From Candidatus Dormibacteraceae bacterium (GTDB lineage Bacteria; Chloroflexota; Dormibacteria; Dormibacterales; Dormibacteraceae), in the NCBI GenBank assembly GCA_041497555.1, contig JBGQGS010000001.1, positions 3,687 through 67,686 of the forward strand: a DNA stretch of 64,000 bases. The letters are read 5' to 3'. The position numbers and the translations under genes were made by a program. Shown here piece by piece: positions 1 through 64,000 of the stretch (the stretch's first letter is position 1; each line of letters begins with the position of its first letter). The notes beneath the pieces were generated by a model. The model was not told where the DNA came from. It ran no database searches and worked only from the letters and a program-made list of their open reading frames with translations.

Positions 1-1388
1 CCCACCGTCCATCCCTCACGTTCCAGGTCCTTTCGCTGGAAGGTGCGCGCCCAGGGTGAGTTGCGAACAAGCACAGGTTTTCCGGTCTCGTAGGCCTCTC
101 GCGACGGCCCTGTGACGGCAAGGGCGACCGGCGGCACGACCTCTTCGACGCCCGCGACGTACTGATAGCCCTCCGCGAACGGTCCGTCGGGAGTCTGCGT
201 GATGGTGGCGAGGATGAAACCGTCGAAGTTGAGGAAGGCCGCGAGCTCTCCGCGCAGCGTGCGCATGATGGACCATCGGTCGAGGCTCGACGCGAGGCGG
301 CGTCCGATCGAGTTGACGACCTCTAGCCTTCGCCTATGGTTCTCGATCGCCTCGTAGCTCCGGGCGTTGCGCAGCGCGAGCGTGGCCTCGTCAGATACGA
401 GCTCAAGGAAGGCCGCGGTCGAGTCCTCGTATGCAAACGGGCGCGAGCATCGGATCCCGAGTGCTCCGCGCACGGCGCCGCCCTCTTTGATCGGTACCCA
501 CAGCGATGAGGACGGCTGGTGGACGAGGATCGGCTTCGAGTCGCGGACCATGGCGCGCGCCGCCGCGGCCGCCGGGGATCGCGAGGGCAGCAACCGCGAA
601 GTTGGGGCTGAATCGGCTTCGACGTGCATGAGCCGAACCCGGTCGGTGCCGTCGTCCTGCATCGCAACCATCTCGAGCGCGTCGACGGGCAGCAGCTCGC
701 GAAGCGTCGTGTGGAGCCCGGTGAGCACGCTCGCCTCATCCAGCGTCGAAGCCATTGCGCGCGCGATGCTGTTCAGCGCCTCTAGCCGGCGCGCCTGGTT
801 GCGGGTGAGCTCGTTGAGCGATGCGTTGGCGAGGAGGACCCCAAGGCGTCGATGGACGTCGTCGAGAAATGCGACCTCCGCGTCCGGCACCCGACGCTTC
901 CGATGAGACTGATAGATGACGCTGCCGATCAGCTCGCCCTGGTGCTTGACCGGCACCCAGATCGCGAACCTGACCAGCCGACCGACGCCGGGTCCCTTGC
1001 CGCGCTCCTGGCTGCTGGACGCAACGGGCACCACCACCGTCGGACGCGGATTCGCGTACTGCTTGGCGAATACTGATTTACTCAGGGGCAACCGGCTCAC
1101 ATCCTGGAGCACGCCAGAGTCGATCGGCAGCGAGCGGTACCAACCTTCCCGCTCGAGGACGTGAAGCACGATGACGTCGTAGCCGAAGCGGGGGTGTAGG
1201 CCCCTGTAGAGCACCTGGAGGAGGTCGGCCTCGGTGACACAGCTGCCGAGCTCATGGACGAGGGCGGCAGCCGAGGGACCCAAACCGGCCCTGGACTTGC
1301 GGGGCGCGGCTTTGGGCCGAGCAGGCGCGCTCTTGACAGGCCTGGACGGCGCATGTGATCTGGCGCCTGACCGGGCTGAACTGGGCAT
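1..1388 (-). CDS. multi-GAF-domain signalling protein, N-terminal part; the ORF runs off the left edge and is absent from the supplied ORF track because it has no in-window stop
   Basis: My own translation of the minus frame is open from ATG 1386-1388 to position 1. It shows three GAF-like modules (WVPVKHQGELIGSVIY; LWVPIKEGGAVRGALGI; FILATITQTPDG). They are joined by coiled linkers (NELTRNQARRLEALNSIARA; YEAIENHRRRLEVVNSIGRR). The start is uncertain; an alternative in-frame TTG lies at 1281-1283. Confidence 0.7.
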   Translation of the reverse strand, partial: MPSSARSGARSHAPSRPVKSAPARPKAAPRKSRAGLGPSAAALVHELGSCVTEADLLQVLYRGLHPRFGYDVIVLHVLEREGWYRSLPIDSGVLQDVSRLPLSKSVFAKQYANPRPTVVVPVASSSQERGKGPGVGRLVRFAIWVPVKHQGELIGSVIYQSHRKRRVPDAEVAFLDDVHRRLGVLLANASLNELTRNQARRLEALNSIARAMASTLDEASVLTGLHTTLRELLPVDALEMVAMQDDGTDRVRLMHVEADSAPTSRLLPSRSPAAAAARAMVRDSKPILVHQPSSSLWVPIKEGGAVRGALGIRCSRPFAYEDSTAAFLELVSDEATLALRNARSYEAIENHRRRLEVVNSIGRRLASSLDRWSIMRTLRGELAAFLNFDGFILATITQTPDGPFAEGYQYVAGVEEVVPPVALAVTGPSREAYETGKPVLVRNSPWARTFQRKDLEREGWTV

Positions 1389-1409
1389 TGCCACCGATAC
1401 ACTAACCCC

Positions 1410-1844
1410 GTGCCGTTCACCCCGCCGAAACCAATCGCCCCCACGCCCGAGGATCTCCTGGGTTCTACCGTGCTCGTGGTGGACGACGAGCGTGCCTGGC
1501 GCGTGATCCTGGAAACCGATCTCAGGATGCTCGGCTACAAGGTATCGATGGCGGAAGACGCCGACCAGGCTCTCGAGAGGGCGCAGTCGGACCAGCCGGA
1601 GGTCGCAATCATCGACCTGATGCTGCCCGAGCCGATGGACGGCTGGGGGTTGCTCAACGAGTTGAGGGCGCGCGGGCAAAAGGTGCCGGTCATCTTCTAC
1701 ACCGCCTACCCGGTATTCCCCTCAGGGACCGACGACCCGGATGTGGTCGGCTACATGAGCAAGGCGATCGACAGGGCTGATCTCTACGCCCTGCTCCCGC
1801 CGGCGATTCGGCGCTCCCGCGAGCGCCGAAACTCAGATTCCTAG
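1410..1844 (+). CDS. stand-alone CheY-like response regulator receiver protein
   Basis: 144-aa ORF with receiver hallmarks (VLVVDDE, acceptor Asp in AIIDLMLP, conserved K in YMSKA). No output domain. GTG start. Confidence 0.85.
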   Translation: MPFTPPKPIAPTPEDLLGSTVLVVDDERAWRVILETDLRMLGYKVSMAEDADQALERAQSDQPEVAIIDLMLPEPMDGWGLLNELRARGQKVPVIFYTAYPVFPSGTDDPDVVGYMSKAIDRADLYALLPPAIRRSRERRNSDS

Positions 1845-1848
1845 ATGG

Positions 1849-1968
1849 TTACCAGCCCATCTGCGAGAAGGCGGTGATCCAGTCAGCGCCTGACGCGAGG
1901 GCAAGAGCTGCGACGACCACCAATGCGAACGCCACGCGCTGGAACTTCAATCTCCAAGTCATCCCCAT
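1849..1968 (-). CDS. possible 39-aa hydrophobic micro-protein
   Basis: Internal ATG of ORF 1849..2055, preceded by AAAGGGGA 4 nt upstream. The peptide is MGMTWRLKFQRVAFALVVVAALALASGADWITAFSQMGW, with one predicted TM helix. No homology recognised. Confidence 0.3.
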   Translation of the reverse strand: MGMTWRLKFQRVAFALVVVAALALASGADWITAFSQMGW

Positions 1969-2099
1969 AGATCCCCTTTGTTTTTCCAACCGATGCCAGG
2001 ACCGAGAGGGAGTATGCGCTGGTCGATTCGTATTTGCTTGTTCGCATCCAGTCAATAATGGTTAAAAATGATATAGGTGGCAGCTTGGAAAATCGGAGT

Positions 2100-2888
2100 A
2101 TGAAAGTCAGGCCACGCGGCCCGGTCCGCAGCCGGGAAGTGCGGCTGCCGCCGCTGCCGCCGGGGCTCGAGGTCTACCGGCCTGCAGAGGTCCTCGGTTC
2201 GTCGGTCCTGGTGGTCGAGGACGAGGCCGCCATGCAGCAGCAGCTGAGGATCGACCTTCACGACCTGGGCTACCGCCCTTCCGTCTCGGCTTCGGCCCCT
2301 GAGGCCCGGCAGCTGCTCGAACGCGAGCGCGTGGCCGCGGTCCTGCTCGACCTTGTCCTCGACGAAGGGGAGGATTCAGGTTTCGAGCTGTTGCAGTGGA
2401 TCCGCCAACACCACCCAGGGCTGCCGGTGATCGTGCTCTCGGCGGCCCAGGTCAACTCCGCGTCGATCCGCAAGGCGTACGAGCTGGGCGCGAGCTCGTA
2501 TTTCGTCAAAGGCAACGTGCCCATGGCCCACATCTACTCCGACCTCGCCGCGCGCCTGGTGGAGCGCGGGACCGGCCGCCCGGGCAGCTATCGCTTCGGG
2601 CGGCTGGAATTCGACCCGACTCATCGAACGGTCAAGCTCGGCCGCGGAGAGATCCGCCTGACCCAGCAGCAGACGGCCTTGGTGCTCTACCTCGCGCAAG
2701 GGTCCAAGTCCGCGACAGCGCGCGACCTGATCGAGGCCGGCCTCTTTCGAAGCAACGCCGCGCACTCCACCGTGCACTCAGCGCTGCTGACCTTGAGGCG
2801 GCGTCTGGACGAGCTGGAACCCGGCCTGGGCCAGAAGCTGGTGCACGCGACGGCACGCGGATACAACCTGGTGACGGTCCATGACTGA
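2100..2888 (+). CDS. OmpR-type response regulator (receiver plus winged-helix DNA-binding domain)
   Basis: Receiver region (VLVVEDEA, VLLDLVLDEG, IVLSA, YFVKG) followed by a trans_reg_C-like C-terminus (YRFGRLEFDPTHRTVKLGRGEIRLTQQQTALVLYLA...RGYNLV). The start is ambiguous between 2058 and 2100. The 3' end overlaps the next gene by 8 nt. Confidence 0.85.
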   Translation: MKVRPRGPVRSREVRLPPLPPGLEVYRPAEVLGSSVLVVEDEAAMQQQLRIDLHDLGYRPSVSASAPEARQLLERERVAAVLLDLVLDEGEDSGFELLQWIRQHHPGLPVIVLSAAQVNSASIRKAYELGASSYFVKGNVPMAHIYSDLAARLVERGTGRPGSYRFGRLEFDPTHRTVKLGRGEIRLTQQQTALVLYLAQGSKSATARDLIEAGLFRSNAAHSTVHSALLTLRRRLDELEPGLGQKLVHATARGYNLVTVHD

Positions 2889-4065
2889 AAGCGACTCGAC
2901 CACACCTCTGCCGAGCCGGTCCGTCCTCGACGAGGTGATCGAGCTGAGGCGCCATTTCCATCGCCACCCGGAGGTGAGCTTCAGCGAGCACGAGACGAGC
3001 CGGCAGCTCGGTGAGCGGCTGCGCCAGCTCGGGCTGGAGCTCAAACCATGCCCCACGGACACGGGAGTCGTCGCCCTGCTCGACACCGGCAAGCCGGGCA
3101 AGACCGTGATGCTGCGCGCGGACATCGACGGCCTGCCGATCCACGAGGAATCGGGCGTCGACTTCTCATCGCGGACCGACGGGAGCATGCATGCGTGCGG
3201 TCACGACGCGCACATGGCGATCATGGTCGGCGTCGCGCGGACGATCGTCGATCGGATCTGGGACGTACGTGGCCGCTACCTGTTCGTCTTCCAGCCCGCT
3301 GAGGAGATCGTCGAAGGGGCGAAGGCAATGATCGCCAAAGGTCTGCTCGACGATCACCATCCCGACTCCGTCATCGGACTGCACGTTTCGAGCTTCCTGG
3401 AGTCTGGGACGGTGGTGTCGAAGCCCGGCCTGATGTGGGCGGGATCCGATGCCTTCGACATCGGCTTCTCGGGACCTGGTGGACACGGCGGCATGATGGG
3501 CCGCCGCGGAAACGTGCTTGCGGCGCAGGCATTCTTCGTCGAGCGGCTCCACACCGTCGTGGAGGGTCTCGAGCAGGATGGCGTGCAGTGCCACGCGACG
3601 GTCGGCGACATCAGAAGTGACGGGGCGTGGAACATCGTGCCTCGTGGGGTGCTCGTCAAGGGCAGCCTGCGCACGTTCAACGCATCCCTTCGAGAGCAGG
3701 CGCTCGGCCGCCTGAACGACCTGCTGCGCGAGACGGACAGTGAGTTCGACGTGCATTCAAAGCTCGACCTCGTTCATGGAACCGTGCCTCTGATGAACGA
3801 ACCGAATGTCACTCGAACGGTGCTCGACGTCGGACGCTTGCTCATCGGTGACCGGGCGAGCATCCTCGGTCGACCGCTGACGGTGAGCGACGATTTCGCC
3901 GAGTTCCTGACCCGCATCCCAGGCTGCTACTTCATGCTTGGAGCGATGCCGAAGGGCGAGCCGCCTCCCGCTCACCACTCGCCTGGGTTCCGGATCGACG
4001 AGGAGGCGCTGCCGATCGGCGTCAAGGTCCTGGCGGGAGCGGCGTCAAGACTCGCGGCTGACTAG
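2881..4065 (+). CDS. M20D-family amidohydrolase (N-acyl-amino-acid / hippurate hydrolase type)
   Basis: 394 aa. Typical M20D blocks: LRRHFHRHPEVSFSEHET, LRADIDGLPI, MHACGHDAH, FQPAEE, HHSPGFRIDE. Confidence 0.9.
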   Translation: MTESDSTTPLPSRSVLDEVIELRRHFHRHPEVSFSEHETSRQLGERLRQLGLELKPCPTDTGVVALLDTGKPGKTVMLRADIDGLPIHEESGVDFSSRTDGSMHACGHDAHMAIMVGVARTIVDRIWDVRGRYLFVFQPAEEIVEGAKAMIAKGLLDDHHPDSVIGLHVSSFLESGTVVSKPGLMWAGSDAFDIGFSGPGGHGGMMGRRGNVLAAQAFFVERLHTVVEGLEQDGVQCHATVGDIRSDGAWNIVPRGVLVKGSLRTFNASLREQALGRLNDLLRETDSEFDVHSKLDLVHGTVPLMNEPNVTRTVLDVGRLLIGDRASILGRPLTVSDDFAEFLTRIPGCYFMLGAMPKGEPPPAHHSPGFRIDEEALPIGVKVLAGAASRLAAD

Positions 4066-4631
4066 TGCTCTGGATCGTTGCCATCGGCCTCGGCCTCGTG
4101 GTTGGCTTCGCCGCTCGTGGAACCATCGACAACCTGACGCGCATCCAATTGCGATGGCCCTGGCTGGTGCTGGCGACTCTCGTCGTGCGCGCCGCGATCG
4201 TGCTCACGCCGCTCAACCGCGTCGACGGTGTTCAGTACATTTATCTGGCCGCCCTAACGGCACTTGTCGCCTGGACGCTCTGGCAGATCGAGTTGGTCGC
4301 GGGAATGTGGCTCGTGGCGGCTGGCAGCGCGCTCAACCTGATCGTCATCGCCGCCAACGGCGGGCGCATGCCGGTGGCGACCGAGTTGGCCGGCGCCCTG
4401 GTCCAGCGCGGGCAGGTTGGCCAGTACACCCTGATGACGTCAGATACGCACCTCAACTGGCTGGCCGATTGGATCGCTCTACCTGGTCCGGTCGGACGGG
4501 TGGTGCATGAGGCCTACAGCCCGGGCGACCTGATCGTGGCCGTCGGAATCGCAGTCGTCCTGGCCCTGGCCATGCGATCTCGCAGTGGGAGCGACGAAAC
4601 CCGGCCACGTATAGTGAGTGACCCGCCGTGA
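4065..4631 (+). CDS. DUF5317-like polytopic membrane protein
   Basis: 188 aa, about 5 hydrophobic segments, with the NLIVIAANGGRMPV motif that I recall as typical of DUF5317. The GTG start overlaps the upstream TAG (TAGTG). The stop overlaps the next gene's GTG (GTGA). Confidence 0.7.
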   Translation: MLWIVAIGLGLVVGFAARGTIDNLTRIQLRWPWLVLATLVVRAAIVLTPLNRVDGVQYIYLAALTALVAWTLWQIELVAGMWLVAAGSALNLIVIAANGGRMPVATELAGALVQRGQVGQYTLMTSDTHLNWLADWIALPGPVGRVVHEAYSPGDLIVAVGIAVVLALAMRSRSGSDETRPRIVSDPP

Positions 4632-6748
4632 TCATCTTCTGGATCTTCACGCTCTTCGTCGGTGCTTCGACCTTTGCGTTCACGTTCATCTTCCTGCAAC
4701 TTGGGCTCGCATGGTCGATCGCCGATGCCTTCGTGGCGATGCTCCTTTGCCGCGGCTTGTTCAGCATGGTTCGACGCTCGCTCATCCTCCGCGAACGCAT
4801 CTCTCCGGAAACCGACACCCTCACGCGCACGGTGGAGACGAACCGGGCTATCTTCTGGCGCCGAGCGCTTTTTCTAGGCGCGCTCCCGGTCCTCTATTTC
4901 GCCGGCGCCTACTTCCTCTTCGGCCTGGAGCCGGTGGACGCCCTCGACGCCCTTCCGCAAGCCATCGTCGCGGGGCTCACCAACCTCCTCTACGTGCTGT
5001 TCCTGCTGGCGGCGAACTTCACCCTCTTCCTCGGCCCGTTCTACATCTACACACGAATCGGCAAGACGATGATCAACCCGGACGACGCGAACTTCGGGGT
5101 GAACATGGAGGACGTGCGCGGTCAGAGGGCCGCGGTGACCGAGATGCGTCGCATTTTGCGCCTCATCGAGCACGGGAGGCTTTACGTCAAGGCCGGCGGC
5201 AAGCGCGAGCGCGGGGTGCTCATGGTCGGCCCTCCGGGCACCGGCAAGACGATGCTCGCAAAGGCGATCGCCTCATCACTGCACGTCCCCATTTACATCG
5301 CGGCCGGCGGGTCGTTCGCAGGCATGTTCCTCGGCATCGATGCTCTCAGCGTCTTCCTCATGGTTCGCGCGGCGCGGAAGAAGGCCAAGACCTGGGGCGG
5401 CTGCATCGTCTTCATCGACGAGATCGACGCCCTCGGCCAGCGGCGTTCGGGTACCCAGGGGGCTGGGGCGATGGGCGGCATGGGCGGCATGTTCGGCGGC
5501 GGTCAGCTCGGGCTGAACATGCTGCTCGTCCTGATGGACGGCATCGACAACCCGGGCATGATGGTGCGCCAGCTGCGCGGTCTGGTGAACCTCACCCTCG
5601 ACGGGTTGTTCATTCCGCGCCTGATCGCGTTCAACGGCACGAGGCTGCAGCTGCGCATCCCGGCGCTGAAGGCCCCCAACTACAACATCCTGTTCATCGG
5701 CGCCACCAACCGGCCATCGGTCCTCGACGAAGCCCTCACGAGGCCCGGCCGGTTTGGCCGCCAGATCGTGTTCCGGCTGCCCAACCGCGAGGACCGCAAG
5801 GACATCGCCGGGCTCTATTTCGACAAGAAGAAGCACGATCCTTCTCTGGACACGCCGAGCCGGCGTGAGGAATTCGCCCGCATCACCGACGGCTACTCGC
5901 CGGCCGACATCGAGCAGGTGCTTTCGCTTTCGCTCCTCTACGCGTTCGAGGACAGTCGCGACCAGCTCCAATGGAAGGACATCCGGGAGGCGATGGGGAA
6001 CGTCGAAGCCGGCCTTGCGATTCCGGTCGAGTACACCGAGCGGGACAAGATCGCCGTCTCCCGCCACGAGCTCGGCCACGCGGTGGCCTCGCACTTCTTC
6101 ATGACCGACCACTCCCACGTAAGACTCTCGATCCGGCGCCGCGCCACCACGCAGGGCGAGATCGGCGGGTATCACAAAGCCCTGCCCGCGGAAGAAGAGT
6201 GGCTGGAGTTTCGCTCGCAGCTGGCGGCCCACATTCGACACGCCCTGGGCTCTCTGGCTTGCGAGCATGTCTTCTACGGCGAGAACACGAGTGGAGTTTT
6301 CATGGACCTCGTGCAGGCCACGGCGACCGCGTGCAGGATGGTCGGCACCATCGGCATGGGCCCGGACAAACTAGACGCTCAAATGTCAGCCAAGGCCGTC
6401 AGCATCGGCGAACAATTGATTTCCGTAGCCGAGGTTACGCAGGGAGTGCACGCACAAGGCACATGGGTAGGCGCAGTGCTCAATAACCCGCGCAGCCGGC
6501 GAGTTGTAGCCCAGCTCCTCGGATCCGCGTACATAGACGATTGGCGCCTGATGCAGGTCAACAAGGACGCGATCGACCAGGCGTCGGAAGCGTTGATCGC
6601 TCAGGGAGAGCTGATGGGCGACGAGATCAGCGGACTGCTGGACTCGGTGGGCATGAGGGCACCCGTCGATTCGGACCCGTACCCAGACGACTTGCCCACG
6701 GTCCTCGACCAGCGCGCGCCGATCGCGGCCGTGTCGGAGTCGGCCTGA
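4628..6748 (+). CDS. divergent FtsH-family AAA+ zinc metalloprotease (membrane-anchored)
   Basis: Walker A GPPGTGKT, Walker B IVFIDEIDA, pore-loop-like GMFLG, ATNRP...RPGRF second region of homology, and HELGH zinc motif. The N-terminus has about 4 hydrophobic segments. Confidence 0.85.
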   Translation: MIIFWIFTLFVGASTFAFTFIFLQLGLAWSIADAFVAMLLCRGLFSMVRRSLILRERISPETDTLTRTVETNRAIFWRRALFLGALPVLYFAGAYFLFGLEPVDALDALPQAIVAGLTNLLYVLFLLAANFTLFLGPFYIYTRIGKTMINPDDANFGVNMEDVRGQRAAVTEMRRILRLIEHGRLYVKAGGKRERGVLMVGPPGTGKTMLAKAIASSLHVPIYIAAGGSFAGMFLGIDALSVFLMVRAARKKAKTWGGCIVFIDEIDALGQRRSGTQGAGAMGGMGGMFGGGQLGLNMLLVLMDGIDNPGMMVRQLRGLVNLTLDGLFIPRLIAFNGTRLQLRIPALKAPNYNILFIGATNRPSVLDEALTRPGRFGRQIVFRLPNREDRKDIAGLYFDKKKHDPSLDTPSRREEFARITDGYSPADIEQVLSLSLLYAFEDSRDQLQWKDIREAMGNVEAGLAIPVEYTERDKIAVSRHELGHAVASHFFMTDHSHVRLSIRRRATTQGEIGGYHKALPAEEEWLEFRSQLAAHIRHALGSLACEHVFYGENTSGVFMDLVQATATACRMVGTIGMGPDKLDAQMSAKAVSIGEQLISVAEVTQGVHAQGTWVGAVLNNPRSRRVVAQLLGSAYIDDWRLMQVNKDAIDQASEALIAQGELMGDEISGLLDSVGMRAPVDSDPYPDDLPTVLDQRAPIAAVSESA

Positions 6749-6754
6749 TTAAAT

Positions 6755-6792
6755 CCCCACGAAGTCCGAGGCTTCGCCGTGACTTCGTGGGG
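6755..6792 (+). terminator. 12-bp perfect hairpin just after the FtsH-like stop; terminator-like
   Basis: CCCCACGAAGTC (6755-6766) pairs with GACTTCGTGGGG (6781-6792) around a 14-nt loop, followed by CCCCTCTTCT. The 3' arm contains the GTG (6787) that I call as the start of the next gene. Confidence 0.45.
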
Positions 6793-7641
6793 GCCCCTCT
6801 TCTGACTAGAGTCGCGGCTGCGGCCCTTGCCGCCTTGCTCCTCGCGCTGCCCGCGCGAACAGTCCACGCGCAGGACCCTGGGCTGAGCCCGAATGCACAT
6901 CACGAAGCGGCTCGCATCATCGCCGCCGAGCTCGCGATGAACCAGGCCGCCGCTGACCTGAGCTCGATCTCCACGCAGCAACCGTCGGGCTTGATGGAAT
7001 CGCTGCGCAAGGAGCTCGCCACGGACCGGGCCGCCTATGCATTTCGGGTCGCGGCTCGACAGGAGGAGCTGCGGGTCTACGAGCTCGCGGGTTACGCGAG
7101 CGTGGAGAGCGCGGTGGTCCCCCTGCTGCCTTCGGGAGTACAGGCGCCGGTGGAGAATGCGATCGCGGGACTGCACTCGCTGTATATCCTCGGAGGCATC
7201 GACCAGTACTACCTGGTCAACGTCCACTTCACACACCCCTACTCCGACGCCAAGCCTGTGAGCCTGCTCCGCTCCTACTACCTCGAAGCCCAGCGCATAT
7301 ACGGCGTTGACGCAAGCTACCTCGCCTCCATCAACTTCATCGAAAGCAACTTCGGCCGCATCAACGGCCCGTCATCGGCCGGTGCGCTCGGCCCGATGCA
7401 GTTCCTTCCCGGCACGTGGGCCAATTACGGCGAAGGCGGAAACGTGATGGACCCGCACGACGCCATCCTGGCCGCGGCTCGCTACCTCGCGCACTACGGC
7501 GCGCCGTACAACATGCGTCTGGCGATCTGGCACTACAACCTCGATTACGACTACGTGGACGCGGTGGAGTACTTCGCGCGGGCCTACCGCACCGACCCAG
7601 GCTGGCTCGACCGGATGTATTACTGGAACACGTACGGATGA
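6787..7641 (+). CDS. secreted lytic transglycosylase (SLT domain) protein
   Basis: Signal peptide MGAPLLTRVAAAALAALLLALPARTVHA-QD. C-terminal SLT-like block INFIESNFGR...GALGPMQFLPGTWANYG...AILAAARYL. This is the first possible start after the FtsH stop in this frame. Confidence 0.8.
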   Translation: MGAPLLTRVAAAALAALLLALPARTVHAQDPGLSPNAHHEAARIIAAELAMNQAAADLSSISTQQPSGLMESLRKELATDRAAYAFRVAARQEELRVYELAGYASVESAVVPLLPSGVQAPVENAIAGLHSLYILGGIDQYYLVNVHFTHPYSDAKPVSLLRSYYLEAQRIYGVDASYLASINFIESNFGRINGPSSAGALGPMQFLPGTWANYGEGGNVMDPHDAILAAARYLAHYGAPYNMRLAIWHYNLDYDYVDAVEYFARAYRTDPGWLDRMYYWNTYG

Positions 7642-7706
7642 GGACTTCCTCGGCGAGCTGCCCGGCGACCCCCTAACGCTCGCCAGCACAATTAGAGTAG
7701 GTACTC

Positions 7707-8399
7707 ATGGAGTATCGGATCGAACAGTTGGCGCGCTCGGCAGGCGTCGCCGTGGACACGATCCGGTTCTACCAGGGCAAGGGCTTGCTCGCTTCGCCGC
7801 GACGGGAAGGCCGGGTCACCTATTACAGCGAAAGCCACGTCGAGCGGCTGCGCCGGATCAAGGAGCTGCAGCAGCAGGGGTTTACCCTGACCGTGATCCA
7901 GCGCTTCCTGACCGGGGAGCTGGAGCCGTCCGATGAGGCACTGGTCGCGGCGGTCACTCGGCCGTCAGCCCCTCAGACCCTCACGCTGACCGAGCTCGCC
8001 GAGCGAAGCGGCGTGGCCGAACCGCTGCTCATGAGCCTCGAGCAGGCCGGGCTCCTTGTCCCGGTGGAAGGCGGCGACGAGCCGGTGTACCCGGCCGACG
8101 ACCTGGAAGGGATCGCCGCCGGCATGAAGCTGATCGCAGCGGGCGTGCCGCTTGGCGCGCTCATGGAAATCGGCAAGGACTACGCCGCCGCGGTCGACCG
8201 CACGGCGCGACAGGCCGTCGACCTCTTCGACCGGCACGTGCGCGAGCGCATCCAGGCCGAAGGCGGCGCGACCGAAGCTGCCGAGCGCCGGCTGCTGCTG
8301 ATGTTCAACGAGCTGTTGGAGGCGAGCGGCACGCTGGTCAGACATCACTTCCAGCGCACGCTGCTGCGCGCTGCGAGAGAGCACATCGAGAAGAGATGA
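7707..8399 (+). CDS. MerR-family transcriptional regulator
   Basis: N-terminal HTH MEYRIEQLARSAGVAVDTIRFYQGKGLL...Y...HVERLRRIKELQ. The stop overlaps the menF start (ATGA). Confidence 0.9.
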   Translation: MEYRIEQLARSAGVAVDTIRFYQGKGLLASPRREGRVTYYSESHVERLRRIKELQQQGFTLTVIQRFLTGELEPSDEALVAAVTRPSAPQTLTLTELAERSGVAEPLLMSLEQAGLLVPVEGGDEPVYPADDLEGIAAGMKLIAAGVPLGALMEIGKDYAAAVDRTARQAVDLFDRHVRERIQAEGGATEAAERRLLLMFNELLEASGTLVRHHFQRTLLRAAREHIEKR

Positions 8400-9745
8400 T
8401 CACCGCAACGTCAGTCCGCACCTGGGAGCTGGATCGGACCCCGGACCTCATCGACCTGGTCAGCGCCGCACGAGACAACGGGCATGAGGTGCTGCTCATC
8501 GAGCGACCGATGCCGGACGCCGTCAGCGTCGCAGCCCTGGGCAAGGCCTTCGACATCGTGGCGGCCAAAGGTGGTGTGGCGCTCGAAGACGCAAGCGGCA
8601 AGGTCGTCGACTTCGAAGCCGGCGCTGACAGGCTGCTCGCAGCATCCCGGTTGTGGCGAAGGCTCTGCGAGTCGCTCGCCGGCCCTCGATCGGCATCGCC
8701 CGTGAGCGGCCCGGTCGGAGTCGGCGGTTTCGCCTATCGGCCGGATCGCGAGCCCAGCGGGCCGTGGTCAGGCTTTCCCGCGCTGCTCCTCCGCGTGCCC
8801 GCCCTGGCGGTAACCAGGGTCCGCGGCCGCACCTACGCCACTGCGGCATCCGCGGACGCCGAGGCGCTGCTCGAGACCGGCGGAGCCGCGCATGTGGCGG
8901 GGCTGCGCGCGCCCGCGGCACGCAGGCTGGAGGTGACGGCCGTGCGTAATCCAATGGCCTGGACCGCCGCGGTTGAGAGCGCCGCCGCCCGCCTTCGCGC
9001 AGGCGATGCGGCGAAAGTCGTGCTCGCCCGCGAGGTCCTCGCCCGTGGCGATGGCGTCGTGTCAGCCGCAATGGTGGCCCGCGCTCTGCGCGCGGCGTAC
9101 CCGTCCTGCTTCATCTACCTCATCACTGGCGCTGATGGAACCGCGTTCGCCGGAGCCTCACCTGAGCTGCTGGTCCGCCGGTCGGGTGATCGAGCCTTCT
9201 CACAGCCGATGGCCGGGTCAGTCGCCCGCGGAGCCACCGACACTGAGGATGAGCGGCTCGCGCACCAGTTGGAAGACAGCGTCAAGGACGCGGTCGAGCA
9301 TCGCATCGTGTCTGAATTCGTCGTCGGCGCGCTGCGTCCTTTCGCACGCTCGGTTGCGGCAGAACCGCCTGAGGTCGTTCGCTTCACGAACATCCAGCAT
9401 CTCGCCACCTCCGTCACCGCAGAGCTGATCCACCCGCCTGCCGATGTACTGCAGCTCGCCGCCGCCCTCCACCCCACACCTGCCGTCGGTGGCTGGCCGC
9501 GGGAGGCCGCCAACGCACTGATCGACGAGCTGGAAGGAATGGAGCGCGGTTGGTACGCCGGCGCGGTGGGCTGGATCGACGGGCGCGGTGACGGGGAGTT
9601 CGCGGTGGCACTGCGGTGTGGGCTGCTGTGGGAGGACGGAGCGCGGCTCTATGCCGGAGTCGGTGTCATGCCAGACTCGGATCCTGCCCGCGAGTTGGAC
9701 GAGACCGAGCTGAAGTTCAAAGCGCTGCTGACGGCACTCGTCTGA
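8396..9745 (+). CDS. menF: isochorismate synthase
   Basis: Chorismate-binding blocks GASPELLVRR, HPTPAVGGWP, ERGWYAGAVGWIDGRGDGEFAVALRCG. It sits in a men gene neighbourhood. Confidence 0.9.
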   Translation: MITATSVRTWELDRTPDLIDLVSAARDNGHEVLLIERPMPDAVSVAALGKAFDIVAAKGGVALEDASGKVVDFEAGADRLLAASRLWRRLCESLAGPRSASPVSGPVGVGGFAYRPDREPSGPWSGFPALLLRVPALAVTRVRGRTYATAASADAEALLETGGAAHVAGLRAPAARRLEVTAVRNPMAWTAAVESAAARLRAGDAAKVVLAREVLARGDGVVSAAMVARALRAAYPSCFIYLITGADGTAFAGASPELLVRRSGDRAFSQPMAGSVARGATDTEDERLAHQLEDSVKDAVEHRIVSEFVVGALRPFARSVAAEPPEVVRFTNIQHLATSVTAELIHPPADVLQLAAALHPTPAVGGWPREAANALIDELEGMERGWYAGAVGWIDGRGDGEFAVALRCGLLWEDGARLYAGVGVMPDSDPARELDETELKFKALLTALV

Positions 9746-10536
9746 TGGACGTGACCCTCAACGGGGCGCGCATCCATTACGAGCGATCGGGCAAGGGCTT
9801 CCCCGTGCTCTTCATCCACGCCGGAATCGCCGATTCACGCATGTGGGAGCCGCAGGTCGCCGCGTTCGCGAAGCATTTCGACGTCATCCGCCCAGACCAG
9901 CGCGGCTTCGGCGAGTCGGAGCTGCCGCCGGTGACCTGGTCGCCCGTCGAGGATCTCCTCGCGCTGATAGACGAACTTGGCCTGAAGCCCGTGCACCTGG
10001 TCGGCTGCTCGATGGGCGGCGCAGTTGCCATCGACTTCGCGCTCGACCATCCCGAAAGGATTTCGAAGTTGGTCCTTGTCGGGTCGGCCATCGGCGGGTT
10101 CACCTTTCGACCAGAACATGCTGATGTCTTCGCCGAGGCGGCCGCCGCACGCAAGGCCGGCGACATGGTGGCGCTCAACGAGGCCATGTTGCATCTCTTC
10201 CTCGATGGCCCCGACCGGCCGCGCGGTTACGTGGCAGAACCGCTGCGCGAGCTCTTCCTGGACATGAACGGCCGCGCGTTGCGCGCTGACTTCGCAAGTG
10301 CCCCGACCAAGGATCTGGATCCACCGGCGGTTGGGCGCCTGGGTGAGATCACCGCGCCGACTTTGGTGCTCGTGGGCGACAAGGACGTGCCCACGGTGCT
10401 GGAAGCCGCGGACCTGCTCAGGGATTCAATTCCGAATGCGCGCAAGGCGATCATCCATGACGGTGCGCACCTGCCGAACGTGGAACACCCTGAAGAATTC
10501 AACCGCCTCGTTCTCGATTTTCTCTCAGCGAACTAA
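9745..10536 (+). CDS. alpha/beta hydrolase
   Basis: The ATG overlaps the menF stop (TGATG). Contains HAGIADSRMW and a nucleophile elbow GCSMGG. The upstream part of ORF 9616..10536 is treated as a spurious extension. Confidence 0.85.
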   Translation: MDVTLNGARIHYERSGKGFPVLFIHAGIADSRMWEPQVAAFAKHFDVIRPDQRGFGESELPPVTWSPVEDLLALIDELGLKPVHLVGCSMGGAVAIDFALDHPERISKLVLVGSAIGGFTFRPEHADVFAEAAAARKAGDMVALNEAMLHLFLDGPDRPRGYVAEPLRELFLDMNGRALRADFASAPTKDLDPPAVGRLGEITAPTLVLVGDKDVPTVLEAADLLRDSIPNARKAIIHDGAHLPNVEHPEEFNRLVLDFLSAN

Positions 10537-10656
10537 GCCGCCCTACGCATTCCCGGCCCGGGAGCCCGTCTCATGACCACCCGCTCCGGGGGCAGGAAGC
10601 GGAACTCCCGGCCCGCCTTGATCACCTGCCATCCGCCCTCATGCACCAGCCGTCGC

Positions 10657-12333
10657 CTAAGCCCTTAGCGCTGCGGCCGCCGCCTCCCAACACAGGCGAT
10701 GCCCGTTGACGCTGTCTTCGCGCTTGAAGCGGACGACGACCATCGTCGGCGTGGGCGCAGCAATCGCGTCCGCGATCGCGGGCTCGAGACCGGAGCGGTC
10801 GGTCACCGGGCTGTAGACGAGGCCGTAGAGTCGCGCCACCTGGGAAAGATCAAGACTCAGCGGCGTCACGAACAGCTCCTCGAAAACGTCCTGGTGCTCG
10901 GCCTGTGGCAGGAAGCTGAACACGCCGCCACCGTCGTTGTCACACACGACGACGGTGGCCCGCATGCCGTGCCGCTTAAGCGCCCATAGACCGTTCATGT
11001 CGTGGTACAGGGACAGGTCTCCCAGCAGCAGGACCGTTGGAAGGTTCACGCGCCCGGCGGCCAGACCCAGGCCAGTCGACACAAGCCCGTCGATGCCGCT
11101 CGCGCCTCGATTGGCGAAGAAGCGCTGCTGGGGCCGCGCCTGCGGCCAGAAGGCCTCGGCGGCACGAATCGGCATGCTCGAACCGATGAAGACCTGCCCC
11201 GGGTCCGGTAGTCGCGAGCTCAACGCGCGAACGACATGTCCCTCGTGCAGGGGCGTCGAGACCAGGGTCGCCGCAATGGCTGCGGTGGCCCGCTTGCCGG
11301 CGGCCACCCACTGCTCCCGCCACGAGACTCGCTCGAGCGGCGGCAGCGCTTCGAGCAGCGGCTGCGGGTCGCAGTCGACGATGTTGGTCGCGACGTGGTC
11401 CTGGTCGCGCCAGGCGCGTTCGGGGTCGATGAGGAATGTCGGGGCCGACGCCGCTGCGAGCCACTTGTTCAGGGCCCGTGACGTCGGCATCGCGCCGAGC
11501 CGGATCACGAAGTCCGGTCCGTGCTGGAGAGACCAGCCGGCTCGCAGCAGAGCCTCATAAGACTCGATCGACGCCCCGGTCTCTGGGCGCCTGAGCTGGG
11601 AGGTCGGCTCGGCCAGCACCGGAAGACCGAGCCGGTGCAGCGCCGGAGCCAGCCGCTCGCCGTCGCGCATCTCTCCCGCGACGACCAACGGGCGCTGAGA
11701 GCGCTGGAGCGCCGAGGCCAAGGCGGCCACCTGGCTCGGTGAAGGCAGAGTCCGGCCGCGGCTAACAGACTGCCCCGCCACGCCGATGGGTGCCGGCACG
11801 TGGCCTGGCTGCGGAACGAGTGGTTCGCGAAATGGGAGGTTCACGTGCACCGGGCCGCCGGCAGCTTCCGCGAAAGCTCGCGCCGCCAGGCGCCGCCACA
11901 TGCGAGCCGCATTGGGCAGCTCGACCGGCGCGCCGGGGTCGAAGTACCACCTGACCGCCGTCCCATACAACCTCTGCTGGTCGATCGCTTGATTGGCTCC
12001 CGCACCCTGCAGCTCCGGTGGCCGGTCAGCAGTGAGGACGATAAGGGGCGTGCGCGAGTGGAAGGCTTCGACCACTGCCGGATGAAACTCGGCCGCGGCC
12101 GTGCCGGAGGTACTCAGCAGCACGACCGGCTTGCCCGTGGCTTTGGCCAGGCCGACCCCGAAGAACGATCCCGAGCGCTCATCGATGTGAATGAGCACCT
12201 TGATCTTCGGATGGCGCTGGAGCGCCATGGCGATGGGAGCCGAGCGGGAGCCTGGAGAGACACAGGCGTACTCGACGCCTTGAGCGGCGAGCTCATCCAC
12301 GAAAGTAGCGGCGAACGCCTGTGTCACATCCAT
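10657..12333 (-). CDS. menD: 2-succinyl-5-enolpyruvyl-6-hydroxy-3-cyclohexene-1-carboxylate (SEPHCHC) synthase
   Basis: 558-aa ThDP enzyme. MenD-like N-terminus FVDELAAQGVEYACVSPGSRSAPIA and a ThDP-binding GDLS...NDGGG block. Confidence 0.93.
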   Translation of the reverse strand: MDVTQAFAATFVDELAAQGVEYACVSPGSRSAPIAMALQRHPKIKVLIHIDERSGSFFGVGLAKATGKPVVLLSTSGTAAAEFHPAVVEAFHSRTPLIVLTADRPPELQGAGANQAIDQQRLYGTAVRWYFDPGAPVELPNAARMWRRLAARAFAEAAGGPVHVNLPFREPLVPQPGHVPAPIGVAGQSVSRGRTLPSPSQVAALASALQRSQRPLVVAGEMRDGERLAPALHRLGLPVLAEPTSQLRRPETGASIESYEALLRAGWSLQHGPDFVIRLGAMPTSRALNKWLAAASAPTFLIDPERAWRDQDHVATNIVDCDPQPLLEALPPLERVSWREQWVAAGKRATAAIAATLVSTPLHEGHVVRALSSRLPDPGQVFIGSSMPIRAAEAFWPQARPQQRFFANRGASGIDGLVSTGLGLAAGRVNLPTVLLLGDLSLYHDMNGLWALKRHGMRATVVVCDNDGGGVFSFLPQAEHQDVFEELFVTPLSLDLSQVARLYGLVYSPVTDRSGLEPAIADAIAAPTPTMVVVRFKREDSVNGHRLCWEAAAAALRA

Positions 12334-12344
12334 ACGATCTACCT

Positions 12345-13226
12345 GTGATTCTCGAGGGTGAGGACGTGCGATTGAGCTACTTCGTGAGCGGCGAGGGCAC
12401 GCCGGTCACGCTGCTCCACGGGTTCACGCAGAACGGGCGCAGCTGGCTCGAGATCATTTCCAGGATGCCTGAAGGCTGGATGTGGATCGTGCCCGATCTT
12501 CGCGGACACGGTGAAACGCGAACGCCGCCTGAGGCGCCCTGCAGCATGGACGCCTGCACGGGCGACCTCGAAAAGCTGTGGGACCACCTCGGCGTCGCCC
12601 GCACTCACCTCGTCGGGTACTCCATGGGCGGGCGGCTCGCACTCCACGTCGCCGCCCGGCATCCGGAACGGGTCCTCTCGCTGCTCACCATAGGCGCGCA
12701 TGCAGGCCTGGAGGAAGAGGCCCGCGAGGGACGACGGCGCGGGGACGAAGCGCTGGCGCTTCGCATCGAGAAAGACGGCCTCGAAGCGTTCGTCAAGTAC
12801 TGGACCAGCCTGCCTCTGTTCGCGGGCCTGGAGCGCCGCGGACCGGCCTTCGTCGCGCAAATTCGCGCGGAAAGGATGACCAACCACCTGACAGGCCTTG
12901 CTTGCTCCTTGCGTGGAATGGGGGCAGGGATCATGGAGCCGATCTGGGACGACCTCTCACAGGTCACGGTTCCGTGCACCTTCGTGGCGGGTCAGCTCGA
13001 TCACGGCTACGTTACGTCGGCTCGCCGCCTCGCTGCGACCGTGCCCAATGGGCGCGTCGAAGTCGTACCCAGGGCCGGCCACACCGTCCACCAGGAAAGA
13101 CCGGAGGCGTTCGCCCGCGTGCTCGCCGCTCACCTCGCGCCGGCGACCTCTGGTGTCGCCACGCCAGATCCGCCGGACGCCACGCCGGCAGGCGACGGCT
13201 GGCCGTCCAGCTCGACCTCAGCCTGA
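12345..13226 (+). CDS. menH: alpha/beta hydrolase, MenH-like (SHCHC synthase candidate)
   Basis: LLHGFTQNGRSW, DLRGHGET, and elbow GYSMGGRLAL as in MenH. Divergent from menD. I chose the start at GTG 12345 to avoid overlapping the menD start. The C-terminal tail is low complexity. Confidence 0.75.
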   Translation: MILEGEDVRLSYFVSGEGTPVTLLHGFTQNGRSWLEIISRMPEGWMWIVPDLRGHGETRTPPEAPCSMDACTGDLEKLWDHLGVARTHLVGYSMGGRLALHVAARHPERVLSLLTIGAHAGLEEEAREGRRRGDEALALRIEKDGLEAFVKYWTSLPLFAGLERRGPAFVAQIRAERMTNHLTGLACSLRGMGAGIMEPIWDDLSQVTVPCTFVAGQLDHGYVTSARRLAATVPNGRVEVVPRAGHTVHQERPEAFARVLAAHLAPATSGVATPDPPDATPAGDGWPSSSTSA

Positions 13227-13387
13227 AGACCGGCGGCATAACGAGCCGCTCCAAGACGCTCGCGGTCGAGCATCGATCCCCCATCGAGCATGCGCAGGAT
13301 GAAGTGGCTGCATCCCTCTTTGCGAAGGGACTCGACCTCGCGCGCGACGTCGGCCGGCAACCGGGCGGTGACATAGGCGCGGGTCAC
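13130..13387 (-). CDS. possible small ribbon-helix-helix-like protein
   Basis: The GTG start overlaps the menA stop (GTGA). N-terminus AYVTARLPADVAREVESLRKEG-CSHFILRML looks like a strand plus two helices. GC3 is high in the first ~50 codons, outside the menH overlap. The 3' end overlaps the menH tail by 97 nt. Confidence 0.4.
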   Translation of the reverse strand: MTRAYVTARLPADVAREVESLRKEGCSHFILRMLDGGSMLDRERLGAARYAAGLQAEVELDGQPSPAGVASGGSGVATPEVAGAR

Positions 13388-14283
13388 AGCAGCAAACCAA
13401 GGGCGAACAGAAGGGCGTACGCAAGCTCAGCCATCGCCATGCGCTTCAACGCCCGCACCAGCGCGGGTCCCGCCGGCGCGATGAAGGCGACGCGAACCGG
13501 CGCCGACGCGATCGGGATCGCGAAGGCGACGAGCATGACTGTGACGGGGGCAAGCTCGAGGGCGAGGGCAACGATCGGGAAGGCAAAGGCCATGCAGATC
13601 AGCCCGAGGAGCAGGGTGAGCGTGCGCGCGCGGCCGATGCGCGTGGCCAACGTGAGCTTGCCCGCCGCGGCATCAGTGTCCATGTCGCGAAGGTTGTTGA
13701 GGACCAGAATCGCGGTGGCAAGGCATCCCATCGCGCAGCCGATGAGGATAGCGAGAGGGGTGACGCGCAGCGTCTCCACGTAAACCGTGCCCGCCGTGGC
13801 GACGAGGCCGAAGAAGAGGAAGACGAAAACCTCACCCAGCCCGAGGTAGCCATAGGGGCGCGGCCCTCCCGTGTACAGCCACCCGGCGAGCAGGCACCCC
13901 GCACCGACCACGAGCAGTCTCCAGTCGCTGGCGAGGCTCAGGATGAGCCCCGCGAGGGCCGCCACCCCGAAGGCGGCGATCGCCGCCCACCTGACATGTT
14001 CCGGTGGGACGACGCCTGACGATGCCGCTCGCACCGGACCGACCCGGCGCTCGGTGTCGGCGCCGCGAACGTAGTCCGAGTAGTCGTTGGCGAAGTTCAC
14101 CCCGACCTGCATCGCCACCCCGACCACGAGCGCGAGCAGTCCGGCGCCCAATCGCGGTCCGCCTTCGTGGACGGCGATCGCCGTGCCGGCGAGAACCGGA
14201 GCGACCGATGCCGCGAGCGTGGCGGGGCGGACCGCCGACCACCACACTCGAGTGGCGGTCGGGGCAGGAGCAGTGGCGATCAC
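13384..14283 (-). CDS. menA: 1,4-dihydroxy-2-naphthoate polyprenyltransferase (UbiA family)
   Basis: 299-aa polytopic protein with [11 protein letters not shown] and a second Asp-rich motif NNLRDMDTD. The GTG start overlaps the menB stop (GTGA). Confidence 0.9.
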
Positions 14284-15101
14284 GGTCTTTTTGGGAACTT
14301 GGAGAAGTTGGGCTTTCGCTTCTGCACGTAGGCGTCCCGACCTTCCTGCGCCTCTTCGCTCAGGTAGTAGAGCAGCGTCGCGTCACCGGCGAGCTGCTGG
14401 ATACCGGCCAGGCCGTCGTCGACGGCGTTGAGGCCGGCCTTCAGCATCCGGAGCGCGAGCGGGCTCAGCTCGAGCATGCGCCGGCACCACGCGATCGTTT
14501 CCTGCTCGAGGTCGGCCAGCGGCACGACCTTGTTGACGAGTCCCATCTCGAGCGCCTGTTGTGCGTCGTACTGCTCGCACAGGAACCAGATCTCGCGCGC
14601 CTTCTTCTGGCCCACGATGCGAGCGAGCAATCCCGCGCCGTAGCCGCCGTCGAAGCTGCCCACGCGCGGCCCGGTTTGGCCGAACCGGGCGTTGTCGGCC
14701 GCAATCGTCAGGTCGCACACGACATGCAGTACGTGGCCGCCGCCGATCGCGTAACCGGCGACCATGGCGACAACCGGTTTTGGCAGGCGGCGGATCTGGA
14801 CCTGCAGGTCGAGCACGTTGAGCCGCCCGGTGCCCTTCGGGTCGATGTAACCGTCCTTGCCCCTGATGCGCTGGTCGCCCCCGGAGCAGAACGCCTCGGT
14901 CCCGGCGCCGGTGAGGATGACCACGCCGATCTCGGGATCGTCTCGGGCTGCCTCGAACGCTTTCGACAGCTCGAAGACGGTGGTCGGCCGGAAGGCGTTG
15001 CGGACCTCCGGACGGTTGATCGTGATCTTGGCGACCCCGTCCCAGGTCTCGTAGATGACGTCTTTGTAATCGCCGGCCGTGCGCCACCCTGGATCTTTCA
15101 A
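14280..15101 (-). CDS. menB: 1,4-dihydroxy-2-naphthoyl-CoA synthase
   Basis: Crotonase-fold MenB sequence [26 protein letters not shown]...FCSGGDQ...[11 protein letters not shown]...NFSKFP. TTG start at 15099-15101 with AGGAG 7 nt upstream. The longer ORF to 15377 is treated as an extension. Confidence 0.93.
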
Positions 15102-15159
15102 GTTCTTACTCCTAGAGCGATCACTAGCACTGTTCGAATCGTACGCGGTCCGGCACGTG

Positions 15160-16101
15160 CTACGCGCGCTGGCGAGGCTTGCGGCGCGGGAAGAGCCGGA
15201 CGATCTTGGCGTAGTCCTCCGGCGTGTCGATGTCGTCCGGGCGTCCGGGCGCCGGCACGGTATCGAGCAGCTCGGGGTGCCCCTGCAATATCTGCCGAGC
15301 GCCCGCGTCGCCCTTGAGCGCGAGGAGCTCATCCCACAGCTCGCGCGCGAGCACGATGGGCGGCGCCCATTCGCCATGTGTTTGAGCCACCGCGACGGCC
15401 GGTCGTGAACCCTCGCGGCGCCATGCTCGCGTCAGCGCCGCGATGGTCCGAGAACCGACGAGCGGTTGATCGCCCAACACGATCACGGCCGCCTCGATCT
15501 CTTCGCGCATGGCGCGCAGTCCCACCTGCAGCGACGAGGCCATGCCTGTCCTCGCCTTTGGGTTGTGCACGAGCTCCGCCTCGCCATCGACCGCCTCGCG
15601 AACGTCGTCCGTCGCGTAGACGACGACAACCTGGTGGCAGCCGCCCTCAGACGCGGACTCGATCGCGTGGTGCACCATGGGCTTGCCGTCGACCTCGAGA
15701 AGCAATTTCTGTGATCCGGGCATTCGCGAGCTCGACCCGGCCGCCATGACGATGGCCCCCACCGGCAGAAGAGCAGCAGCGAGCCGCTCAAACGGGGGTC
15801 GCGCAGAGCGGATCCATTCGACTTCGATGCCCGCGCGAATGGCGATCTCGGCATATTCTCGGAGACGCTCGCTGTCGCCGTCGACGAGCATCAGACGGCG
15901 GCCGGTGAGAGCCGCCATGTCCGGGATGGTCTCGGGCAAGCCGACCACCGCGAGGGCGCGGCAATCAGCGCGTGAAGCCAGGTGCTGTAGAGCCGAGTCA
16001 AGGTCCCGACCGCGGACGACGAGGCTGTGAGGCCCTTCCGGCTCACGATATGTGCGTCCTCTGACGGCCAGGTCGAGGTCGCCCATCACGAAGACCGCCA
16101 T
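15160..16101 (-). CDS. MobA/MocA-like nucleotidyltransferase (molybdenum cofactor cytidylyl/guanylyl-transferase type) with an N-terminal extension
   Basis: The C-terminal ~200 aa carries [28 protein letters not shown] and VLGDQP, typical of NTP_transf_3. The first ~110 aa have no assignment. Confidence 0.8.
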
Positions 16102-16147
16102 ATCAAGATGAGCATGCCAGAAGGGACCCGCCTTACTCTCTGTTTCA

Positions 16148-16990
16148 ATGCCCCTGCTTGGCGCTCACGTCGACTCGTCCGGCGGCCTGCACCTCGCGTT
16201 CGAGCGCGCCAAGGCAATGGGCGCCGAGGCGATCCAGGTCCACCCCACGCCGCCCGGTTTCTGGGGCTCGCCCAAGCTGGACGAGGATCGCATCGCGACC
16301 TTCAAAGAGGCGGCCGCCCGCCACGGCCACCCACCTTTCTACTTCCACGCCGTGTACCTGATCAACCTCGCAGGGGACGACCCGACGTTGCGACAACGCT
16401 CTGAGAGCACGCTCGCCGGCTATCTCAAGGCGGCCGACGACCTTGGCATCAGCGGCGTCATCTTCCACACCGGGTCGCACAAAGGGGCCGGCTTCGAGGC
16501 CAGGCTTCCAGGCATCCTGGAACACCTGAAGCACGTTCTTGAGCGCGCGAATCCTAGCTCCGCCCGGCTCTTGATCGAGAACAACGCCGGGCTCGGCGGA
16601 TGCGTGGGCGCGCGGTTCGAGGAGATCGCTCAGATGCTGACGGCGCTGGGTGACCCGCGCGTCTCGGTCTGTTTCGACACCTGCCACGCTTTCGCGTCCG
16701 GCTACGACCAACGCACCGCGGCTGACGTGTCCAGGACGCTGGACGAGCTCGAGCTGGTGATCGGACTGTCGCGCGTCGACGTGATCCACTGCAACGACTC
16801 TGTGACTGGGCTCGGTTCCAACCGAGACCGCCACGCCAACATCGGAGCCGGACAGATCGGCGAGGACGGTTTTCGCGCGCTGCTGCACGAACCGCGCCTC
16901 GCGAAGCTCCCGTTCATCCTCGAGGTGCCCGGCGCGGGAGGCGGTCCCGACGCCGAGCAGGTCAAGGTATTGAAACGCCTCGCGGCCTAA
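16148..16990 (+). CDS. nfo: deoxyribonuclease IV (endonuclease IV, AP endonuclease family 2)
   Basis: LLGAHVDSSGG, VIFHTGSH, IENNAG, CFDTCHAFASGYD, HCNDS...RDRHANIG. Confidence 0.9.
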   Translation: MPLLGAHVDSSGGLHLAFERAKAMGAEAIQVHPTPPGFWGSPKLDEDRIATFKEAAARHGHPPFYFHAVYLINLAGDDPTLRQRSESTLAGYLKAADDLGISGVIFHTGSHKGAGFEARLPGILEHLKHVLERANPSSARLLIENNAGLGGCVGARFEEIAQMLTALGDPRVSVCFDTCHAFASGYDQRTAADVSRTLDELELVIGLSRVDVIHCNDSVTGLGSNRDRHANIGAGQIGEDGFRALLHEPRLAKLPFILEVPGAGGGPDAEQVKVLKRLAA

Positions 16991-17220
16991 GCTGCATCCG
17001 ACGCGGACGTCTCCTCGTAAGCGTGATGAGTAAGGATCGGGCGCCGGCGCGGTGGGCGCCTCATGGCCAACCCGCCGAGCCACCACGCGCGGGCGGCCAG
17101 GTTGCGCAGGATGCTCCCGAGGCTGGGCACGCTCCCGGCGATAAGGCGGCTGTTCTCCATCTCGCGCTGCAGGTCCTTCAACCGCTCGAAGGCCGCGTCC
17201 TCGTTCATGTAGGGGTACAT
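16987..17220 (-). CDS. small hypothetical protein (77 aa)
   Basis: ATG preceded by GAGGAGGAG about 6 nt upstream. Charged helical N-terminus (FERLKDLQREMENSRL) followed by a hydrophobic stretch (LAARAWWLGGLA). No family recognised. Confidence 0.55.
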   Translation of the reverse strand: MYPYMNEDAAFERLKDLQREMENSRLIAGSVPSLGSILRNLAARAWWLGGLAMRRPPRRRPILTHHAYEETSASDAA

Positions 17221-17255
17221 TGGGCTCCTCCTCTAACTAGTATGCCGCTTACACT

Positions 17256-17268
17256 GGTTATTATAACC
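17256..17268. promoter_or_regulatory. palindrome GGTTAT-T-ATAACC in an AT-rich divergent intergenic region
   Basis: Perfect 6-bp arms. A further GGTTAT half-site follows about 20 nt downstream. Lies between the small ORF (start 17220) and the CGNR gene (start 17306). Confidence 0.4.
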
Positions 17269-17305
17269 GATGTTAGGCTGGCAGTGGTTATGGATATACT
17301 GAGCA

Positions 17306-17863
17306 TTGATGGCTGACCGGCAGACTGCCACGGGTGTCCTCGGCCTCGTCCAGGCCTTTGTCAACACGGTCGACCTCCAGGACGGCCCAGAGGAATTCAC
17401 TGACTCAAACAGGCTCAAGACCTGGCTGGTTGCAAGGGGCTTGATGGACAGCTCTCACCCGGTCGAGGCTTCCGACCTGAAGCACGCGGCTGCCCTGCGG
17501 GAGGCGATCCGGGGAGTGATCGGGGCTAACTCCGGCCTTCCGGTCTACCCCGTCGACGTCGCCACGCTCAACGAGGCGGCCGGAGCCAGCGGTTTGCGGA
17601 TGCGCTTCGGCGCGGACGGCAGGCCCCGCTTCGAGCCCGAGGTCGCGGGCGCCGTCGGAGCGATGGGACGCATCGTCGCCGCGCTGTACACGGCGATGGA
17701 GGATGAGAGCTGGACGCGGCTGAAGCTGTGCAGTTCGCAGCCCTGTCGCTGGGCGTTCTATGACCGCTCTAAGAACCACTCGAGCCGCTGGTGCACGATG
17801 GCCTCCTGCGGGAACCGCGAGAAGGCCAGGCGTTTCAGGAGCCACGGCAAGACACACGGCTGA
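17306..17863 (+). CDS. CGNR zinc-finger (ABATE-domain) putative regulator
   Basis: C-terminal CRWAFYDRSKNHSSRWCTMASCGNREKARRF is the zf-CGNR signature. Confidence 0.85.
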   Translation: MMADRQTATGVLGLVQAFVNTVDLQDGPEEFTDSNRLKTWLVARGLMDSSHPVEASDLKHAAALREAIRGVIGANSGLPVYPVDVATLNEAAGASGLRMRFGADGRPRFEPEVAGAVGAMGRIVAALYTAMEDESWTRLKLCSSQPCRWAFYDRSKNHSSRWCTMASCGNREKARRFRSHGKTHG

Positions 17864-17946
17864 GTGGGGTTGTCGTCGTGAGCAAGACCCGGGCGGAGGC
17901 CTTCAGCTACCTTGGGCTGCCGATCCTCCGCGTGCGCCTGGCGAGC

Positions 17947-18918
17947 TCACGCAATTGACGGTCTCCTCGCCTCCCGCATCGAGGAGCCCGTACCACCGAA
18001 TCGCGCCGCGGTGATCTCGGCGAGTATGCCGAGCGCGGTCTCCTCCGCCCCGCGGCTTCCGAGGTCAAGACCGATCGGGCCATGGACGCGTGAGAGCTGC
18101 TCTTCGGTGAATCCTTCCGAGCGCAGCGCGTCGAACCGATTCTGGTTGGTCTTGCGGCTGCCGATCGCCCCGATGTAACCGGCGTCCTTCGTCAGCACGG
18201 AGCGCAGAGCGGGGAGATCGAATTTCGGATCGTGGGTCAGGATGACGACGTAGGACGAGTTGTCGATCGCGAGCCTCGCCATCGCCTCGTCGGGCCAGGC
18301 GACGATGAGCTCGTCGGCCTCCGGGAATCGCTCCTTGGTGGCGAACTTGGCGCGGGCGTCGACGACGGTGACTCGGTAACCCATCAACTTCGCGAGCCGG
18401 TGTAGCGGGACCGCGATATGGATCGCACCGATGATGATCAGATGAGCCGGGCGCCGGAACGGCTCCGTGAACACGTCGCCATCGCGATGGGCCAGCTCAG
18501 CGCCTGGTGGCGTTCCCTTGACCAGCTCCGCCTCGCCGGTGGTGAGGTTCGTCCGCAAAGTCGCCGGCTCATTCCTTTGAAGCATCGCAATCAGCTGTTG
18601 GTGCACCGGTCCGAGCGGTTGGACGAACACCTCGATGTGCCCGCCACACGCTAGGCCGACCTCGAAGGCGACGTCGTCCGCCACGCCAAACGCCGCCACC
18701 TTGGGTTCGCGGCTCTTCAGAACCTTCTGAGCCTCCTCGAAGACCGCGCCCTCGATGCAGCCGTTCGAGACTGAGCCTGCCATCTTGCCAGAACGAGTGA
18801 CCACCATCTTGGAGCCCAGCGGGCGAGGGCTCGAGCCCCATGTCTCGACGACGGTGGCGAGCGCGACGTCCTCGCCGGCCATGGTCCATTCGCTGACCTC
18901 TCCCAGAACCTCACGCAT
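17947..18918 (-). CDS. XdhC/CoxF-family molybdoenzyme maturation factor
   Basis: N-terminal XdhC_CoxI block (ALATVVETWGSSPRPLGSKMVV...GSVSNGCIEGAV) plus a Rossmann-like XdhC_C block (HLIIIGAIHIAVPL). Confidence 0.85.
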   Translation of the reverse strand: MREVLGEVSEWTMAGEDVALATVVETWGSSPRPLGSKMVVTRSGKMAGSVSNGCIEGAVFEEAQKVLKSREPKVAAFGVADDVAFEVGLACGGHIEVFVQPLGPVHQQLIAMLQRNEPATLRTNLTTGEAELVKGTPPGAELAHRDGDVFTEPFRRPAHLIIIGAIHIAVPLHRLAKLMGYRVTVVDARAKFATKERFPEADELIVAWPDEAMARLAIDNSSYVVILTHDPKFDLPALRSVLTKDAGYIGAIGSRKTNQNRFDALRSEGFTEEQLSRVHGPIGLDLGSRGAEETALGILAEITAARFGGTGSSMREARRPSIA

Positions 18919-18921
18919 CGA

Positions 18922-20085
18922 CTAGCGGCTCCTGGTCCGGCGGTCCAGGCCTGCAAGCAAGCGGCCCAGGTCTTCGAGCGCCTGCAGGTTGTGGGCGGCC
19001 AGAAAGTCGTCGCAGTGTGGGAGCGCGGCGGCCATGCCGCGAGTCAGCGGTTGGTATCCCTCTGAGCCCAGGAGTGGGTTGAGCCAGATCAACCGGTGGG
19101 CCGAACGGCGGAGGTGGATGAGCTCCGCCGTGAGCTTCGCCGGGTCCCCTCTGTCCCATCCGTCGCTGACGATGATCACCACCGCGCCGTGTCCCAGCAC
19201 GCGGCGAGCCCACTGACGGTTGAAATCCGCCAGCGCGTCCCCGATCCGCGTGCCTCCGCTGAAATCGTGAACGCCTTTGCTTACAGATTCGAGGGCGCGG
19301 TCCAGGTCCCGATAACGGAGCAGGCGCGTGATCCGCGTGAGGCGCGTGGAGAACACGAAAGCCTCCAGGTCCTCCCGGCGCGCGATCGCGTGCGCAAAGA
19401 TCATCAGCAGCCGCGAGTAACGCTCCATCGAACCGCTCACGTCGCAGATCAAGACGAGCGGCCGCCTCCGCACTCGTGGGCGCCGATGGAACAGCTGCAT
19501 CAGCTCGCCGCTTGATCGGATGGCGTGGCGCGCCGAGCGACGCAGGTCGATGCTGCCGGCTCGCGATGCACGCAGGCGGCGCGTCTTCCGCTCGGCGACA
19601 CGCCACCGCGCCTGCTCGAGCAGGCGTCGCACCTGCTCGGTCTCCTGCCAGGTCATCTGCTCGAAGTCCTTGTGCCGCAGGAGCTCCTCGGCGCTGTAGC
19701 CACTCGAGCTCGCGGGTACGGCCGTGGGCTCCTGCTCACGATTCATCTGCGAGCTGCTGAGCCCGAGGGCGTTCGCCCAGGCCTTGGCCCTTTCCGGGGA
19801 CAAGGGCAGCGACCGGCTGCGGCCGGGCAGCACGCCGGAGGACGCTCTCGGATCCGGAGGCGACCAGAAGATGTCGAAGGCCGCGTCGAACGTGGGGAGG
19901 TCCTCCTTGCGGCTCACGAACACCGAGCGAAGGGCGTTTCGGAAATCCGTCTGCTGCTTGAGGTCGATGTGGCCGAGCACGCGCGTCGCGTCGGTCAACC
20001 GCCGGGGACCGGCCTCCATTCCGGCGTCATGCAGCAGCCTCGCGAATGCCCCCAGCCGCGGCAGCAGATCCGGCCGGTCAGGCAC
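18922..20085 (-). CDS. coxE: VWA-domain protein, CoxE type
   Basis: MIDAS-containing VLICDVSGSM...VVIIVSDGWD. Overlaps the coxD stop by 8 nt. Confidence 0.85.
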   Translation of the reverse strand: MPDRPDLLPRLGAFARLLHDAGMEAGPRRLTDATRVLGHIDLKQQTDFRNALRSVFVSRKEDLPTFDAAFDIFWSPPDPRASSGVLPGRSRSLPLSPERAKAWANALGLSSSQMNREQEPTAVPASSSGYSAEELLRHKDFEQMTWQETEQVRRLLEQARWRVAERKTRRLRASRAGSIDLRRSARHAIRSSGELMQLFHRRPRVRRRPLVLICDVSGSMERYSRLLMIFAHAIARREDLEAFVFSTRLTRITRLLRYRDLDRALESVSKGVHDFSGGTRIGDALADFNRQWARRVLGHGAVVIIVSDGWDRGDPAKLTAELIHLRRSAHRLIWLNPLLGSEGYQPLTRGMAAALPHCDDFLAAHNLQALEDLGRLLAGLDRRTRSR

Positions 20086-20971
20086 CCCGCGCCTTCTCGA
20101 CCAGGGCGGGTACCTGCTCCCTCACGCGCTCCAGGTCCTCCTGGTACTTGAGGGCCGCGCCGATGGTCGCGTTGACCAGTGTCGAGTCGATGCGCGTCGC
20201 GCCCAGCGCGGCGAGCGAACGCGCCCAGTCCAGCGTCTCCGCGACCCCGGGCACCTTGTACAGATCCATTCCGCGCAAGCTCTGGACCAGAGCAGCCACT
20301 TCGCGCGCCAGGCCATCTGCGGCCTCAGGAGCGCGGGCGCGGACGATCTCGACCTCTTTTTCGAGGTCCGGGTAATCGATCCAGTGATAAAGGCAGCGCC
20401 GCTTGAGCGCATCGTGCACCTCGCGAGTCCTGTTTGACGTGATGACCACGAACGGGGTGCGTTTCGCCTTTATGGTGCCGATCTCGGGGATCGACACCTG
20501 GAAGTCCGACAGCAGCTCGAGCAGGAATGCCTCGAACTCTTCGTCGGAGCGGTCGATCTCGTCTATCAGCAGCACCGGCGGTGTCGGGTCGTCGTTGTCG
20601 ATGGCGTCGAGGAGCGGCCGGCGCAGCAGAAACTCGGCGCTGTAGATCTCGCGCTCGGCCACCCGGCGGTCCTCGCCGGCGTCCATCAGCCGGATATGCA
20701 GCAGCTGCCGCGGATAGTTCCACTCGTACACGGCATGGGCGAGGTCGATGCCCTCGTAGCACTGGAGGCGGATCAGCCGCGCGCCCAGCACATCGGCCAT
20801 GACCTTGGCCGCCTCTGTCTTGCCGACGCCTGCCTCGCCCTCTATGAAGAGTGGCTTTTCCAGCTTCAAGGCTAGGAAGATCGACGTGGCGAGGGCGCGG
20901 TCGCCGATGTACTTGCGCTCACGCAGGCGTGCCTCGACGTCCTCGATCGTGGTGAGAGAGCCCGCGGTCAC
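20078..20971 (-). CDS. coxD: MoxR-type AAA+ ATPase, CoxD type
   Basis: Walker A GEAGVGKT and Walker B LLIDEIDR. GTG start at 20971 chosen; an alternative ATG lies at 21019. Confidence 0.85.
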   Translation of the reverse strand: MTAGSLTTIEDVEARLRERKYIGDRALATSIFLALKLEKPLFIEGEAGVGKTEAAKVMADVLGARLIRLQCYEGIDLAHAVYEWNYPRQLLHIRLMDAGEDRRVAEREIYSAEFLLRRPLLDAIDNDDPTPPVLLIDEIDRSDEEFEAFLLELLSDFQVSIPEIGTIKAKRTPFVVITSNRTREVHDALKRRCLYHWIDYPDLEKEVEIVRARAPEAADGLAREVAALVQSLRGMDLYKVPGVAETLDWARSLAALGATRIDSTLVNATIGAALKYQEDLERVREQVPALVEKARGA

Positions 20972-21028
20972 ACGCAAAAGATTACGACCGGGGGTGGCTC
21001 GGCATTTGCACCGAGCCACCTCGCCGGG

Positions 21029-21835
21029 TCACTCCGCTTGTTCGATCGCTCGCTTGGTCAGCACTCGGGCCAGGTGCTTCTTGTACTCAGGGCTCGCGCG
21101 AAGGTCACCGGACGGATTGAGACCGTCCGACGCGTGCTGCGCCGCTTCCTCCGGTTTGGCGCCCTTGTGCAGGGCCTCCTCGACCGCCTTGGCACGGACC
21201 GGTGTCGGTCCCACGTTGGTCAGCCCGATTCGCCAGCCGCCGTTCATCTTCTGGGCCGCCGCGCCGACGATCGCCCAGTCGAAAAGACGGCGCCGGAACT
21301 TGATGTACTTGTGCGGGCCGTTCGCCACCGGGAAGACGACCTCGATGACGATCTCGTCTGCCGAAAGCGGCGTCGTGAACAGGTCCTTGAAGAAATCCTT
21401 GGCCGCGATCGTCCGCCGGTTGGTGACGATCTCGGCGTCGAGCATCAGGGCGATGGTCGGGTAGTCGCCTGCCGCGTCCGCGTGCGCGATCGCACCTCCC
21501 ATCGTGCCCATGTTGCGCACCTGGTTGTCGCCGATCTCGCTCGCCACCTCGGCGAGGATCGGCAGCTTGTCTTTGACCACGGCTGAGTTCTGGATCGTCA
21601 CGTGGCGGGTCAACGCGCCGATGTGAAGCTTCGATCCGCCTTCTTTGATGTGGTCGAGATCTTTGATGCCGTTGATGTCGATGAGGGCTTTGGGCTGGGC
21701 GAGGCGGAGGCGCATGAGCGGGATCAGGCTGTGCCCGCCCGCCAGCACCTTGGCGTCCTCGCCGTACTTTTTCAGCAGCTTCGAGGCCTCCTCGACGGAG
21801 GAGGCACGAGCGTATTCGAATGCGGCCGGGATCAC
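21029..21835 (-). CDS. coxM: molybdopterin dehydrogenase FAD-binding medium subunit (CoxM-like)
   Basis: MIPAAFEY...VLAGGHSLIPLMRLRL is typical of the FAD_binding_5 / CO_deh_flav_C family. The GTG start overlaps the large-subunit stop (GTGA). Confidence 0.9.
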   Translation of the reverse strand: MIPAAFEYARASSVEEASKLLKKYGEDAKVLAGGHSLIPLMRLRLAQPKALIDINGIKDLDHIKEGGSKLHIGALTRHVTIQNSAVVKDKLPILAEVASEIGDNQVRNMGTMGGAIAHADAAGDYPTIALMLDAEIVTNRRTIAAKDFFKDLFTTPLSADEIVIEVVFPVANGPHKYIKFRRRLFDWAIVGAAAQKMNGGWRIGLTNVGPTPVRAKAVEEALHKGAKPEEAAQHASDGLNPSGDLRASPEYKKHLARVLTKRAIEQAE

Positions 21836-24201
21836 TTGCGGGCCTCCTTTCCATTGGTGGACGCCCCGCGTGCTCGATGTATCTGCTGCCAGAGTCGGTC
21901 GGGGCTAGCGGGCATGTCAACGTGCTTGATGCCGAGTGGTGACAGCGCGTCGCAGATCGCGTTGATGACGGCGGGACTCGCCGCGATCGTACCGGCCTCG
22001 CCGATGCCCTTTGCGCCCAGGGGGTTGGTCGTCGACGGCGTGACGGTGCGGTCGACCTCGAGATGCGGGATTTCGGTGATTCCAGGGATGCTGTAATCGA
22101 GGAGCGTGCCAGTCCTGAGCTGGCCTGTCTCCGGATCGTGGGCGACCTCCTCGAAGAGCGCCTGGGCGATGCCCTGCACCACGCCGCCGTGCACCTGGCC
22201 CTCGACGATCATTGGGTTGATCACATTGCCGCAATCGTCGACTGCGACATAACGCTGAAGTTCAACGGCCCCGGTTTCTGGGTCAACCTCGACGACGCAA
22301 ACATGCGTGCCGAATGGCCAGGACAGATCCGGTGGATCGTAATAGGTGACCGCCTCCAGCCCATGTTCCATACCTTGTGGCAGATTGTCTCGATAGGCGG
22401 CAAAGGCAACCTCGCCCATGGTCTTGGCTTTGTCCGGACTGCCCTTCACATAGAAACGGCCCTGGTCGAAAGCTACGTCCTCATCTGAGGCCTCGAGCAT
22501 GTGCGCGGCAAGCTTCCGCGCTTTCTCGACCACCTTGCGGCACGACATCAACACGGCGCTGCCACCGACGTGCAGGCTTCGACTGCCATAGGTCCCATAG
22601 CCAAATGGAGTGTCTCCCGTATCGCCCGTACGCACGTCGATGGCGTCGTATGGGAGGCCGAGCGTATCCGCCGCGATCTGCGCAAACGTGGTGGCGTGGC
22701 CCTGCCCGTGAGGGCTGGTCCCGACATACACCGTCGCGGACCCGGTCGGATGCAGACGCACCGACGATGTTTCCACCAGGGCTAGCGGCTCATTGGCTGC
22801 GGTTATCGCGCTCGGCCCGAACCCGCAGGCCTCGATCCAGGTCGAGAGCCCGATGCCTAGGTAGCGCCCCTTCGAGCGAAGCTCCTTCTGACGTTGCCGT
22901 AGAGCGTCATAGCCGATCGTCCCCAGCGCTTTGGTCAGCGCCTTGTCGTAGTCGCCGGTGTCGTACGTGAGCCCGAGGTAGTTGGTGTGCGGGAACTCCT
23001 TGGTGAAGTTCTTGCGCCGGATCTCGGCCGGATCCATGCCGATCTCGCGCGCCACGAGGTCGATGCCTCGCTCAATGGCATGCGTCGCCTCAGGCCGCCC
23101 GGCACCTCGATAGGCATCTGTCGGGGTTGTGTTGGTCAAGATGCCGACGGTTTGGAACTTGACATTCTTCAAGTCGTAGGCGCCGGCGGCGACTGCGTAT
23201 GCCGAGCACATGAAAGAGCTGAAGACGCTCACATATGCCCCGGTGTCGACGTACTGCCGCACCTTGTAGCCGAGAAGGGTGCCATCTTTCTTGGCGGCGA
23301 CCTCGATGTCGAAGATCTGGGCTCGGCCGTGATGCGTGGCCTGGAGGTTTTCGCTGCGACCTTCGACCCACTTGACCGGGCGGCCAGTGAGCTTGGACGC
23401 CGCTGCGGCCAGGTATTCCTCGGGGTAGATGTGGATCTTGCTCCCGAATCCGCCGCCCACGTCCGGCGCCACGACCCGGATGTTGCTCTCAGGGATCCCC
23501 ATGGCAAGGGTGAGGCACAGGCGGACCCAATGAGGAACCTGTGACGACGTCCACATCGTCAGCCGGTTCTCGAACGGGGTGTAGTCGACCACTACAGCTC
23601 GACCCTCCATGGCGATCGGGAAGAGCCGCTGCTGAAGGATCCTTTCTTTGACGACGACGTCAGCGTGCGCGAAGGCTGTATCGACGTCGCCACCCGCAAC
23701 AGTCATATCCCAGGCGACGTTGTCTGGGATCCCGGTGTGCGCTGTCGGACTCTTCGGCTCGAGCGCTTTGTCGAGGTCGACCACTGCCGGCAGCGGTTCA
23801 AAGTCCACGCTCACCAGCAATGCGGCGTCGGCGGCCTGGTACTTGTCCTGGGCCACTACAACGGCGACGATCTCCCCGTGATAGCGGGCCTCGTCCTTCG
23901 CAATGTAGGCCCAACCGATTGGCTGCTTTTTGTCGGGGACGAAAGAGTTGGTCACCGGTATTGCACCCTGCAGCAAGCCATCGAAGTCGCGGGCTGTGTA
24001 GACCGCAACCACGCCGGGAGCTTTGGCCGCATCGGTGAGCTCGATGCTCTTGATCCGGGCGTGCCCGTGAGGGCTGCGGACGAATGCTATGTGCAGCATG
24101 CCGTTGAGCGTCATGTCATCGACGTAGTGGCCGCGTCCAGTGATCAACCGCGGGTCCTCGCGGCGGTGGATCTTGGCTCCGATCATGGTCGTTACTGCCA
24201 T
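21832..24201 (-). CDS. form-II CoxL-like molybdopterin-binding large subunit (xanthine dehydrogenase family)
   Basis: Start at ATG 24201 with GAGGAG upstream. N-terminus IHRREDPRLITGRGHYVDD. The active-site loop reads AYRGAGR (23095-23115), which is the form-II signature, not the form-I AYXCSFR. Confidence 0.9.
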   Translation of the reverse strand: MAVTTMIGAKIHRREDPRLITGRGHYVDDMTLNGMLHIAFVRSPHGHARIKSIELTDAAKAPGVVAVYTARDFDGLLQGAIPVTNSFVPDKKQPIGWAYIAKDEARYHGEIVAVVVAQDKYQAADAALLVSVDFEPLPAVVDLDKALEPKSPTAHTGIPDNVAWDMTVAGGDVDTAFAHADVVVKERILQQRLFPIAMEGRAVVVDYTPFENRLTMWTSSQVPHWVRLCLTLAMGIPESNIRVVAPDVGGGFGSKIHIYPEEYLAAAASKLTGRPVKWVEGRSENLQATHHGRAQIFDIEVAAKKDGTLLGYKVRQYVDTGAYVSVFSSFMCSAYAVAAGAYDLKNVKFQTVGILTNTTPTDAYRGAGRPEATHAIERGIDLVAREIGMDPAEIRRKNFTKEFPHTNYLGLTYDTGDYDKALTKALGTIGYDALRQRQKELRSKGRYLGIGLSTWIEACGFGPSAITAANEPLALVETSSVRLHPTGSATVYVGTSPHGQGHATTFAQIAADTLGLPYDAIDVRTGDTGDTPFGYGTYGSRSLHVGGSAVLMSCRKVVEKARKLAAHMLEASDEDVAFDQGRFYVKGSPDKAKTMGEVAFAAYRDNLPQGMEHGLEAVTYYDPPDLSWPFGTHVCVVEVDPETGAVELQRYVAVDDCGNVINPMIVEGQVHGGVVQGIAQALFEEVAHDPETGQLRTGTLLDYSIPGITEIPHLEVDRTVTPSTTNPLGAKGIGEAGTIAASPAVINAICDALSPLGIKHVDMPASPDRLWQQIHRARGASTNGKEARK

Positions 24202-24205
24202 TGCC

Positions 24206-24721
24206 TCAGCTCCTCTTCGCGGCGGCTTGGTGCTCGCCTGCCTTGGCCTTCGACCCATCCATCGCCTTCGCCGCCGACTGGACTGACTTGATGATGTTCA
24301 CGTAGCCCGTACACCGGCAGAGGTTGCCTTCGAGGCCTCTGCGGATCTCGTCCTCGGTCGGGTTCGGGTTTTGCGACAACAGGTACGCCGCGGCCATGAT
24401 GAACCCGGGCGTGCAATAACCGCACTGAAGGCCGTGCTCGTCCCAGAACGCCTGTTGCAGCGGGTGCAGCTCCCCATCCTTGGCCATGCCCTCGATCGTC
24501 GTGAGGTTCTTGCCTTCCGCCTGGACGGCGAACATCGTGCAGCTCTTGACGGCCTGTCCGTCGACGAGGATCGTGCACGCGCCGCACTGGCTCGTATCGC
24601 ACCCGATGTGGGTGCCAGTGAGTCCGACTACGTCGCGCAAATAGTGCACGAGCAGAAGCCGCGACTCGACCTCATGCTCATGCTTGTGGCCGTTGACGGT
24701 GGTCGATACCTTGTGCTTCAT
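24206..24721 (-). CDS. coxS: (2Fe-2S)-binding small subunit (CoxS-like)
   Basis: Contains [15 protein letters not shown] and [11 protein letters not shown]...CRCTGY cluster motifs. Confidence 0.95.
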
Positions 24722-24897
24722 ACGCTCCTCCTAATCCCCTCCCCGGTGGGCCTTGCGGCGCCGGGAGCATCGACTCGGGCGCGAGCCCATTCGGTCGACC
24801 AGGCGGTCTCGCAGTCAGACGCGTGGCGGGCCAAAACTCGCACCCTCGTGAACCAGCCGAAGGCGAACCTCATTATTGCGCTACTTTTAGCGCCGAA

Positions 24898-25485
24898 ATG
24901 CAACTAGAAAATTCCTTCAGCGTCGCGGCACCCCCCGACCGCGTGTTCGCCTACCTCCTCGACATCAACAAGGTCGTGGGCTGCGTTCCGGGCGCGGAAC
25001 TCTCTGAGGTCGTGGATCCGACCACGTTCAAGGGCAAGGTCAAGGTGAAGGTGGGCCCGATCATGGTCGCCTATAACGGCACGGCGCGGATCGCCGACCG
25101 CAATGACACGCAGCGCTCGGCCACGCTCGAGGCTGAGGGACGTGAGACGACCGGGCCGGGCTCCGCGCGGGCGAAGGCCCTGATGACAGTGGAAGCCGAC
25201 GGCGCGGGATCGATGGTCAAGATCGTGACGGACTACAGCGTGGCCGGGCGAGTGGCTCAGTTCGGGCGGGGCGTGATGGAAGACGTCTCCCGCCGGATCG
25301 TCAACGACATGGCGGCGTGCATCAAGGCAAACGTGGAGGCGGCCGAGCCGGCGTCGGGCGGCGGCGGTGGCGCCTCGGGGATTCCTTCGGAACCCGTCAC
25401 GGCCAAGCCGGTCAACGCGCTGAGCCTTTTCTTCCAGGTCCTCTGGACCGGGATCAGGCGTCTCTTTGGCGCCAAGGCCTCGTAA
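24898..25485 (+). CDS. coxG: SRPBCC-fold CoxG-family protein
   Basis: Starts MQLENSFSVAAPPDRVFAYLLDINKVVGCVPGAE. Hydrophobic C-terminal tail. Divergent from coxS. Confidence 0.85.
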   Translation: MQLENSFSVAAPPDRVFAYLLDINKVVGCVPGAELSEVVDPTTFKGKVKVKVGPIMVAYNGTARIADRNDTQRSATLEAEGRETTGPGSARAKALMTVEADGAGSMVKIVTDYSVAGRVAQFGRGVMEDVSRRIVNDMAACIKANVEAAEPASGGGGGASGIPSEPVTAKPVNALSLFFQVLWTGIRRLFGAKAS

Positions 25486-25499
25486 GGCCTCACCCCGCG

Positions 25500-26012
25500 T
25501 CAGCCCAGGTACAGTGCCAGCATGTGGTCCCGGTTGACCAGGATCGAAGGCTGCGTCCAGCTCTTGCCGGTCACACCGAAGACGGTGATGGTGACGTCAA
25601 TCACCGGGAAGAACCGGGATTTCAGCAGGATCTCGTTGTGCATGGCAGGCTCGGTGGCCTTCGGGAACTCGGCCGCGCCGGTGACCATGAACGTGTCCGC
25701 CTGGTACATGACGTAGCGCCGGACCATCTCCATCACCTGGTCCGGAGGCGGCGGCTCGGGTTCGATGGTGCGGATCCCGCCGATCATGGCTTTGCTGAAC
25801 AGGCCCTCCGGCACCCCGTTCAGGCCGACGGCGCCGGGAAGGAGAGGCTCGGCGCTCACGTTGCGCAGATGGAACAGGGGCTCGGGGTCGTTGATCGTCT
25901 CCCGCAGACGTCCTCGGACCTGGATTTCGGCGGTGATCCGCTGATATGAGGTCAGCACGTCAACCTTGCTCCACGTAACCGCCAGGTTGAGCGCACCAGT
26001 GGTCGGCGACAT
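25500..26012 (-). CDS. hypothetical protein
   Basis: Long ORF with normal, non-shadow amino-acid composition. I chose the internal ATG (MSPTTGAL...) to avoid overlapping the amidase start. No family recognised. Confidence 0.5.
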   Translation of the reverse strand: MSPTTGALNLAVTWSKVDVLTSYQRITAEIQVRGRLRETINDPEPLFHLRNVSAEPLLPGAVGLNGVPEGLFSKAMIGGIRTIEPEPPPPDQVMEMVRRYVMYQADTFMVTGAAEFPKATEPAMHNEILLKSRFFPVIDVTITVFGVTGKSWTQPSILVNRDHMLALYLG

Positions 26013-26062
26013 CAGCGCCGAGGATAACTCCCCGGAACCTTCAGACACCTGAGAATTGGCCC

Positions 26063-27214
26063 ATGGAGTTGCGGGAGGCACGCCGGCGGATCGAGGAGCG
26101 TGCCGAGCTTTGCGCCTTCATCTCGACCTCGTCCGAAGAAGGCGCGGGGACGGTGGTCGCGGTCAAGGATCTGGTGGATGTCGCGGGCATGGTCACGACG
26201 GCCGGCGGGATCATCCTTTCGAACGCACCTGCCGAGCACGACGCGGCTGTGATTCAGCGCATCCGCCGCGCAGGCTGCCTGGTCGTCGGCAAGACCAACC
26301 TGCACGAGTTCGCGTTCGGCGTGACCAGCGTCAACCCCCATTACGGGACCGTTCGCAACCCGCTCGACCCGAGCCGCGTGGCGGGTGGATCGTCGGGCGG
26401 CTCGGCGGTGGCGGTGGCCGCGGGCATGTGCGACTGGGCGATCGGCAGCGACACCGGCGGCTCGATCCGCATTCCGGGGTCGCTGTGCGGCGTGGCGGGA
26501 TTCAAGCCGGCGCTCGGGAGCGTCGACCTCACCGGGGTCGTCCCCCTCAGCTGGTCGCTCGATACGCTGGGCCCCATGGCGGTAGACGTCGCCACCGCCG
26601 CGCGCGCGTTCTCAATCATGTCCGGAGAGCTCGTTCCCACGGGATACCTCGACAGGCCGCGACTCGCGGTACCCGCCGGCTGGATCACCGACCTGGATGA
26701 GCCGACCGAACGCGCGTGGAGCCTCGTCTCCGATGGTGTGCCAGAGATCGAATTCGTGGATCGCGACCGGCTCTTCCGCGCCGGGCTGACCATCCTCCTG
26801 GTCGAGGCTGCGACCTATCACCGCCGATGGGCCGACGAATTCCCCGAGAAGTACGGCGCGGACGTCCTCGGCCATATTCGTCGCGGGCTGGGCATCCTTG
26901 CGGTCGACTTCGAGGAGGCCCTCCGGGAGCGGTCACGCCTCCAAGAGGGGGCGGCGCGCGCCATGGAAGGAGTCGACGCGCTGCTGCTGCCCGCGACCGC
27001 GATCGTGGCCCCTCTGGTCGACGCCGGAAACGAGGTGCGAGAGCCCCTCTCGCGATTCACGCGTCCTTTCAACACGACCGGCCAACCGGTCGTCGTGCTC
27101 CCGGCGCCGGTGCTCGGGCTGCCGGTCGGCATTCAGGTGGTCGGGCACACCAACGCGGACGCGCTCCGGGTCGCAATGTGGCTTGAGCGAGAGTGGCAGA
27201 ACCTCAGTCCGTGA
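26063..27214 (+). CDS. amidase-signature family amidase
   Basis: Contains GGSSGGSAVAVAAG and GSDTGGSIRIPG. Confidence 0.9.
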   Translation: MELREARRRIEERAELCAFISTSSEEGAGTVVAVKDLVDVAGMVTTAGGIILSNAPAEHDAAVIQRIRRAGCLVVGKTNLHEFAFGVTSVNPHYGTVRNPLDPSRVAGGSSGGSAVAVAAGMCDWAIGSDTGGSIRIPGSLCGVAGFKPALGSVDLTGVVPLSWSLDTLGPMAVDVATAARAFSIMSGELVPTGYLDRPRLAVPAGWITDLDEPTERAWSLVSDGVPEIEFVDRDRLFRAGLTILLVEAATYHRRWADEFPEKYGADVLGHIRRGLGILAVDFEEALRERSRLQEGAARAMEGVDALLLPATAIVAPLVDAGNEVREPLSRFTRPFNTTGQPVVVLPAPVLGLPVGIQVVGHTNADALRVAMWLEREWQNLSP

Positions 27215-28032
27215 AGTCCAAGCAGCTGTACCCAGGCGTGTTCAGCCGGCACGCGCTCGCCTATCAAGACCGCCTTGAGCAGGTCATGGCGCGGGGGGAA
27301 GCGCTGGGCAGGCTACGAGTCCTCGAGCTGGTCGACGCGCAACCCGGCATGCGCGTCCTGGACCTCGCATGCGGGCCCGGAACGCTGAGCCGGCCCCTCG
27401 CGCAGAAGGTCCGGCCCGGCGGCGAGGTGGTCGGCGTGGACCTGGCGCCCGGGATGATCGAGCTTGCCAGGGCGGCCGAAACTCCCAATGCGCGCTTCGA
27501 AGTGATGGACATCGAGCAGCTGTCATTTGCTGACGCGTCATTCGATGCTGCCGCCTGCGGCCATGGCATTCAGTTCGTGCCCGAGCTGGCCGTCGCGCTT
27601 CGTGAAGCTCGACGCGTGCTTCGCCCAGGGGGGAGGTTCGCCGCGAGCGTCCCGGTCGGATCGACCATGGATTCGGTGTGGTCGGTCCTCGACGCGGTCG
27701 TCGATCGATGGCTCGCGCCCGCCCAGGCGGCGGTCGACCAGCAACCCACTCGCGACGCCGTCGCCGACGTGGAGAAGTTTGCGCGGGCTGCTCTCGGCGC
27801 AGGCTTCGCGTCTGCCGACGTTGAGGTGATCGACGAGAAGGTGAGGTGGGCGTCGGCCGAGCAGCTCGTGTCGATGTTCACCAGCTGGTGGGACTGCGCG
27901 ACCCGGCTGGAAGGGGTCGACGCGGACCGCCGTGAGAGGTTCATGGAAGAGGCGATCGAGACGCTTCGGCGCACGCATCCGGGCGTGATCGAAACCACCG
28001 GACGGAACCACGTGCTGTTCGCCATCGTTTGA
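27211..28032 (+). CDS. class I SAM-dependent methyltransferase
   Basis: Motif I VLDLACGPGTL. The GTG start overlaps the amidase stop (GTGA); an alternative GTG lies at 27193. Confidence 0.85.
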   Translation: MKSKQLYPGVFSRHALAYQDRLEQVMARGEALGRLRVLELVDAQPGMRVLDLACGPGTLSRPLAQKVRPGGEVVGVDLAPGMIELARAAETPNARFEVMDIEQLSFADASFDAAACGHGIQFVPELAVALREARRVLRPGGRFAASVPVGSTMDSVWSVLDAVVDRWLAPAQAAVDQQPTRDAVADVEKFARAALGAGFASADVEVIDEKVRWASAEQLVSMFTSWWDCATRLEGVDADRRERFMEEAIETLRRTHPGVIETTGRNHVLFAIV

Positions 28033-29405
28033 TGAGGTATGCCACTTGGGCTCTCGCGCTGCTCATTTTTCTGGGCGGCTGCGCGCCAGGTCCGCAAGCC
28101 ATCGCAACGCCCACCCCTTCACCATTCGATTCGCCCTCGCCGTCGGCAAGCCCCATCGTCTTCGGTCCCCCTCAATACCGGGCCATGTGGGTCGACGCGT
28201 TTCACGACGGCATCAAGTCACGGGCCCAGGTTGAGAAGTTGGTCGCGGACGCGCACCGAGCCAACCTGAACGCGCTCATCGTCCAGGTGCGCAAGGCTGG
28301 CGACGCGTACTTCAACCGGGCGGACGAGCCGCGGGCATTGGACATCACCGGGTCTCGGGGTTTCGATCCGCTCGCCTACGTCATACAGCTCGCCCATGCG
28401 TCGAAGCCCAGGATCGAGGTGCACGCGTGGCTCAACACGTTCTTCGTCGGTGAGTCCAGCGGCGTGTATGTGATGCACGGAGATGCTTGGGCCAATCGCA
28501 CCAACGACGGCGCGGCCGGCGGATATCTTGACCCGGGCGTCCCAGGGGTCCAGGCGTACACGCACAAGATCTTCATGGATGTCGCGCGCAACTACGACGT
28601 GGACGGCCTGCACATGGACTTCGTCCGCTATCCGGGAGTGACCTGGGGCTACAGCCCCGAGTCCCTCGATCTGTACATGCACGAGACCGGCGTGAGCAGC
28701 GTGCCTGCACCCGACGACAGTCGGTGGCAGGCTTGGCGTCGCGACCGCGTGACGGCATTCGTGCGCGATCTGCACAAGGACCTGCAGAGCGTGAAGCCCG
28801 CAGTGAAGCTCAGCGGCGCGCTCATCTGTTTTGGTGGCGGGCCGGCGACCCCGGCCGATTGGAGCCGCACGTCTGCTTACTCGTCCGTGTTTCAAGACTG
28901 GCGTGACTGGATGATCAACGGCTACATCGACTTCGGTGTACCGATGAATTACGACAGCGATTGGAGCGGGCGCGAGAAAGGCTGGTTCGATCGATGGTTG
29001 GCCTTCGAGAAAGACTCCGGGTTCGCCAATCGAGTGGTTACGGGGATCGGCGCCTTCTTGAATTACCCCGAGGACTCTTTGGCCCAGATTCGTCGCGTCC
29101 TGGCGCCGTCGGCGCTTGGAAATCAGGTGCTCGGCGTGGCGATCTACTCGTACAGGTCAACCTCCGTCTACGGCACCAATGATTTCTACGATTCGCCCGA
29201 CCTTGCCTCCGGGCTGCCGCGACAGCCATACGCCGGTGGCATCACCAACGAAGCCGGTTTGGGACAGCGGGCGCAAAGGTTCAACGATTGGTTCATGACT
29301 CAGCTGTCGCAGTCTGCCTACTACAGCGACGTTCAGCTAGGTCGGATACGGACGCAGCCGGCCTTCACGCTGCCGGCGGAAGTTCCAGCTCTGCCTGCTG
29401 CGTGA
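28032..29405 (+). CDS. glycoside-hydrolase-like GHL10 (DUF187/YngK-type) lipoprotein
   Basis: Lipobox LIFLGG-C. YRAMWVDAFHDG...LNALIVQVRKAGDAYF...DGLHMDFVRYP. The ATG overlaps the upstream stop (TGATG). Confidence 0.8.
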   Translation: MRYATWALALLIFLGGCAPGPQAIATPTPSPFDSPSPSASPIVFGPPQYRAMWVDAFHDGIKSRAQVEKLVADAHRANLNALIVQVRKAGDAYFNRADEPRALDITGSRGFDPLAYVIQLAHASKPRIEVHAWLNTFFVGESSGVYVMHGDAWANRTNDGAAGGYLDPGVPGVQAYTHKIFMDVARNYDVDGLHMDFVRYPGVTWGYSPESLDLYMHETGVSSVPAPDDSRWQAWRRDRVTAFVRDLHKDLQSVKPAVKLSGALICFGGGPATPADWSRTSAYSSVFQDWRDWMINGYIDFGVPMNYDSDWSGREKGWFDRWLAFEKDSGFANRVVTGIGAFLNYPEDSLAQIRRVLAPSALGNQVLGVAIYSYRSTSVYGTNDFYDSPDLASGLPRQPYAGGITNEAGLGQRAQRFNDWFMTQLSQSAYYSDVQLGRIRTQPAFTLPAEVPALPAA

Positions 29406-29415
29406 AGATCTGGAG

Positions 29416-29805
29416 ATGCCTCCGGCGAGCGCGATGCTGCGGTTGGTCGCGTTCGCTGTCCCATCGGCGCTTGCCGCGGCCGGCGTTCAGCCTCTGCTTG
29501 GAGCCGCGACTGGCACGGTGGAGCTGCGGTGGGCGATCGGGCTCGCCGCGCCCGCGGTGATCGTCGCGGGGTTGGTCTTCGGCGCCGGCCGGCTGTTCGA
29601 TCGCGGTGACGCGGTGCAGCCGCCGTGGTACTCGGCCTGGGCCCTCTTGCCCGGATCCTTTCTGCTCGCCGGTGCCGCGGCGATGTGCATCTTCGGCGCT
29701 CTGGTGGAGTTCTCGTTGATCACCTGGACTCTGTGGGTCCTGCTGATCGTGGGCTCGTTGCTCTGGGCGGCCGCGATGTTTCTGGTGCGGAGCGCCTCGC
29801 GCTGA
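29416..29805 (+). CDS. hypothetical membrane protein
   Basis: 129 aa with about 4 hydrophobic segments. No family recognised. Confidence 0.5.
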   Translation: MPPASAMLRLVAFAVPSALAAAGVQPLLGAATGTVELRWAIGLAAPAVIVAGLVFGAGRLFDRGDAVQPPWYSAWALLPGSFLLAGAAAMCIFGALVEFSLITWTLWVLLIVGSLLWAAAMFLVRSASR

Positions 29806-29971
29806 CCCACTCTCACACCTCGAGCAGGGCCCACCCTCCTCCCGCTGGTCCCACCCCCAACCAGCAACACCTGCTGTCGAGGCTACGGCTTGAAAGAGTC
29901 GGTGCCAACCCAGGCTGTTAAGACTGGGCTGCTCGTGAGTGGCTCTTGCGACCGGCCTTGGACGACTTGAG

Positions 29972-30175
29972 CTACGCGAGCTTGATTCGGTTCGCGCGCG
30001 GGCCCTTCTGGCTCGGCTCGATCTCGAAGTTGACCCGCTCGCCCCCCGCCAGCGAGTCAAAGTTCACGGTCGAATCCAGCCCTGTCCGGTGGAAGAAGTA
30101 CTCCCGCCCGTCCTCGGCGGCGATGAACCCGAATCCGCGGTCGGAGACCAACTTCTTGATGGTGCCAGTGGGCAT
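29972..30175 (-). CDS. cold-shock domain protein (CspA family)
   Basis: MPTGTIKKLVSDRGFGFIAAEDGREYFFH carries the RNP1/RNP2 motifs. GGGAG lies upstream of the ATG at 30175. Confidence 0.9.
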   Translation of the reverse strand: MPTGTIKKLVSDRGFGFIAAEDGREYFFHRTGLDSTVNFDSLAGGERVNFEIEPSQKGPRANRIKLA

Positions 30176-30310
30176 CTCCCAACTCCCTTCTCGAAAGCAA
30201 ATGTCGCGAACGCACGGGCCCTTTCGAGAAGTTCGACGACCGCGGCGCACATCGCCCGCCATCCGGGCGACTGATCTACCTTACCACCGGCGCTGCGGCC
30301 CGTCAGATCA

Positions 30311-31153
30311 TCACAGCGCGAGCATGGTCACCCCTACGAGGGTGGCCAGCGCGCCCGAGAGCTTCATGGCGGCGCCCTTGCTCTCTCGCAACCTCCACAC
30401 ACCCCAAACGGCCACCCCGACGACCGAGGTCTCACGCACCGGCGCGACGACGGACAACGGGGCGAGGCTGAGTGCCCACAGCACCAGCAGATAGCCTCCC
30501 CACATGAAGATCCCGATCAGAACCGCCTGCGCGCGACCCAGCGCGGGTTGTCCGCCGAACCGCTCGGGAACCACTCGACGCGCTGAGGTCAGCCGGGCTG
30601 CGATCCACATCGAGAATGGCACGCTCGCGGCAAGCAGCACGACCAGCAGCCATCCGTACAGCCATGGGGTGGAAAGCCGCACGCCGACCCGATCGACGGC
30701 GGTGTAAGAGGCGATCGCGACACCGGTGAGCAGGGCTGGCACGGTGGCCCGCCCGCCGGTCTGCGAGAGGGTGACCGCGAGGATGCCGAGCAAAAGGAGT
30801 CCCACACCCGCCAGCTGCACCGCGGTCAGACTTTCGTGGAGCAACCCCAATCCCACCATGACGGCAAGCAACGGGGCAGACCCGCGCGCGATCGGGTATA
30901 CAGCCGACAGCTCACCGCGGCGGTAGGCGGCCGCGAGCAGCCAGAGGTAGATCAGCTCCAACGCGGCGGAGAGGGCACACCATCCCGCCGCGGCCGGCGA
31001 AAGGCCGGGACGTCCGCCCAACAACCACGCGATCGCAGTCGGCGGAGTGATGACCAGCGCCGCCGCGATGGTCGCGCGCTGAAACGTCGCCATGGGATCG
31101 CCGCTCACCTTGACGAGGACATTCCACGTGCCGTGTATGGCGGCAGCAGCCAA
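30311..31153 (-). CDS. EamA/DMT-family transporter
   Basis: 280 aa, about 10 TM segments, with two EamA-like repeats. Confidence 0.85.
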   Translation of the reverse strand: MAAAAIHGTWNVLVKVSGDPMATFQRATIAAALVITPPTAIAWLLGGRPGLSPAAAGWCALSAALELIYLWLLAAAYRRGELSAVYPIARGSAPLLAVMVGLGLLHESLTAVQLAGVGLLLLGILAVTLSQTGGRATVPALLTGVAIASYTAVDRVGVRLSTPWLYGWLLVVLLAASVPFSMWIAARLTSARRVVPERFGGQPALGRAQAVLIGIFMWGGYLLVLWALSLAPLSVVAPVRETSVVGVAVWGVWRLRESKGAAMKLSGALATLVGVTMLAL

Positions 31154-31176
31154 CGCGAGCGCGATCGCGCCGACGA

Positions 31177-31878
31177 TCAGGTTGGCAACCCAGCGGGCCG
31201 GCGAGGCCGCGCGAGCAGGCGCCCGAGGAGCCTGTACACCTCGGGGTTGATCACCAAGCCGTTATGACTGCCCCAAACGGAGATCGCGGGTATGTCCGGT
31301 CGAAGGCACGAGCGGAAGTTCACGACGTCATCTGAGCGCGTGTAGATCGACGTGGTCGGCACCGCAGGAGCGAGGCTCAAATCGTGAGAGAAACGCCCCT
31401 CCGGGTTCAGCCTGCGGCCGTACGCGATCTCGTTGGCGGTCCTGACCACTCCGACCGCGTGGTGGGTCATTAACGCCAAGTCGGTCCAATCGGCTAAGGG
31501 AGATCCCAGTGTGATCACCTGCTCGACACTCTGCGGCCTTCGCTGCGACAGCACCTTGGCCAGCAGGCCGCCTCGGCTGTGTCCAACCAGGCTGATGCGC
31601 GATCCAGCCTCGGCCTCCACCTGGACCAGCCGATGGCGCAGGCCGGCCAGCATTCGCTCCGAGTGATGGACGTTTAACAGGATGCCCGACAGGTATGCCT
31701 TGTAGCCGATGCGCGCGAGCCAGCTATGCAGCAGGCGCAAGGACCAATCGCCCGCAAGAAAGCCAGGTATGAGCAGTACCGGCCGTCCGTCGCCGTGAGG
31801 CACTCCGCGCCCACGAAAGACAGGATCTCGCAGCAGCGCCGACAGCTCGCGCAGTGCGAGCGGGTCCCAGAGATTCAC
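31177..31878 (-). CDS. lipase-like alpha/beta hydrolase (paralogue A)
   Basis: LLRDPVFRG...PVLLIPGFLAGDWSL...SLVGHSRGGLLAKVLSQRRPQSVEQVITLGSPL. Closely parallels 34683..35369. Confidence 0.8.
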   Translation of the reverse strand: MNLWDPLALRELSALLRDPVFRGRGVPHGDGRPVLLIPGFLAGDWSLRLLHSWLARIGYKAYLSGILLNVHHSERMLAGLRHRLVQVEAEAGSRISLVGHSRGGLLAKVLSQRRPQSVEQVITLGSPLADWTDLALMTHHAVGVVRTANEIAYGRRLNPEGRFSHDLSLAPAVPTTSIYTRSDDVVNFRSCLRPDIPAISVWGSHNGLVINPEVYRLLGRLLARPRRPAGLPT

Positions 31879-31912
31879 GGCAGCGATGGTAGGTTGTGGG
31901 CCCGGTCAGGGG

Positions 31913-32986
31913 TTAGCCCGCGTACACGCCCCCATCAGCTCCTAGCTGGAGTGGAATCGAAGTCAGCGGCGTGGGCGCCGGACCGGCTACCACCGCCGCG
32001 CCATTTGCCGGGTCGAACTTGGCGCCGTGGCACGGACACGCCAGCAAGCGCTGACTCGAGTCATACGAGACCTCGCACCCGGCGTGCGTGCAAACCGCGT
32101 CGAACGCCACGACGCTGCCGCCGGCCAGAGCCACCGCAACAGCTGGATCTCCGCTGGCCGGATCCTGGAAAGCGAGGGAACCCTGCGCTTGAAGGTCGGC
32201 CAGCGCGCCGATCCTCGTCCCGGTCGGGGATGCAACCGGGGTGGGGTTGGCAGGCGGCGTCGAGCTGCTCGGAGCACCCTGTATGGACAAGCGCGACCGT
32301 GGCAGCAATGCGAGCAGCCAAATCAGGGCAACGGAGGCGCCGCCGAGTTGAAGCAGCAAGCGGCGCCGGCTGAGGTCGACGGTCGCCGGACGCCCGCGAC
32401 GGTCCGCTTGAGGAGGTCCAAAGATCAACGGCCGAGCGGTGAGCACGCCCTGGTCGCCGACGAGGACCAGCGTGATCCAGGCGACGGCATAGATGCTGTC
32501 CGAGCCGAGAAAGTAGGGCTGAATGGTCCAGCTGGCCGTAAGGAAGAGAACGAAGCTCAGCAGCGCGCCTGCCGTCGCGGCCCAGCGGGTCCCGAGTCCG
32601 AGCAGCACGAGCACGCCGATCGCCAGCTCGGCTGCAATGACGCCGATGCCGGCCAGCTGCGGCACCGGGAGCGCGAGGATCTGGATCACGAACCCGATCG
32701 GGGAGTGCGCGACGAAGCCCTGAAGCTGCGTACCGATGTAAGTCGACGCCCCGGGCTGAAGGAATCCGGGATCGGCGATCTTCTGCAGTCCCGCGTAGGC
32801 GAATGTTGCGCCAAGGAAAAGGCGAAGGGGCACGGTCCCGTAGACAAGCCAACGATCAGTCGACTGGCTGGGCCGCTGTATTGGCTGTTGACGCGCGGTT
32901 TTTCGGGCCAAGACCAGGGACACTACCGGGAATTGGCTGCATGATGCCTGTGACGGCCCTGTGAATCGCCTGAGTCCCAGGCTCAA
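31913..32986 (-). CDS. DoxX-family membrane domain fused to a Rieske [2Fe-2S] domain
   Basis: N-terminal DoxX-like RLFLGATFAYAGLQK with about 4 TM segments. Central SRRRLLLQLGGASVAL (twin-arginine-like, around 32360-32368). C-terminal CTHAGC...CPCHGAKF. The TTG start is uncertain. Confidence 0.8.
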   Translation of the reverse strand: MSLGLRRFTGPSQASCSQFPVVSLVLARKTARQQPIQRPSQSTDRWLVYGTVPLRLFLGATFAYAGLQKIADPGFLQPGASTYIGTQLQGFVAHSPIGFVIQILALPVPQLAGIGVIAAELAIGVLVLLGLGTRWAATAGALLSFVLFLTASWTIQPYFLGSDSIYAVAWITLVLVGDQGVLTARPLIFGPPQADRRGRPATVDLSRRRLLLQLGGASVALIWLLALLPRSRLSIQGAPSSSTPPANPTPVASPTGTRIGALADLQAQGSLAFQDPASGDPAVAVALAGGSVVAFDAVCTHAGCEVSYDSSQRLLACPCHGAKFDPANGAAVVAGPAPTPLTSIPLQLGADGGVYAG

Positions 32987-32993
32987 TTCATTG

Positions 32994-33008
32994 AACAGAC
33001 AGTTTGTT
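32994..33008. promoter_or_regulatory. imperfect palindrome AACAGAC-A-GTTTGTT; candidate TetR operator
   Basis: 6 of 7 arm positions match. Lies in an AT-rich stretch between the DoxX-Rieske start (32986) and the TetR start (33021). Confidence 0.4.
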
Positions 33009-33020
33009 AAACTAATCGGA

Positions 33021-33593
33021 TTGAGGGCAAGAGCCTACCGCCTCGGACGGCGCCAGGTAGAGGTTGACCGCACCCGGTCCGCCATCCTTTCCGCCGCCCG
33101 CCAGCTGGTGGCCGAGTTGGGTCCTGAATCCAGCCTCGGTCAGGTGGCCGAGCGGGCCGGCGTCTCGCGGATCACCATCTACAACCAGTTCGGCTCCAAG
33201 GAGCGTCTGCTCGAGGAGCTTGCGGCCGGCCTCGGACACGCCCCCGACGGCGCACCGGCCGAATCCGACTCCGACCCGTTGGGCGACCTGGGGCAGCGAA
33301 TCGAGCGGGCCTGCGCCACCTGGGCCGCGGATCCCGATCTCTACCGGCAGCTCCAGCGCCACGTTCGAGAGCAACGCGCGGAGTCCGTCATCGACCGGGC
33401 CCTTGCCGAAAGGCTGGCCGGCCAGGACCTGCTTCGGCCGGGCTGTTCGATCAAAGAGGCCGAGGACGTGATCGGGATCCTCACCTCCTTCCCCGCCTTC
33501 GATCGCCTTCACAAGGGCGGACGGCGCTCGACCTCCGCTTCCGCCGAGATCCTGCTACGCATGGCGTCGGGATTCCTCGCCACGAGCGGCTAG
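33021..33593 (+). CDS. TetR/AcrR-family transcriptional regulator
   Basis: HTH RTRSAILSAARQLVAELGPESSLGQVAERAGVSRITIYNQFGSKE. TTG start chosen; the ORF is open from 32961. Confidence 0.8.
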   Translation: MRARAYRLGRRQVEVDRTRSAILSAARQLVAELGPESSLGQVAERAGVSRITIYNQFGSKERLLEELAAGLGHAPDGAPAESDSDPLGDLGQRIERACATWAADPDLYRQLQRHVREQRAESVIDRALAERLAGQDLLRPGCSIKEAEDVIGILTSFPAFDRLHKGGRRSTSASAEILLRMASGFLATSG

Positions 33594-33603
33594 GATTGAC
33601 GCA

Positions 33604-34548
33604 TTGCGCCATAAAACCGCCGACCTGGACGGACCGGTTCACTATCTCGACTTCGGCGGCGCGGGCAAGCCGCTGCTCATGGTGCACGGGCTTGGCGGCA
33701 GCGCGCTGAACTGGATGGCCGTCGGCCCTGAGATCGCGAAGAACCACCACGCAGTCGCCCTCGACCTCGCCGGCTTCGGACAGACGCCCTTGTTCCGCCG
33801 CTCCGCGGCGGTCGGGGCCAACGCCGAGCTGGTCCACGCGTTCATCGAGGCGGTGATCGGCGAGCCGGTGGTGGTCATGGGCAACTCCATGGGCGGCCAC
33901 ATCGCGGTCCTCGAGGCCGCGATCCACCCGTCGTGGGTGAACGCGATGATCCTCGTCGACCCGGCCATCCCGGGCGTTCACGTTCGGCGGCCTGAACCCG
34001 CGCTCCTGGGCACGATGGCAGCCCTGTCGCTCCCAGGGCTCGCCGAGATCCTGCTCGACCGGCGCCTGCGCACGCTGGGCCCCGAAGGGTTGGTCACGGA
34101 AACCCTTGCCCTTGTCTGCGCCGATCCCTCCCGCGTGCCACCAGAAGTCGTCGAGGCTCACATCCGTCTTACGCTCGAACGAGACAAGCTCGGACGCCAG
34201 AATGCCCGTGCCTTCCTGCAGGCGAGCCGATCGATCGGCCTGCGCATGGCGGATCCCCGTTTCTGGTCCCGGGTGGCGAAGGTTCAAGCCCCCACCCTCG
34301 TGATCCACGGGAGTCTCGATCGGCTCATACCGATCGCGGCGGCGCGAGAGCTGGCGCGTCGCCGGCCCGATTGGACGCTCGAGGTCCTCGAGGGCGTCGG
34401 TCACATCCCGATGATGGAAACGCCAGAGTTGTTCATGAACGCTCTAAACAGGTGGAGCGCGTATAGAATCGCCGACGAGCCAGGGGTCCCCGCGAACTCG
34501 CGGCCCAGCCTCGAAGTTCGCGCGGTAAAGCCCGCTGCGGTTTCATAA
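33604..34548 (+). CDS. alpha/beta hydrolase
   Basis: Contains LLMVHGLGGSALNW, elbow GNSMGG, and a C-terminal GVGHIPMME. Confidence 0.85.
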   Translation: MRHKTADLDGPVHYLDFGGAGKPLLMVHGLGGSALNWMAVGPEIAKNHHAVALDLAGFGQTPLFRRSAAVGANAELVHAFIEAVIGEPVVVMGNSMGGHIAVLEAAIHPSWVNAMILVDPAIPGVHVRRPEPALLGTMAALSLPGLAEILLDRRLRTLGPEGLVTETLALVCADPSRVPPEVVEAHIRLTLERDKLGRQNARAFLQASRSIGLRMADPRFWSRVAKVQAPTLVIHGSLDRLIPIAAARELARRRPDWTLEVLEGVGHIPMMETPELFMNALNRWSAYRIADEPGVPANSRPSLEVRAVKPAAVS

Positions 34549-34682
34549 CGGAGAATCGTTCAAGCATCACAGTGGCAACCGTCCAAGCCCTTCATCGCAG
34601 CCGCCGTCGCAGCCGGCTCGGCATAGCCGCATCGATCCTCCCGGACCTTCGCCACCTTGGTCGCTGGGACCCGATTCCGCCG

Positions 34683-35369
34683 ATGTGGCTCGAGGGTCGC
34701 ATTTACCTCGAATACCTGCGTCTCATCCGCGACCCCGTGTTCCGCGGAGTGGAAATCCCGCCTGGTCTCGGGAAGCCGGTGATGCTCATCCCGGGCTTCC
34801 TCGCGGGTGATTGGACGCTCCACACGCCTTTCCAGTGGCTGCGGCGCACCGGATACCGCCCGCGGGTGGCGGGCGTCACCTTCAACGTCATGTACTCGGA
34901 GGTCATGCTCAGGCCGCTGGCCGATGCGCTCCTCGAGCTGAAACGCAAGACCGGAGCGCGCGTCTCGCTCGTCGGACACAGTCGCGGCGGCGTCCTCGCC
35001 AAAGTGCTGTCGCACAGGAAACCGGACCTCGTCGAGCAGGTGATCACGCTCGGGTCTCCGCTCAGCGATCCGTTCGACATCCACCCGCTGACGATGGCCG
35101 GCGTGCAGGCGGCGCACATCTACAACGCGTTTCGGTACAAGCATCCCGCGACTGTTGAGGCGCGTTTCCTGCGTGACCTGGCCGCCGAGCCGCGCGTCCC
35201 GACAACCTCGGTCTATTCGCGCTCTGACGGTGTCGTCAACTGGAGGGCATGCCTGCGACATGACGTGAACGCGATCGAGGTCCAGGGCAGCCATATCGGG
35301 CTCGCGCTGAATCCGGACGTGTACCGGGTGCTGGCCTACCTCCTACCTGCTCCGTGGCGCCAGACGTAA
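34683..35369 (+). CDS. lipase-like alpha/beta hydrolase (paralogue B)
   Basis: LIRDPVFRG...PVMLIPGFLAGDWTL...SLVGHSRGGVLAKVLSHRKPDLVEQVITLGSPL. The ATG at 34683 gives the same N-terminal length as paralogue A. The ORF is open from GTG 34572. Confidence 0.8.
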   Translation: MWLEGRIYLEYLRLIRDPVFRGVEIPPGLGKPVMLIPGFLAGDWTLHTPFQWLRRTGYRPRVAGVTFNVMYSEVMLRPLADALLELKRKTGARVSLVGHSRGGVLAKVLSHRKPDLVEQVITLGSPLSDPFDIHPLTMAGVQAAHIYNAFRYKHPATVEARFLRDLAAEPRVPTTSVYSRSDGVVNWRACLRHDVNAIEVQGSHIGLALNPDVYRVLAYLLPAPWRQT

Positions 35370-35373
35370 TATC

Positions 35374-35466
35374 CATCACCAGCGGGAGCTCGCCCTAAGG
35401 CGGGCTGAGAGGGCGCCGTCGCGCCGACCGCATGAACCTGAACTGGGTAATGCCAGCGGAGGGAGT
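35374..35466 (+). promoter_or_regulatory. TPP (THI-box) riboswitch
   Basis: Core elements are readable directly: GGGAGC...GGCUGAGAGG...ACC...GAACCUGAACUGGGUAAUGCCAGCGGAGGGAG. The last GGGAG is the SD of the ATG at 35469. Downstream genes are an NCS1 transporter and thiD. Confidence 0.85.
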
Positions 35467-35468
35467 TA

Positions 35469-36845
35469 ATGAGCGACATCGCCGCTCGGGCGGTCGATTC
35501 GGATTCTTTCGGCAGGGTCGAGAGCCATGGCATCGACTCGATTCCCGCAGCCGACAGACATGGCGCACCGCGTGAGCTTGCATTCCTGTGGGGCGGCGCG
35601 TTCGCCAACTACGCGAGCCTTTTCACCGCCAGCCTCCTGACGACCTACTACGGGCTCGGCGTATGGGATGGACTGCTGGCGACCGCGCTTGGGACCGCAG
35701 CCGCCGCGGTGATCCTCGGGTTGTTGAGCAACACCGGTCCGCGCTCGGGTGAGCCGCAGATCGTCTACACGCGGGGCATTTTCGGCCTGCGTGGTTCGTA
35801 CCTCGGCGCGGTCCTCACGCTCTTTCTTGCGATCGGCTGGTTCGCGGTCGACTGCGTGATCGCCGCTCAGGCGGGCGCCCAGCTCTTCGGCGGAGGCAAT
35901 CGTTGGGTTACGTTCGGCCTCGTCCTCCCGATCGCCGCGATCAGCGTGGCCGTCGCGATCTTCGGTCACCAGACGATCAAGGTCCTGGAGGCCTACGGGG
36001 CGATCACGTTTGCGGCCCTCTCGCTGGCTCTTTTCGTCTTCCTCGCTCCGCAGTTCCACTGGAGCCAGGGACCCACAGTCTCCGGCGCCGACTACCCAGG
36101 CGCTTTCGTGCTCGGTTTCATGACGTGCTTTGCTTTGGTCGCGTCCTGGTACCCGTTCGCGAGCGACTACTCCCGGTACCTCCCGAAGTCCAGTCACACG
36201 GGCTCGGTGACGCTGTGGCCTATGGTGGGCGTCGCGCTGCCGATGCTCCTGCTCGGCCTATTCGGCCTCCTGCTGCCGACGATCGACGCCAAGCTCGCCG
36301 CCGGCCAAGGCGTGCTCGCGGTGATCAGCCAGCATGCTCCAGCCTGGGTATCCGTCCCCTTCTTCATCTTCGTGGTCCTCGGCGAGATCTGGGCCAACTA
36401 TCTAGACGTGTACACGGCCGGCCTCGTCTCGCTCGCGATGGGGATCAGGCTCCGCCGCTGGCAGACGGCCTTGGGGTGCGGGGTCCTTGGGACCGGGCTT
36501 GCCGCTTACGCCGTGCTGGTGAGCGACTTCCACCTCGCGTACGAAGACTTCCTCATCCTCACCTATCTGTGGGCACCTGCATGGGCAGCTGTGGTGGTGC
36601 TCAGCTTCTTTCTTTTCGAGACGCGGCCGAGGCCGCGCTTAGCCCTGGTCGCGTGGCTTGCCGGGACGGCGACGAGCCTCGTGTTCGTCAACTACGACAA
36701 CCTGTTCAGCAATCTTGGCGCCGCGCCCAGGTTCTTCAATGGCGGTCTCATCAGCGGGTTGCACGGAGCGGATGTCAGCGGCCTGGTGAGCATCTCCGTC
36801 GCCGCTGCCGTTTACTGGGCAGGGCAACACATGAGGAATAGGTGA
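35469..36845 (+). CDS. NCS1-family permease, likely hydroxymethylpyrimidine (HMP) transporter (CytX-like)
   Basis: 458 aa, about 12 TM segments, purine-cytosine permease-like N-terminus (GIDSIPAADRHG...). Preceded by a TPP riboswitch and overlaps thiD by 4 nt. Confidence 0.85.
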   Translation: MSDIAARAVDSDSFGRVESHGIDSIPAADRHGAPRELAFLWGGAFANYASLFTASLLTTYYGLGVWDGLLATALGTAAAAVILGLLSNTGPRSGEPQIVYTRGIFGLRGSYLGAVLTLFLAIGWFAVDCVIAAQAGAQLFGGGNRWVTFGLVLPIAAISVAVAIFGHQTIKVLEAYGAITFAALSLALFVFLAPQFHWSQGPTVSGADYPGAFVLGFMTCFALVASWYPFASDYSRYLPKSSHTGSVTLWPMVGVALPMLLLGLFGLLLPTIDAKLAAGQGVLAVISQHAPAWVSVPFFIFVVLGEIWANYLDVYTAGLVSLAMGIRLRRWQTALGCGVLGTGLAAYAVLVSDFHLAYEDFLILTYLWAPAWAAVVVLSFFLFETRPRPRLALVAWLAGTATSLVFVNYDNLFSNLGAAPRFFNGGLISGLHGADVSGLVSISVAAAVYWAGQHMRNR

Positions 36846-37636
36846 AGCTGCCAGTCGCGCTCACAATCGCGGGGTCCGATTCCGGCGGCGGAGCCGGGAT
36901 TCAGGCAGACCTGAAGACTTTCGCCGCGCTGGGCGTGCACGGCACGTCGGCTATCACCGCAATCACGGCCCAGAACACCCTGGGTGTTACGGACATTCTG
37001 GAGGTGCCGCTGGCGATGGTCGGGGCGCAGATCGAGGCGGTGATGCTCGACATCGGCGCCCGAGCTGCGAAGACTGGCATGCTCTCGAGCGCTGCCATCA
37101 TCGAGCTGGTCTCGAGCGCAATCGAGCGCTACGGCATAAGAAACCTGGTCGTCGACCCCGTGATGGTCGCCAAAGGCGGCGCCAGGCTGCTGCGCGACGA
37201 CGCGGTCGATGCGCTTCGGAGGCGGCTGCTTCCGCTGGCCGCCATCGTGACCCCGAATCTCCCTGAAACTGAGGTGCTGCTGGGCAGGCCGATTCGGACT
37301 CTCGACGAACGCCGCCAGGCGGCACGTGACCTCGTCGCGCTCGGAGCGCGCGCCGCGGTCGTCAAAGGCGGCCACACAGATGAGCAGCTCTCCATCGACC
37401 ACTATTTCGACGGCACCGAGATGGTCGAGCTTCAGTCCCCGCGTATCGCGACGGCAAACACCCATGGCAGTGGCTGCGTCTTTTCCGCGGCCATGGCGGC
37501 TTGGCTGGCCAAGGGCAGCGATTCCCTGGCCGCGGTGCACGAGGCGAAGGAGTTCATCACAGGGGCGATCGAGCGCTCGCTGGACGTGGGCCGCGGTCAC
37601 GGCCCGGTCAACCCGATGTTCAGGATCACGGTTTGA
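36842..37636 (+). CDS. thiD: hydroxymethylpyrimidine / phosphomethylpyrimidine kinase
   Basis: Contains ALTIAGSDSGGGAGIQADLKTF, DPVMVAKGG and THGSGC. Confidence 0.92.
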   Translation: MKLPVALTIAGSDSGGGAGIQADLKTFAALGVHGTSAITAITAQNTLGVTDILEVPLAMVGAQIEAVMLDIGARAAKTGMLSSAAIIELVSSAIERYGIRNLVVDPVMVAKGGARLLRDDAVDALRRRLLPLAAIVTPNLPETEVLLGRPIRTLDERRQAARDLVALGARAAVVKGGHTDEQLSIDHYFDGTEMVELQSPRIATANTHGSGCVFSAAMAAWLAKGSDSLAAVHEAKEFITGAIERSLDVGRGHGPVNPMFRITV

Positions 37637-37699
37637 GGACCAGGTGAGACGCGCGAAAGCACGAGCTCGCGGAGCTGGAGGCGGTTAAGCTGTGGCGTC

Positions 37700-38593
37700 A
37701 TGAGCAAGCGAAAGCGAGCCAGCCTCGGCAAGACCTCGACGAGCGCCGACCAGCCCGCCAGTCAAGAGAGCACGACCTCCGCCGACGATGCTGCGATCAA
37801 AGACGACATGGTTCATGTCAGCCCGGACCTCCTAGCCGGCAGCCCCGACATCTTCGCCCCCAAATGGAGCACGGAGGATCAACCTGCCACGGCCGATGCT
37901 CCGGAGGTCGTCCCCGAGCCGGTGGTTCCTGAAGCGCCCGTGGACAGTGCGGAACCTTCAACCGTGATGCCGGCTGAATCCGCTCCAACTCTGGCGCCAT
38001 CGACCCCGGCGCCGCCGCCGCCGCCGCCTTACGTAACGGCCACTCCTCACGCCGCCCGGCCGCGTAGCGGCGGGTCCAGCCTGGCACTCGGCGTCGTCCT
38101 GGTCGTGGTTGGCCTCTTCGCCCTTGGCGTGGTCCTCTTCGGCATCGACCTCACCCAGTACGGCTGGCCACTATTCGTTATCGTCCCGGGCCTTACCTTG
38201 CTGGTGGTCGGGTTTCTCGGCGGCGGGTCAGGCGCCTCGGTGCCCGGGGGCATCGTGACGATGCTGGGTCTCGTGCTCGCTTACCAGAACAGCACTGGCG
38301 ACTGGGCCAGCTGGGCGTTCGCCTGGGCGCTGATCGCACCTGGAGGCGTAGGCCTCGGCCTCTACCTGCAGGCGCTGCGCGACCGCGACCCGGTGATGTT
38401 GAGGCGAGGACGGACCCTGGTGTTCATCGCGGCGCTGATCTTCATGATCGGATTCGTGTTCTTCGAATCGATCCTCGGCATCAGCGGGTTGGACTACGGG
38501 ATCTTCGGGAAGGCGGCCCTGCCGGCCCTGCTGATCGTGATCGGGATCATCCTTCTCGTCAGAAGCGTGCAGCGCAGCCGCCAGACCGGCTAA
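37700..38593 (+). CDS. hypothetical membrane protein with a Pro/Ala-rich N-terminal region
   Basis: 297 aa. The N-terminal ~125 aa are low complexity. The C-terminal half has about 6 hydrophobic segments. Confidence 0.6.
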   Translation: MSKRKRASLGKTSTSADQPASQESTTSADDAAIKDDMVHVSPDLLAGSPDIFAPKWSTEDQPATADAPEVVPEPVVPEAPVDSAEPSTVMPAESAPTLAPSTPAPPPPPPYVTATPHAARPRSGGSSLALGVVLVVVGLFALGVVLFGIDLTQYGWPLFVIVPGLTLLVVGFLGGGSGASVPGGIVTMLGLVLAYQNSTGDWASWAFAWALIAPGGVGLGLYLQALRDRDPVMLRRGRTLVFIAALIFMIGFVFFESILGISGLDYGIFGKAALPALLIVIGIILLVRSVQRSRQTG

Positions 38594-39651
38594 CCCCGCG
38601 CGGGTAACCGTTTGACGCGTGTCGCGAGACCGTCGCGGCCGATCTGGTATTCGGTGCCGGCTCGATACTCTTTGAAGCCGAGCTTCTTGTTGATCGCAAG
38701 CATCGGGGCGTTGGAGCCCGCGTTCTCGGTCGCCACCCACTGAGCCTGGGGATAGATCTCGTGAAGGTGCGCGAGCATCGCGGCCTTGATCCACTTGCCG
38801 AGGCCACGTCCTCGCGCGTCCGGCCGCACCCCGGTGAATCCCTGCTCGATGATCGAAGCGCGGTGTGGCGCCCACTTCGCGTCGGTGATGGCCGAGATCA
38901 CCCCGTCGGGTTCCCGCGCGAGGACCGTGTGCTCGCGTTCTCCGCTCAGGTCCAATCGCGCGTGCCACTCGCGCATGTGATCGGGAGTGACCACGATCTT
39001 TCCGATGTCGAGGTTTTCGAAAGGCATGGTGTTGAGCATGCTCGACAGCTGCGGCGCGAAGTCGTGCCACATCGCTTCCGGCAGATGACCGTCGCAGATC
39101 TCGAGCTTGGTTTGTGGAGAGCGCTTCGGACCCTCAGCGATCCACCTCTCGACCATCTTCCAGTCCACGTCGGCGAGCTTGAGTCGGTTCTCTGCGCCTG
39201 TCAGCTTGGGATCGGCGCCCAGCCAGCGCAGGAACGCATGCCCCGAGGCCTCTTCCGTGCCGAAGCCCACCACACTGCACCCATGCGTATCCATGAGCTC
39301 CAGCAGCAGTGGCAGCCAGGAAGAGCCGATGCCCCGCCGTCGATGATCGGGGCGAACGTAGAGATCGGACCAGAAGAGATGCTTGTTGGAGTCGTGACCA
39401 GGGGACTCCGGTTTGCTGGTCGAACCTGAGAACCAGCTCAGCAAAACGCCATCCTTGGCGATCTCGTACTGATACTGGATGTCGAATGGGCTGCCGCGCT
39501 TCAACCGCATCTCTTCGAGGTCATCCGGGCGCAGGGGATCGTCGGGACGCGACTCCTCCTGCCTCAAGCGGCGATATCCGTGATAGCGCTTCCAGAAATC
39601 TGCGCGGGCCGATTTGAAATCGACGCGCGCTGGCACCCCCCCAGCCGCCAT
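38590..39651 (-). CDS. GNAT-family N-acetyltransferase (two acetyltransferase-like halves)
   Basis: Contains RRRGIGSSWLPLLLE and RGRGLGKWIKAAML...AINKKLGF. Confidence 0.8.
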   Translation of the reverse strand: MAAGGVPARVDFKSARADFWKRYHGYRRLRQEESRPDDPLRPDDLEEMRLKRGSPFDIQYQYEIAKDGVLLSWFSGSTSKPESPGHDSNKHLFWSDLYVRPDHRRRGIGSSWLPLLLELMDTHGCSVVGFGTEEASGHAFLRWLGADPKLTGAENRLKLADVDWKMVERWIAEGPKRSPQTKLEICDGHLPEAMWHDFAPQLSSMLNTMPFENLDIGKIVVTPDHMREWHARLDLSGEREHTVLAREPDGVISAITDAKWAPHRASIIEQGFTGVRPDARGRGLGKWIKAAMLAHLHEIYPQAQWVATENAGSNAPMLAINKKLGFKEYRAGTEYQIGRDGLATRVKRLPARG

Positions 39652-39707
39652 CGATCGATAATCTCACAAACATGAGCGCCGTCCGCCCATTCGAGGTTGG
39701 CGCGATA

Positions 39708-40514
39708 TCAAAGCGGTGGCCCGTCTGATCCACCTTCGGGATTCGTAGCCGCCTTTCGCGGGCGGAACAGAGGTGACGGTTCCGCGTCGAGTGCCAGGCG
39801 CCTGCAGGTGCGCATCGCCTGCATCAGCTCCTGGGTCGATACTCCGAATCTGTTGCGAATGACCCCGTCGAAGTAGTTCAGGCCGGTGAGGCGCTGCAGG
39901 GGCGACTTCCTCGGTCGGACCAGCGCGCGGTTCAGCCGGTAGAAGATCACGTTGGGTACCATCTTCGGGTCCTGCCACTCGCCGGCTTCCGACATCCGCA
40001 TTCCTCGGAAGGCGCCGATGTGCGCCCCCATGAAATCCGACACGTGCACCCAACGCACCGTACGCGCGCCTCCCGAAGGTCCGATACAGAAGCCATCCGT
40101 GGTGAGGGTCAGCTGCTCACCCATCCCCTGCATGGCGGTGAAGTAGAAAGCGTTGAGCCCGACCATCAGGAGCACCGCCAGCGGCGCCAGCCACGGGTAC
40201 GTGAAGTTGGCGAAAAGAGTGAGCACGAGAGCGAACGGGAAGGCGACCCATCCCGCCACCCTCAATATCCGGACCGTGCGTGGCAGCGTGGGCGCGGCCA
40301 GGACGACGTCGCCGCGACGCGGATCCAGATCGGCGGTGATGGGTTCGCGCCGCCGCCAGGCATCCCGCACTCCGATGGCGGCGGCGGTGGTGCCGCCGAT
40401 GCCCATCGTGTAGACGGTTAGCAGCGCGACCGTGAGCAGGAGCAAGGCCCGACCGTCCACGCCCGGCATTGTAGGGAGCACAACGAGCAGGGCCTTGATT
40501 TGTGGACCGGCCAC
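39708..40514 (-). CDS. hypothetical membrane protein
   Basis: 268 aa. About 4 TM segments followed by a soluble C-terminal domain. No family recognised. Confidence 0.55.
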   Translation of the reverse strand: MAGPQIKALLVVLPTMPGVDGRALLLLTVALLTVYTMGIGGTTAAAIGVRDAWRRREPITADLDPRRGDVVLAAPTLPRTVRILRVAGWVAFPFALVLTLFANFTYPWLAPLAVLLMVGLNAFYFTAMQGMGEQLTLTTDGFCIGPSGGARTVRWVHVSDFMGAHIGAFRGMRMSEAGEWQDPKMVPNVIFYRLNRALVRPRKSPLQRLTGLNYFDGVIRNRFGVSTQELMQAMRTCRRLALDAEPSPLFRPRKAATNPEGGSDGPPL

Positions 40515-40569
40515 TAACGAAATGTAAGAACCCGGCCTACGATTCGTGGCACCACACCCTCTTCGCGGC

Positions 40570-40601
40570 GCGAGCCTCCTAGCTCAGGGCAGGAGGCTCG
40601 C
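40570..40601. terminator. 11-bp perfect hairpin with a T-rich tail on the plus strand
   Basis: GCGAGCCTCCT-(10 nt)-AGGAGGCTCGC followed by TTATTT. No plus-strand gene lies upstream. Confidence 0.3.
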
Positions 40602-40693
40602 TTATTTCGTAGGGGAGCACGTCCTCCCTACGGGACCCCTTTGCTCCTCAGCCACACGTGGTTGGGCTTGATGGGTGGCTCGCCAAAGCCGAC

Positions 40694-40712
40694 GGCCGGA
40701 ATGAATCCGGCC
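40694..40712 (-). terminator. candidate pntB terminator hairpin
   Basis: GGCCGGA-ATGAA-TCCGGCC lies about 30 nt after the pntB stop, followed on the minus strand by GUCGGCUUUGG. Confidence 0.35.
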
Positions 40713-40739
40713 AAGGCTCCACACGGCATTGACGAAAAT

Positions 40740-42125
40740 TCAGGCGCCTTTGACGGCGCTCACAAGCTTGGTCAACGAGTCCTTCGCGTCACCGAAGAAC
40801 ATCACGGTCTTCGGGTCGTACATGAGGTCGTTGTCGATGCCGGCAAAGCCTGGCCGCATTGAGCGCTTCATGAAGATGATGTTCTTCGCCTGGTCGGCAT
40901 TGAGGATCGGCATGCCGTAGATCGGGCTGCCCGGCGCATTTCGCGCTGAGGGGTTGACCACGTCGTTGGCGCCCACGATCAGCGCCACGTCAGCATTCTT
41001 GAATTCGTCATTGATCTCGTCCATCTCTTTGAGCTGCTCGTAGGGCACGTTTGCCTCGGCGAGCAGGACGTTCATATGACCCGGCATCCGGCCCGCGACC
41101 GGGTGGATGGCGTATGTCACCTCGACCCCCCTTTTTTCGAGCAGCTCGGCGAGCTCGCGCGCCGCATGCTGAGCTTGCGCTACGGCGAGCCCGTAGCCAG
41201 GGACGATGATCACTCGCTGGGAGTAGGCGAGCAGAGTGCCAATGTCTTCGGCGGACATTGCCCTGACGCTGCGACCCTCTTTGCCGGCTTCCGCTGCGGC
41301 GCCGGCATGGGTCTGGCCGAAGGCGCCGAACAGCACGTTCGCAAGCGAGCGCCCCATGGCGTCGCTCATGAGCTTGGTGAGGAGGCTGCCTGATGCCCCG
41401 ACGAGCGTCCCAGCGACGATCAGGGCGAAGTTGTTGAGGGTGAACCCGCTGGCTGCTACGGCCAGGCCGGTGAAGGCGTTGAGCAGCGAGATGACGACGG
41501 GCATGTCCGCGCCGCCGATCGGCAGGACGAACGCAACTCCCAGCACGAGAGCCAGGACCATCAAAGCGATGAAGGAGAACGGGATCGATGCGACCGCGAG
41601 AACCGCGATGACGAAGCCGAGGATCGCCGCCGCGAGGATCCCGTTGACGATCTGCTGGCCGGGATAGGTGATTGGCTTCCCGGTCATCAGCTCCTGGAGC
41701 TTGGCGAAGGCCACCATGCTTCCCGCGAAGGAGATCGAGCCGATCACGATGCTGAACACGCTGGGGAACGCTGCCGAGAAGGCTGGGTGCTGACCGAAAG
41801 TGAGAAGCTCGGCCACCGCCACCAGGGCCGCAGCGCCACCGCCCACCCCGTTGAAGAGAGCGACCATCTGTGGGATGGCGGTCATCTTCACCATGCGCGC
41901 GCCAAAGCTTCCGACGGCCGCGCCGATGACGACCCCGATCGAGATGATGATCACGCCGGCGGTCGTGAAATGAAGCAGCGGCAGGGTGGCCACGAGAGCG
42001 ATCACCATGCCCAAGGCGGCGATGAAGTTCCCGTTGCGGGCGCCCTTGGGAGAGCTGAGCTGCTTCAACCCGAGGATAAAGCAGACGGCGGCCACCAGGT
42101 AGGCGAGCGCGATTGCGATCGTCAT
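40740..42125 (-). CDS. pntB: NAD(P) transhydrogenase subunit beta
   Basis: 461 aa. Polytopic N-terminal half plus an NADP(H)-binding dIII domain (VIIVPGYGLAVAQAQH...AIHPVAGRMPGHMNVLLAEA). Confidence 0.95.
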   Translation of the reverse strand: MTIAIALAYLVAAVCFILGLKQLSSPKGARNGNFIAALGMVIALVATLPLLHFTTAGVIIISIGVVIGAAVGSFGARMVKMTAIPQMVALFNGVGGGAAALVAVAELLTFGQHPAFSAAFPSVFSIVIGSISFAGSMVAFAKLQELMTGKPITYPGQQIVNGILAAAILGFVIAVLAVASIPFSFIALMVLALVLGVAFVLPIGGADMPVVISLLNAFTGLAVAASGFTLNNFALIVAGTLVGASGSLLTKLMSDAMGRSLANVLFGAFGQTHAGAAAEAGKEGRSVRAMSAEDIGTLLAYSQRVIIVPGYGLAVAQAQHAARELAELLEKRGVEVTYAIHPVAGRMPGHMNVLLAEANVPYEQLKEMDEINDEFKNADVALIVGANDVVNPSARNAPGSPIYGMPILNADQAKNIIFMKRSMRPGFAGIDNDLMYDPKTVMFFGDAKDSLTKLVSAVKGA

Positions 42126-42472
42126 TTGGTCGTTGTCGGAGGCGTGGCGGGCTCAGCCGCTCGCGCCGGCGCGGCCTGCGGGCGCCCGGCCTGCCGACCC
42201 TTGAACATCTCGAGCATCCGGTCCGTGACCACGAACCCACCGACCACATTGGTGGTGGCTAGGGTCACCGCGAGCAGTCCCAGGATGATCGTCACCGGCG
42301 AGCTCGCCCCGGCAGCAATCACGATCGCACCCACCAGGATGATGCCGTGGATGGCGTTCGTGCCTGACATCAGGGGCGTGTGCAGGATGGTCGGCACCTT
42401 GGAGATGACCTCGATTCCGACGAAGATCGACAAGACGAAGAAGGTCACCTCGTTGAGCAGTTCGTTACTCAT
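42122..42472 (-). CDS. pntAB: NAD(P) transhydrogenase subunit alpha, membrane part 2
   Basis: 116-aa membrane protein with PLMSGTNAIHGIILVGA. 4-nt overlaps on both sides. Confidence 0.9.
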   Translation of the reverse strand: MSNELLNEVTFFVLSIFVGIEVISKVPTILHTPLMSGTNAIHGIILVGAIVIAAGASSPVTIILGLLAVTLATTNVVGGFVVTDRMLEMFKGRQAGRPQAAPARAAEPATPPTTTK

Positions 42473-43602
42473 GAAGCAGCCGCCACGAGCTGCTTGGCCC
42501 GCTCGTTGACGATCTCGCCGCCATGCGTGACGCAGCTGCCCTTCGTGACCTCATCCTGGAAGTCGAGCGTGATCGCGCCATCCTTGACCAGGTGCAACAG
42601 CAGGTTCATGACGTTGCGCGCGAACAGCTGGCTAGCGTGCAGCGGCATCGTCGAGGGCACGTTGCGGGTGCCAATGATGGTGACGCCGGCGACATCGACA
42701 TCCTTTCCGGCCTGGGTCAGCTCAACATTGCCTCCGGTCTCGGAGGCGAGGTCGACTATGACCGAACCCGGACGCATGCCCTTCACCATGTCGCCGGTGA
42801 CCAGCAGCGGCGCGCGACGACCGGGTATCGCCGCCGTCGTGATCACCACGTCCGACTTGGCCACGTGCTCACCGATCAGCTCCCTCTGCTTGCGGAGAAA
42901 CTCCTCTGACTGCTCGCGCGCGTAGCCGCCCTCACCTTCCTGCGTTTCGAGGGCCAGCTCGATGAAGGTCGCCCCCAGCGACTGGACCTCTTCCTTCACC
43001 GCCGTGCGGACGTCATAAGCAGATACGACCGCTCCCAGCCTTCGCGCGGTGGCGATCGCCTGGAGGCCCGCGACACCCGCACCCATGACCAACACGCGGG
43101 CGGGAGCGACGGTCCCGGCCGCGGTCATCATCATGGGAAAGAACTTGCCAAGGCGGCCGGCGGCCATCAAAACGGCCTTGTAGCCGGCGGCCGACGCTTG
43201 CGATGAAAGAGCGTCCATCGACTGCGCTCGTGAGATACGCGGCACCAGCTCGAGGCTGAACGAGGTCACGCCACGCTTGGCCAGCGCCTTGACGATATCC
43301 CCCTGTGTGGCCGGCTGTAGGAAGCTGATCAGCACCGACCCGCTCTTCAGCAGGTCAACCTCGTTGGTGGCGGGCGCCTGGACCTTGAGCACGGCGTCGG
43401 CATCCTTGAGCAGCGCCTCGGCGCCCTTGACCACCTTGACCCCTGACTTCTCGTATGCGTCGTCCGTGATGTAAGCACCTGTTCCGGCACCGGACTCGAC
43501 GCTCACTTCGAGTGACGCGGCGATGAGCTTGGCCGCCGTATCGGGAACAAGGGCGACTCGGCGCTCGTCCGCAGCCCTTTCTTTCGGAGTAGCGACCTTC
43601 AC
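42469..43602 (-). CDS. pntAA: NAD(P) transhydrogenase subunit alpha, part 1 (dI)
   Basis: VKVATPKERAADERRVALVP... and Rossmann VLVMGAGVAGLQAIATA. GTG start at 43602. The upstream ORF extension to 43752 would overlap korA. Confidence 0.9.
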   Translation of the reverse strand: MKVATPKERAADERRVALVPDTAAKLIAASLEVSVESGAGTGAYITDDAYEKSGVKVVKGAEALLKDADAVLKVQAPATNEVDLLKSGSVLISFLQPATQGDIVKALAKRGVTSFSLELVPRISRAQSMDALSSQASAAGYKAVLMAAGRLGKFFPMMMTAAGTVAPARVLVMGAGVAGLQAIATARRLGAVVSAYDVRTAVKEEVQSLGATFIELALETQEGEGGYAREQSEEFLRKQRELIGEHVAKSDVVITTAAIPGRRAPLLVTGDMVKGMRPGSVIVDLASETGGNVELTQAGKDVDVAGVTIIGTRNVPSTMPLHASQLFARNVMNLLLHLVKDGAITLDFQDEVTKGSCVTHGGEIVNERAKQLVAAAS

Positions 43603-43678
43603 TGGTAAGGACTCTAAGCAATTGAGGCTCACTGCTGCAGACGCGTAAAATCCGTAGTCCGCGGCAGATAAGAAGAAA

Positions 43679-45484
43679 TTGACCCAGCAGATCATCAACG
43701 ACCTCACCATCCAGGCCGCCACGGTCAACGGTTCAGGAAGCCAGACGGCCAACCTGGTTTTGACCAGGGCGATCTTTCACATGGGCATCCCGGTCGCCCC
43801 AAAGAACGTCTTTCCCTCCAACATCGAGGGCCTCCCGACGTGGTACCAGCTCCGGGTCACGCCCGAAGGCCACATGGCTCGCTCCGACAAGGTCGACATC
43901 CTGGTCGCGTTCAACGTCGCGACCTGGCACCAGGACCTCAAGACAGTGCGTCCGGGCGGCGTGGTGATCCACGAAGAGGTGTTCTCCACCGCGGACGTCC
44001 GCTCCGACGTCACCTACTACCCGGTGCCGTTCTCGAAGCTGGCCAAGTCGAAGATCCAGAACGACACGTTGCGCAAGCAGCTGGCCAACATGATCTACGT
44101 CGGCGTCGTCGCCGGCGTGCTAGGCATCCCCCTGGAGGCCCTGGAGCACGGCGTGAAGCGGCAGTTCCTGTCCAAGCCGAAGGCGGTGCAGGTGAACTTG
44201 GACGCGATCAAGGTCGGCCATGACTACTGGCAGGACAACCTCTCGAAGAAGGATCCTTACCGCCTCGAGCCGATGACCGGAGCCGTCGAAGGCAAGGTGC
44301 TTGTCGAGGGCAACCAGGCCGCTGCCCTCGGAGCGCTCATGGGAGGTGTCACCGTCGTGGCGTGGTACCCGATCACGCCTTCCTCTTCGTTGTGCGAGAA
44401 CCTCATCGCCTACTCCGAACGGTTCCGCACGGACCCGAAGACCGGCGAGAAACTCATCGCGATCGTGCAGGCCGAGGACGAGCTGGCAGCGGTCGGGATG
44501 GCGATCGGCGCAGGTTGGGCTGGCGCTCGCGCGATGACGTCAACCTCAGGGCCGGGCATGTCCCTGATGGCTGAGTTCGCCGGGCTGGCCTATTACGCCG
44601 AGGTGCCCGTGGTGATCTTCGACATCCAGCGCATCGGCCCATCCACCGGCCTGCCCACGCGCACGTCGCAGGCCGATGTCGGTTTCGCGTTCACCCTGTC
44701 GCACGGCGACACCAAGCACATCGTCCTGCTTCCCGGCACGGTCGAAGAGTGCTACGAGTTCGCACGCGATGCCTTCGACTACGCCGATCGCTTCCAGACG
44801 CCGGTGTTCGTGCTGTCCGACCTCGACCTCGGGATGAACCTCTGGATGACGCCCGAGTTCAAGTACCCGGAGAAGCCCTTCGACCGCGGCAAGGTCCTGT
44901 CCAAAGAGGACCTCGAACGCCTGGCGGGCGAATGGGGACGCTACCGCGACGTGGACGGCGACGGTGTGCCGTATCGAACTCTGCCTGGCACCGACCACCC
45001 TGCGGCCGGCTACTTCACGCGCGGCTCGGGCCACGACGAAATGGCCCGCTATACGGAGAGCGCGGACGCCTACGCGCGAAACATGGACCGCCTCGCACGC
45101 AAGCTCGAGACCGCGCGACACGTCCTGCCTGCACCGGTGGTCGACGAGAGCACGAAGTCCGCGATCGGTTTGATCGCTTTCGGCTCCACGCATGCCGCAG
45201 TCCTCGAGGCGCGAGACGCTCTGGCCGCGGCCGGCAGGTCCGTCGACTACCTTCGCCTGCGGGCGCTGCCGCTGGCCGACGAGGTGGTGGCCTTCGTGTC
45301 GCGCCACGAGACCGTCTACGTCGTCGAGCAGAACCGCGACGGACAGGTTTACGATCTCGTCCGCCTCGCGCTCCCTGCGAACCTGGTCGAGCGCGTCCAC
45401 TCCATCCGGCACTACAACGGCCAGCCCATCCCGGCCGCGGCGATCAGCGAACCGTTGATGCAAAAGGAGGCCGTGCCCGCATGA
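43679..45484 (+). CDS. korA: 2-oxoacid:ferredoxin (acceptor) oxidoreductase subunit alpha
   Basis: 601 aa with a fused gamma-alpha type N-terminus (TIQAATVNGSGSQTAN...). TTG start. The stop overlaps the korB ATG (ATGA). Confidence 0.9.
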   Translation: MTQQIINDLTIQAATVNGSGSQTANLVLTRAIFHMGIPVAPKNVFPSNIEGLPTWYQLRVTPEGHMARSDKVDILVAFNVATWHQDLKTVRPGGVVIHEEVFSTADVRSDVTYYPVPFSKLAKSKIQNDTLRKQLANMIYVGVVAGVLGIPLEALEHGVKRQFLSKPKAVQVNLDAIKVGHDYWQDNLSKKDPYRLEPMTGAVEGKVLVEGNQAAALGALMGGVTVVAWYPITPSSSLCENLIAYSERFRTDPKTGEKLIAIVQAEDELAAVGMAIGAGWAGARAMTSTSGPGMSLMAEFAGLAYYAEVPVVIFDIQRIGPSTGLPTRTSQADVGFAFTLSHGDTKHIVLLPGTVEECYEFARDAFDYADRFQTPVFVLSDLDLGMNLWMTPEFKYPEKPFDRGKVLSKEDLERLAGEWGRYRDVDGDGVPYRTLPGTDHPAAGYFTRGSGHDEMARYTESADAYARNMDRLARKLETARHVLPAPVVDESTKSAIGLIAFGSTHAAVLEARDALAAAGRSVDYLRLRALPLADEVVAFVSRHETVYVVEQNRDGQVYDLVRLALPANLVERVHSIRHYNGQPIPAAAISEPLMQKEAVPA

Positions 45485-46503
45485 GCGCAACCGTGAACCG
45501 GATCGGATTGGCCCGCGACGCCTACAAGGGCGCCGCCACGACGCTGTGCGCAGGATGCGGTCACAACTCGATCACCAACCACATGATCAAGGCCCTCTAC
45601 GAGCTCGGTGTCGAGCCGCATCGCCTGGCCAAGATGTCAGGCATCGGTTGCTCGTCGAAGACCCCCGCCTACTTCGTCGAAACCGCGCACGGCTTCAACG
45701 GCGTGCACGGCCGCATGCCGGCGCTGACGACGGGCGCGCAGCTCGCCAACCGGCAGCTGATCATGCTCGGCGTGTCTGGCGATGGCGACACGGCGTCGAT
45801 CGGCCTGGGCCAGTTCATGCACATGATCCGGCGCAACATCGACTGCACGTACATCATCGAAGACAACGGGACCTATGGACTCACGAAGGGCCAGTTCTCG
45901 GCCACCGCGGACCTCGGTTCCATGCAGAAGAAGGGTGCGGTCAACACCTTCCAGCCCATCGACCCGTGCGCGGTCGCCCTGACCCTAGGCTGCTCGTTCG
46001 TCGCCCGCTCCTTCAGCGGCGACGGCAAGCAGGTTGTGCCCCTGATCAAGGCCGCGATCGCCCACCGCGGAACGGCCATCATCGACATCATCTCGCCCTG
46101 CGTGACGTTCAACGACCACGACGGCTCGACCAAGAGCTACAGCTGGGTCAAGGACCATGAGGAATCGATCGCAGACGTCTCCTTCATCCCATTCTTCGAA
46201 GAGGTGCACGTCGACTACGAGCCGGGGACCGTGCGCGATGTCGAGCTCCACGATGGGTCGCACATCCTCCTCAAGAAGCTGGGTGAGGATCACGATCCGT
46301 CAGACCGTCGCGCCGCGATGCGAGTGCTCGAGGAAGGACGCGCGGCCGGTCAACTGGTGACCGGGCTGCTCTATCTCAACACGACGATGGAGGACTTCGC
46401 CACCACCGAGCAGATCCCTCAGCGCCCACTGAAGGACCTGGGCGAACGGGAGCTGCGGCCCGCGCGCGATCAGTTCGCGCAGTTCATGTCCGAGTTCGCC
46501 TGA
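45481..46503 (+). CDS. korB: 2-oxoacid:ferredoxin oxidoreductase subunit beta
   Basis: CAGCGHNSI and ThDP-binding GVSGDGDTASIG...EDNGTYGLTKGQ. The upstream part of ORF 44749..46503 is treated as an extension. Confidence 0.9.
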   Translation: MSATVNRIGLARDAYKGAATTLCAGCGHNSITNHMIKALYELGVEPHRLAKMSGIGCSSKTPAYFVETAHGFNGVHGRMPALTTGAQLANRQLIMLGVSGDGDTASIGLGQFMHMIRRNIDCTYIIEDNGTYGLTKGQFSATADLGSMQKKGAVNTFQPIDPCAVALTLGCSFVARSFSGDGKQVVPLIKAAIAHRGTAIIDIISPCVTFNDHDGSTKSYSWVKDHEESIADVSFIPFFEEVHVDYEPGTVRDVELHDGSHILLKKLGEDHDPSDRRAAMRVLEEGRAAGQLVTGLLYLNTTMEDFATTEQIPQRPLKDLGERELRPARDQFAQFMSEFA

Positions 46504-46568
46504 GCGCGGAATCGTCCGTTTCAGAGCTGCTGCGCGGCACTCGGCTGGTCGCCCGCCGCGACCCGGCG

Positions 46569-47132
46569 ATGGCTCGTCTGATCAAGGCCGCGGGCCCGAT
46601 CGAGTTGCGCGATGCCCTCGACGACAGCTTTGCCGCGCTCGTCCGCTCGATCATGTACCAGCAGCTCGCAGGCGCTGCCGCGGCCACGATTCACGGTCGC
46701 TTCTTGAAGCTGTTCGCCGACGCACTTTCCCCCGCACTCGTGCTGGCGCTCCCTGATGGCGCCATGCGGTCGGCTGGTGTCAGCGGCTCGAAGGCGGCGG
46801 CCATAACTGATCTCGCACGCAAAGTGGAGGACGGCACCGTGCCGCTGCACGACGTCGATTCAGTTTCCGACGATGACCTGGTCGCACGCCTGGTCCAGGT
46901 CCGAGGTATCGGCCGGTGGACAGCGGAGATGTTCCTCATCTTCCAGCTGCGCCGGCTCGATGTATGGCCGGTGGACGACTACGGCGTGCGCAAGGGCTGG
47001 GCGCTAGGGCACCAGGTCAAAGACCTGCTCAGCCCGCGCGCTTTGCAAGCGGAGGGCGATCGCTTTCGACCTTATCGCACGGTCGCGGCGTGGTACTGCT
47101 GGCGCGCAGTCGATACGGTTCTTCCCGCTTAG
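46569..47132 (+). CDS. HhH-GPD DNA glycosylase (short AlkA-type 3-methyladenine glycosylase II)
   Basis: Contains LVRSIMYQQLAGAAAATI, VRGIGRWTAEMFLIF, and the catalytic region WPVDDYGVRKG. Confidence 0.8.
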   Translation: MARLIKAAGPIELRDALDDSFAALVRSIMYQQLAGAAAATIHGRFLKLFADALSPALVLALPDGAMRSAGVSGSKAAAITDLARKVEDGTVPLHDVDSVSDDDLVARLVQVRGIGRWTAEMFLIFQLRRLDVWPVDDYGVRKGWALGHQVKDLLSPRALQAEGDRFRPYRTVAAWYCWRAVDTVLPA

Positions 47133-47788
47133 CGAGCGTACTTTCGGCGAAGGCGCTCGATCTGCTCGTCGGTCATCGACGGCGCGCCATACGCATCGAG
47201 AAAATAGCGCGCGAAGCCTTTGCCGAAGTTGTACTGGAGGGTCCAGACTCCAGCAGCAAGGTCCTGGCCTGGATCACCAAGGCCGGAGCCTCCGACGTCG
47301 ATCAACCCGCTCAGGCTTCCCTCGCTGACCAGCACGTTCGGCAGGCAGTAGTCCCCATGGATCAGGACATGGCCGCGCTGCGGAGTGCCGAAGGGGCAAC
47401 CCGTCGCATCAGTGCCATGAATGGTGCGCAGGATTTCACCGAACACGCGCGCAACGCGCTCCGGCGACCATCCGACCGAGGGGTCGTAAAGCGGGACACC
47501 GACGAGTTCACGAGTCATGAGCCAATCGTCGCCGGCCGCATGGATGAACCCAACAAGCTCGGGCACCGGCAGGAGCCCGCGGAGCCATGCCAGGCGGTCG
47601 CGTTCGCCCGCGAGATCCGCCGCCCGCTTGACGTATACCGTCCCCGATTCTCCTGCGAGCCGCCACACGGTGCCCGCCCGGCTCATCCATGCGAGCTCAC
47701 CGTCGAGCCGCGATGCTCCAATGGCGGTCTGGGCTGCCGATCGGACCCTTCGTGGAAGCCTTAGAGTCGGCGATGAAGATTCCATCAA
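47129..47788 (-). CDS. aminoglycoside/choline-kinase-type phosphotransferase (APH family), short
   Basis: Contains VLIHGDYCLPNVLV and LIDVGGSGLGDPGQDLA. Confidence 0.75.
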   Translation of the reverse strand: MMESSSPTLRLPRRVRSAAQTAIGASRLDGELAWMSRAGTVWRLAGESGTVYVKRAADLAGERDRLAWLRGLLPVPELVGFIHAAGDDWLMTRELVGVPLYDPSVGWSPERVARVFGEILRTIHGTDATGCPFGTPQRGHVLIHGDYCLPNVLVSEGSLSGLIDVGGSGLGDPGQDLAAGVWTLQYNFGKGFARYFLDAYGAPSMTDEQIERLRRKYAR

Positions 47789-47869
47789 GCGTCCTCTGTA
47801 CCATGACGCAGGGCGCAGGCGTGATCACGTGTCGGGGGTGGGTTTCGTAGTGCGGTCGAGCAGACGCGG

Positions 47870-49591
47870 ATGGCGGCACTGGGGATGAGCCTCGCCCGGG
47901 CTCTTCCAGAATCTCCTGATGCATTCAAGGACGCATCCTGGGAGGACATTCTTCCCTACTACGAAGGGCTCGCTTCGGTCCCGCTCGACCGCACCAACGT
48001 TGAAGCATGGCTGGCCGACTGGTCTCGATTCGAGTCTTTGCTCTCAGAGGCCGGCGCCCTCGTGAGCTTCGCCTACTCGTGCGACACGTCTGATCCCGCT
48101 CGGGAGGCAGCTCAGCTGAGGTTCGGAACGCAGATCTCGCCGAAGGCGCGCGAGCAACGGGTACGCCTGCAGGAGCGCCTGGTCGAGCTGGACTACGTGA
48201 GGCCGGGACTCGAGACGACAGTGGAGCGATTCCGCAACCAGATGAACCTGTTCAGCGAGTTCAACGTACCGCTCTTTGGCGATCTCTCCAGGCTCGAGAC
48301 GGAATGGTCGAAGGTCAACGGGGCGATGACAGTCGATTGGGACGGCGAAGAGAAGACGCCCGCACAGCTCCTGCCCTTTCTCGAGTCGAGTGACCGCGCC
48401 GTGCGAGAGCGCGCTTTCAGGCTGCGCGCCAAGCCGTATATCGAGCAGCGCGACGCACTCGCGGATCTCTTCGATCGCATGTACGACCTGCGCCAGCAGG
48501 TCGCCCGAAATGCGGGCTTCGAAAACTACCGCGACTACGCACACATCGAAAAGAATCGCTTCGACTACACGCCGGACGACTGCAAGCGTTTTCACGAAGC
48601 AGTCGAGTCTGCGGTTCTGCCGGCAGTCGAGCGTCTCCTGGAGCGGCACCGACGTCAGATCGGCGTCGACCGGCTGCGCCCTTGGGACATCACGGCGGAT
48701 GCCAAGGGCCGGCCGCCGCTGAAACCTTTCGACGACATCGCAACCCTCGTCGAGCGCGCAGCCGACGTTTTCGCCCATGTCGACCCAGACTTCCGGGCCT
48801 ACTACCGAAGCATGGCGGAGGAGCACCTACTCGACCTGGACAACCGTAAGGGCAAGGCCCCCGGCGGCTACTGCCAGACGCTCGCGTTCAGGAAGATGCC
48901 GCTCATCTTCATGAATGCGGTGGGGGTTGACGGTGACGTGCGCACACTGTTGCACGAAGCAGGCCACGCGTTCCATTCTTTCGAGGCGTCACAGCTCCCG
49001 CTTCTCTTTCAGCGTCATCCTGGGTCAGAGATGGCTGAGGTCGCGTCGATGTCGATGGAGCTGCTGGCCGCACCCTTCATCGACCGGGATAGCGGGGGAT
49101 ACTACAGCGAGGAAGACGCCCGACGGTCTCGAGCCGAGCTGCTGCAGGGCATCGTCATGTTCTTCACTCACTGTGCCTCGGTCGATGCTTTTCAGCACTG
49201 GATTTACCTGGACAAAGACGGCCGCGACGCCGGTGCCCGCGACCGCGAATGGCTGGAGCTGCGCCGGCGCTTCGAAGGTCCATCGGTGGATTGGGACGGC
49301 CTGGATGCAGAACGAATCGCGCGCTGGTACCAGCAGCCACATCTCTTCGGCAGCCCGTTCTACTACATCGAGTACGGAATCGCGCAGCTCGGCGCGCTGC
49401 AGGTGTGGCGGAACAGCCTGCGGGACGGCGGCAAAGCGGTCCGCCAGTACCGCGAAGCGCTAGCTCTCGGCGCGACGAAGCCGCTGCCCGAGTTGTTCAA
49501 GGCGGCGGGTGCGAGGCTGATCTTCGACAGCAGCGGTATGCGCGAGCTGATCTCGCTGGTCGAGGAAGAACTGGCCAAGCTCGACGGCTGA
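47870..49591 (+). CDS. M3-family oligoendopeptidase (PepF type)
   Basis: Zinc motif HEAGHAFH plus a downstream E (EVASMSME). 573 aa. An alternative ATG lies at 47885. Confidence 0.9.
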   Translation: MAALGMSLARALPESPDAFKDASWEDILPYYEGLASVPLDRTNVEAWLADWSRFESLLSEAGALVSFAYSCDTSDPAREAAQLRFGTQISPKAREQRVRLQERLVELDYVRPGLETTVERFRNQMNLFSEFNVPLFGDLSRLETEWSKVNGAMTVDWDGEEKTPAQLLPFLESSDRAVRERAFRLRAKPYIEQRDALADLFDRMYDLRQQVARNAGFENYRDYAHIEKNRFDYTPDDCKRFHEAVESAVLPAVERLLERHRRQIGVDRLRPWDITADAKGRPPLKPFDDIATLVERAADVFAHVDPDFRAYYRSMAEEHLLDLDNRKGKAPGGYCQTLAFRKMPLIFMNAVGVDGDVRTLLHEAGHAFHSFEASQLPLLFQRHPGSEMAEVASMSMELLAAPFIDRDSGGYYSEEDARRSRAELLQGIVMFFTHCASVDAFQHWIYLDKDGRDAGARDREWLELRRRFEGPSVDWDGLDAERIARWYQQPHLFGSPFYYIEYGIAQLGALQVWRNSLRDGGKAVRQYREALALGATKPLPELFKAAGARLIFDSSGMRELISLVEEELAKLDG

Positions 49592-49609
49592 GGCTGTTGG
49601 GTCCGGATC

Positions 49610-50506
49610 TCAGTTGTTCAGGATGTCCCGCAGCGGTTTTTTGGGACCGAACCGAGGCGCTCCGATCCCGGAGACGGTCAACAACCGGATCACCCGGGCA
49701 CGGTGTCCGCGATACGGGTGGAGCAACTCCAACATGCGCTCGTCGCTCGAACGCGGAGTCCCCTCCAGCGCGTAGCCGACCGTGTGAGGTAGGTGGTAGT
49801 CGCCCACAGGCACCGCGTCCGGGTCGCCCAACGCGACAAGGGCAACTTTCGCCGCGGTCCATGGGCCGATTCCCGGAAATGCTTCCAACCGGCGATATGC
49901 GCTCACCAGGTCCATCGCGGTGATCTCCTCGAGCCGGTTGGCGCTCCTGGCGGCCCGGATGATCACCTCGGCCCGGCGGCGCTCTATACCAAAGCGGTGG
50001 AACGCCCAGTAGGGAGTTCGTGCCAGCTCCTGCGCCGAGGGCGGGATCTTGAGACGCACCGGCCCAGGAGCCGGCTCACCAAGCTCCTCCACGAGGGCTC
50101 GGTACCCGGCTTTCGCCTCGATCGTGGTCACCTTTTGGGCCAGCACAGCCGGCACCAGCGCTTCGAACACCGCCTGCGTCCTTGGAAGCCGCATTCCGGG
50201 GTGGCGGCGGTGCAGGTCCGCGATCAGGCGATGCTGCGGGCGGAAACCGCTGGCGTCGTCCTGCTCCCCGCAAAGCGAAGCAGCTCGTGCAGACACCCAG
50301 TCAGCGCCGGGCCCCCAGGCCTCCACCTCGATCGTTCCCGTCGCATGTCGCAGGTGGATCGTCGCCGGGCCGTCCGGCGTTCGGGTTGCCCGCCACGCAT
50401 CGGTGCCGTCGATCCGGAGTGAGGGACCGAAGCCGATTGGAGCAAGGGTCGAGCAGATGTCGAGGGGCCGGCCGGTTTCATAAGACGTCCGCACGTGCGG
50501 TTCCAC
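49610..50506 (-). CDS. AlkA-like DNA-3-methyladenine glycosylase II (HhH-GPD with N-terminal domain)
   Basis: Contains FPGIGPWTAAKVALVALGDPDAVPVGDYHL. Confidence 0.8.
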   Translation of the reverse strand: MEPHVRTSYETGRPLDICSTLAPIGFGPSLRIDGTDAWRATRTPDGPATIHLRHATGTIEVEAWGPGADWVSARAASLCGEQDDASGFRPQHRLIADLHRRHPGMRLPRTQAVFEALVPAVLAQKVTTIEAKAGYRALVEELGEPAPGPVRLKIPPSAQELARTPYWAFHRFGIERRRAEVIIRAARSANRLEEITAMDLVSAYRRLEAFPGIGPWTAAKVALVALGDPDAVPVGDYHLPHTVGYALEGTPRSSDERMLELLHPYRGHRARVIRLLTVSGIGAPRFGPKKPLRDILNN

Positions 50507-50516
50507 GGCAAGCAGG

Positions 50517-51632
50517 CTACTGCTTCAGGGGAACCGCCAGGACGAAGGTGCTGCCACTTCCCAGCGTGGACTCGACCGTCAGATCTCCGTCATGCATCCG
50601 AGCGATCTCTCTCGAAAGCCAGAGGCCAAGCCCAGTGCCCGGCACATGCTGCGCGGTCGGGATGCGACCGAAACGGGTGAACAGGTTCGCCTGGTCTGCC
50701 GTGCTGATGCCCAAGCCCTGGTCGATCACGCAGACGGTGGCCATCCCGTCCATGCGCCGAATTCGAACCGTGATTACCGAACCGGCCGGCGAGTACTTCG
50801 CCGCGTTGCTCAGCAGGTTTCTGACCACCATCTGAAAGCGGTCGGGGTCAATGTCAGCTTCCAGCGGCTCTGCGGGCTCATCGACCTTGAGGTCGTGGCT
50901 CCTGAGCAGCATCTTCACCCCTTCAATCGCCACGCCCGTGAGCTCGACGATGTCGCCGCGTTTCTTGTTGAGTGCCAGCCGGCCCTCTTCCAGCCGCGAT
51001 GTTTCAACCATCTGCGCGAGCATCCAGTCGATCTCGTCAGACTTCGAGATGAGCAGCGGTAGTACCGAGCTGGCCTGGGGTGACAGCTCGCCCAGGGAAC
51101 CAGCCTCCAGCATGGTCAGGTAGCCCTTGATGATCGTCATGGGTCCGCGCAGCTCGTGCGATGCGATGTTGAGGAACTCGCTCTTGGCCCTTTCGAGGGC
51201 TTGGATCCGTGAGTTCAAAGTCACGCGGTCGAGGCCGGCCGTGATGCTGATCGCATACTGGACGAGGCGACGGATCTCATCGTCACGAAAAATCGGCTTC
51301 AGTCGTCTCGAGACTATGACGATTGCCCCTCTACCCTTCTGGAGATCCAGCGGCACGATGAGCATGTGATCCTTGCGCCAGTGCAGATCTCGCTGGCTTG
51401 CCGCCGGCGGCAGGTCGTTGCGCGCCGCGATCTTCTCCGCCTCGTCCCCGGCCATTCCCAGCGCGGCGAGGATGGACCCGTCCGAATCGATGACAAAGCC
51501 GCTCTCGCCGCCGACCATGCGCTGGGCCCACACGAGCGCCCGGTGCGCGAGCGTCTGGCGGTCCGGGCTGTAAACGAGCAGGTCGTGAAGGGCGCTGCGA
51601 AACTGGTCTTGCTCAGGCTGAAGCCGTGTCAC
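50517..51632 (-). CDS. cytoplasmic GAF-domain sensor histidine kinase
   Basis: H-box FLNIASHELRGPM, N-box LLSNAAKYS, and G-boxes DQGLGI / GTGLGL. Confidence 0.85.
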   Translation of the reverse strand: MTRLQPEQDQFRSALHDLLVYSPDRQTLAHRALVWAQRMVGGESGFVIDSDGSILAALGMAGDEAEKIAARNDLPPAASQRDLHWRKDHMLIVPLDLQKGRGAIVIVSRRLKPIFRDDEIRRLVQYAISITAGLDRVTLNSRIQALERAKSEFLNIASHELRGPMTIIKGYLTMLEAGSLGELSPQASSVLPLLISKSDEIDWMLAQMVETSRLEEGRLALNKKRGDIVELTGVAIEGVKMLLRSHDLKVDEPAEPLEADIDPDRFQMVVRNLLSNAAKYSPAGSVITVRIRRMDGMATVCVIDQGLGISTADQANLFTRFGRIPTAQHVPGTGLGLWLSREIARMHDGDLTVESTLGSGSTFVLAVPLKQ

Positions 51633-51683
51633 CCGGGCGAGGATAGCCCAAATGACGATATTTCAACGACAGGAGAGTTAGTT

Positions 51684-52133
51684 ATGAAGTGGGTGACCCG
51701 AAAGAACGCCAGCGTCGACCGGATCGCCTGCCCGTGGCTGGTCAAGCGGTTCATCGACCCGGACGCAGAGTTCCTGTACGTCCCGGCTCCAGAGGTTGCC
51801 GCCGTGGCTGGGCGCGAGGGCGCTATTCCGTACGACGTCGCGGACGTCGAGCTGGGCCACGTGGACGGCCGGTGCAGCTTTGAGTCGATCATCCTGAAAT
51901 ACGGCCTGCAGGACCCGGCGCTCAACCGCCTGGCCCAGATCGTGCATGGGGCGGATGTCACCGCCGACGTCGACAAGACACCGGAGGCGGCCGGCCTCAA
52001 GGCCATCGCCCATGGGTTCGCCATCGTCCATGGCGAGAACGACCACTTGAAGATCGACCTCGAAAGTCCCCTCTACGACGCCCTGTACGCGTGGTGCCAG
52101 AAGGAGGGGGCGAGAGTCAGGCCGCGGGAGTGA
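51684..52133 (+). CDS. ChrB C-terminal-domain (Chrome_Resist) protein
   Basis: MKWVTRKNASVDRIACPWLVKRFIDPDAEFLYV. AGGAGA lies 7 nt upstream of the ATG at 51684. Confidence 0.75.
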   Translation: MKWVTRKNASVDRIACPWLVKRFIDPDAEFLYVPAPEVAAVAGREGAIPYDVADVELGHVDGRCSFESIILKYGLQDPALNRLAQIVHGADVTADVDKTPEAAGLKAIAHGFAIVHGENDHLKIDLESPLYDALYAWCQKEGARVRPRE

Positions 52134-52872
52134 CCCGTATACCGTCGGGATCACCGCGCTCGCGGTCGAGACGCCTGACCTCGAAACTCTGAAGACCTCG
52201 CACGCCGTCTTCCACCGGCGCAGCGCCATGGCCCTCGAGCAGGTTGATGCCGAGGTGATGGTGGTAGCCATCCCAGCTCATGAAGCGCATCACCCGACCC
52301 GCTTCCGCCGTCAGCTCCATGCCCATCGACTCGTAGAACGCCTGTGAGCTGTCCAGGTCGGAGACGTTGAGGTGCATGTGGCCGAGTACCGTGCTGCCAG
52401 AGACCTTCTTCTCGGGCTTGTCGGCAATTCTCAGGAGCCGCTCGAAATCCAGGTGGTCGGTACCGATGTTCAATCGACCCTTCGGGTACTGCCACTCGCT
52501 GCGAGGACGGTCGGAGTAGACCTCGATGCCGTTTCCCTCCGGGTCGTCGAAATAGAGGGCCTGGCTGACGAAGTGGTCCGCCGTACCTGTCAGCGGCAGC
52601 TGCTCCTCGAGAGAGCGCTGGAGGAAACCACCGAGCTCCTCCTCCCGCGGCAGCAGGATCGCGAAATGGTAGAGGCCGGCCGTATGTTGCGGGCGTTCGC
52701 GTCCGCCCGGCAGCGCCCGGAGGCGAAGCAGTGGTGATCCGCCCGCGCCCAGCGTGGCGGTGGCGGCCCCGTCATCGATGCGCGTGAGGCCGAACCACTC
52801 GTAGAAGGCAACTTCCCGCTCGAGGTCGAGCACCTTGAGCTCGACAGACCCCAGCGGCCATTCAGAAGCCAT
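52117..52872 (-). CDS. two-domain VOC (glyoxalase / extradiol dioxygenase-like) protein
   Basis: 251 aa with two VOC repeats (LKVLDLEREVAFYEW...; HMHLNVSDLDSSQAFYES...). Confidence 0.85.
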   Translation of the reverse strand: MASEWPLGSVELKVLDLEREVAFYEWFGLTRIDDGAATATLGAGGSPLLRLRALPGGRERPQHTAGLYHFAILLPREEELGGFLQRSLEEQLPLTGTADHFVSQALYFDDPEGNGIEVYSDRPRSEWQYPKGRLNIGTDHLDFERLLRIADKPEKKVSGSTVLGHMHLNVSDLDSSQAFYESMGMELTAEAGRVMRFMSWDGYHHHLGINLLEGHGAAPVEDGVRGLQSFEVRRLDRERGDPDGIRVTPAA

Positions 52873-52962
52873 AACCGGTTCTCAATCTACCCACCGCGAT
52901 ACCGATTCATAACCTATCTGGCCGCCGCCGGGCGCGGCTCGCACGCGAGCATCTCGGCTGGG

Positions 52963-53135
52963 TGGCTGGGGAGGAAGGATTCGAACCTTCAAACTTCTGA
53001 TCCAGAGCGATCCGCCATACCACCGATTGCGATTTCGAATTGGCCATTACGTCTGATAAGTGAATTACGCGGTAGTCCCGAGTCTGTCCCGGGCGCAAAC
53101 TTGGCGCAAAACGTGTGCGTAGCGCATCTAACAAG
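52963..53135 (-). ncRNA. conserved ~175-nt element ending in a tRNA-Gln-like T-arm/acceptor/CCA module (copy 1); not a canonical tRNA
   Basis: The minus-strand 3' end reads GAAGG-UUCGAAU-CCUUC-CUCCCCA-G-CCA. A 7-nt loop CUCUGGA puts CUG at the anticodon position, and a D-arm-like GCAA-UCGGUGGUA-UGGC is present. No 5' acceptor strand (UGGGGAG) exists. A second copy lies at 61987-62165. Confidence 0.5.
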
Positions 53136-53273
53136 GGCGCTCTGTTGAGGTTTTCAACCCGCGCGCGGAGCAACTCCCGGGTTCCCGACCGGGGCTCGTC
53201 TACCTCCGGCTTGCGCAGTCAACTTGTATCGGGTTGCCGGCGACGACTCGCGTCGCCAGGTACACCTGAGGGG

Positions 53274-53939
53274 CTAGCCGGGATTCGCCTCGAGCAGGTG
53301 GGTCGCGTCGGCGAGCGACCGCAGCACCACGCGGTCGCCCTTCACGGCGAGGATTGTGACCGACGTGTACATCGGCATCACGGGCAGCTTCCCCCAGCCC
53401 AGCCCGAGCACGTTCGACACGTAGATCCCGATTGCAGCATTGTGTGTGATCGCGACCGCCCGGCCGTTTTCGGGCAGGCCGGCCACGATGTCGCGGATGG
53501 CGGCGGCGACTCGGTCGTACACCTCTGACTCCGACTCCGGAAATGGGTACTCGTCGGGCGCGTTGAGCTCGACTGCACCCCCTTCGTCCCAGTGGGTGCG
53601 CACCTCGCGCAGCCGTTGATCGGTGTGCACGGTCAGTCCGTGCGTCCTGGCGACCGCCTCACCGGTCTCGATCGCGCGGCGCAGGTCCGAAGCCCAGATG
53701 GAGTCGATCGGAACGTCGGCCAGGCGCTGCCCGAGGCGCGCCGCCTGCTCGCGCCCGAGCGGCGTCAGCGTCGGGTCGAGCACCCCTTCGCCGAGCCCTT
53801 CCATGCCAGTGTAGGCATCACCATGGCGCACCAGCCAGACCTCGCGGACGCCTTCGACACCGACCAGATGCCGCTCGTGCATCTCCTCGAGCATGCGGAG
53901 GAAGGCGACGCTGCGGTCGGTCGTGCCCTCCCTGCTCAA
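53274..53939 (-). CDS. histidine phosphatase (phosphoglycerate-mutase-like) family protein
   Basis: VWLVRHGDAY (RHG motif). The TTG start overlaps the upstream stop; the true start may be internal. Confidence 0.85.
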   Translation of the reverse strand: MSREGTTDRSVAFLRMLEEMHERHLVGVEGVREVWLVRHGDAYTGMEGLGEGVLDPTLTPLGREQAARLGQRLADVPIDSIWASDLRRAIETGEAVARTHGLTVHTDQRLREVRTHWDEGGAVELNAPDEYPFPESESEVYDRVAAAIRDIVAGLPENGRAVAITHNAAIGIYVSNVLGLGWGKLPVMPMYTSVTILAVKGDRVVLRSLADATHLLEANPG

Positions 53940-54829
53940 GCCGCCGTAACCGCCCGCTCGATCGCCGTTCGCAGTGCCTCGACAGCGCCGACGCAGAGCG
54001 ACAGCATGTCGGAATCGCGCGCGCCAGTCGAGAGCGCGAAGACGGTGTCACCGTCGAACGGTGTGTGAACGGGTCGGATCGACATCGCGAGCGCGTCGTG
54101 GGCGACCGTGGCCAGGCGATTGCAGGCGGTCTTGTCAAGGCCGGCGTCGGTCGCGACCACTGCCAGGGTGGTGCTGGCGCCCCACACCAGGGGCTTGGGC
54201 GGGCCCTCCGCGAGCAGGCGCGTCGAGGAGTCGGCGGCTGGGCCGCCGACGACGCGTCCTGAGCGGTCGACAACGTCGCCGACTGCGTTGACGACGGCCA
54301 GCGCTCCGACGGTGGCCCCGCTCGGCATGGTGACGCTGGCGGTTCCCAGCCCACCCGGTCTGGGCGGGCCGAAGAGCTTGCCGACCGTGGCGCCGGTTCC
54401 TGCACCGTGGCGTCCGGACCTGCAGACGGCCCCGCGCGCGGCGTCATCACAGGCGGCATAACCCTGATCGGGGCCCGGGTAGGCCGTCGGCGAGCCGGTG
54501 CCGAGGTCGAACAACACCGCGGCCGGAACGATCGGCACCAGCGCCGGGCCGACGGCGACCCCGATCCTGCGCTCGGCCAGCCATCGCATAACGCCGTCGG
54601 CGGCGGCAAGACCGAAGGCCGAGCCACCCGTCAGGAGCACCGCGTGCACCCGCTCCACCGTGCATCCGGGCCTCAGCAAGTCGGTTTCCCGCGTGCCCGG
54701 CGCCGCACCCCTCACGTCGACGCCGGCAACTGCGCCACCGGGCGGGAGCAGCACCACAGTGCAGCCTGTCTTCGCCTGCGGGTCCGACCAGTGCCCGACC
54801 CGAACGCCGGTCACGTCGGTGATCGCCAC
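53936..54829 (-). CDS. P1/S58-family peptidase (DmpA-type aminopeptidase)
   Basis: Contains ITDVTGVRVGHWSD...TGCTVVL...GTRETDLL...LTGGSAFGL. GTG start. Confidence 0.85.
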   Translation of the reverse strand: MAITDVTGVRVGHWSDPQAKTGCTVVLLPPGGAVAGVDVRGAAPGTRETDLLRPGCTVERVHAVLLTGGSAFGLAAADGVMRWLAERRIGVAVGPALVPIVPAAVLFDLGTGSPTAYPGPDQGYAACDDAARGAVCRSGRHGAGTGATVGKLFGPPRPGGLGTASVTMPSGATVGALAVVNAVGDVVDRSGRVVGGPAADSSTRLLAEGPPKPLVWGASTTLAVVATDAGLDKTACNRLATVAHDALAMSIRPVHTPFDGDTVFALSTGARDSDMLSLCVGAVEALRTAIERAVTAA

Positions 54830-54852
54830 GCTCGAACGGTACTCTGCTAGGC

Positions 54853-56043
54853 ATGCCCGGCACCATCGTCCGCGACGAGCTGGTCGCCTTCCTCCAGTCC
54901 CTGGTTCGAGCCAGCTCTCAGTACCTTCCCGATGCCGGCCGCTCGGAGGCGCCGGCGGCGGAGCTGGTCGTCCGGCAGATGCGGCGATGGGGCTGGGAGC
55001 CAGACGTCAGGGAGGTCGAGCCCGGGCGGCCAAACGTGGTCGCGACCATCGACGGCGGGCGCCCTGGCCCGACGCTGCTGTTCGAAGGCCACACCGACGT
55101 AGTGAGCGAGGGCGACTCTTCGAAGTGGACGCACCCGCCATTCGGCGCAGAGATCGTCGAGGGGCGCTTATATGGCCGGGGCTCCGCGGACATGAAGGGC
55201 GGTGTCGCCGCAATGCTGTTCGCGGCGCGCGCGCTCGATCTCGCGCGGCCCTTTCATGGGCGCGTCGTGGTCGCGGCCCTGGTCGACGAGGAAGGGATGA
55301 TGATCGGCGTCAAGGACTTCGTCGCGAGCGGCCGGGCTCTCGGCGTCGACGCAGCGATCATTTGCGAGCCCGAGGAGCGGGAGGTCTGCATTGCGCAGAA
55401 GGGAGCGATCCGCGTCCGGGTCACCTCATGGGGCCGGATGGCCCATGGCGCGATGCCGCAGCATGGGTTGAACCCGATCCCACCGCTGGTCGCATTCGTG
55501 CAGCGGGCCGCGGAGCTGCAGGAAGAGCTGCAGCAGGCGAACGGCGAGCATCCGTACCTGGGCTGGGACTACATCACGCCGACCGTGGTCGTTGCCAACC
55601 GGCCGGAACAGTTCAACGTCATCCCCGACCGCGCCTTTGTCTGGCTCGACATCCGTACGACGCCAGCCACCGACCATGCCAAGCTGCTGGCGCACCTGCG
55701 ATCGATCCTGGGTCAGAACCTCGAGCTCGACGTGATCGACGACCGCCCGTCAACTGAGACACCACACAATCACCCCATCGTCCGCGCGGTCGTCGAGGCG
55801 CATCGAGCCGTTTACGGTGAGACGCCGGCGTTCGGGGGCGTCCCTGGCTCGACCGACGGCACGATCCTGTGGCGCGACGCCGGAATCCCGATTGTCACCT
55901 ACGGGCCGGGCGGCAAGTGGATCGCGCACCAGGTCGACGAATATGTCGAGGTAGATGAAGTGGTGCGGGCGGCCGAGGTCTACGTTGAGGCCGCACGCCG
56001 GTTTTTGAGCGTCGGGATCGAGTCGAGCAGCAGGCGCGTGTAG
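54853..56043 (+). CDS. M20-family metallopeptidase (ArgE/DapE/CPG2 type)
   Basis: Contains LLFEGHTDVV, GRGSADMKGG, and DEEG. Confidence 0.9.
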   Translation: MPGTIVRDELVAFLQSLVRASSQYLPDAGRSEAPAAELVVRQMRRWGWEPDVREVEPGRPNVVATIDGGRPGPTLLFEGHTDVVSEGDSSKWTHPPFGAEIVEGRLYGRGSADMKGGVAAMLFAARALDLARPFHGRVVVAALVDEEGMMIGVKDFVASGRALGVDAAIICEPEEREVCIAQKGAIRVRVTSWGRMAHGAMPQHGLNPIPPLVAFVQRAAELQEELQQANGEHPYLGWDYITPTVVVANRPEQFNVIPDRAFVWLDIRTTPATDHAKLLAHLRSILGQNLELDVIDDRPSTETPHNHPIVRAVVEAHRAVYGETPAFGGVPGSTDGTILWRDAGIPIVTYGPGGKWIAHQVDEYVEVDEVVRAAEVYVEAARRFLSVGIESSSRRV

Positions 56044-56759
56044 GCGTGGCGCGGCGCGCGGAAGATCTCGCGCGTTGGGCCCTCCTCGACGATCGTGCCT
56101 TGGCTCATCACGAGCACCCGATTGCACATGTGGCGGACGATGGAAAGGTCGTGCGAGACGAGTACCAGCGTCAGGTTGAAGCCGACGCGGAGGTCCTCCA
56201 GCAGGTTCAGGATCTGGGCGCGCACGCTGACATCGAGCGCGGAGACGGGCTCGTCTCCAATCAGCACGCGAGGATGCGGCGCCAGGGCGCGCGCGATCGC
56301 GATGCGCTGGCGCTGGCCACCAGAGAACTCGTGCGGGTAGCGGTGCGCCGAGTCGCGCGGCAGCCCGACCGCATCCAGCAGCTCCTCCACCCGCTTGCGG
56401 CGATCCCCCGGCAGCCGCATCACCCGCACCGGCTCGAGGATGATGTCGGTGACCTTCATGCGCGGGTCGAGCGCGCTTACGGGGTCCTGGAAGACGACCT
56501 GGACCTCGCGGGTCAGCCTCCCGCCGGTGTAGGTCACCCGGCCTTCGTCCGGTTGCTCGAGGCCGAGCAGCAACTTCATCAGCGTTGTCTTGCCCGACCC
56601 GGACTCGCCGACCACGCCAAGTGTCTCGCCCCTGCGCAGCGTGAACGAGACATCGTTGACAGCGGTGATCTCGCGGCGGGGGCCGAGGAGGCGGGTCCGC
56701 GCCAGCTGGTAGCGGCGACTGACGTGCTCGACCTCGAAGAGAACGTCGGATTCGCTCAC
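55980..56759 (-). CDS. peptide ABC transporter ATP-binding protein (DppF/OppF type)
   Basis: Contains [17 protein letters not shown], and LIGDEPVSALD. The GTG start overlaps the upstream stop (GTGA). Confidence 0.9.
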   Translation of the reverse strand: MSESDVLFEVEHVSRRYQLARTRLLGPRREITAVNDVSFTLRRGETLGVVGESGSGKTTLMKLLLGLEQPDEGRVTYTGGRLTREVQVVFQDPVSALDPRMKVTDIILEPVRVMRLPGDRRKRVEELLDAVGLPRDSAHRYPHEFSGGQRQRIAIARALAPHPRVLIGDEPVSALDVSVRAQILNLLEDLRVGFNLTLVLVSHDLSIVRHMCNRVLVMSQGTIVEEGPTREIFRAPRHAYTRLLLDSIPTLKNRRAAST

Positions 56760-57715
56760 GGCTCGCCGCCGACCGGGTGCCAGCAGGCGGCAAGGTGATC
56801 GCCGATCCGGGCCAGCGGGGGCATCTCGACGCATATCTCATCCACGTTCGGGCAGCGGTTGCGGAAGGGACAGCCGGGCGGGAACTGGCCGAGCCCGGGC
56901 ACCGAGCCCGGGATCGCTCGCAAGTGGCGATCGGGTAGCTCCTCGTCAAGCGGCGGGATCGCGTCCAACAGCGCCCTCGTGTAGGGGTGTCGCGACCGGT
57001 CGAAGACCTGGTCCACGGTCCCGGTTTCGACGATCTTTCCGCCGTACATGACCAACACCTGGTCGCAGGTGCTCGCCACCACCGGCAGGTCGTGGGTGAT
57101 CAACAGCAGGGTCGCACCTTGCTCGATCACGAGGTCGTCGAGCAGGTGCAGGATCTGGGCCTGCACGGTGACGTCGAGCGCGGTCGTCGGCTCGTCCGCG
57201 ATCAGGATGTCGGGCGAGCAGGCCATCGCCATCGCGATCATCGCCCGCTGCCGCTGGCCGCCGGACAGCTCGTGGGGATAAGCCCGCATCTTTTCCTCCG
57301 GGTCCGGGATGTGGACGCGCTGGAGGTTTCGCGTGGCAGTCGCCAAGGCCTGTTGCCGTCCCATCTGGCGGTGAAGCATGAGCGGCTCCGCGACCTGATC
57401 GCCGATCCGCATGAGCGGGTTGAGTGCCGTCATCGGCTCCTGGAAGACCATGGCGAGCCGGTCGCCGCGGAGCTCGCAGAAATCGTCGTCGGCGAGCGAG
57501 AGGAGGTCGCGACCTTTATAGAGGACGCGACCGGTGGCACTGAGCCCGTCTGGCAGCAGCCCCATCAGCGCCAGGGCGGTCAGCGTCTTTCCGGAGCCGG
57601 ACTCGCCGATCAGGCCGGTCCGGGAGCCCGCCTCGAGCGCGAACGACACCCCGCGCACGGCTTCGATCTCCCCCACCCGCACGCGCAGGTCCTCGACCCC
57701 GAGCGCATCTGCCAC
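56756..57715 (-). CDS. peptide ABC transporter ATP-binding protein (DppD/OppD type)
   Basis: Contains [27 protein letters not shown], and the C-terminal oligopeptide domain [11 protein letters not shown] start at 57715. Confidence 0.9.
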
Positions 57716-57720
57716 GACGT

Positions 57721-58551
57721 TCAGGCCTGCGCCGGGAGGCGCACAACCAGCTTGGGGTCGAGCAGGTCGCGGAGCCCATCCCCGAGCAGGTTGAACCCGA
57801 GCACGCTGAGCGCAATCGCCAGGCCGGGCCAAAGCGCGAGCAGAGGGGCCTGGTAGAGATAGTCCTGGCTGTCGCTGAGCATCCGGCCCCAAGAAGCGGT
57901 CGGTGGCGGCGTGCCGATGCCGAGGTAGCTGAGAGCCGCCTCGGCCAGGATCGCTACCGCGAAGGCGATGGTCGCCTGAACGATCAGGACGTTGGCTACG
58001 TTTGGCAGTAGATGCTGGAGCAGGATCCACCAACCCCGGCTGCCGAAAGTGCGCGCCGCGGTGACATAGTCCATCTCCATCACCTGAAGACCGGCGCCGC
58101 GGACGACGCGCGCGAACACGGGGACGAATGCGATCCCGATCGCCGCCATGGCGGTGACCGTGCTGGGCCGGAAGACGGCCGCGAAGAGCAATGCGAGCAG
58201 GATCGCGGGGAAGGCGAGGAGGACGTCAGAGGCGCGCATGAAGACCTCTTCGAGCGGGCCCCGGTAGAGTGCCGAGAGCGCCCCCACCGGCACGCCGACC
58301 GCAATCGCGATCACGATCGTGACGATGCCGACCAGCAACGTGTTCCGGGCCCCGGCCATGATCCGCGACAGCTCGTCGCGGCCGAACTGGTCGGTGCCGA
58401 GCAGGTAGGCGGAGCTCGGTCCCTGGAAGCGGTCGGGAATCACGACGTGGTCTGGGTCGTGCGGCGTCCAGACCAGGCTGAGCAGCGCGACCAGCACGAC
58501 CAGGCCGACCACGGCCGCCCCCGCGATCAGGGGCAGCGGCAACCGCCTCAT
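57721..58551 (-). CDS. peptide ABC transporter permease (DppC type)
   Basis: Contains LLGTDQFGRDELSR and a BPD_transp_1 core. The ATG overlaps the upstream stop (ATGA). Confidence 0.9.
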   Translation of the reverse strand: MRRLPLPLIAGAAVVGLVVLVALLSLVWTPHDPDHVVIPDRFQGPSSAYLLGTDQFGRDELSRIMAGARNTLLVGIVTIVIAIAVGVPVGALSALYRGPLEEVFMRASDVLLAFPAILLALLFAAVFRPSTVTAMAAIGIAFVPVFARVVRGAGLQVMEMDYVTAARTFGSRGWWILLQHLLPNVANVLIVQATIAFAVAILAEAALSYLGIGTPPPTASWGRMLSDSQDYLYQAPLLALWPGLAIALSVLGFNLLGDGLRDLLDPKLVVRLPAQA

Positions 58552-59495
58552 CGCCGGCTCCGGATCCGGGGGTCGAGCAGCCGGTACGAGAGGTCGACGA
58601 GGAAGTTGACGACCAGGACCACCGTGGTCAGCACCATGACCAGATCCTCCACCACGATCAGGTCGCGATTGCCAACCGATTGAAAGAGAAGGCGCCCGAG
58701 CCCGGGGAGCACGAACACGTTCTCGATCACGATTGCGCCGACCAGCAGCGAGGTGATCTGGATGCCCAGGACGGTCACGACCGGGATCGCCGCGTTCCGG
58801 AAGCCGTGCCGGCGCAGCGCCTGCCAACGCGTCAGGCCCTTGGCGCGCGCGGTGCGGATGAAGTCCTCATGCTGGACCTCGATGATCGCCGACCGGATGA
58901 ACCGGGTCAGCACCGCCGCCTGGACCAGCCCGAGCGCGACCGCGGGCAGCACCAGGCTTCGCGCAGCCGCGACCGGGTCCTCGCTCCAGTCGATGAACCC
59001 GCCAGCCGGAAAGAGCCGCAGCTTCACGGCGAAGATGGTGGCCAGCAGCAGGCCGGCCCAGAATGCAGGGATCGCGATACCGCCCAGGCTGAGCGCGGAG
59101 ATGATCGCTCCGCTCAGACGGCGGTAGCGAACGCCCGCGACCACGCCCACCGGCACCGACACCACGAGCGCGATCACAGCCGCGAGGAGCGCAAGTGGCC
59201 CGCTGACCAAAAGCTTCTGAACGAGCAGCGGGCCGATCTCCGTGTGGGAGAGGACGGAGACGCCGAGGTCGCCGCGGAGCATGCCCCACAGCCACTGCAC
59301 GTAGCGCAGCCACAAGGGCTGGTCGAGGCCCAGTTGGTGGCGGAGGATAGCCACGTTCTCCGGCGTTGCGTTGGTCCCGAGCATTACGGTCGCCACGTCG
59401 CCGGGAAGGAGATTGACGATCACGAAGACGAGGACCGAGGCGGCGACCAAGCTGGCCACCAGAGCGGCCAGCCTGGTCGTGATTGCGACTGTCAA
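58548..59495 (-). CDS. peptide ABC transporter permease (DppB type)
   Basis: Contains FVIVNLLPGD...LGLDQPL...ARAKGL. TTG start 2 nt after the SBP stop. Confidence 0.9.
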   Translation of the reverse strand: MTVAITTRLAALVASLVAASVLVFVIVNLLPGDVATVMLGTNATPENVAILRHQLGLDQPLWLRYVQWLWGMLRGDLGVSVLSHTEIGPLLVQKLLVSGPLALLAAVIALVVSVPVGVVAGVRYRRLSGAIISALSLGGIAIPAFWAGLLLATIFAVKLRLFPAGGFIDWSEDPVAAARSLVLPAVALGLVQAAVLTRFIRSAIIEVQHEDFIRTARAKGLTRWQALRRHGFRNAAIPVVTVLGIQITSLLVGAIVIENVFVLPGLGRLLFQSVGNRDLIVVEDLVMVLTTVVLVVNFLVDLSYRLLDPRIRSRR

Positions 59496-59496
59496 A

Positions 59497-61107
59497 TCAG
59501 TTGAAGTACGCGTCCCCGAGATAGAGCGATGGCGAAATGCCCTGCACCTGGTAGCTCCGGAAGTTGTGCTTGAGAACGGCCAGCTGGTTGGGCGAGAAGA
59601 CCCAGGCGTTGACCGCATCGTCAGCAAGCGTTTTCAGGATTTGCGCGTAGATGCCCTTACGGGTGCTCTCGGTGGGCTCGGCGTCCGCCTGCTTCAGCTG
59701 GCTCGCGACCGTCGGATTGTTGTAGTTCCAGTAGTACTTGGGATTTCCGTAGTTGCCGATGTCGCGCTCCTCGACGTGGTTGATGATCGTCAGGTCGTAG
59801 TCCTGTGGAGGCAGGAACACTGTGTTCAGCCATTGCGCGAACTGCATCGGGATGATGTTCAGCGTCACGCCGATCGACTTCAGCTCACTGTTCAGTATGT
59901 CCGAGCCGCGGACTGCGTACGGGAAGGCGCTGATCTGCGCCATCCGCAGCGTCAGGCCGGAGGCGTACCCGGCAGCCGACAGCAGCTGCTTAGCCTTGTT
60001 GGCGTCGTAGGGGTTGACGCTCGTCTCGTCCACGTAATACGGCTCACCGCCGTTGGGCGCCGAGTGCGAACCGATCGGGACGCCGTAGCCGAACTGAATG
60101 CCGTCGATCCACGCCTTGCGGTCGATCGCAGCGTAGACAGCCTGGCGCACGCGTTTGTCGGCGAGCGGCCCTTTGGCGTTGTTGATCGAGACCATGATCT
60201 TTCCGGTCGGCGCGCCCTTGATGACGGTGAAGTTCTGGTTCGATGCGAACGCCTGCAGCTGCTCCGGCCCTCCGACCTGCCCGATGGCGTCGATGTCCCC
60301 GGCGGTAAGCGCGTTGTTCATCGCGTTGGCGTCGCTGATGAAGCGGAACTCGACGTCCTTGAGCTTCGCCTTCGACCCCCAGTAGGCGTCGTTTCGAGTC
60401 AGCTGCAGGGACGAGCCATGGTTCCAGGCCACGAACTTGAAAGGACCGGTGCCGACCGGGTTGGTCTTGTTGGAGTCGACGGAGTTCTGGGAGACGATGC
60501 AGGCCGAGCCGGCGCCCATGTGGAAGAGCCAGTTGTCGCTGTAGGTGCTCAGCGTGACCTTGACCGTGTGGTCGTCGGACGCGGTGACCGACTGGACGGG
60601 GCCCCAGTAGTCGGCGTGCGGGTTGGCGGGCTTGGTGTTCGGATCCTTGGCTCGCGTCCACGAGTAGACGACGTCCTGCGCGGAGAAGGCGGAGCCGTCG
60701 TGCCACTTGACGCCCTGCGCGAGGTGGAAGGTGACGGTGGTGCCGTCAGAGGACACATCCCAAGACTTGGCCAGGTTGCCGACGATCTTCCCGGTGCCGT
60801 CGAGTCGGATAAGCCCCTCGTACACGTTGTTGAGGAGGCAGGTCGCGATCGACGCCGTGGCGTCGGCCGCCGGATCCATCGAGGTGGGCTCCTGGATGAT
60901 CCCGATGATCGCCTTGCTCTTGGTCGAGGTAGGCTGCGTGCCGGACGAGCTGGTTGCGCAGGCTGCGAGCAGCGATGAGGCGACCGGCAGGCTCAGGCCA
61001 AGGAAGCCGAGCCGGCGCAGCGCCTCTCGCCGGGTGATCTTGCCGGCCAAGAAGTGGTCTAGCTGGCGAACGACGTCCCCGTCTGGTTGCAGTTCTCGGT
61101 CGTCCAT
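59497..61107 (-). CDS. ABC transporter family-5 substrate-binding lipoprotein (peptide/nickel type)
   Basis: Twin-arginine-like TRREALRRLGFLGL plus lipobox LLAAC. 536 aa with an SBP_bac_5-like body. Confidence 0.9.
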   Translation of the reverse strand: MDDRELQPDGDVVRQLDHFLAGKITRREALRRLGFLGLSLPVASSLLAACATSSSGTQPTSTKSKAIIGIIQEPTSMDPAADATASIATCLLNNVYEGLIRLDGTGKIVGNLAKSWDVSSDGTTVTFHLAQGVKWHDGSAFSAQDVVYSWTRAKDPNTKPANPHADYWGPVQSVTASDDHTVKVTLSTYSDNWLFHMGAGSACIVSQNSVDSNKTNPVGTGPFKFVAWNHGSSLQLTRNDAYWGSKAKLKDVEFRFISDANAMNNALTAGDIDAIGQVGGPEQLQAFASNQNFTVIKGAPTGKIMVSINNAKGPLADKRVRQAVYAAIDRKAWIDGIQFGYGVPIGSHSAPNGGEPYYVDETSVNPYDANKAKQLLSAAGYASGLTLRMAQISAFPYAVRGSDILNSELKSIGVTLNIIPMQFAQWLNTVFLPPQDYDLTIINHVEERDIGNYGNPKYYWNYNNPTVASQLKQADAEPTESTRKGIYAQILKTLADDAVNAWVFSPNQLAVLKHNFRSYQVQGISPSLYLGDAYFN

Positions 61108-61143
61108 TTCTTCCTCCCGCCACTTTGAACTGAGGAGCAGATG

Positions 61144-61950
61144 CTACAACGGCGGCGTGAAGCGGCCGTCCTGGGCCAGCCAACCGGCATCCACCACAAG
61201 GTAGGAACCGGTTACGTAGCTGCTGGCATCGGAGCAGAGAAAGACTACGGCACCGACCATCTCAGACGGCTTGGCCCAGCGTCCCAAGGCGTTCTTGTTC
61301 GCGTAGGCGGCATACCACTCGGGATTGTCCTTGATCTGCGCGGTGAGCGGCGTCTCGACCACACCAGGGGCTACCGCATTCACCCGCACGCCGCTCGAGC
61401 CTAGCTCGGACGCGAGCGTCCGCGCCAGCTGCAGCGCGCCCGCCTTGGTCGCCGCGTAGATCGACTGGCCGGGCTCGACCACCTGGGCCCGGATCGAAGA
61501 GAAGACCACGATGCTGCCGCCGCGTCCGGAATCCGCCATCGCCTGCCCAAAGTCGCGCATCAGCCGGAAGGTGCCGACCAGGTTCAGCTCGAAGACGCGG
61601 CGCACGTCGTCGTCGGTCAGCTCGGAGGCACGCTTGCGGACGTTGATCGCAGGAGTGATCACCAGCGCGTCGGGCGCGCCGACCTGCTTCAGCGCCGTCG
61701 CGCAGGAGCCGGCTTCGCGCATGTCGAGCGCGAGCGATTTCGCCTCGCCACCATCGTCACCGATAGCGTCCGACGTCCGCCGCGCCGCGTCTACGTCGAG
61801 GTCGGCGCAGATGGTACGCGCGCCGAACGCGGCGAGGCCGTAGGCGCAAGCTTCACCGATCCCGCTGCCAGCGCCGACCACGAGCGCGGTGCGGCCGGTC
61901 AGGTCGAAGAGCTTCTGGTACTGCTGCATCCGCATGAGGTTAGCGCCCAC
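61144..61950 (-). CDS. SDR-family oxidoreductase
   Basis: Contains TALVVGAGSGIGEA, NAG-like spacing, and YAATKAG. The start is probably an internal ATG (61935 or 61929). Confidence 0.85.
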   Translation of the reverse strand: MGANLMRMQQYQKLFDLTGRTALVVGAGSGIGEACAYGLAAFGARTICADLDVDAARRTSDAIGDDGGEAKSLALDMREAGSCATALKQVGAPDALVITPAINVRKRASELTDDDVRRVFELNLVGTFRLMRDFGQAMADSGRGGSIVVFSSIRAQVVEPGQSIYAATKAGALQLARTLASELGSSGVRVNAVAPGVVETPLTAQIKDNPEWYAAYANKNALGRWAKPSEMVGAVVFLCSDASSYVTGSYLVVDAGWLAQDGRFTPPL

Positions 61951-61986
61951 GAGAAGGTTCAGGCTCGCTTCTCACTGATGCTTCTA

Positions 61987-62165
61987 TGGCTGGGGAGGAA
62001 GGATTCGAACCTTCAACCTTCTGATCCAGAGCGATCTGCGTTATCGCCGGCGCACAAATTGAACTTGACCACCGCGTCTGATGAGTGAATTACGCGGCGG
62101 CCCTGCATCTGAGCGCAGGGCGCGAATTTGGCGCTAATCCAGCGCGTAGCGCATCAATCAAGCCA
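61987..62165 (-). ncRNA. conserved ~175-nt element ending in a tRNA-Gln-like T-arm/acceptor/CCA module (copy 2)
   Basis: The first 50 nt on the plus strand (TGGCTGGGGAGGAAGGATTCGAACC...GATC) differ from copy 1 at one position. Further conserved blocks are separated by variable segments that retain pairing potential. Confidence 0.5.
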
Positions 62166-62186
62166 CCGTCTCGACGACACAGGCTC

Positions 62187-62828
62187 CTAACTCGCTGGTT
62201 GGAGAAGCATGCTGATCAGCGCATCCCCCAGCCATTCCTCGTAGCGGGATGGCGTCCAGCCTCTTTGGAAGACCAGCTGGGTGTACTGGTCGGGGCCGGT
62301 CAATGCCCAGATCACCGCCACCGCCTCCGGCGGTGACATTCCGGCGCGCAGCCGGCCGCTTCGCTGCAACATCGCCGGCAGCCCGAACTGGGTCATGTCC
62401 AGCAATCGTTGCTCCTCCCTCTCGCGAAAGTGCGCGAGCAGGGCTGGATCGCCGGACTCCCGCATGAAGCGGACGAGATCCGCGCAGATTTCATAAATGA
62501 GGCGCGAGACGCGGGCGCCAGTGCGAAGCCCGAGTTCGGGGTCGTCCGATTGGCGCAACGGATCGAACAGCTTCACAGCGTCCGCGACGTGAGGAAAGCC
62601 CACCTCAATGAGGCCCTGTGCGAGTCGCAGCTTGGTACCGAAAGTCGCATACACGGTCTGGTAGGCGACGCCGGCTTCTTTGGCAATGTCCTCCATCGTC
62701 ACGCTGCTGTAGGTCCCGCTGGCGAGGAGCCTTCGAGCCGCCTCGAGGATGCGGGCTCGAGTCATCTGCGCTTGCTCGGTGCGCAGCGCCCCGTTATAGA
62801 CGCGGGTCGTCTTGACAGGCTTGCTCAA
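62187..62828 (-). CDS. TetR/AcrR-family transcriptional regulator
   Basis: HTH RARILEAARRLLASGTYSSVTMEDIAKEAGVAYQTVYATFGTK. TTG start. Confidence 0.85.
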   Translation of the reverse strand: MSKPVKTTRVYNGALRTEQAQMTRARILEAARRLLASGTYSSVTMEDIAKEAGVAYQTVYATFGTKLRLAQGLIEVGFPHVADAVKLFDPLRQSDDPELGLRTGARVSRLIYEICADLVRFMRESGDPALLAHFREREEQRLLDMTQFGLPAMLQRSGRLRAGMSPPEAVAVIWALTGPDQYTQLVFQRGWTPSRYEEWLGDALISMLLQPAS

Positions 62829-63137
62829 TACGGATAGAGTAACAGACTATCGATATTAGGTTGTCTCTAGTGAATAGAAGTCCACTAAGTCGATGAGGTG
62901 CTGGGATGAGCAGATTGGGCGAGATGCGGGATTGGCTTTTGCCGGCGCTAATCCATCTCGATCCGATGGTGGCGATGGCGTACTACCAGTCAGTCGCAAC
63001 GGACGAGGCCTCAACTAAAGCATCGGTGACCGCCCCACGCCGTGCTCTCGTTTCCAACGCACTCAGAGGTATGGCCGTGCTCGACCTGGTAGTCGTTCCA
63101 CGGCCGGCCCCGGTCCGACCGTGATAAGAGCGAGGAG

Positions 63138-64000
63138 GTGACCGGCGCCGCAGTTGTCGTCGGGGGCGGATTCGCCGCCCTTGAGATCGCCCTCGCGCTG
63201 AGGAGCCAGCGGCCCACCATCCCGGTCACGGTGATCAGCAGCGAAACGCAGTTGACCTACCGCCCTTGGCTGATCCGCGTCCCGGCTGGGGGTGCGCCTC
63301 CGCCGGAGATCCCCTTCGCTCGCCTCCTTGCTGCAGCACGGGTCGAAGTGATCGCAAGCACGGTTACCGGCGCTGACGTCGAGGCCCATCGTCTTGTCCT
63401 CGACTCGGGCACCGAGATCGAATATGGCCAGTTGGTGGTGGCCACCGGGACGGTCGCCGACCGTGGCCGCATCCCGGGTGCTCGTGACCATGCACTCTTT
63501 CCTTGCGACCTCGCCGACGCGACGGAATTCGCGGCTCGGGTCGCGTCGTCGAATATCCACATTGTCGTTGTCTTCGGCTGGGAACGGCCGGGACCAGGGC
63601 TCGAATACGCGGCGTGGATCGCCGCTCGTCGTCCCGGCGTCAAGGTGACCGCGATCGATGGCGATGGCACCCTGGCGCGCCGCTTCGGAGACCGGTCCAC
63701 AGCTCACGTCAGAAGGCTGTTCGAGCGGCGCGGAGCGCAGCTCATCACTGAAGGGGCGGTTGAGCGGATCGGCGAAGGAACGGTTGAAGTCGGAGGGCGC
63801 GTGATCGTCGCCGACGTGATCGCCGTGGCCGCGCCGCTTCGCGGTACCACGGCTTGGCTGCCGCCCGACCTTTTGGACGAGCGCGCTATGTTGCGCGTTG
63901 ACAACACGATGGCTGCCACTGCCGGTGTTTTTGGCATTGGCGACGTGGTCTCGGTGCCGGAAGGTTATCGTCTTCCCCCCGCACTCCGGTCGATTCAGGC
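63138..64000 (+). CDS. FAD/NAD(P)-dependent pyridine-nucleotide-disulfide-type oxidoreductase (NDH-2 / SQR-like), N-terminal part; runs off the right edge
   Basis: My own translation starts VTGAAVVVGGGFAALEIAL (GxGxxA Rossmann) and is open to position 64000. It ends with GVFGIGDV, which matches the second FAD motif. It is absent from the ORF track because it has no in-window stop. Confidence 0.75.
   Translation, partial: MTGAAVVVGGGFAALEIALALRSQRPTIPVTVISSETQLTYRPWLIRVPAGGAPPPEIPFARLLAAARVEVIASTVTGADVEAHRLVLDSGTEIEYGQLVVATGTVADRGRIPGARDHALFPCDLADATEFAARVASSNIHIVVVFGWERPGPGLEYAAWIAARRPGVKVTAIDGDGTLARRFGDRSTAHVRRLFERRGAQLITEGAVERIGEGTVEVGGRVIVADVIAVAAPLRGTTAWLPPDLLDERAMLRVDNTMAATAGVFGIGDVVSVPEGYRLPPALRSIQ

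Follow-up and report, generated by a model that had tools for sequence, protein, structure and literature searches.

Within the window (the whole 64-kb stretch of DNA that was analysed), genes of ordinary metabolism on the minus strand, with an M20 peptidase on the plus strand, surround two copies of a ~175-nt element that ends exactly like a glutamine tRNA, and this raises the question of whether the element is a discrete RNA of a new class, as the earlier note implied, or a feature of the DNA itself. Read on the minus strand, copy 1 (52963-53137) ends in a perfect 3′ half of tRNA-Gln(CUG), in which the T-arm GAAGG-TTCGAAT-CCTTC is followed by the acceptor 3′ strand CTCCCCA, the discriminator G and an encoded CCA that ends at position 52963; at the spacing of a tRNA stands a 7-nt loop, CTCTGGA, with CUG in the anticodon position. 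All of these signs, which the earlier note had read from the letters, are present, and so are the two defects that it had pointed out: the 5′ acceptor strand TGGGGAG is absent near copy 1 (the nearest similar sequence, TGGGGGA, lies within coding sequence), and the anticodon stem is unpairable (5′ strand GATCG against TCAGA). The D-arm-like GCAA...TGGC that it had reported was likewise found, pairing at just three of four positions, and its placement of the element about 90 nt upstream of a same-strand VOC gene agrees with the 91 nt that separate copy 1 from the start of that gene.

The description of a conserved, repeated element also stands. Copy 2 (61987-62166, minus strand) is 76.5% identical to copy 1 over 179 nt and was recovered by an nhmmer search with the family profile at 62166-61987 (E = 1.4e-54); the final 28 nt of the two copies are identical (chance expectation for a 28-mer, 0 in 100 shuffles), and the similarity ends exactly at the CCA. 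When compared with the genuine tRNA-Gln(CUG) of related genomes, the last 45 nt match at 45 of 45 positions in copy 2 and at 44 of 45 in copy 1, the sole change being a G>T in the variable loop; the reference for both values is the gene from more than ten related loci, the window genome's own gene lying beyond the available contigs. The 45-nt module is therefore tRNA-derived. Past the end of the window, 3.5 kb from copy 2 and at approximately window-equivalent 65633-65806, comes a third copy that has diverged more; it was read at 186-359 of contig L041, which belongs to the same MAG as the window and extends past the window end (nhmmer E = 2.4e-34), and in this copy the tRNA-type sequence reaches further 5′, to include the GCTGA anticodon-stem strand, and the discriminator is changed. 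The window genome holds at least three copies, and the window contains the two that are most distant from the tRNA. The features of the window are collected in Table 1.

Table 1. Coordinates of the element copies, the cassettes and the conserved flank in the 64-kb window.
Feature	Position	Strand	Basis or content
M3 peptidase	47870-49591	+	
298-aa protein	49610-50506	-	
Histidine kinase	50517-51632	-	
ChrB_C	~51684-52133	+	
VOC	52117-52872	-	
Conserved chromosomal flank	47870-52872	.	Same gene order after the tRNA-Gln region in L044 and L061
Copy 1, tRNA-Gln(CUG)-derived module	52963-53007	-	tRNA positions 32-76, 44/45 nt match; anticodon loop, 3′ anticodon-stem strand, variable loop, T-arm, 3′ acceptor strand, discriminator G, CCA
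Copy 1, diverged tRNA-like segment	53008-53037	-	Low-identity alignment to tRNA positions ~10-31
Copy 1, conserved arm	53038-53137	-	Kept in copy 2 and >15 copies elsewhere
Cassette between the copies	53138-61986	-	Pfam and called genes of L001/L041
Copy 2, tRNA-Gln-derived module	61987-62031	-	tRNA positions 32-76, 45/45 nt
Copy 2, diverged D-arm-like segment and conserved arm	62032-62166	-	Alignments with other copies
Start of the next cassette, tRNA-ward	62187-64000	-	TetR and further genes

Upstream of the module, the diverged segment of copy 1 combines the D-arm-like sequence with a substituted 5′ anticodon-stem strand (GATCG for GCTGA), and the equivalent segment is deleted in the copies of L009/L025. 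The conserved arm contains two direct repeats of TTTGCGCC that are 11 nt apart and thus helically phased, a GC hairpin with a CAGA loop and the box CCGCGTAATTCACTTATCAGACG, in addition to three co-oriented TCAGA motifs; the left half-site beside the anticodon loop (GATCG) is not an inverted repeat of TCAGA.

No described RNA class accounted for this arrangement. ARAGORN called zero tRNA or tmRNA genes in the 64-kb window, as the earlier note had predicted, and an Rfam search at E ≤ 10 returned only two sub-threshold T-arm-like matches per copy and no tmRNA, T-box or Y RNA/YrlA family, in line with its judgement that none of these fits fully; the Rfam tRNA model matches the T-arm alone, with 14-15 bits against a gathering score of 29. 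A complete tRNA or a tRNA pseudogene was rejected on the basis of these results and the missing 5′ acceptor strand, a tmRNA because neither program found one and the acceptor strand is of the Gln type, and an intron-interrupted or split tRNA with a nearby 5′ half because TGGGGAG does not occur within range.

The relatives of the window genome provide the context in which the element can be understood. When one genome per species was scanned with a two-box pattern, the only match was the soil Chloroflexi MAG L007. Metagenome contigs scanned for the arm box yielded about a dozen true loci, and further loci were reached by way of homologues of DUF5808, the gene before the tRNA; because loci were ascertained by an arm-derived pattern, the conservation of that box is partly circular. 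The element of L007 is preceded on its own strand, at a distance of 2.3 kb, by a genuine tRNA-Gln(CUG) that is identical to the module at positions 32-76. A genuine, identical tRNA-Gln(CUG) is found upstream of the element, and co-oriented with it, in L007/L011/L019, L008, L009, L012, L013, L018, L021, L046 and L053/L054. The distance from tRNA to element ranges from 0.45 to 5.8 kb, and the element is downstream and co-oriented in every locus in which it lies within reach of the tRNA. Copies often form arrays of two or three (two in series in L018 and in L010; one full and one partial copy in L027).

Synteny holds both for the genes ahead of the tRNA (Sortilin-like, YjgF, PAP2, CofD and DUF5808) and for those after the array, where VOC or glyoxalase, ChrB_C, the histidine kinase, the 298-aa protein, M3 peptidase, HhH-GPD and PFO correspond to window 43.6-52.9 kb. 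The intervening cargo differs by locus and is of an accessory nature, comprising two-component and LuxR regulators, MFS, DoxX, peroxiredoxin, molybdo-oxidoreductase and SCO4226-like proteins, together with FAD monooxygenases, PemK, an abhydrolase and an ABC transporter. This is a hypervariable island of a soil Chloroflexi-type lineage, located between a single syntenic tRNA-Gln gene (CofD-DUF5808-tRNA) and the VOC/ChrB_C-histidine kinase-M3 peptidase flank. In the window, the gene order is TetR, copy 2, SDR, ABC peptide transporter, S58 and M20 peptidases, histidine phosphatase, copy 1 and VOC; the transporter consists of SBP_5, two permeases and two ATPases, and Pfam detected no integrase or recombinase in the cassette between the copies. 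The window from ~52.9 kb to beyond 64 kb is accordingly to be seen as part of a hypervariable island of horizontally exchanged cassettes, and gene annotation there should reflect that.

The boundaries of the element are sharp and its presence is polymorphic. L010 and L018 are 98.7% identical over 3356 nt, with the identity lost ~6 nt past the CCA of the distal copy, and L007 and L016 share an element that is 96.6% identical, with unrelated DNA to its left and right. Neither arm nor tRNA 3′ fragment is present in L044 and L061, although both have the conserved flanks and the tRNA. Breakpoints at the CCA and element-free syntenic loci together indicate a discrete unit that is either present or absent, and whose 3′ edge is a recombination breakpoint. 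An apparent further case, the difference between L016 and L017 past the CCA, was rejected as a cassette swap: in L017 (3285-~4412) a ~1.1-kb IS with an rve-family transposase was inserted immediately after the CCA of the element, and the L016 flank resumes beyond the IS.

The two parts of the element have diverged to different extents, by 4.9% among copies for the module versus 29% for the arm, and arms are ~29% apart even within one genome, with their boxes kept. Such a difference would result if the modules come from, or are converted by, the invariant tRNA gene and the arms from a diverged pool; the near-perfect conservation of the tRNA half is thus attributed to its derivation from an ultra-conserved tRNA gene, possibly with gene conversion as well, and not to a function of its own. 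Damaged copies persist, with a broken T-stem in L021 and L027, a lost acceptor end in L026 and the changed discriminator of the third copy in the window genome.

With regard to the source of the arm, local alignment to the tRNA gave chance-level similarity, so that a composition of older decayed tRNA fragments was rejected. Homology to the region upstream of the tRNA was rejected for want of a significant match, and a phage, plasmid or viral origin was rejected because plasmid and phage collections gave tRNA T-arm matches only and the pattern matches in viral contigs were due to chance. Arm fragments that comprise the hairpin and the TAATTCAC..ATCAGAC box and that are not accompanied by a tRNA module occur in L012 (10283-10349, minus strand), L020, L010 (206-260), L018 (4757-4811), L013 (11977-12032) and L046 (12041-12131), some of them ~56 nt beyond a complete element. 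On the side of the core away from the arm, no conserved sequence (P′ arm) was found across loci, and shared cassette starts are confined to single lineages. In L007, ~100 nt after the CCA are duplicated with 87.5% identity (4759-4861 and 7200-7301), with one copy following the tRNA and the other the element, and the duplicate ends in a TTGACA motif; no shared start of this kind was seen in other lineages.

The same tRNA gene is used by integrases. In the IMG/VR provirus L034, an identical tRNA is followed at once by a PF00589 integrase; the far end of this provirus was not found within 24 kb. Furthermore, a 10.9-kb mobilizable element (L052 5260-5296; L061 1301-12281), which encodes an integrase, an RHH/PIN toxin-antitoxin pair, a T4 coupling protein (T4CP) and a relaxase, splits the same tRNA-Gln in the anticodon loop, exactly after CTCTGGA, leaving a 5′ tRNA fragment and restoring the tRNA at its distal end. 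Close relatives of this element are found in L058-L060, and the same integrase-element design is present at the same tRNA in L057, a more distant relative. As these integrase elements cut the tRNA at the anticodon loop, the loop is a crossover site, and it is at this point that the identity between the window element and the tRNA starts. The arm of the window element is not detectably homologous to the arms of L057 and L061, the only two integrase-bearing elements with readable far ends.

The cassettes themselves yielded no enzyme of this kind: no integrase, excisionase or transposase was found in ~16 cassettes examined, and neither Pfam on ~60 proteins nor phmmer with the L034 integrase revealed a hidden cassette integrase. 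A 397-aa protein adjoining the tRNA in L053, considered as an integrase, proved to be a membrane protein. Integrases at this tRNA are found only in other element types, and the cassettes lack the integrase gene by which Islander recognizes an intact, active island.

A separate event may be recorded in L008 (~1717-1600, minus strand), where a 15-nt tandem repeat of the tRNA-Gln 3′ end (CTTCCTCCGCAGCCA) directly follows the intact tRNA and is itself followed by an apparent 3′ fragment of a truncated LuxR-type HTH gene, as judged by eye from the DNA; the repeat may have been left by another event that crossed over close to the T-stem/acceptor junction.

We consider it probable that the element is a DNA-level attR-type junction, in which a displaced 3′ part of tRNA-Gln(CUG) is joined to a conserved ~130-nt arm, and that such junctions bound tandem cassettes in the hypervariable island. 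A near-identical tRNA fragment in the same orientation and distal to the gene, non-core genes in between and element-free related sites (L044, L061) are what marks an att junction, and the interval 53138-61986, bounded by two copies and devoid of a recombinase, has the structure of a cis-mobilizable element (CIME). The element has the usual marks of a tDNA fragment displaced to the far end of tRNA-integrated DNA and is not a new RNA class. Accessory-gene cassettes would have been added successively next to the tRNA, each ending in one arm plus tRNA half, and entry would have occurred by Campbell-type recombination with a crossover in or 3′ of the anticodon loop. In this process the arm may carry binding sites for a recombinase or accessory proteins, for which the two TTTGCGCC repeats and the three TCAGA motifs are candidates, and the recombinase was presumably supplied in trans, because no cassette encodes one. 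The further-5′ tRNA-type sequence of the third copy fits conversion or a variable crossover. The tRNA look-alike is explained in this manner as the footprint of ordinary integration at a tRNA gene, which spares effort on a supposed new RNA class.

Displaced 3′ tDNA fragments are known to mark the ends of islands, as in the sublocations of Williams (2002) summarised with the Islander collection, in which 3760 of 3919 islands have a 3′ fragment and 2083 an anticodon-centred attP, and in which tandem arrays are recorded (PMC4383910). Like the anticodon-class attR of Islander-type islands, the element is a tRNA 3′ fragment that begins at the anticodon loop and lies co-oriented and downstream of an intact gene, with variable genes between, tandem arrays and homology that ends at the tRNA 3′ end. 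It is unlike them in that the cassettes examined are without integrase, the units are small (0.45-9 kb) and an arm of ~130 nt is kept across units and several genomes.

The closest described case is that of the ssrA islands of Dehalococcoides (PMC3146451). These are likewise found in Chloroflexi, in tandem downstream of one small-RNA gene, with direct repeats of its 3′ end and a conserved motif just upstream (PMC3146451), and about half of them are without an integration module and have been interpreted as cis-mobilizable elements moved by accretion (PMC3146451). They differ in their tmRNA target, 20-bp repeat and 15-bp conserved flank and in the serine recombinase DsiB that is present in many units (PMC3146451), as opposed to the tRNA-Gln target, 45-nt repeat and ~130-nt arm described here and the lack of a recombinase in the ~16 units examined. 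In the tycheposons of Prochlorococcus, successive integrations displace the older units and leave partial tRNAs behind (bioRxiv 10.1101/2020.12.28.424599). The islands derived from tycheposons resemble the present one in being anchored at a tRNA and hypervariable, with partial tRNAs and degraded units scattered along their length, but tycheposons have their own tyrosine or serine recombinase and no conserved long arm has been reported for them (bioRxiv 10.1101/2020.12.28.424599). The unusual features of the present system are only these two: no cassette examined has an integrase, and the arm is long and conserved.

These two features also allow a stronger reading of the same junction, which we regard as unlikely: that arm plus tRNA half together form a site that is active in recombination and complete in itself, serving an integron-like cassette platform that is anchored at the tRNA and whose enzyme is encoded elsewhere. 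The 3′ half of tRNA-Gln(CUG) would be the place where a tyrosine recombinase takes up and releases cassettes that have no integrase, comprise one to about ten genes and end in a ~180-bp site; the enzyme could be, for example, a XerD-like integrase from one of the elements with a crossover in this anticodon loop, such as that of 317-319 aa in L052/L057. As with integron attC cassettes, the units are promoter-less or small, have no recombinase of their own and end in a discrete, family-conserved site of ~60-180 bp, and they are stacked beside a fixed primary site. Unlike that of integron cassettes, the cargo found here includes multi-gene operons in both orientations. An integron is recognized by an IntI-type tyrosine recombinase adjoining its primary site, and none was found among the genes upstream of the tRNA in the related loci examined by Pfam and gene calls, where Sortilin-like, YjgF, PAP2, CofD and DUF5808 genes stand instead. 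Unlike attC, the site contains a tRNA half. As a candidate for folding with symmetry of the attC type (R''/L''-L'/R'), a helix between box and anticodon loop with a bulged C can be drawn, but its covariation among 13 related sequences is not above that of shuffles. Should the integron-like reading be true, the locus would be dedicated to gene shuffling in soil Chloroflexota/Dormibacteria-type bacteria, and an arm that is an active site served in trans would represent a tRNA-anchored cassette-capture system in a poorly studied soil phylum.

The att-type junction as the preferred reading has to be weighed against explanations that do not involve site-specific integration of the cassettes. The one that survives best, although we judge it improbable, is that arm and tRNA half were joined in one ancient event and spread by local duplication, with gene conversion by the tRNA and no dedicated recombinase site; cargo would have been swapped between strains by homologous recombination anchored at the tRNA, the repeats and the conserved flank. 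The lack of a recombinase in any cassette and of a conserved P′ side is as this explanation would have it, and the far smaller divergence of the module relative to the arm (4.9% versus 29%) as well as the extension of tRNA-type sequence to GCTGA in the third copy would be expected of conversion tracts with variable ends. However, arms that are ~29% apart within one genome and retain the same boxes fit import from a diverged pool better than duplication in situ, the breakpoints are sharp at the CCA and not scattered over the 175-nt repeat, and site-specific integrases demonstrably use the same tRNA.

Less probable still is that the element gives rise to a stable non-coding RNA with a 3′ domain that imitates tRNA-Gln in its T-arm, acceptor strand and CCA, acting, for instance, as the decoy or the substrate of a tRNA-binding enzyme. 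The arm of this RNA would fold by a long-range helix that pairs the box AUCAGACGCGGU with the AUCGCUCUGGAU segment. This helix is part of the model obtained, together with hairpins, by RNAalifold from 13 distinct copies: 95% of cells pair, both-sided changes occur at 107-147 (GC/GU/AU) and 109-145 (UA/CG), and the L009 deletion takes out exactly the segment between the helix strands; the high conservation of the module would also suit an RNA. Against it, covariation was at or below the shuffle mean on the RNAalifold model and on an alternative model, a comparison of low power with 13 related sequences, and conserved RNA secondary structure was accordingly rejected, as neither of the two models counted beats shuffles. 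Single-sequence folds were unconvincing, copy 1 folding worse than shuffles (z = +1.8). No promoter-like or terminator-like motifs were found flanking either copy, nor was there an Rfam match, and copies with a broken T-stem or a lost acceptor end persist. The absence of a 5′ acceptor strand means that there is no acceptor helix for RNase P, the CCA-adding enzyme or a synthetase, and an RNA of this kind does not predict strict linkage to the tRNA gene or element-free syntenic genomes. The implied new class of discrete RNA is therefore not supported, given the tie to the tRNA gene, the CCA breakpoint, the element-free syntenic genomes, the lack of covariation and the T-stem-broken copies.

Lastly, a cis-regulatory leader of riboswitch or T-box type for the downstream gene (VOC after copy 1, as the earlier note had also implied, and SDR after copy 2) is barely credible. 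In its favour, each copy in the window is followed at a distance of 35-91 nt by a co-oriented gene. Against it, the downstream genes are unrelated between copies, the next gene in L009 and L021 is on the opposite strand and convergent on the element, which argues against a general 5′-leader role, an IS directly follows the CCA in L017 and Rfam gave no cis-regulatory match.

Three further observations were made at or near these loci. Variability also occurs on the other side of the tRNA: in L048 (7517-13045), ~5 kb between DUF5808 and tRNA-Gln contain two ABC ATPases and a 1073-aa FtsX-type permease. The DnaB helicase gene upstream of the locus contains an intein with a LAGLIDADG endonuclease domain in L044, L047 and L050 (gene 1), and not in L046/L057. 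Elsewhere in the window, a TPP riboswitch (RF00059; 57.1 bits, above the gathering score) is located at 35371-35481 on the plus strand, directly upstream of the ORF at 35469-36845.
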